DNA of 22,333 nt from Candidatus Rokuibacteriota bacterium (GTDB taxonomy: Bacteria > Methylomirabilota > Methylomirabilia > Rokubacteriales > CSP1-6), in contig JACPCX010000137.1 of assembly GCA_016184305.1 (NCBI GenBank), positions 1-22,333 on the forward strand. The letters are read 5' to 3'. The position numbers were made by a program, and so were the translations under genes. Below are positions 1 to 22,333 of the stretch, piece by piece. A model generated the notes under the pieces. It was given only the letters and a program-made list of their open reading frames with translations, was not told the DNA's origin and made no database searches. The number at the start of each line of letters is the position of its first letter. Positions within the stretch are counted from its first letter, which is position 1.

Positions 1-828
1 GGCGGGATCTACGCCCTGATGGCCTGCGGCCTCAACCTCATCTTCGGCGTCATGCGGGTCATCAACTTCGCCCACGGCGAGTTCCTGGCGTTCGGCGCCC
101 TCCTGGGCGTGAGCCTCGTCATCGGCCACGGGGTGCCCTTCCTGGTGGCCCTGGTGCTGGTCGCGGCGGCCATGGGCGTCTTCGGCTACCTCCTCCAGGC
201 GGCGCTCATCGAGCGGGTGGTGGACGGCCCGCCCATCATGTCGCTTCTGCTCACCTACAGCGTGTCCACCATCCTGGTGAACGCCGGCATCCTGATCTGG
301 GGCGGCGGCTACCGGGGGATGCCCGGCGTCTTCTCGGGCTCGGTGCCCGTGCTGGGGATGAACCTGTCCCAGGCGCGGCTCGTGGCCTTCGCCATCGCGC
401 TGGGGCTGACGGGGCTGGTGTACGGGTTCCTCGCGCGGAGCATGCTCGGCAAGGCGATCCGCGCGGTGAGCGAGCTTCCCGAGATCGCCACCGTGTCCGG
501 CATCGCGGCGGCGCGCATCCGCTACCTCACCTTCGGGCTCGGCGGGATGATGGCGGGCGCGGCCGGGGTGCTCATGGCGCCCATGTTCGCCTCCGACCCC
601 CAGATGGGCGCGCGGTTCGTCATCAAGGCCTTCACCGTCATCATCGTCGGGGGCATGGGCAGCTACGCCGGCGCCCTCGTGGGGGCCCTCCTGATCGGGA
701 TCGTGGAGGTGACGGGCGGCTACGTGCTTGGCCAGACCTTCGGCACGGCCATCCTCTACGTGCTCATGATCGGTTTCCTCCTCTTCAAGCCGTCGGGGCT
801 CTTCGGGTTGCGGGTGGTGGCGCGATGA
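1..828 (+). CDS. livH: Branched-chain amino acid (LIV/HAAT) ABC transporter permease, LivH-like; 5' end truncated by the window edge
   Basis: Frame is open from base 1 (GGIYALMACGLNLIFGVMRVINFAHGEF). LivH motifs INFAHGE, GKAIRAV and IIVGGMGS; hydrophobic throughout. Confidence 0.93.
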   Translation, partial: GGIYALMACGLNLIFGVMRVINFAHGEFLAFGALLGVSLVIGHGVPFLVALVLVAAAMGVFGYLLQAALIERVVDGPPIMSLLLTYSVSTILVNAGILIWGGGYRGMPGVFSGSVPVLGMNLSQARLVAFAIALGLTGLVYGFLARSMLGKAIRAVSELPEIATVSGIAAARIRYLTFGLGGMMAGAAGVLMAPMFASDPQMGARFVIKAFTVIIVGGMGSYAGALVGALLIGIVEVTGGYVLGQTFGTAILYVLMIGFLLFKPSGLFGLRVVAR

Positions 829-1787
829 CGGCCTGGATCCTGGGCGGCGCGCTGGTGGCGGCGGCAGCGGTGCTGCCGCTCGTGACGGCGTCGTATCTCG
901 TCTCGTTCACCATACAGCTCTTCCTCTTCGTGGTCCTCGCCTACTCCTGGAACGTGATCAGCGGCTACACGGGCTACACGTCCTTCGGGCACACGAGCTT
1001 CTTCGGCATCGGCGCCTACGGGGCGACGCTCATGATGCTCCACTGGAAGCTCCCCTGGCTCCTGGCCTGCGCGGGCGGCGGGTTGCTGGCCGTGGCCGTG
1101 GCCCTGCCGCTGGGCGTGGTGATGCTCCGGCTGCGCGGCTCCTTCTTCGCCATCGGCATGTTCGGTCTGGCGCGCGTGTTCGAGGCGGTGGCCTTCGGGT
1201 GGGCCGACCTCACCCGGGGCGGCACCGGCCTCTATCTCCCGCCGGCCTACGACCTCAGGCCGCTCTACTACGCGCTCGGGGTGCTCGCGCTCGGGATGGT
1301 GCTCCTGACCTGGCGGCTCGACAACTCGCGCTTCGGGCTCCAGCTGCTGGCCATCCGCGAGGACGAGGACGGGGCGGAGGCGCTCGGCATCAAGACCACG
1401 CGCCTCAAGGTGCGGGCCTTCGTGCTCTCGGCCGTCGGCCCGGGCGTCTCGGGCGGGTTCTACGCGGTGTACCTGTCCTTCATCGACCCGCCCACGGCGT
1501 TCTCGCCGGCGACGGAGCTCACCACCATCGCCATGGTCCTCTTCGGCGGCATGGGCACGGTCCTGGGGCCCCTGGTGGGCGCGGCGGTGCTGTCGGTGCT
1601 CTACGAGGGGCTCTGGGCGCGCTTCCCGCAAATCTACCTGGGCGCGGGGGGCGTCATCATCGCGGCCGTGGTGCTGCTGATGCCGCGGGGCGTGATGGCC
1701 GTCGCCATGAGGCGTGGCTGGCTACCGCACGGCCGCGGCACCCTGCGGCGGCTGGCGGCGCGCCCGGCGGCGCCGGCGGAGGCCTGA
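825..1787 (+). CDS. livM: LIV-type ABC transporter permease, LivM-like
   Basis: WNVISGYTGYTSFGH, LRLRGSFFAI, AIREDEDGAEALGI and FGGMGTVLGP motifs; ATGA overlap with the upstream gene. Confidence 0.93.
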   Translation: MTAWILGGALVAAAAVLPLVTASYLVSFTIQLFLFVVLAYSWNVISGYTGYTSFGHTSFFGIGAYGATLMMLHWKLPWLLACAGGGLLAVAVALPLGVVMLRLRGSFFAIGMFGLARVFEAVAFGWADLTRGGTGLYLPPAYDLRPLYYALGVLALGMVLLTWRLDNSRFGLQLLAIREDEDGAEALGIKTTRLKVRAFVLSAVGPGVSGGFYAVYLSFIDPPTAFSPATELTTIAMVLFGGMGTVLGPLVGAAVLSVLYEGLWARFPQIYLGAGGVIIAAVVLLMPRGVMAVAMRRGWLPHGRGTLRRLAARPAAPAEA

Positions 1788-1788
1788 G

Positions 1789-2496
1789 GTGGGCGCGCGC
1801 CCGCTGCTGCTGGTGGACGGCGTCGTGAAGCGGTTCGGCGGCGTCATGGCCCTCAACGGCGCCTCCTGCGCCGTGACCGAGGGGAGCGTCACGGGGCTCA
1901 TCGGGCCCAACGGCTCGGGCAAGTCCACGCTGTTCGCCTGCATCGCGGGGGTGGAGCGCCCTGACGAGGGGCGCATCACCTTCCAGGGCGAGCGGCTCGA
2001 CGAGCGGACGCCGTCCGAGATCTGCGAGATGGGGCTCGCGCGGACGTTCCAGGTCACGCGGCTGTTCCGCGAGATGACGGTGCTGGAGAACCTGGTGGCG
2101 GTGGCCCATGGGCGCTCGGACGCGGCGGCCGTGCGGCGCGCCCAGGAGCTGCTGGAGATGGTGGAGATCCGCCGGCTCGAGCATGCGCTGGCGGGAACCC
2201 TGTCCTATGGCCAGCGCAAGCTGGTGGAGATCGCGCGCGCCCTCATGTTCGCGCCCAAGCTGCTCCTGCTGGACGAGCCCTTCGCCGGCATCAACCCGCG
2301 CCTGCAGAACCGCATCCTGGGGTATCTCAAGGCGCTCCACGAGGGCGGGGTGACGCTGTTCCTCATCGATCACGAGATGCGCATCCTGCTGGACGTCTGC
2401 GAGACCGTCCTCGCCATCGACGCCGGCGAGGTGATCGCCTCGGGCCCCCCCGAGGAGATCCGCCGGAACCCGCGCGTCCTGGCCGCGTACTTCTAG
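1789..2496 (+). CDS. livG: LIV-type ABC transporter ATP-binding protein, LivG-like
   Basis: Walker A GPNGSGKST, ARTFQ, signature LSYGQ, Walker B LLLLDEP, H-loop IDH. GTG start at 1789 chosen because it follows the livM stop; the upstream ORF extension overlaps livM. Confidence 0.92.
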   Translation: MGARPLLLVDGVVKRFGGVMALNGASCAVTEGSVTGLIGPNGSGKSTLFACIAGVERPDEGRITFQGERLDERTPSEICEMGLARTFQVTRLFREMTVLENLVAVAHGRSDAAAVRRAQELLEMVEIRRLEHALAGTLSYGQRKLVEIARALMFAPKLLLLDEPFAGINPRLQNRILGYLKALHEGGVTLFLIDHEMRILLDVCETVLAIDAGEVIASGPPEEIRRNPRVLAAYF

Positions 2497-2519
2497 CAGG
2501 CTGCGGAGGAGAGCACGAC

Positions 2520-3476
2520 ATGCTGACGCTGCCGAAGCGGGCGACCGTGGTGGAGGTGGGGCCGCGGGACGGCCTGCAGAGCCTCGACCAGGCGATCCCC
2601 ACCGACAAGAAGGTGGCCATGATCGACAGGCTGAGCGAGGCCGGCTTCCCGGTCATCGAGGCGACGGGGTTCGCCCACCCGCGGGTGATCCCGAACCTGG
2701 CCGATGCCGAGCAGGTGATGGCGCGGATCCAGCGCCGGCCCGGCACCGTGTACCGCGCGCTCGTGCCCAACGCCAAGGGGGCGGCGCGGGCGGCCGGCGC
2801 CAGGGTGGACGAGATGCTGGGGCTCCTCACGGTGAGCGAGACCTACTGCCGCAAGAACCAGAACATGTCCGTCGACGAGGCGGTGGAGCAGGCGCGGATG
2901 GCCTTCGAGATCGCCGAGCGCGCCGGCATCCGGTTCGTCATGGCCATGGGCATGTCCTTCTTCTGCCCCTACGAGGGCCGCATCCCGGAGGCGCGGACCC
3001 TCGAGGTCTTCGGCAAGCTCCACGAGCGCGGGATCCGGCGAGTCTACCTGGCGGGCAGCCTCGGCATGGAAGACCCGCGCCACGTCAACACGGTGTTCCA
3101 CAGGATTCGCGACCGCTGGGCGGACGTGGAGGTGGGCTTCCACGTCCACAACGTGGCGGGCTTCGGCGCGGCCAATATCGTGGCGGCGCTGGACGGCGGG
3201 GCCAGCAGCATCGAGGGCTCCATCTGCGGCATCGGCGGCGGCATCGCCATGCCCACGAGCATGGGCTCCGTGGGCAACCTCGCGACGGAGGACATCGTGC
3301 ACCTGCTGAACGAGATGGGGGTGGAGACAGGGATCGACACGGCGGAGGCGGCGCGCGCCGCCTGGGACGTGAGCCGGCTGCTCGGCATCGAGCCCGCCTC
3401 GCATGTGACGCGGAGCGGGACGCGGGAGGCGGTCCTCGAGGGGGGGCGGGCAAATCCCATGCAGGACGCACACTAG
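2520..3476 (+). CDS. HMG-CoA lyase family (DRE-TIM metallolyase) protein with a divergent active site
   Basis: VEVGPRDGLQ, IEATGF, FCPYEG, HVH metal motif and GNLATED; RBS GGAGGAG upstream. Confidence 0.9.
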   Translation: MLTLPKRATVVEVGPRDGLQSLDQAIPTDKKVAMIDRLSEAGFPVIEATGFAHPRVIPNLADAEQVMARIQRRPGTVYRALVPNAKGAARAAGARVDEMLGLLTVSETYCRKNQNMSVDEAVEQARMAFEIAERAGIRFVMAMGMSFFCPYEGRIPEARTLEVFGKLHERGIRRVYLAGSLGMEDPRHVNTVFHRIRDRWADVEVGFHVHNVAGFGAANIVAALDGGASSIEGSICGIGGGIAMPTSMGSVGNLATEDIVHLLNEMGVETGIDTAEAARAAWDVSRLLGIEPASHVTRSGTREAVLEGGRANPMQDAH

Positions 3477-3496
3477 GCGCGGGTTGGAGACGGGTC

Positions 3497-3533
3497 GGGA
3501 CGCAGGGGACGCAGGGAACAGGCCGCAACGGCC
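3497..3533. repeat. Intergenic 9-nt tandem repeat (GGGACGCAG x2) followed by a small hairpin GGCCG-CAA-CGGCC
   Basis: Read directly: units at 3497-3505 and 3506-3514, hairpin at 3521-3533. Confidence 0.6.
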
Positions 3534-3546
3534 GACAGGAGGACAT

Positions 3547-4775
3547 ATGCGCATGCTCAGGCGGATGGTTCTGACCGAAGGATCCGGGTGGGGCGCCGTG
3601 AAGACGCGGGCCATGCTGGCCGTGGCCCTGGTGGCGGCGCTGGTCGTGGCGGGCGGGCTCCTGCCCGCGGCCGCGCAGAAGCCCGTCACCATCGGGGCGC
3701 CGCTGGCGCTCTCGGGCAACCTCGCCGACTCGGCGGCCCACGTCAAGCGCGGCTACGACCTCTGGCTCGAGGAGGTCAGCGCGCGCGGCGGCCTCCTCGG
3801 CCGGCCCGTGCAGTTCCAGGTCTATGACGACCGGAGCGACGCGGCCACGGCGGCGCGGCTCACGGAGCGGCTGATCACAAGCGACAAGGTGGACCTCCTG
3901 CTCGCGCCCTTCGGGTCGGCGGGGACGTCCACGGCCAGCGCCGTCAGCGAGAAGCACCGGATGGTGATGGTCAACATAGCCGGCGCCTCCGAGTCCATCC
4001 ACCAGCGCGGCTTCAAGTACATCTTCCAGGTGGTGACGCCGGTGGCCTACTACGTGGAGGGCACGTTCCCGCTGGCCGTCAAGGCCGGATACAAGAGCCT
4101 GGTGCTCGTGGCGCGTGACTATGCGGCCGCGCGCGACATGGAGAAGGCCATCAAGATCTGGGCGCCGCAGAACGGCATCGAGATCAAGATGATCGAGTAC
4201 TTCCCGGCGGCCACGACGGACTTCTCGTCCTACATCGCCCGGGCGCGCGACCTGCAGCCGGACATCTGGGTCTCCGTGGGCTACCCGCCCGAGGCCATCG
4301 AGATGATCCGCCAGATGAAGGCCACCAACTACCTGCCCAAGCTGTTCGTGCACAACGGCGTCTCCCAGGAGGACTTCCTCAAGGCCACGGGCCAGGACGC
4401 CGAGTACGCGTTCGGGATGTCGCTCTACGAGCCGAGCCTGCCCACCAAGGGCAACGCCGACTTCGTGAAGCGGTTCAAGGCCAAGTACAACTACGAGCCG
4501 GGCTACTACGCCGCGCTGGGCTACGCGGGTTGCCTGATCCTCGAGGAGGCCGTCAAGAAGACGGGGAGCCTCGACCAGGACAAGCTGGCGGCCACGCTGC
4601 GGTCGCTCCAGACGGAGACGGCCTTCGGGCCATACGCGGTGAGCGAGACGGGGGCCCAGACGGCGAAGAAGGGGCTCATCGTCCAGGTGCTCAAGGGCCA
4701 CCGCCAGATCGTGTGGCCGTTCACCCAGAAGACGGCCGACGCGGTGCTGCCGATGCCGGCCTGGAACAAGCGCTA

Positions 4776-4776
<1 letters not shown>
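3547..4776 (+). CDS. ABC transporter substrate-binding protein, LivK/LivJ-like (type 1 periplasmic binding fold)
   Basis: AGGAGG RBS at 3537-3542 before ATG 3547; signal peptide ending PAAA-QK; TIGAPLALSG, GGLLGRPV, YDDRSD and DKVDLLLAPFGS motifs. Alternative start GTG 3598. Confidence 0.9.
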
Positions 4777-5535
<759 letters not shown>

Positions 5536-5543
<8 letters not shown>

Positions 5544-6683
5544 GTCGCGGGGCGCCCTCGACGGGCTCACGGTGCTCGACCTCGCCACGCTCGCCGCGGG
5601 GCCCTGGGTGGCGACGTTCCTGGCGGAATTCGGCGCCGACGTCATCAAGGTGGAGCAGCCCGGCGGCGGTGACGGCATGCGCCGGTTCGGACCCCAGAAG
5701 GACGGCGTCGGGCTCATGTGGCGCTCCACGTCGCGCAACAAGCGGTGCGTGACGCTCAACTTCCGGGTACCCGAGGGGCAGGACCTGCTCCGCCGGCTCG
5801 CGGCCCGGGCCGACGTGGTGATCGAGAACTTCAGGCCCGGCACGCTGGCCGGCTGGGGGATCGGCTACGAACACCTCCGGGCCGTGAACCGCGGGCTCGT
5901 GATGCTCCACGTCACGGGGTTCGGCCAGACGGGGCCCTACGCGCCGCGCCCGGGCTTCGGCACGCTCGCCGAGGCCATGAGCGGATTCGCCCACGTGACG
6001 GGCCCGCCGGACGCGGCGCCCACGCTGCCGCCGCTGGCCCTGGCCGACGGCATCGCGGCGGCCTTCGGCACCTATGCCGTGATGATCGCGCTCTACCACC
6101 GGGACCGCCACGGCGGTACGACCAGCTCGGCACGGTGCGCGGCCGCACGGGCAACCGCATCGCCGACTCGGCGCCGCGCAACACCTACAGGACCGCCGAC
6201 GGGCACTGGGTGGCGCTGTCGGGCAGCGCCCAGTCCATCGCCGAGCGGATCCTGGAGGCGGTGGAGCGCCCCGAGCTGATCCACGATCCGCGCTTCGCGG
6301 ACAATGCCGCGCGGGTGCGGCACATGGACGAGCTGGACGAGGTGATCGGCGGCTGGATCGGCCGCCACGCGCTCGCGGAGGTCGTCACGCGCTTCGAGGA
6401 GTGCGAGGCGGCGCTGGGTCCCGTCTACGATGCGTCCCAGATCTTCGCCGACTCGCATTTCCGGGCGCGCGAGAGCCTCGTGGCGGTCCCCGACCCCGTG
6501 CTCGGCGCTCTCACGCTCTGCAACGTGGTGCCGCGGCTGTCGGCGACGCCGGGCGCGATCGCCTGGCTCGGCCCCGCGCTCGGAGTCCACAACGAGGAGA
6601 TCTATTGCGGCCGGCTGGGCCTGAGCCGTGAGGACCTGGCGGCGCTCGGGCAGGCGGCGCTCGGGCAGCAGGGAGTGATCTGA
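5536..6683 (+). pseudogene. Class III CoA-transferase (CaiB/BaiF family), frameshifted by an internal deletion at 6116/6117
   Basis: N-half has GPW, GADVIKVE, RNKRCVTLN, ADVVIENFRPG, TGFGQTGPY and LADGIA. C-half (YDQLG..TGNR..APRNTYRTADG..PALGVHNEEI) continues in another frame from 6117. The conserved GQxID segment is absent. Confidence 0.85.
6638..6667 (+). repeat. Exact 15-nt tandem duplication (GGCGGCGCTCGGGCA x2; AALGQ AALGQ)
   Basis: Read directly: 6638-6652 is identical to 6653-6667. Confidence 0.9.
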
Positions 6684-6699
6684 TCATGCGCGTCTCCAG

Positions 6700-6722
6700 C
6701 GCGTCGCCGAGACGGTGACGCG
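6700..6722 (+). terminator. GC-rich stem-loop after the CoA-transferase stop; possible terminator or stabiliser (no U-tract)
   Basis: CGCGTCGCCG-AGA-CGGTGACGCG, a 10-bp stem with one G-U pair. Confidence 0.4.
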
Positions 6723-6781
6723 GATGGGACTGGCCCGCGCCAGCTCTCGCTCGGCTGGGAGCCGGCGGGGCTGAGCGTGCC

Positions 6782-6810
6782 TTGACGGACTCCGCCCGGT
6801 GTCGTAGTCT
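6782..6810 (+). promoter_or_regulatory. Sigma70-type promoter for operon B
   Basis: -35 TTGACG (6782-6787), 17-nt spacer, -10 TAGTCT (6805-6810); the ATG lies 10 nt further on. Confidence 0.7.
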
Positions 6811-6820
6811 TGCCGAATCC

Positions 6821-7573
6821 ATGAGGCTGGCCGAGAAGGTAGCGCTCGTCACGGGCGGGAGTCGGGGGATGGGTCGCGCCATAGCGCTGGGGTTCGCGCG
6901 GGAAGGCGCCGACGTGGCCGTCAACTACCGGACCCACGAGGGTGAAGCCCTGTCGGCCGTGAAGGAGATCCAGGCGCTGGGCCGGCGCGCCATCGCGGTC
7001 AAGGCGGACGTGGGCCGCGGCGGCGAGGTTGCCGCGATGGTGGACCGTGTCATCCAGGCGCTGGGCCGGATCGACATCCTCGTGAACAACGCGGGGATCA
7101 TGAAGCGCACGCCCTTGCTCGAGATCAGCGAGGCCGAGTGGGATGCGATCCTCGACACCAACCTCAAGGGCTGCTTCCTGGTCACCCAGGCGGTAGCCCG
7201 GGAGATGGTGAAGCGCCGGAGCGGCGTCATCATCAACATGTCCTCCATCGGCCAGCAGGTCGCCGCCCGCAACATGACCCACTACAACACCTCGAAGGGC
7301 GGGATTGCCCAGCTCACCCGCCAGGCGGCGCTGGAGCTGGTGGACCACGGGATCCGGGTGAACGCCCTCTGCCCGGGCTTGATCGAGACCGACATGAATC
7401 GCCAGGACATCGCGCAGGAAGAGTTCCGCGCCACGCGCCTGGCCGGCATCCCGATGAAGGTCATCGGAACCCCTGAGGACATGGTGGGGCCGGCCCTCTT
7501 CCTCGCCTCGGACGAGTCGCGGCTGGTGACCGGGACGCATCTCTTCGTGGATGCCGGCCTCACGATGATCTAG
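6821..7573 (+). CDS. Classical short-chain dehydrogenase/reductase (FabG/glucose 1-dehydrogenase-like)
   Basis: TGGSRGMG, VNNAG, NMSS, catalytic YNTSK and IRVNALCPG. ATG 6821 preferred, since the TTG at 6782 is part of the -35 box. Confidence 0.95.
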   Translation: MRLAEKVALVTGGSRGMGRAIALGFAREGADVAVNYRTHEGEALSAVKEIQALGRRAIAVKADVGRGGEVAAMVDRVIQALGRIDILVNNAGIMKRTPLLEISEAEWDAILDTNLKGCFLVTQAVAREMVKRRSGVIINMSSIGQQVAARNMTHYNTSKGGIAQLTRQAALELVDHGIRVNALCPGLIETDMNRQDIAQEEFRATRLAGIPMKVIGTPEDMVGPALFLASDESRLVTGTHLFVDAGLTMI

Positions 7574-7584
7574 GGGGGACCCGC

Positions 7585-9009
7585 ATGAAGGTTCCGTACT
7601 ACTACACGTCGCTGGACTGGAAGGCGCTGGTCCGCGAGTACCCGCCCTCCAAGGATTTCGCCGAGACCGTCTTCCGCTATGACCGGAAGAAGATCGCGCA
7701 GGTGCAGAATCGCCGCTTCCTGGAGATCGTGGAGTACGCCTGGCGCAACCCGTTCTACCGCCGGCGCTGGCAGGCCCATGGGCTCAGGAAGGGTGACATC
7801 AAGTCCGCCAAGGACATCGTGAAGCTTCCGATGGTGACGGTGGAGGACTTCAAGGAGGGGATCAAGGCCAAGCCCCCCTTCGGCGAGCACCAGGGGCTCG
7901 GGACGCGCGACGGGGTCCGGACCCCGATCAAGATCCAGTCGAGCGGCGGGACCACGGGGATGCCCCGGCCGACGCTCTTCACGCCCTGGGAATGGGAGAT
8001 CCAGGGCATCCAGGGGTCGCGAGCGCTGTGGATCCAGGGCGCCCGCCCCGGCGACGTGATGCAGATCCCGGCCACCCTGTACACGGCGAATCTCGGGTGG
8101 TTCTTTTACCTGAGCTGTTTCCACTGGTCCGGCGTGCTCCCGGTCACAACCGGAAGCGGCAACGTGACCCCGAGCCGGCGCCAACTCGAAGTCGCGTTCG
8201 AGTGGGGCACGAACCTGTGGGCGGCGTTTCCCGAGTACCTGATGCACCTGGCCTCGGTGGCCGGGCAGGAAGGGTTCGACCTCAAGAAGCTCAAGACCAA
8301 GTTCATCGCCGCCTTCCTCGGCCCTGATCTCGACGGCTCCCTCCGGAAGCTGATGGAGGGGACCTGGCACTGCCCCGTGTACGACAACTACGGAACCCAC
8401 GAGGTGGGCCTTCCCGCCTTCGAGTGCCGCGAGCAGGACGGGCTCCACATGATGGAGGACATGTTCATCGTCGAGGTCGCCGACGTGGATACCGACGAGA
8501 TCCTGCCGGCCGGCGAGAAAGGGAACCTGGTCATGACGAGCCTCTATCGTCATCACCCGCCGCTCATTCGCTACAACCTCCGGGACTATATCCGGCTCGT
8601 GAGCGACGGCACCCGGCGCTGCGGCTGCGGCTCGCACTTCCAGAAGATGGATCACTTCCTCGGGCGGAGCGACGACATGGTGAAGCTCCGCGGGACCAAC
8701 GTCTTCCCCATGGCGTGCCTGGGGGCCGTGACCGGGGACGACCGGACCACCGGCGAGTGGCTCTGCGTGGTGGAGCGGAAGGAGTCCGGCCTCGATATCC
8801 GGGACGAGATGACGGTCAACGTCGAGGTGAAGGAGGGCGCCGCCGATCGCGAGGGTCTCAAGGCCAAGCTGGAGGACCGGCTCAAGTCCGACCTCGGCGT
8901 CAAGGTGACGGTGGAGCTGGTTCCCGCCGCGAGCCTGGCCGCCTACACCTACGGCCGCGAGGGGAAAGCCAAGCGGCTTGTCGACCGACGCTTCGGGAAG
9001 AACGCATGA
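7585..9009 (+). CDS. Phenylacetate-CoA ligase (PaaK) family adenylate-forming enzyme
   Basis: P-loop SSGGTTGMP, YDNYGTHE, LIRYNLRD, CGCG and GRSDDMVKLRGTNVFP; C-terminal KAKRLVDRR. Confidence 0.88.
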   Translation: MKVPYYYTSLDWKALVREYPPSKDFAETVFRYDRKKIAQVQNRRFLEIVEYAWRNPFYRRRWQAHGLRKGDIKSAKDIVKLPMVTVEDFKEGIKAKPPFGEHQGLGTRDGVRTPIKIQSSGGTTGMPRPTLFTPWEWEIQGIQGSRALWIQGARPGDVMQIPATLYTANLGWFFYLSCFHWSGVLPVTTGSGNVTPSRRQLEVAFEWGTNLWAAFPEYLMHLASVAGQEGFDLKKLKTKFIAAFLGPDLDGSLRKLMEGTWHCPVYDNYGTHEVGLPAFECREQDGLHMMEDMFIVEVADVDTDEILPAGEKGNLVMTSLYRHHPPLIRYNLRDYIRLVSDGTRRCGCGSHFQKMDHFLGRSDDMVKLRGTNVFPMACLGAVTGDDRTTGEWLCVVERKESGLDIRDEMTVNVEVKEGAADREGLKAKLEDRLKSDLGVKVTVELVPAASLAAYTYGREGKAKRLVDRRFGKNA

Positions 9010-10034
9010 TCAAGTTCGGGGTCATGGCAAACAGCCACCCCGGGTCAGCGGAGGCCCTGTCGCGGCTGGTGGACGAGATGACCGCGGAGGCTCAGCAGGC
9101 GGAGCAATACGGCTTCGACTCGTTCTTCGTGACCGAGCACCACCAGGAGCCCTCCGGGTACCTGCCGTCGCCCCTGCCGCTGCTGGCGGCCCTGGCCGCG
9201 CGCACCTCGACGATCCGCCTCGGCACCGGCATCGCGGTGCTTCCCCTGTACCACCCCGTCAGACTCGCCGAGGACTGCGCCGTCATCGACATCATCTCCA
9301 AGGGGCGCCTGATCCTGGGTGTGGGGCTGGGCTATCAGGAGGTGGACTTCGCCGCCTACGGTCTCCGCGTGAGCGACCGCGTCTCGCTCTTCGAGGAGGG
9401 CATCGAGATCGTCAAGCGGGCCTGGACGGAGGAGAGGCTCTCCTTCGCCGGCAAGCGCTATACGCTCACCGGCATCAGCGTCACCCCCAAGCCGGTGCAG
9501 AAGCCGCGCCCGCCCATCTGGATCGCCGGGGTTGGCGACGAGGCGATGAAGCGCGCCGGGCGGGTGGGGGACGCCCTTCTGGCCGACTCGTTCCAGCTTC
9601 CGGCGCGACTCAAGCGGCGGACGGACCTGTACCGGCAGACGGCGGAGAGCCGCGGCAATCGCGCCCAGGTGGTGCTCTTCCGGGAGGGCTTCGTGGCGAA
9701 GACGCGCGAGGAGGCGGTGCGCGAGTACGAGCAGGCAGTGCTCAGCACCCACCGCTACTACTGGCGCCATGGGTCCTATTACCAGGACATCAAGAAGGAG
9801 GAGGATCTGGATTTCAAGCGGATCGGGCTGGACCGGCTGATCCTGGGGTCGCCCCAGGACTGCGCCGAGCGGATCCGCGCGTGGAACGCGGAGATCGGCG
9901 CCGACTACTTCCTGATCCGCTTCAAGCACCCGGCCGGTCCGCCTCACGCGAAGGTCATGGAGGCGCTCAGGCTTTTCGGCGAGGAGGTTATCCCGAAGTT
10001 CCGCTTCCCCCAGGGGGAACAGGAGGACACATGA
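9006..10034 (+). CDS. LLM-class (luciferase-like) flavin-dependent oxidoreductase
   Basis: AEQYGFDSFFVTEHH, RTSTIRLGTGI, HPVRLAED, GRLILGVGLGY and PKPVQKPRPPIWIAG; ATGA overlap at 9006-9009. Confidence 0.93.
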   Translation: MIKFGVMANSHPGSAEALSRLVDEMTAEAQQAEQYGFDSFFVTEHHQEPSGYLPSPLPLLAALAARTSTIRLGTGIAVLPLYHPVRLAEDCAVIDIISKGRLILGVGLGYQEVDFAAYGLRVSDRVSLFEEGIEIVKRAWTEERLSFAGKRYTLTGISVTPKPVQKPRPPIWIAGVGDEAMKRAGRVGDALLADSFQLPARLKRRTDLYRQTAESRGNRAQVVLFREGFVAKTREEAVREYEQAVLSTHRYYWRHGSYYQDIKKEEDLDFKRIGLDRLILGSPQDCAERIRAWNAEIGADYFLIRFKHPAGPPHAKVMEALRLFGEEVIPKFRFPQGEQEDT

Positions 10035-11239
10035 TGAAGGGGCAACGGTGTCATGGGTGGGTGCTCATGCTGGCCGCGGTGCTTGCGCTCGGCACGGCCG
10101 CGCCGGCGGCGGCCGCCGAGAAGACCCTCGAGATCGGGGTGCTCGGGCCGCTCTCCGGCGGAGCCGCGTCCTACGGCGTGGAGCTGCTCCGGGGCGCCGA
10201 GATGCGCTCCGACGAGATCAACAAGGCCGGCGGGCTCAAGGTCGGGGGCGACGTCTACAAGATCAAGCTCATCGCCTACGACCACAAGGCCAGCGCGGCC
10301 GATGCCGCGACGGCCGCCAACAAGCTCGTCTTTCAGGACAAGGTGAAGTACATCATCGGCAACGCGGTGGGCGCGACCTGCAACGCCGTGCAGACGGTGA
10401 CGGAGCCGCAGAAGGTGATGTTCGCCTTCGTCTGCTGGGGAACCAATAATCTGGGGCCCGACAAGCCGCACTCCTTCCGCTCGATGCTGAGCCAGTGGGA
10501 GGCGGCCGAGCCCTTCTACCGCTGGATCAAGGAGAAACGCCCGACCATCAAGAAGGTGGCGGTGATCTCGCCCAACGACACGAGCGGGCTCGACACCAAT
10601 ACGGCCGTGGTCAAGGCGGTCAAGGGCCTCGCCCTCGATCTGGCCGCGGAGGAGACCTACGAGCGCGGGACCAAGGACTTCTACCCGATCCTGACGAAGA
10701 TCCTGGCCAAGAAGCCGGACCTGCTCGACGTGGCGGCGGCACCGCCCGCCGAGGCCGGCCTGATCCTCAAGCAGGCGCACGAGCTCGGGTTCAGGGGCGC
10801 CAAGGGGTGGACCGCCGGCGTCAATCCAGTCACCCTGGTGGGCATCGCCGGCGTGGAGGCGGCGGAAGGCGTCTGGAGCCCGGTCAATATCAACGTCAGG
10901 AGCGACTTCGTGGACCCGAAGGTCCGGAAGTTCGGCGACGAGTACGAGAAGCGCTACAAGGAAGTGCCCGGGGTGATCGCGGTGGCCAACTACGGCGCCT
11001 TCGATGTCTTCACCAAGGCGATGCAGGAGGCCGGCTCGGTCGAGACCGACAAGGTGCTGGCCGCGTTGACCTCGCGGCCGTACGACACGGTCTGGGGTCG
11101 CCTCGTGATCGGCGGGAAGGAGACGTACCGGATCGACCGGCAGTTCCTCTACCCGATGGTGATCAGCGAGATCCGCGGGGGGAAGATCGTGGACATCGAG
11201 CAGGTGCTGCCTGCCGCTCTCAAGGCGCTGACGAAGTAG
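10031..11239 (+). CDS. ABC transporter substrate-binding protein, LIV/type 1 periplasmic binding family
   Basis: AGGAGG RBS at 10021-10026; signal peptide ending APAAAA-EK; IGVLGPLSGGAASYG, INKAGGLKVGG and TKDFYPILTKI motifs. Confidence 0.92.
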   Translation: MMKGQRCHGWVLMLAAVLALGTAAPAAAAEKTLEIGVLGPLSGGAASYGVELLRGAEMRSDEINKAGGLKVGGDVYKIKLIAYDHKASAADAATAANKLVFQDKVKYIIGNAVGATCNAVQTVTEPQKVMFAFVCWGTNNLGPDKPHSFRSMLSQWEAAEPFYRWIKEKRPTIKKVAVISPNDTSGLDTNTAVVKAVKGLALDLAAEETYERGTKDFYPILTKILAKKPDLLDVAAAPPAEAGLILKQAHELGFRGAKGWTAGVNPVTLVGIAGVEAAEGVWSPVNINVRSDFVDPKVRKFGDEYEKRYKEVPGVIAVANYGAFDVFTKAMQEAGSVETDKVLAALTSRPYDTVWGRLVIGGKETYRIDRQFLYPMVISEIRGGKIVDIEQVLPAALKALTK

Positions 11240-11246
11240 GCGCTTT

Positions 11247-11278
11247 GCGGGGGGTGGGAGCCGGCTCCCACCCCCCGC
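11247..11278. repeat. Perfect 32-bp palindrome between the SBP and permease genes
   Basis: GCGGGGGGTGGGAGCC|GGCTCCCACCCCCCGC; the second half is the exact reverse complement of the first. Confidence 0.92.
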
Positions 11279-11288
11279 CGCCCCTGGC

Positions 11289-12149
11289 ATGCCGATCGAG
11301 CTCCTGGTCCAGGCGCTGCTGAACGGGTTCGCGCTGGCGCTCGTGTACGTGCTGGTGGCGCTGGGCCTCACCCTGATCTTCTCGATCCTCGGGATCATCA
11401 ATTTCGCCCACGGCGAGTTTTACATGCTCGGCGGCTACGCCACCTACTTCGGCGTCGCGGTCTTCGGGCTTCACTACGTCCCGACGCTTCTCCTGGCGAT
11501 CGGCGCCGTCGGGCTGGCGGGGGTCGTCGCCGAGCGGTTGATCTTCCGGCACCTGCGCGGGAAAACCCTCAATGCCTTCATCGTTTCCCTGGGGCTGCTC
11601 TGGGTCCTGCAGTCCGGAGCCCAGCTCACCTTCGGCGTCCTGGACAAGCCGGTGCCGTCAGCCTTCTCCGGGATCATTCGCGCCGGCCGGGTCATCATCT
11701 CCGTCGAGCGGTTCGTCGTGGTGCTCGCCGCGGTGGGGCTCATCGCCGTCCTGTACGCGTTCCTCCAGTGGACCCGCGTGGGCCGGGCCATGCGGGCGGT
11801 GGCCCAGGACCCCGACGGCGCGGCGCTCCAGGGCGTCAACATCGAGTTCACCTCCATGCTCGGCTTCGCCGTCGGCTGCGCCCTGGCCGGAGCCGCCGGC
11901 GGCCTGCTGGCGCCGGTTTTCGCGGTGAGCCCGCCCATGGGGGCGCTCCCGGTGGTCAAGGCGTTCATCATCATCATCGTCGGCGGGATGGGCAGCCTCC
12001 CGGGCGCGGTGCTGGGCGGCCTCCTGCTGGGAACGGTGGAGGGGATCGGCTCGCTCTTCTTCAGCAGCGCCGCGGTCAACGTCCTCGGCTTCCTCATGGT
12101 GATCGCGGTGCTGCTGGTGAGGCCGCGGGGGCTCTTCGGTGCCGCCTAG
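11289..12149 (+). CDS. livH: LIV-type ABC transporter permease, LivH-like
   Basis: GLTLIFSILGIINFAHGEF, GRAMRAVAQD and IIVGGMGSLPGA motifs. Confidence 0.94.
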   Translation: MPIELLVQALLNGFALALVYVLVALGLTLIFSILGIINFAHGEFYMLGGYATYFGVAVFGLHYVPTLLLAIGAVGLAGVVAERLIFRHLRGKTLNAFIVSLGLLWVLQSGAQLTFGVLDKPVPSAFSGIIRAGRVIISVERFVVVLAAVGLIAVLYAFLQWTRVGRAMRAVAQDPDGAALQGVNIEFTSMLGFAVGCALAGAAGGLLAPVFAVSPPMGALPVVKAFIIIIVGGMGSLPGAVLGGLLLGTVEGIGSLFFSSAAVNVLGFLMVIAVLLVRPRGLFGAA

Positions 12150-13152
12150 CCCCGCCCTCCGGCGCGCGCTGATCGGCTACGGGCTCCTCGCGGCCGGGAG
12201 CCTGGGCCTCCCGCTCGTGACCCGGGACTCGTACCACGTGGACGTGGCCACCACGATCCTCATGAATCTCGTCCTCACGATGAGCCTCCGCCTCGAGATC
12301 AGCACGGGGCAGCTCAACATGGCTCACATCTCGTTCATGGGAATCGGCGCCTACGCCTCGACCATCCTGATGATGCGGGGCGGCTACTCATTCTGGATCA
12401 CGCTCTGGGTGGCGGGGGTGATGGCCGCCATCTGGGCAGTCCCCATCGGGGGCCTGGCGCTCCGCGTGAGCGGCCCGTACTACTTCCTGATCACGTTCGC
12501 CTTCTCCGAGGTGGTTCGCCTCATCTTCAACAACTTCTTCGCCGAGTGGTTCGGAGGACCCTCGGGGCTCGTCCAGATCCCGAAGCCCGATCCCCTCCAC
12601 CTGCCCGGCGTCCAGCTGACCTTCGTGGGGAAAGTGGAGCTCTACTATCTGATGTGCGCCCTGCTCCTCCTGGCGGCCGCGGTCCTGGTGCGCCTGGACT
12701 ACTCGCGCTTCGGCCTCGCGGGCAACGCCATCCGCCAGGGCGACGTCCTGGCGGAGACGCTGGGGGTCTGGGTGTTCCGCTACAAGCTCACGGCGTTCGT
12801 CCTCGGGAGCTTCATGGCGGGAATCGCCGGGGCCTTCTTCGCCCACTCCCACCAGGTCCTCCACTCGAGCGACTTCGGCCTCGAGCCGATGGTGCTCCTG
12901 GTCGTCTTCACGGTCATCGGAGGAACGGGGAGCGTCTGGGGGCCGGTGGTGGGCACCGTGGTGCTGACGATCGCCTCCGAGTTCATGCGTGAATTCCACT
13001 ACTACGAGATCCTCGTCTACGGCTCGGTGCTGATCCTGACCATGTTGCTCTTGCCGGAGGGGCTCATCTCGCTGCCGGGAAAGCTGGGTTCTCTTGTCCG
13101 GCGCGGCCGCGGAGGCGAGGCGGAGGCCATGGAGGCCGGCGTTGCTCCTTGA
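12139..13152 (+). CDS. livM: LIV-type ABC transporter permease, LivM-like
   Basis: TGQLNMAHISFMGIGAY, LRVSGPYYFLIT, IGGTGSVWGP and LPEGL motifs. Confidence 0.92.
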   Translation: MPPSPALRRALIGYGLLAAGSLGLPLVTRDSYHVDVATTILMNLVLTMSLRLEISTGQLNMAHISFMGIGAYASTILMMRGGYSFWITLWVAGVMAAIWAVPIGGLALRVSGPYYFLITFAFSEVVRLIFNNFFAEWFGGPSGLVQIPKPDPLHLPGVQLTFVGKVELYYLMCALLLLAAAVLVRLDYSRFGLAGNAIRQGDVLAETLGVWVFRYKLTAFVLGSFMAGIAGAFFAHSHQVLHSSDFGLEPMVLLVVFTVIGGTGSVWGPVVGTVVLTIASEFMREFHYYEILVYGSVLILTMLLLPEGLISLPGKLGSLVRRGRGGEAEAMEAGVAP

Positions 13153-13915
13153 CATCAGGCACGTCACGCGGGGGTTCGGAGGGCTCGTGGCCGTCTCCGA
13201 CCTCTCCATGGTGGTGACGCCGGGCGCGATCCACGGCCTGATCGGCCCCAACGGCGCCGGCAAGAGCACGGTCTTCAACCTGATCTCGGGCGTCCTCTCA
13301 CTCTCCGCCGGCGAGATCTTCTTCAAGGGGGAGCGGATCTCGGGGCTGAGGCCGTCCGAGATCTGCCGGCGGGGGGTGGCGCGCACGTTCCAGGCGACCA
13401 CGCTCTTTCGGGAATTCACGGTGCTCCAGAATCTCCTCGTCGCGGCCCACCTGCGGGCGGCGGACGGGCTCGCGCCGGCGCTGTTTGCCTCACCCGCGTA
13501 CCGGCGGAAGGAGCGCGAGGCGCTGGCCAGCGCGCGGGAGAACCTGACCTCCCTCGGCCTCGGCGGGACCGCCCAGGCGGGGCGCTCGGTGGAGAAGCTG
13601 CCGCACCGGGACCAGAAGGCCCTCAGCATCGCCATGGCGCTCGCCACGGGCGCGGAGCTGGTGCTTCTGGACGAGCCCCTGGCCGGCCTCACCGCCCGGG
13701 AGCGGGAGGAGACGCTGGGCGCGCTGCGGCGTCTCCGGGATCGGGGGCTCACGATCCTCCTGGTGGAGCACGACATGAAGGCGGTGATGGGGCTCTGCGA
13801 CGTCGTCACGGTTCTCGACCACGGTGTCCGGATCGCGGAGGGCACGCCCCGGGAGATCCAGGAGAATCCGGCCGTGATCGAGGCGTATCTGGGGGCGGAG
13901 GACGCGCGTGCTTGA
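13142..13915 (+). CDS. livG: LIV-type ABC transporter ATP-binding protein, LivG-like
   Basis: GPNGAGKST, ARTFQ, LLDEPLAG, VEHDM and VIEAYLG. TTG 13142 is preceded by GGAGG at 13131-13135. Confidence 0.92.
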   Translation: MLLDIRHVTRGFGGLVAVSDLSMVVTPGAIHGLIGPNGAGKSTVFNLISGVLSLSAGEIFFKGERISGLRPSEICRRGVARTFQATTLFREFTVLQNLLVAAHLRAADGLAPALFASPAYRRKEREALASARENLTSLGLGGTAQAGRSVEKLPHRDQKALSIAMALATGAELVLLDEPLAGLTAREREETLGALRRLRDRGLTILLVEHDMKAVMGLCDVVTVLDHGVRIAEGTPREIQENPAVIEAYLGAEDARA

Positions 13916-14615
13916 GGTGACGGACCTGCGCGTCCGGTACGGCAACGTCGTGGCCGTGGCCGGCGTGTCGCTCTCGGTGGCCGACGGCGAGATCGTGGCG
14001 GTTATCGGTCCCAACGGAGCCGGGAAGACCTCCACGCTCCGCGCCATCTCGGGGCTGGTGCGCCCCTCGGCCGGTCGGATCAGCTTCAACGGCACCGACA
14101 TCGCCGGCTGGAAGGCCCACCGGATCGTGGCGCTGGGACTGAGCCATGCCCCCGAGGGGCGGCGGCTCTTCCCGCAGATGACCGTGCTCGAGAACCTCAA
14201 GATGGGCGCCTATCTCCGGGGGAACGGCGCTGCTCTGGAGCGCACGCTCCAGGAGGTCGTGGCCCGCTTCCCGCGACTCGCGGAGCGCCGCCGCCAGCGG
14301 GCGGGGACGCTCTCGGGGGGCGAACAGCAGATGCTGGCGATCGGCCGCGCCCTCATGGCGGAGCCCCGGATGCTGATCCTGGACGAGCCGTCCTTCGGCC
14401 TGGCGCCGATGGTGGTGACGGAGATCGGGCGAGTCATCCAGGCGATCAACCGCGCGCGGAAGGTGGCGGTCCTCCTGGTGGAGCAGAACGCGCGGATGGC
14501 GCTCTCGATCTCCGCCCGCACCTACGTGATGGAAACCGGCACGATCGTGCTCGAGGGCCTCTCTGCGAGCCTCCGCGAGAGCCCGCACGTCAAGGCGGCG
14601 TACCTCGGAGGATGA
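13908..14615 (+). CDS. livF: LIV-type ABC transporter ATP-binding protein, LivF-like
   Basis: GPNGAGKTS, PEGRRLF, LSGGEQQMLAIGR, LDEPSFGL and VEQN motifs. Confidence 0.95.
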   Translation: MLEVTDLRVRYGNVVAVAGVSLSVADGEIVAVIGPNGAGKTSTLRAISGLVRPSAGRISFNGTDIAGWKAHRIVALGLSHAPEGRRLFPQMTVLENLKMGAYLRGNGAALERTLQEVVARFPRLAERRRQRAGTLSGGEQQMLAIGRALMAEPRMLILDEPSFGLAPMVVTEIGRVIQAINRARKVAVLLVEQNARMALSISARTYVMETGTIVLEGLSASLRESPHVKAAYLGG

Positions 14616-15568
14616 TGGCCATGGCCCCTCTCCGGTTCGGGCTCGTGCTGGGCGCCTTCTCGGACGAAATTCCCGGCCAGAAGGAGCTCGGCGACTTCGC
14701 GCGGAGGGCGGAAGCCGTCGGGTTCGACTCCGTCCAGGTCGGGGACCACGTCCAGTGGCGCGCCCCGATCCTGGAGTCGACCACGGTGATGGCCACCTTC
14801 GCCGCCGTGACCGACCGCATCAAGATCGCCAGCGACATCATCATCTTGCCGCTGCGGGATCCGGTGCTCATGGCGAAGACGATGGCCAGCCTGGACGTGG
14901 TATCGGGCGGGCGCATGATCTTCGGGATCGGCGTCGGGGGGGACTACCCCCTGGAATTCGCGGCAATGCGGATCCCGGTGGGGGAGCGCGGTGCCCGGGC
15001 CAACGAGAGCCTGGACATCATCAAGGGTCTCTGGGCGAACGAGCGCTTCAGCTACGAGGGCAGGCACTTCAGCATCCGCGACGTGGAGATCTCACCCCGG
15101 CCGATCCAGCCCTCCATCCCCATCTGGGTTGGCGGGTCGTCGGACGCGGCGCTGCGCCGGGCCGCCCGGTATGGCGACGGCTGGATTCCCGCCTTCTCCA
15201 GCGCCAGCAAGTTCGCGCGCCTGTCATCGGACCTCCGCCGTCTCCTGCAGGAGGGGGGGAGGACGGCGGAGGCGTTCACCTTCGGGGTGTACCTGTTCGC
15301 CAACGTGGACCCGGACCCCGGGCGGGCGCTCGAGGCCGCCGCGGAATACATCGAGCGTGTGTACCAGCTCGACGGGGTGCGGACCATGGAGCGCTCCGGG
15401 GTGACGGGACCGCCGGAGGGTTGCGCGGGGCGGATCATCCCCTACGTGGAGGCGGGAGCGGATCACGTCGTCCTGGCGCCGATGTCCAGCTCCCGCGATT
15501 GGCCGCGCCAGATCGAGGGCTACGCGGAGGTCATCGAGCATGTCCGGCGGCGGGCAGGAGGCCGGTGA
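14612..15568 (+). CDS. LLM-class flavin- or F420-dependent oxidoreductase
   Basis: AEAVGFDSVQVGDHV, LPLRDPVLMAK, SGGRMIFGIGVG and PIWVGGSSDAALRRAARYGDGW. Start is one of ATG 14612, 14615 or 14621. Confidence 0.92.
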   Translation: MMAMAPLRFGLVLGAFSDEIPGQKELGDFARRAEAVGFDSVQVGDHVQWRAPILESTTVMATFAAVTDRIKIASDIIILPLRDPVLMAKTMASLDVVSGGRMIFGIGVGGDYPLEFAAMRIPVGERGARANESLDIIKGLWANERFSYEGRHFSIRDVEISPRPIQPSIPIWVGGSSDAALRRAARYGDGWIPAFSSASKFARLSSDLRRLLQEGGRTAEAFTFGVYLFANVDPDPGRALEAAAEYIERVYQLDGVRTMERSGVTGPPEGCAGRIIPYVEAGADHVVLAPMSSSRDWPRQIEGYAEVIEHVRRRAGGR

Positions 15569-16398
15569 TGGGCGACGAGACGATCCTGGTCGAGAGCGCG
15601 GGGGCCATCCGCCGGATCCGCATGAACCGGCCGGAAAAGCTGAATGCGCAGAATCCCGCGCTGATCAACGCGATGGACGCGGCGTTCGCGGCGGCGGCGG
15701 CCGATCCCGGCGTCCGTGTCATCATCCTCTCCGGGGAGGGGCGCGCCTTTTCCGCCGGCCACGATCTGGAGTACCCGGGCTTCGACCGGCGCGGCTACAC
15801 CTACCAGACGCGGCTCGACATGGAGCGGGAGACCTTCATCGAGAAGATGCTCAGGATCCGGAATCTCCCGAAGCCCACCATCGCGCAGGTCCACGGGCAT
15901 TGCGTGGCGGCCGGACTGATGCTGGCGTGCATGTGCGACCTGATCGTCTGCGACGAGACCGCGCGGTTCTCGAACCCCGTGCTCCAGATGGCGCTGGCCG
16001 GCGTCCAGCTCCTGGTGGAGCCGTGGGAGATCGGAGCCCGGAAGGCCAAGGAGCTCCTCTGGACGGCGGAGGCGCTGACGGCCGAGGACGCCCAGCGGCT
16101 GGGGCTCGTCAACCGCGTGGTCCCGAGCGACAGGCTGGAGGAGGAGGTGACGGCGCTCGCCCTCCGGATCGCCGCGCTGCCGGCCTTCGCCGTCCGCGCC
16201 GTGAAGAAGACCATCAACGATACGCAGGACTTCATGGGGCAGGGGCGGGCGTGGGAGCACCACTTCCTCCTCCACGTGGCCGCCAAGCGGAGCGAAGAGT
16301 ATGGCCAGTGGTGGGACGCGGTCGAGCGGGAGGGTGGGGGATTCAAGCCCGGAGGGCTCGCGGCGACGCTGCGGAAGCGCCGGGCGGACTCGGCGTGA
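15568..16398 (+). CDS. Crotonase (enoyl-CoA hydratase/isomerase) superfamily protein
   Basis: NRPEKLNA, GRAFSAGHDL, KPTIAQVHG and GLVNRVVP; TGATG overlap with the upstream gene. Confidence 0.92.
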   Translation: MGDETILVESAGAIRRIRMNRPEKLNAQNPALINAMDAAFAAAAADPGVRVIILSGEGRAFSAGHDLEYPGFDRRGYTYQTRLDMERETFIEKMLRIRNLPKPTIAQVHGHCVAAGLMLACMCDLIVCDETARFSNPVLQMALAGVQLLVEPWEIGARKAKELLWTAEALTAEDAQRLGLVNRVVPSDRLEEEVTALALRIAALPAFAVRAVKKTINDTQDFMGQGRAWEHHFLLHVAAKRSEEYGQWWDAVEREGGGFKPGGLAATLRKRRADSA

Positions 16399-16925
16399 GG
16401 CCGGACGGTGTCTTCCCCTACGGCCGTCACCGGCCCCGGATCCACTCCACCGCGTTCGTCACGCCGGGGACCTACATCATCGGCCGCGTGACGATCAAGC
16501 GGGACGCCAGCGTCTGGTTCGGGGCCGTCCTGCGCGGCGACGCCCAGCCCATCGTCATCGGCGAGGGCAGCCTCGTCGAGGACAACGTGGTGGTGCACGG
16601 GCGGGTCGTCGTCGGCCGGCGGTGCGTCATCGGCCACGGGGTGATCCTGCACGGGTGCTCCGTGGCGGCGGGAGCGGTGATCGGGGCCAATGCCGTGGTC
16701 TTCGACGGCGCCCGGATCGGGGCCGGCGCCCTGGTCGCCGCTGGGTCGGTGGTGTACCCGAAGACGCGGGTGCCGCCGCGCACGGTGTTCAGGAACTCGG
16801 CCGCCGGGAACCACCCCGTGCTGGAGGCGATCGGCAACCGGCTCAGACGATGGGACGGGGCGGCGTACCGGCGGCTCATCCGGACCTACCGGAAGACGGA
16901 GGCGGCGGGGAGGCGACAGCGATGA
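16395..16925 (+). CDS. Gamma-carbonic-anhydrase-like left-handed beta-helix protein (YrdA/CaiE/PaaY family)
   Basis: IIGRVTI, SVWFGAVLRGD and hexapeptide repeats; three His codons at 16596, 16635 and 16650; GTGA and ATGA overlaps with both neighbours. Confidence 0.88.
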   Translation: MRPDGVFPYGRHRPRIHSTAFVTPGTYIIGRVTIKRDASVWFGAVLRGDAQPIVIGEGSLVEDNVVVHGRVVVGRRCVIGHGVILHGCSVAAGAVIGANAVVFDGARIGAGALVAAGSVVYPKTRVPPRTVFRNSAAGNHPVLEAIGNRLRRWDGAAYRRLIRTYRKTEAAGRRQR

Positions 16926-18550
16926 GCTTTCAGACGCGTCTGAGCAAGGAGCTGATCGAGCGGTACACGCGCGCCGGCCACTGGGGGAGCGAGACCTTCT
17001 CCCAGATCCTGGCGCGGCAGGCGGCGGCCCACCCGGAGCGCGAGGTGCTGGTGGACGGGCGCCACCGCGTCACGTACGGCGAGCTCAAGGCCCGCGTCGA
17101 CCGGGTCGCCGCCAAGCTGGGGGCGCTGGGCATCGGCCGGGGCGACGTGGTGACGATCCAGCTCCCCAACTGCGTCGAGTTCGCCTATGTCTTCTTCGCC
17201 CTCGAGCGCCTGGGGGCGGTCGCCAACCAGATCGGCCCGGATTTCCGGAGCCGCGAAGTGGAGTACATCAACCGTTTCTCCGAAAGCCGCGCCTTCGTCT
17301 GCCCGGCCGCCTTCAAGGGCTTCGACTACATCGGGATGATCGAGGAGCTCAGGCCGAAGCTGCCGGCTCTCAAGACGGTCTGCGTCCTCGGCGGCCGGGG
17401 GGACGGCACCGTCTCCCTGGACGACATCGTGTACGGCGACGATCCGGTCTCGCTGCGGGCCGAGCCCCTGGGGGCCGACGACGTGATGCGGATGGCGTTC
17501 ACCTCCGGCACCACCGGAAACCCCAAGGGCGTGATCCACAGCCACAACACGACCCTGTCCGCCTGCCGGAACCTGAACCGCGACATGGACGTGAGCGAGC
17601 GGGACGTCTTCCTGATCTACCTGCCGCTCGGGCTCAACTGGGGGTATCTCACGCTCGTCCAGGCGGTGCTGGCGGGCGCCCGCGCCGTCCTCCTGGACCA
17701 GTTCAGCGGCCGCGCGGCGCTGGAGCTGATCGACAGGGAGCGGGTGACCTTCATCCCCACCGCCCCGGCGTCCATCATCGCGATGCTGAACGAGCCCGAT
17801 TTCGGGCGCTTCACCCTGTCGTCGCTCCGGGTGGTCATCACCGGGGGCGCCTCCTGTGCCGTCGAGACCATCCGGGAGTTCCGCGCGCGGATGCGCGGGC
17901 ACCTGATCGAACTCTACGGCATGCTGGAGACCGGCTTCCACACCTACACGCGCTTCTCGGACGATCCCGAGGCGGTGACGGGGACGGTGGGGAAGCCCTC
18001 CTCGGGCCTGGGGCTCCGGCTCATCGACGAGCACGGGCGGGACGTGCCGCCGGGAGCGGCAGGGGAGATCGCGGCCGACGGCCCGTCGGTACACCTGGGC
18101 TACCACAAGAACCCCACGGCGAACGCCGAGCTCTTCACAGCGGATGGCTGGTTCCGCACGGGCGACCTGGGCCAGTTCGACCAGGCCGGCAACCTCAAGA
18201 TCGTCGGCAGGCTCAAGGAGATGATCAACCGCGGCGGGAAGAAGTTCTTCCCGCGCGAGATCGAGGAGATCCTCTACACGCATCCCAAGATCCTGCACGC
18301 GGCCATCGTCGGCGTCCCCGATCCGCGCCTGGGGGAGCGGAACTGCCTCTGCGTCATCCCCCGGCCCGGTGAGCGCATCTCGCTGGAGGAGATCGTGGCG
18401 TTCCTGAAGGACGGGGTCGCCACGTACAAGCTCCCGGAGATGGTCGAGGTCTTCGAGGAGCTGCCGTTCACACCGACCGGGAAGATCCAGCGTCATGTGC
18501 TCGCCAGCCAGGTCCTCGAGCGACGGCGGCAAGTCGACGCCGGCGGTTGA
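16922..18550 (+). CDS. AMP-forming acyl/aryl-CoA synthetase (ANL superfamily; cyclohexanecarboxylate-CoA-ligase-like N-terminus)
   Basis: FTSGTTGNPKG, YGMLE, GWFRTGD, GRLKEMINRGG and TPTGKIQR motifs. Confidence 0.93.
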   Translation: MSFQTRLSKELIERYTRAGHWGSETFSQILARQAAAHPEREVLVDGRHRVTYGELKARVDRVAAKLGALGIGRGDVVTIQLPNCVEFAYVFFALERLGAVANQIGPDFRSREVEYINRFSESRAFVCPAAFKGFDYIGMIEELRPKLPALKTVCVLGGRGDGTVSLDDIVYGDDPVSLRAEPLGADDVMRMAFTSGTTGNPKGVIHSHNTTLSACRNLNRDMDVSERDVFLIYLPLGLNWGYLTLVQAVLAGARAVLLDQFSGRAALELIDRERVTFIPTAPASIIAMLNEPDFGRFTLSSLRVVITGGASCAVETIREFRARMRGHLIELYGMLETGFHTYTRFSDDPEAVTGTVGKPSSGLGLRLIDEHGRDVPPGAAGEIAADGPSVHLGYHKNPTANAELFTADGWFRTGDLGQFDQAGNLKIVGRLKEMINRGGKKFFPREIEEILYTHPKILHAAIVGVPDPRLGERNCLCVIPRPGERISLEEIVAFLKDGVATYKLPEMVEVFEELPFTPTGKIQRHVLASQVLERRRQVDAGG

Positions 18551-18666
18551 CGGATCCAGGCGGCCTCCGGGCAAGTCCATCTGAGCCTGGAGGGAAGGGG
18601 CGACCGCTTCTCGATGGCCTCGGGCCCTGCGCCGGGCGGGGTCGTGGCGACCCGGCCTCGGCGCCC

Positions 18667-18717
18667 TCCAGCGCCGCCCCGTGCCGGCAGCGCGCTGCCG
18701 GGGCGGGGTGGGGTGGA
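18667..18717. repeat. Long GC-rich inverted repeat with a perfect 18-bp core; possible terminator of operon B
   Basis: Core CCGGCAGCG|CGCTGCCGG (18684-18701), extended by CCGCCCCG/CGGGGTGG arms. Confidence 0.7.
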
Positions 18718-18726
18718 AGAATTCGG

Positions 18727-18754
18727 TTGCACAATGTCCGGACATGCGTATATT
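18727..18754 (+). promoter_or_regulatory. Sigma70-type promoter with a palindromic operator in the spacer
   Basis: -35 TTGCAC (18727-18732), 16-nt spacer, -10 TATATT (18749-18754); perfect palindrome ATGTCCGGACAT at 18734-18745; locally AT-rich. Confidence 0.75.
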
Positions 18755-18761
18755 CGCACTG

Positions 18762-19556
18762 ATGCGCCGGGGGCCCGTGCCGCTCTACCACCAGATCCAG
18801 GAGCTCGTCCGGGCGCGTATCGCTGCGGGCGACTACGCGGCGGGTGCGGCCCTGCCCACGGATGAGGCGCTGATGCGCGAGTTCGGCGTGAGCCGCCACA
18901 CGGTCCGGGCCGCGATCCAGCAGCTCGTGGCCGAGGGGCTCATCGAGCGCTTCCCCGGGCGCGGCAGCTTCGTCGTCGAGCGGGCGCGGCGGGCGAGCCG
19001 GTGGACGATCGAGTCGGTCGAGGACCTCATCGACACGAGCTTCGCCCACACCTACAAGGTCCTGTCCGCTCGCTTCATACCCTCGCGCGCCTTCCCGCGC
19101 ATCGCCGAGCTGCTCGGCGAGAGCCGGTCGCTGTTCCACGTCCGCGCCGTCCGCGCCTCGACGGAGGGGCCGTACGCGTACTCCAACGTCTGGTTCCCCG
19201 GGGACATCGGCGAGAAGCTCCCGCGTCACCTGTTCGCCAAGCGTCCGCTCGTGCTGCTCGTGGAGGAGTACTGCGGGTGGCCGGCGTTCCGCACCCTGCA
19301 GACGGCGCTCGCGGCGCTCGCGGACCGCGATGGCGCGCGACACCTGGGCGTCGCCTTCGGCGACCCCGTGCTCGTCCTCGAACGCACCTACTTCGGCGCG
19401 GACGACCATCCCCTCGAGCACACGCGCATCCAGTACCGCCCGGACCGCTACCAGCAGGTCGTGAACTTCTCGCGCCGGCAGGCGCCGCCGTACCTGCCGT
19501 CGCCCGAGACCGAGTCCCGGCACCCGAGAGGAGACCAGCATGGCGCCACGCGCTGA
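18762..19556 (+). CDS. GntR family transcriptional regulator, HutC/UTRA subfamily
   Basis: PLYHQI..LPTDEALMREFGVSRHTVRAAIQQLVAEGLIERFPGRGSFV winged HTH; UTRA-like C-terminus (PVLVLERTYF..PLEHTRIQYRPDRY). Confidence 0.93.
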   Translation: MRRGPVPLYHQIQELVRARIAAGDYAAGAALPTDEALMREFGVSRHTVRAAIQQLVAEGLIERFPGRGSFVVERARRASRWTIESVEDLIDTSFAHTYKVLSARFIPSRAFPRIAELLGESRSLFHVRAVRASTEGPYAYSNVWFPGDIGEKLPRHLFAKRPLVLLVEEYCGWPAFRTLQTALAALADRDGARHLGVAFGDPVLVLERTYFGADDHPLEHTRIQYRPDRYQQVVNFSRRQAPPYLPSPETESRHPRGDQHGATR

Positions 19557-20802
19557 CCGCTTCGGCCACCCGATCGATCCCACCGTCTCGTACGCGCGTG
19601 GGCCGATCCTCACGAGCGAGCTCGAGGAGACGCTGCGGCAGCGTCACGGGTACGAGTTGATCCGCGAGCGGGTCGCGCGCGGCGGTGACGACGCCGTCTT
19701 CAACCTGACGGGCCTGATCCGCGGCTTTCCGTTCAAGCCCGGCGACGACGCGTGGCTGCGCTCCTACATCCACTTCCACGCCAGGAACCACGGGGACCTC
19801 GAGACACTGGCCCTCAAGATTCTCGGCGGCGACCCGCAGGAGCACGACGGCTTCCTGGCGACCCGCGTGAGCGCCGGGATCCTGGCCGTCATGCTGGCCA
19901 CGCTCGCGCCGGACGACCTCGTGCTCTCGCTCGTGCCCGCCGACCGTTCGCACCCGTCGATCCGGCAGTCGGTGGACCTGGCCCGCGGCCGCTTCGAAGA
20001 GGTCATCGGCCTGCCCGCGTTCGAGGCGGCGCTCGCCAGTGGCGCGCGGCCGCGGCTCGTGGTGATCAGCACGATCGGCCCCTCCAAGCACCACCTGCCG
20101 GCGGCCGACGTCGTGGCCGCCGCGCGCTTGGCGCGCGGCGCGGGCGCCTTGCTCATGCTCGACGACGCCCACATGGCGGCGCGGCTCGCCTATTACGAGG
20201 AGGCGCCCGGGCTCGCCCTCGCGGACCCGGACGTCACGGTGTGGTCGCTGGACAAGCATCTCGGCGGCCCGCGCTCCGGCTTTGTGGCCGGGCGCAAGGC
20301 GCTGGTCGGGCGCGCGCGCGCCCGGGCCTTCGCGCTCGGGCTGGAGGCGCAGCCCGCGCAGTACGTGGCCGGCCTGCGCGCACTCGAGGCGTGGGATCCC
20401 GAGCCGATCCGCCGGTGCGGCGAGATGGCGCGGCGTCTGTTCCCGCTCCTTCAGGAATCCACGGGCGGGCGCGCGTACATGGCGGGCCCCGGGCTCGCCG
20501 TCGCCGGCGAGGATCTCCTCGACCTGGCGCTCGCGCGCGCGGCAGGCCGCCGGTCGTCGCTGGTACCGGTGGAGGCGGTGGCGGTGGCCTCGTTCGCGAT
20601 GATGGAGCGGGACGGCGTGATCACCATCCCGGTCACGGGCATGCCCGGCGCGGCATGCGTGGTGCGGCTCATGATGTACCCGGACGGGCTGCGGCTCGGC
20701 GACCGGACGGTGCTGGAGGCGGCCGCGCACGGCGTGGCGACGCTGGTCGACGTGCTCGACCAGCCGGAGCGCGCGTCGCGACTGATCCTCGGGGCGGCCT
20801 GA
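19540..20802 (+). CDS. SelA-like fold-type I PLP-dependent enzyme resembling the MJ0158 family; function unknown
   Basis: DDAH (PLP Asp), SLDKHLGGPRSG (PLP Lys, AAG 20254-20256), FNLTGL..GF, SHPSI and GLEAQP; RBS GAGGAG. Confidence 0.8.
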   Translation: MAPRADRFGHPIDPTVSYARGPILTSELEETLRQRHGYELIRERVARGGDDAVFNLTGLIRGFPFKPGDDAWLRSYIHFHARNHGDLETLALKILGGDPQEHDGFLATRVSAGILAVMLATLAPDDLVLSLVPADRSHPSIRQSVDLARGRFEEVIGLPAFEAALASGARPRLVVISTIGPSKHHLPAADVVAAARLARGAGALLMLDDAHMAARLAYYEEAPGLALADPDVTVWSLDKHLGGPRSGFVAGRKALVGRARARAFALGLEAQPAQYVAGLRALEAWDPEPIRRCGEMARRLFPLLQESTGGRAYMAGPGLAVAGEDLLDLALARAAGRRSSLVPVEAVAVASFAMMERDGVITIPVTGMPGAACVVRLMMYPDGLRLGDRTVLEAAAHGVATLVDVLDQPERASRLILGAA

Positions 20803-20819
20803 GCGGAGGGGAGAGAGGC

Positions 20820-22136
20820 ATGGACAGGGCGAAGGTCAAGGAGATCGTCGACACGTGGATGATTCCCACGCCGGGGACGGCGTACATGGCCGGCCTCGAG
20901 CACCGGCCGGTGCTCGCCTCGGCCTCGGGCAGCACCGTCGTGGACACCGGCGGGCGCGAGTACCTCGACTTCCAGTCGGGGCAGATGGGCGCCGCCCTCG
21001 GCCACCGACACCCGCGCGTGATGGCCGCCATCGCGGAGAGCACGCGAACGATCGTCCACGCGTCGAATACCATGCTGAACCGGCCGCGGCTGCTCCTGCA
21101 CGAGCGCCTCGGCCGGCTGCTGACGCCGCCGCTCCAGAAATCGCTGTTCCTCGTGAGCGGCAGTGACTCCATCGAGGCGTCCGTCGACCTCGCGCGCAAC
21201 GCGACGGGCGGGCACGACATCCTCGGGCTGCACGACGGCCTGCACGGCTCCACCTCGCTCGTGTCGCGCTCGCTGAGCTTCGGCTGGCAGCGGAGCAAGC
21301 ACGCGGCGGTGGCGCCGGGGACCTCCGCGATCCTCACGCCCGACTGCTACCGCTGCCCCGTCGCCACGCGCTACCCCGGCTGCGACTTCCTCTGTCTCAA
21401 GACGAGCTTCGAGCTGGCCGACGCCAACTTCACCGCCAGGCCGGCGGCCGTCATCGCCGAGCCGGTCCTCAGCGCTGGCGGGGTCATCGTGCCGCCGCCC
21501 GGCTACGTCCAGGCGCTCCGCCGGGCGTGCGACGAGCGTGGGATGCTCCTGATCTTCGACGAGGCGCAGACGGGCCTGGGGAAGAGCGGCAAGATGTTCT
21601 GCTACGAGCACGAGGACGTCGTCCCCGACGTCATGGCGCTCTCCAAGCACTTCGGCGGGGGGCTGCCGATCAGCGCCGTGTGCACCACGGCGGCGCTCGC
21701 CGAGCAGGCGGTCCGACGCGGCTACTTCGCGACGCGGTCGCACGCCACCGATCCGATCCTCTGCGCGGCGGGGCTCGCGAGCCTCGACGTGATCGTGGAG
21801 GAGGACATGCCGGGACGCGCGGCGCGCATCGAGCGGCGCATGAAGGGCGCGTTGACGGAGATGGCCAAGAAGTTCGAGATCATCGGCGACATCCGCGGCC
21901 GCGGCGTCCTGCTCGGCGTCGAGCTGGTGACCGACCGCGAGCGCAAGACGCCCGCGAACCAGGAGGCCGACGCCATCGCGCGCCACTGCCTGGACAACGG
22001 CCTCATCTTCCAGGTGCGCGGCAGCCACGGCCGCACGAACGTCCTCCGCTTCGTCCCGCCGATGGTGACGACGGATGCGGAGGTCGAGCGGGCCCTCTCC
22101 ATTCTCAACGATGCGTTCACTGCCGTCGCGCGCTAG
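20820..22136 (+). CDS. Class III PLP aminotransferase, 2,2-dialkylglycine decarboxylase (DgdA)-like
   Basis: YLDFQSGQMGAALGH, AEPVLSAGG, LIFDEAQTGLG, LSKH (Lys 21645-21647), GDIRGRG and LRFVPP motifs. Confidence 0.9.
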   Translation: MDRAKVKEIVDTWMIPTPGTAYMAGLEHRPVLASASGSTVVDTGGREYLDFQSGQMGAALGHRHPRVMAAIAESTRTIVHASNTMLNRPRLLLHERLGRLLTPPLQKSLFLVSGSDSIEASVDLARNATGGHDILGLHDGLHGSTSLVSRSLSFGWQRSKHAAVAPGTSAILTPDCYRCPVATRYPGCDFLCLKTSFELADANFTARPAAVIAEPVLSAGGVIVPPPGYVQALRRACDERGMLLIFDEAQTGLGKSGKMFCYEHEDVVPDVMALSKHFGGGLPISAVCTTAALAEQAVRRGYFATRSHATDPILCAAGLASLDVIVEEDMPGRAARIERRMKGALTEMAKKFEIIGDIRGRGVLLGVELVTDRERKTPANQEADAIARHCLDNGLIFQVRGSHGRTNVLRFVPPMVTTDAEVERALSILNDAFTAVAR

Positions 22137-22154
22137 CGCGCCAGGGAGGAATTC

Positions 22155-22333
22155 ATGAAGCGGATCGGACTCGGCATCGTCCTCGGCGCGGTCGCGATGC
22201 TCCTGACGCTCTCCCCGTGGTCGTACGCGCAGAAGATCAAGGCGCTCGCCGACGACGGCATGACCATGGTGATCGTCACGCACGAGATGCAGTTCGCGCG
22301 CGAGGTCGCCCACCGCATCGTGTTCCTCGATGC
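22155..22333 (+). pseudogene. Chimeric ORF: Sec-type signal peptide fused in frame to the C-terminal part of a polar-amino-acid ABC ATPase (GlnQ-like); runs off the window
   Basis: RBS GGGAGGA, then [27 protein letters not shown] followed directly by [32 protein letters not shown]. Confidence 0.78.

Follow-up and report, generated by a model that had tools for sequence, protein, structure and literature searches.

The 3′ end of the window (the whole contig of 22,333 nt, whose end lies 98 nt past a deletion junction) carries a genuine, uncharacterised catabolic module, in which a GntR-type regulator gene is followed by the genes of two different PLP enzymes and which probably serves to degrade an unusual amino acid. 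In the reading we prefer, and consider reasonably likely, a repressor controls a catabolic operon that handles a non-standard amino acid taken up by the cell, and the module is the front half of that operon. Rather than a simple dialkylglycine, the substrate would most likely be an amino acid that is acidic and/or D-configured or N-/alpha-substituted. The features are listed below; L053 is a metagenome contig, 99.2% identical to the window, in which the operon is intact.

18548–18726, + strand: intergenic region with G+C-rich hairpins (inverted repeats, e.g. 18674–18711)
18727–18754, + strand: promoter-like site, TTGCAC (−35, 18727–18732), 16 nt, TATATT (−10, 18749–18754)
18734–18745, unstranded: perfect palindrome ATGTCCGGACAT lying between the −35 and −10 hexamers, a candidate operator for GntR
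18744 (or 18762)–19556, + strand: GntR/UTRA regulator gene (Pfam GntR 1.9e-21, UTRA 2.7e-19)
19540–20802, + strand: gene of an MJ0158/UPF0425-like fold-type-I PLP enzyme, 420 aa (TIGR03576, PDB 2AEU)
20820–22136, + strand: gene of a dialkylglycine-decarboxylase-like (DGD-like) class-III PLP enzyme, 438 aa (Aminotran_3 8.7e-80, DgdA structures)
22155–22235, + strand: 5′ part of a solute-binding-protein gene, with signal peptide (identical to the SBP_bac_3 gene of L053)
22236–22333, + strand: C-terminal part of an ABC ATPase gene (NCBIfam GlnQ/TcyN/HisP; blastn to L053 10109–10213)

An initial annotation of this DNA had described four tightly spaced genes with two PLP enzymes back to back. The ORFs and spacings were confirmed, and Pfam, NCBIfam and PDB matches bore out its assignments to the GntR/UTRA, MJ0158-like and DGD-like families. 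The GntR and MJ0158-like genes overlap by 17 nt, the MJ0158-like gene is separated from the DGD-like gene by 17 nt, and a gap of 18 nt precedes the fourth ORF. The MJ0158-like gene, with GGAGA 7 nt 5′ of its ATG, is translationally coupled to the GntR gene; the DGD-like gene has the Shine-Dalgarno stretch GGAGGGGAGAGAGG, and GGGAGG lies upstream of the fourth start, at 22155. The intergenic region separates the GntR-headed unit from the upstream operon. Its predicted RNA fold reaches −113.2 kcal/mol (z −2.76 versus shuffles), and a scan called no T-tract terminator within it. The gene upstream of it is an AMP-ligase gene.

The genes are predicted to form a single transcription unit that has a promoter and operator of its own, as had been proposed initially. 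Taken by itself the site is not striking: a consensus scan missed the promoter (0 sites), the −35 hexamer agreeing at only 3/6 positions, and the palindrome alone, of which the window has one exact copy, could have arisen by chance (0.70 expected when up to 2 mismatches are allowed). The arrangement is, however, conserved in L003, where TTGCAA-16-TATATT with TGTCCGGACA in between lies 5′ of the orthologous GntR gene, promoter and palindromic operator thus being kept in a relative with proteins just 62–72% identical. The operator core occupies the equivalent position in L003 (2187–2196) and in L053, and occurs in L020 (1122–1131) in the divergent GntR/MJ0158-like intergenic region. The true GntR start is probably the ATG at 18762, 8 nt past the −10, so that the mRNA would be leaderless; L003 has ATA in place of ATG 18744, and keeps the downstream ATG. 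The regulator belongs to the HutC subfamily, with a GntR domain and a UTRA effector domain. It shares the GntR wHTH and UTRA domains of the HutC-type repressors (HutC, PhnF), whose genes head catabolic operons and whose palindromic operators overlap the promoter, as gene and candidate operator do here. Yet it stays under every NCBIfam equivalog cut-off, and far below those of HutC (107 versus 220 bits) and PhnF (94 versus 157).

The fourth ORF had been read as the start of an exported protein, belonging to an ABC importer. A 26-residue signal peptide is indeed present, but it is joined in frame to an ABC ATPase tail (positions 179–210 of the 240 of the GlnQ profile; about 179–225 across the GlnQ/TcyN/HisP profiles), because about 2.7 kb is deleted relative to L053, with the junction at 22235/22236 and microhomology CAAGGCG. 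The first 27 codons of the L053 SBP_bac_3 gene (7336–8169) are identical to window positions 22155–22235. In run X1, a contig of 2138 nt reads across the joint (7415→10115 in L053 numbering) and continues beyond it into the cmlA-like start, and the deletion is present in independently assembled contigs. The window strain has lost its dedicated importer through this 2.7-kb microhomology deletion, and its pathway either uses another transporter or is decaying.

In L053, the DGD-like gene is followed by four ABC importer genes of polar-amino-acid type, a CmlAB-like pair and an SHMT-like PLP enzyme. The importer of the initial annotation exists in L053 and is deleted in the window strain, and the four genes, although real, belong to a larger module. 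The L053 pair matches both subunits of citramalate lyase CmlAB (AtuA-family + DUF4387; PDB 9ERQ/9EVF), whose function is assigned from the PDB molecule name: the CmlA-like protein matches 9ERQ subunit A over its full length (5e-127, 428 bits), and the CmlB-like protein subunit B (4.5e-21). The operon that encodes this putative lyase is of amino-acid type and is not one for glutamate fermentation. Our literature searches found no paper on citramalate lyase with AtuA, nor on DUF4387. The SHMT-like protein scored 180 bits to archaeal SHMT.

The MJ0158-like enzyme is a full-length homologue of MJ0158 of Methanocaldococcus jannaschii (PDB 2AEU/2AEV; TIGR03576, UPF0425 "SelA-like"). It matches TIGR03576 with E 5.1e-42 (144.3 bits; cut-off 304.45) and 2AEU with E 1e-28 over residues 25–398. 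Its AlphaFold model (pLDDT 92.4) has 2AEU as top Foldseek match (E 1.8e-24, TM 0.62/0.70, 26% identity). The PLP-lysine motifs of the two proteins align, the lysine being K239 within S-L-D-K-H, invariant in 21/21 homologues. Unlike MJ0158, the window enzyme comes from a bacterium, exceeds it in length by about 50 residues and is encoded inside GntR/transporter operons, and its UPF0425_C match is weak (23.8 versus a cut-off of 27). MJ0158 itself has no known function, and a literature search on it found nothing relevant, so family membership yields no reaction. The analogy with SelA and with DgaE, the D-glucosaminate-6-phosphate ammonia-lyase, drawn in the initial annotation proved weak: Pfam SelA (PF03841) was absent among the matches at E≤0.01, and TIGR00474 covered only 34 residues (E 0.002). 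The likeness appears to be one of superfamily, not family, all three being fold-type-I PLP enzymes of the wider SelA/SepSecS neighbourhood.

The DGD-like enzyme has dialkylglycine decarboxylase as by far its nearest solved relative (307 bits; next family 219), with about 40% identity to DgdA (162/404 columns, hand count). It has the class-III fold of DgdA of Burkholderia cepacia (PDB 1DKA, 1D7R and others), and keeps K272 (here the PLP lysine K276), D243, Q246, E210, R406, D307 and the DGD-typical Q52. Relatives carry the JGI label "2,2-dialkylglycine decarboxylase", which is an automatic name. A possibility, raised initially, was that the operon serves to import and degrade an alpha,alpha-disubstituted amino acid such as 2-aminoisobutyrate, isovaline or alpha-methylserine; the DGD-like enzyme would be a true decarboxylating transaminase, and the MJ0158-like one a lyase. 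Q52, the residue steering decarboxylation in DgdA, is present in 188/188 members of the subfamily and replaced by W in caprolactam racemase; because it is kept, decarboxylative chemistry is possible. An "alpha-methyl" theme can also be read in the CmlAB-like, SHMT-like and alanine-racemase-like partners, since citramalate is alpha-methylmalate, SHMT relatives include alpha-methylserine enzymes, and the alanine-racemase-like genes could take up D-alanine. However, the small-alkyl pocket of DgdA is replaced throughout (W138, M141, S215, Y301 and N394 by L, S, A, T and Q in 188/188 members). The subfamily further has an inserted Cys4 motif (C176-x2-C179-x8-C188-x3-C192), an extra Arg306 and a replaced K+-site S80, all of them invariant; pocket residues and Cys motif are conserved in 187–188/188 members. 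The same invariant pocket is found beside DgcN/DgcA D-glutamate genes, and the regulator is GntR, whereas that of dgdA is the LysR-type DgdR. Being invariant but different, the pocket makes a dialkylglycine an unlikely substrate and suggests a uniform one for the subfamily, and we regard the disubstituted amino acid as an improbable substrate for the operon.

That both PLP enzymes serve one pathway, as our preferred reading holds, is indicated by the recurrence of their genes together. We examined two sets of loci: 37 from genomes, selected for the MJ0158-like gene (20 of them closer ones), and 80 from metagenomes, selected for the DGD-like gene. Co-occurrence of the two genes, on which the initial annotation had made its reading depend, was found in both sets. 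Cultured carriers include Stella vacuolata and Oceanibaculum pacificum. A DGD-like gene (64–70% identical) adjoins the MJ0158-like orthologue in 7/37 genome loci, that is, 7/20 closer ones, from at least 5 proteobacterial lineages. An MJ0158-family gene lies in the same operon at 14/80 metagenome loci, as orthologue in 6 and as paralogue in 8 (29–35% identical, TIGR03576 157–193 bits); where the locus extends for 1.3 kb or more to either side (33 loci), 11 have such a partner (L072 included). Gene order varies: MJ0158-like then DGD-like in the window, the reverse in Proteobacteria, and GntR, MJ0158-like, ABC, DGD-like in the paralogue group. In a DGD-like tree (quick search, SH-aLRT support only), the MJ0158-linked members are spread over several clades. 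The orthologue is rare, occurring in 0/250 further genomes sampled from the class to which G041 belongs (E≤1e-80), so its repeated adjacency to the DGD-like gene is not chance. We found no characterised pathway with this pairing in the literature, in line with the initial annotation, and no NCBIfam equivalog cut-off was reached.

The pairing is nonetheless facultative, each enzyme being found without the other: the DGD-like gene is absent from 13/20 closer MJ0158-like loci, at E≤1e-100 no DGD-like gene was found in G044, the genome with the nearest MJ0158-like orthologue (72%), and 66/80 DGD-like loci show no MJ0158-family gene, many being too short to tell. One could argue that the two share no pathway: a horizontally mobile accessory cassette may have brought them side by side, or the set may be biosynthetic instead of catabolic. 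Both genes occur in many other contexts, the MJ0158-like orthologue is patchy (same-order relatives carry only 30–43% paralogues), and the importer is dispensable in the window strain. Yet translational coupling, the single conserved promoter/operator, the recurrence of the pair with reshuffled order and divergent paralogues, and the presence of a HutC-type repressor together with an importer that depends on a binding protein all speak against it, and we saw no genes for export, NRPSs or ligases alongside the module. We consider this explanation very unlikely.

The neighbours bear on the substrate. A GntR/UTRA gene is present in 14/20 closer MJ0158-like loci, solute receptor or ABC genes adjoin the MJ0158-like gene in most of them, and TctC is adjacent in 9/14 examined loci of the ~40% MJ0158-like clade. 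DgcN lies directly 3′ of the DGD-like gene in 10/80 loci and DgcA in 8/80, with scores above equivalog level (514>480 and 483>400 bits). The DGD-like orthologues there are 63–68% identical and have the window enzyme's pocket; the window and L053 lack dgcN and dgcA. The DgcN-DgcA pathway converts D-glutamate to L-glutamate in marine bacteria (PMC12363236, PMC10845958), and in the parts of these papers available to us no role of a class-III enzyme in the cluster is described. Other partners are a class-IV aminotransferase gene (8/80 loci) and alanine-racemase-like genes, and a D-glutamate-cyclase-like gene lies 5′ of the MJ0158-like gene in L008, L013 and L022. These alternative partners seem to have a D-amino-acid/glutamate flavour.

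Another set of neighbours might point to opine-type catabolism, in which an N-(1-carboxyethyl)-amino acid would be cleaved to pyruvate and an amino acid for the two PLP enzymes, by an opine-dehydrogenase-like enzyme in the proteobacterial versions; in the window lineage, the free amino acid would be imported or another cleavage enzyme used. An Octopine_DH-domain gene lies in the operon, between the GntR and ABC genes, in 5/7 genome loci with the pair (L004, L005, L009, L019, L021), and an opine-dehydrogenase-like gene in 8/80 metagenome loci. Among solved structures its product best matches N-(1-D-carboxyethyl)-L-norvaline dehydrogenase (1BG6, 9.1e-42), every such locus with enough downstream sequence carries the MJ0158-like orthologue, and arginase-family genes lie near L010 and L108. 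However, a search with that query found no such gene in the window, in L053 or in the window's own genome (88.8% complete), in which CmlAB-like and SHMT-like genes were not found either. The window lineage has CmlAB-like and SHMT-like genes instead, and opine dehydrogenases can equally be imine or oxo-acid reductases. We found no paper linking dialkylglycine decarboxylase with opine dehydrogenase. On this evidence, opine breakdown seems doubtful, though less so than the absence of a shared pathway.

Of the initial annotation, the gene identities and the single unit with promoter and operator stand; the SelA/DgaE analogy, the dialkyl substrate and the importer of the window strain are not supported. 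Under our preferred reading, the steps suggested by family membership and neighbourhood would be as follows. An effector, the substrate or an early intermediate, would release GntR from ATGTCCGGACAT. The MJ0158-like enzyme would perform the first committed PLP step at C-alpha/C-beta, a stereo-inversion or a beta-elimination/cleavage. The idea of a racemase comes from slot equivalence, alanine-racemase-like genes taking the same slot as the MJ0158-like gene in sister operons that share its architecture. As to the DGD-like enzyme, it has L141 where caprolactam racemase (2ZUK) has a Tyr, the second base of that related enzyme, and this speaks against the racemase idea. The DGD-like enzyme would transfer the amino group to a 2-oxo acid, and might catalyse a decarboxylation as well. 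The CmlAB-like lyase would then split a hydroxy/oxo-dicarboxylate skeleton into pyruvate and an acetate-type fragment, and the SHMT-like enzyme might serve a beta-hydroxy or C1 branch. The CmlAB-like pair lies near the module in only 3/80 metagenome loci (L053, L076, L079) and 1/37 genome loci (L004), and the SHMT-like gene is 3′ of the module only in L053 and upstream in L004.

All real genes of the window, a contig of about 70% G+C that belongs to a MAG of 3.2 Mb (239 contigs, 88.8% complete), lie on the + strand. Four tightly spaced genes had been claimed at its 3' end by the initial annotation, and their ORF positions and spacings were all verified:

18744-19556, + strand: GntR/UTRA regulator gene; no ribosome-binding site seen
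19540-20802, + strand: MJ0158-like PLP enzyme gene; 17-nt overlap with the GntR gene, GGAGA 7 nt upstream
20820-22136, + strand: dialkylglycine decarboxylase (DGD)-like gene; 17-nt gap after the MJ0158-like gene, strong SD
from 22155, + strand: fourth ORF; 18-nt gap after the DGD-like gene, GGGAGG

Upstream of this module, two Liv-type ABC systems and acyl-CoA-type enzymes are encoded, the last gene being that of an AMP-ligase ending at 18550, and a G+C-rich, hairpin-forming spacer of 193 nt lies between it and the module. Window 1-18550 is a long co-directional run, with two branched-chain-type ABC importers, an HMGL-like lyase, an SDR, two AMP-ligases, a luciferase-like monooxygenase, an enoyl-CoA hydratase and a hexapeptide protein, and probably forms an acyl-CoA catabolic region of its own. 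Incidentally, a family-III CoA-transferase of this run is broken across two overlapping frames at 5536-6683, with 5536-6279 matching positions 1-198 of PF02515 and 5718-6683 matching positions 213-366; this is a frameshift, owed to either a pseudogene or an assembly error.

Position 18727, from which the module had been drawn, is the T of a TTGCAC hexamer followed 16 nt on by TATATT (18749-18754), and between the two hexamers stands the perfect palindrome ATGTCCGGACAT (18734-18745). A consensus promoter and terminator scan of 18300-22333 returned 0 sites, and 0.70 occurrences of the palindrome are expected by chance at up to 2 mismatches, so that alone it is not significant. It is conservation across loci that carries the promoter claim. 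Indeed, in a Rokubacteria MAG locus (L003), which shares 62% identity with the window in GntR and 72% in the MJ0158-like protein, TTGCAA, TGTCCGGACA and TATATT stand in the same arrangement 5' of the GntR gene, and in L020 (GntR 43% identical) the palindrome lies within the divergent GntR/MJ0158-like spacer. Copies found away from promoters in L010 (11251) and L017 (9463) may be chance occurrences. Because L003 has ATA at the position of the window ATG 18744 and yet keeps the ATG equivalent to 18762, 8 nt past the -10 hexamer, 18762 is the probable start of the regulator, which would be translated from a leaderless mRNA. The regulator itself combines an N-terminal GntR wHTH (PF00392, 1.9e-21, residues 14-77) with a C-terminal UTRA domain (PF07702, 2.7e-19, residues 101-237), which places it in the HutC subfamily of the GntR family. 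As an architecture, the combination of HutC-type repressor, importer and catabolic enzymes is conventional.

The fourth gene had been taken as the beginning of an ABC importer. An exported-protein start is present at 22155, as claimed, but the importer itself is deleted: at the N-terminus a signal peptide of 26 residues is fused to the C-terminal part of a polar-amino-acid ABC ATPase (GlnQ profile positions 179-210 of 240). Window 14819-22244 is 99.2% identical to a metagenome contig with an intact operon (L053), and the last ~100 nt of the window match L053 ~2.7 kb farther on, the junction falling at 22235/22236 with the microhomology CAAGGCG. The deletion (window 22229-22333; L053 7415-10115) takes out the binding protein, the two permeases and the larger part of the ATPase. 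Of the four genes of a PAAT importer (SBP_bac_3, two BPD_transp_1 permeases, ATPase), all of them complete in L053, the window thus keeps no more than a signal peptide and the end of the ATPase. In public sequencing run X1, a single 2138-nt contig (depth 6.4) crosses the joint, skipping 2699 nt, with >255 nt on each side, and the joint is identical in run X4 of the same study; X1-X3 possibly being the source sample, this confirmation is independent of the assembler, not of the sample. The joint-spanning X1 contig and the same joint in X4 ruled out a chimeric assembly of the contig end. Fragments identical to the deleted stretch were also present in X1 and X4, at depth 2-4, and runs from other studies, X5 (soil) and X8 (groundwater), held the intact form only. 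The ~2.7-kb deletion is thus a real in-frame, microhomology-mediated allele, present side by side with the intact one in X1 and X4, and this polymorphism captures importer loss under way in a natural population. The sole intact PAAT system found in the genome of the window is a paralogue on contig C86 (about 5267-9715, - strand), whose ATPase is 61% identical to that of the L021 module, and is a candidate substitute for the deleted importer.

In L053 the order is GntR, MJ0158-like, DGD-like, SBP_bac_3 receptor, two permeases, ATPase, AtuA-family, DUF4387 and SHMT-like. The AtuA-family gene (10316-11674) and the adjacent DUF4387 gene (11683-11985) match chains A (5e-127) and B (4.5e-21), respectively, of the two-subunit citramalate lyase CmlAB (PDB 9ERQ), and would thus encode a CmlAB-like pair. 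The closest relative of the SHMT-like protein is archaeal SHMT (180 bits), followed by an entry named 'threonine aldolase'; against NCBIfam it fell below cut-offs. The intact module also holds a predicted C-C lyase of the citramalate-lyase family and a third PLP enzyme. No CmlAB-like or SHMT-like match was found in the genome of the window, and the window likewise is without a CmlAB-like pair.

Conserved adjacency of the two PLP genes had been proposed as a check, and the pair was found again in 7/37 genome loci chosen via the MJ0158-like gene and 14/80 metagenome loci chosen via the DGD-like gene. Since simple ORF picking missed or mis-joined some genes, counts were taken from tblastn and HMM matches. 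In the genome set (L004, L005, L007, L009, L018, L019 and L021), a DGD-like gene 64-70% identical to that of the window stands immediately 5' of the MJ0158-like orthologue, and five of these seven loci share the order GntR, opine-dehydrogenase-like, ATPase, SBP, two permeases, DGD-like, MJ0158-like; L004 also has a CmlAB-like pair downstream and SHMT upstream. Stella vacuolata ATCC 43931, Oceanibaculum pacificum and a Hyphomicrobium sp. are cultured, non-pathogenic organisms with the full module. The opine-dehydrogenase-like protein, whose closest structure is carboxyethyl-norvaline dehydrogenase 1BG6, speaks for an opine as the substrate, and the genome of the window gave no opine-dehydrogenase-like match; we keep the opine version as an open rival. 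In the metagenome set, the partner was an MJ0158-like orthologue in six loci and a 29-35%-identical MJ0158-family paralogue in eight, the latter in the order GntR, MJ0158-family, ABC, (class-IV aminotransferase), DGD-like. Of the 33 DGD-like loci that have 1.3 kb or more on each side, 11 hold an MJ0158-family gene; one of these is L072, whose gene was recovered late, after ORF picking. In a quick tree of DGD-like proteins, the MJ-linked rows were spread over several clades. The orthologue itself is rare: it was in none of 250 sampled other genomes of the class of G041, a phylogenetic profiling that scored no more than 7 first-look candidates in each genome and, with no orthologue to follow, was uninformative, and 17 of 40 relatives carry only 30-43% paralogues. 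As the pair recurs in different gene orders and in several tree clades while the orthologue is rare, its recurrence is hard to explain by accident and points to functional coupling. Equivalog thresholds were reached by none of the enzymes of the module, and this enzyme combination turned up nowhere in our literature search, in keeping with the earlier remark that the pairing is not known from any characterised pathway.

The pairing is not obligatory. At E<=1e-100, no DGD-like gene was found in the genome from which L003 comes, and L003 itself shows the MJ0158-like gene with a Dpp-type permease and a hydantoinase/oxoprolinase. GntR was present in 14 of the 20 closer MJ0158-like loci, and a TctC receptor accompanied the MJ0158-like gene in 9 of 14 loci examined in the ~40% clade. 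In L008, L013 and L022, the MJ0158-like gene has a D-glutamate-cyclase-like gene (PF14336) directly 5' of it and TctC 3' of it, GntR being divergent (about 5830-8250; 1748-4195 in L013); L013 has a RidA-family gene in addition. Two Bordetella genomes (9287-11800 in both L015 and L016) have a gene for a large DUF3141 protein (bits >960) after MJ0158-like and TctC.

DGD-like genes, for their part, carry DgcN and DgcA equivalogs (NCBIfam) directly 3' in 10/80 and 8/80 loci, respectively, with marine metagenome examples in L090, L093, L097, L099, L102, L103, L117 and L123:

about 6001-9350 in full-flank loci: DGD-like gene, dgcN and dgcA

The DgcN-DgcA route is described as a conversion of D-Glu to L-Glu (PMC10845958, PMC12363236), and the portions of these two papers available to us make no mention of an association with DGD-like genes. 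A class-IV aminotransferase was found in 8/80 DGD-like loci. In a set of sister operons, a first gene is followed by SBP, permeases, ATPase, (class-IV aminotransferase) and DGD-like; this first gene is alanine-racemase-like in L055 and L057-L059, and of the MJ0158 family in L060, L061, L063, L068, L071 and L072, which hints at non-orthologous displacement.

The MJ0158-like enzyme matched TIGR03576 end to end at 144.3 bits, under the curated cut-off of 304.45, and Pfam UPF0425_C at 23.8 against a cut-off of 27. Its only strong solved relative is MJ0158 itself (2AEU; phmmer 1e-28, residues 25-398, S-x-D-K aligned), and a structure model (pLDDT 92.4) likewise had 2AEU as its first Foldseek match (E 1.8e-24), before alpha-oxoamine synthases, threonine aldolase and SHMT. 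Full-length homology, predicted fold and the aligned PLP lysine therefore agree on kinship with MJ0158. This lysine, K239, is invariant in 21/21 homologues, as are many Arg and His residues. Homologues are mostly unnamed or auto-named, and in the Atlas only unnamed UPF0425_C and YhfS-like_C clusters matched. The SelA domain PF03841 gave no match at E<=0.01, and TIGR00474 matched residues 228-261 only (E 0.002); the proposed analogy with SelA and DgaE is therefore remote. We know of no function or reaction for MJ0158/UPF0425, two decades after its structure of 2005, and a literature search returned nothing on function for MJ0158, DUF4387, DUF1446 or citramalate lyase/AtuA.

Among solved proteins, Burkholderia cepacia DgdA stands clearly closest to the DGD-like enzyme (~40% identity, counted by hand). 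The class-III fold and the catalytic residues are those of DgdA: in the alignment with 1D7R, K272, D243, Q246, E210 and R406 correspond to K276, D247, Q250, E214 and R410, invariant in 188/188 subfamily members drawn from every genomic context. By invoking DgdA, which handles alpha,alpha-disubstituted amino acids, the initial annotation had pointed to a dialkylglycine-type substrate. In its favour, Q52 of DgdA, which we take to be linked to decarboxylation specificity, is kept as Q55 in 188/188, and is W in caprolactam racemase 2ZUK. Against it, W138, M141, S215, Y301 and N394, presumably the small-alkyl substrate pocket, are all replaced, by L141, S144, A219, T305 and Q398, each in 188/188; the DgdA pocket is thus not found in this enzyme, and T302 is R as well. 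At what we assume to be the alkali-metal (K+) site, close to the catalytic centre (S80, T303, V305, D307), D307 is kept (D311), S80 is N (138 members) or K (50), and T303 and V305, both main-chain ligands, are S and A. A Cys-x2-Cys-x8-Cys-x3-Cys motif (C176, C179, C188, C192), a possible Zn or Fe-S site, is present in 187-188/188 members; the DgdA stretch is Cys-free. Because the residue pattern is the same in 187-188/188 members from all contexts, the subfamily probably does one reaction, which is unlikely to be that of DgdA. The dialkylglycine version is nonetheless retained as an open rival. The subfamily counts at least 5612 proteins at E<=1e-40 (of 8000 candidates scored) and is abundant in metagenomes from soil, groundwater and the sea. 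Its automatic JGI name is 'dialkylglycine decarboxylase'; given the invariant pocket unlike that of DgdA, this label is probably wrong.

The module is thus a single regulated transcription unit with a conserved candidate operator, a recurrent enzyme pair and an amino-acid-type importer. Judging from neighbourhoods and residues, the MJ0158-like enzyme would act first on the imported amino acid, the DGD-like enzyme would then take off the amino group, and the CmlAB-like lyase would cleave the skeleton into pyruvate and an acetate-type fragment; the substrate would be an acidic and/or D-configured or N-/alpha-substituted amino acid. In its full form, which we advance tentatively and hold to be rather doubtful, this would be an undescribed route in which the committed step, a stereo-inversion or an elimination, falls to a bacterial MJ0158/UPF0425 enzyme acting on an acidic, non-proteinogenic D-, alpha-methyl- or N-carboxyethyl-amino acid, a Cys4 DGD-like enzyme with an altered pocket deaminates and a CoA-independent CmlAB-type finish yields pyruvate and acetate.

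Two large protein families would gain functional handles: MJ0158/UPF0425, whose bacterial members are here linked to operons for import and breakdown that have a regulator and a candidate operator, and which thereby becomes testable, and the abundant DGD-like subfamily. Judged by the neighbouring genes (CmlAB-like, opine-dehydrogenase-like, DgcN/DgcA, class-IV aminotransferase, racemase-like), the substrate is best sought among D-, acidic or N-/alpha-substituted amino acids. Several carriers of the module are in culture.
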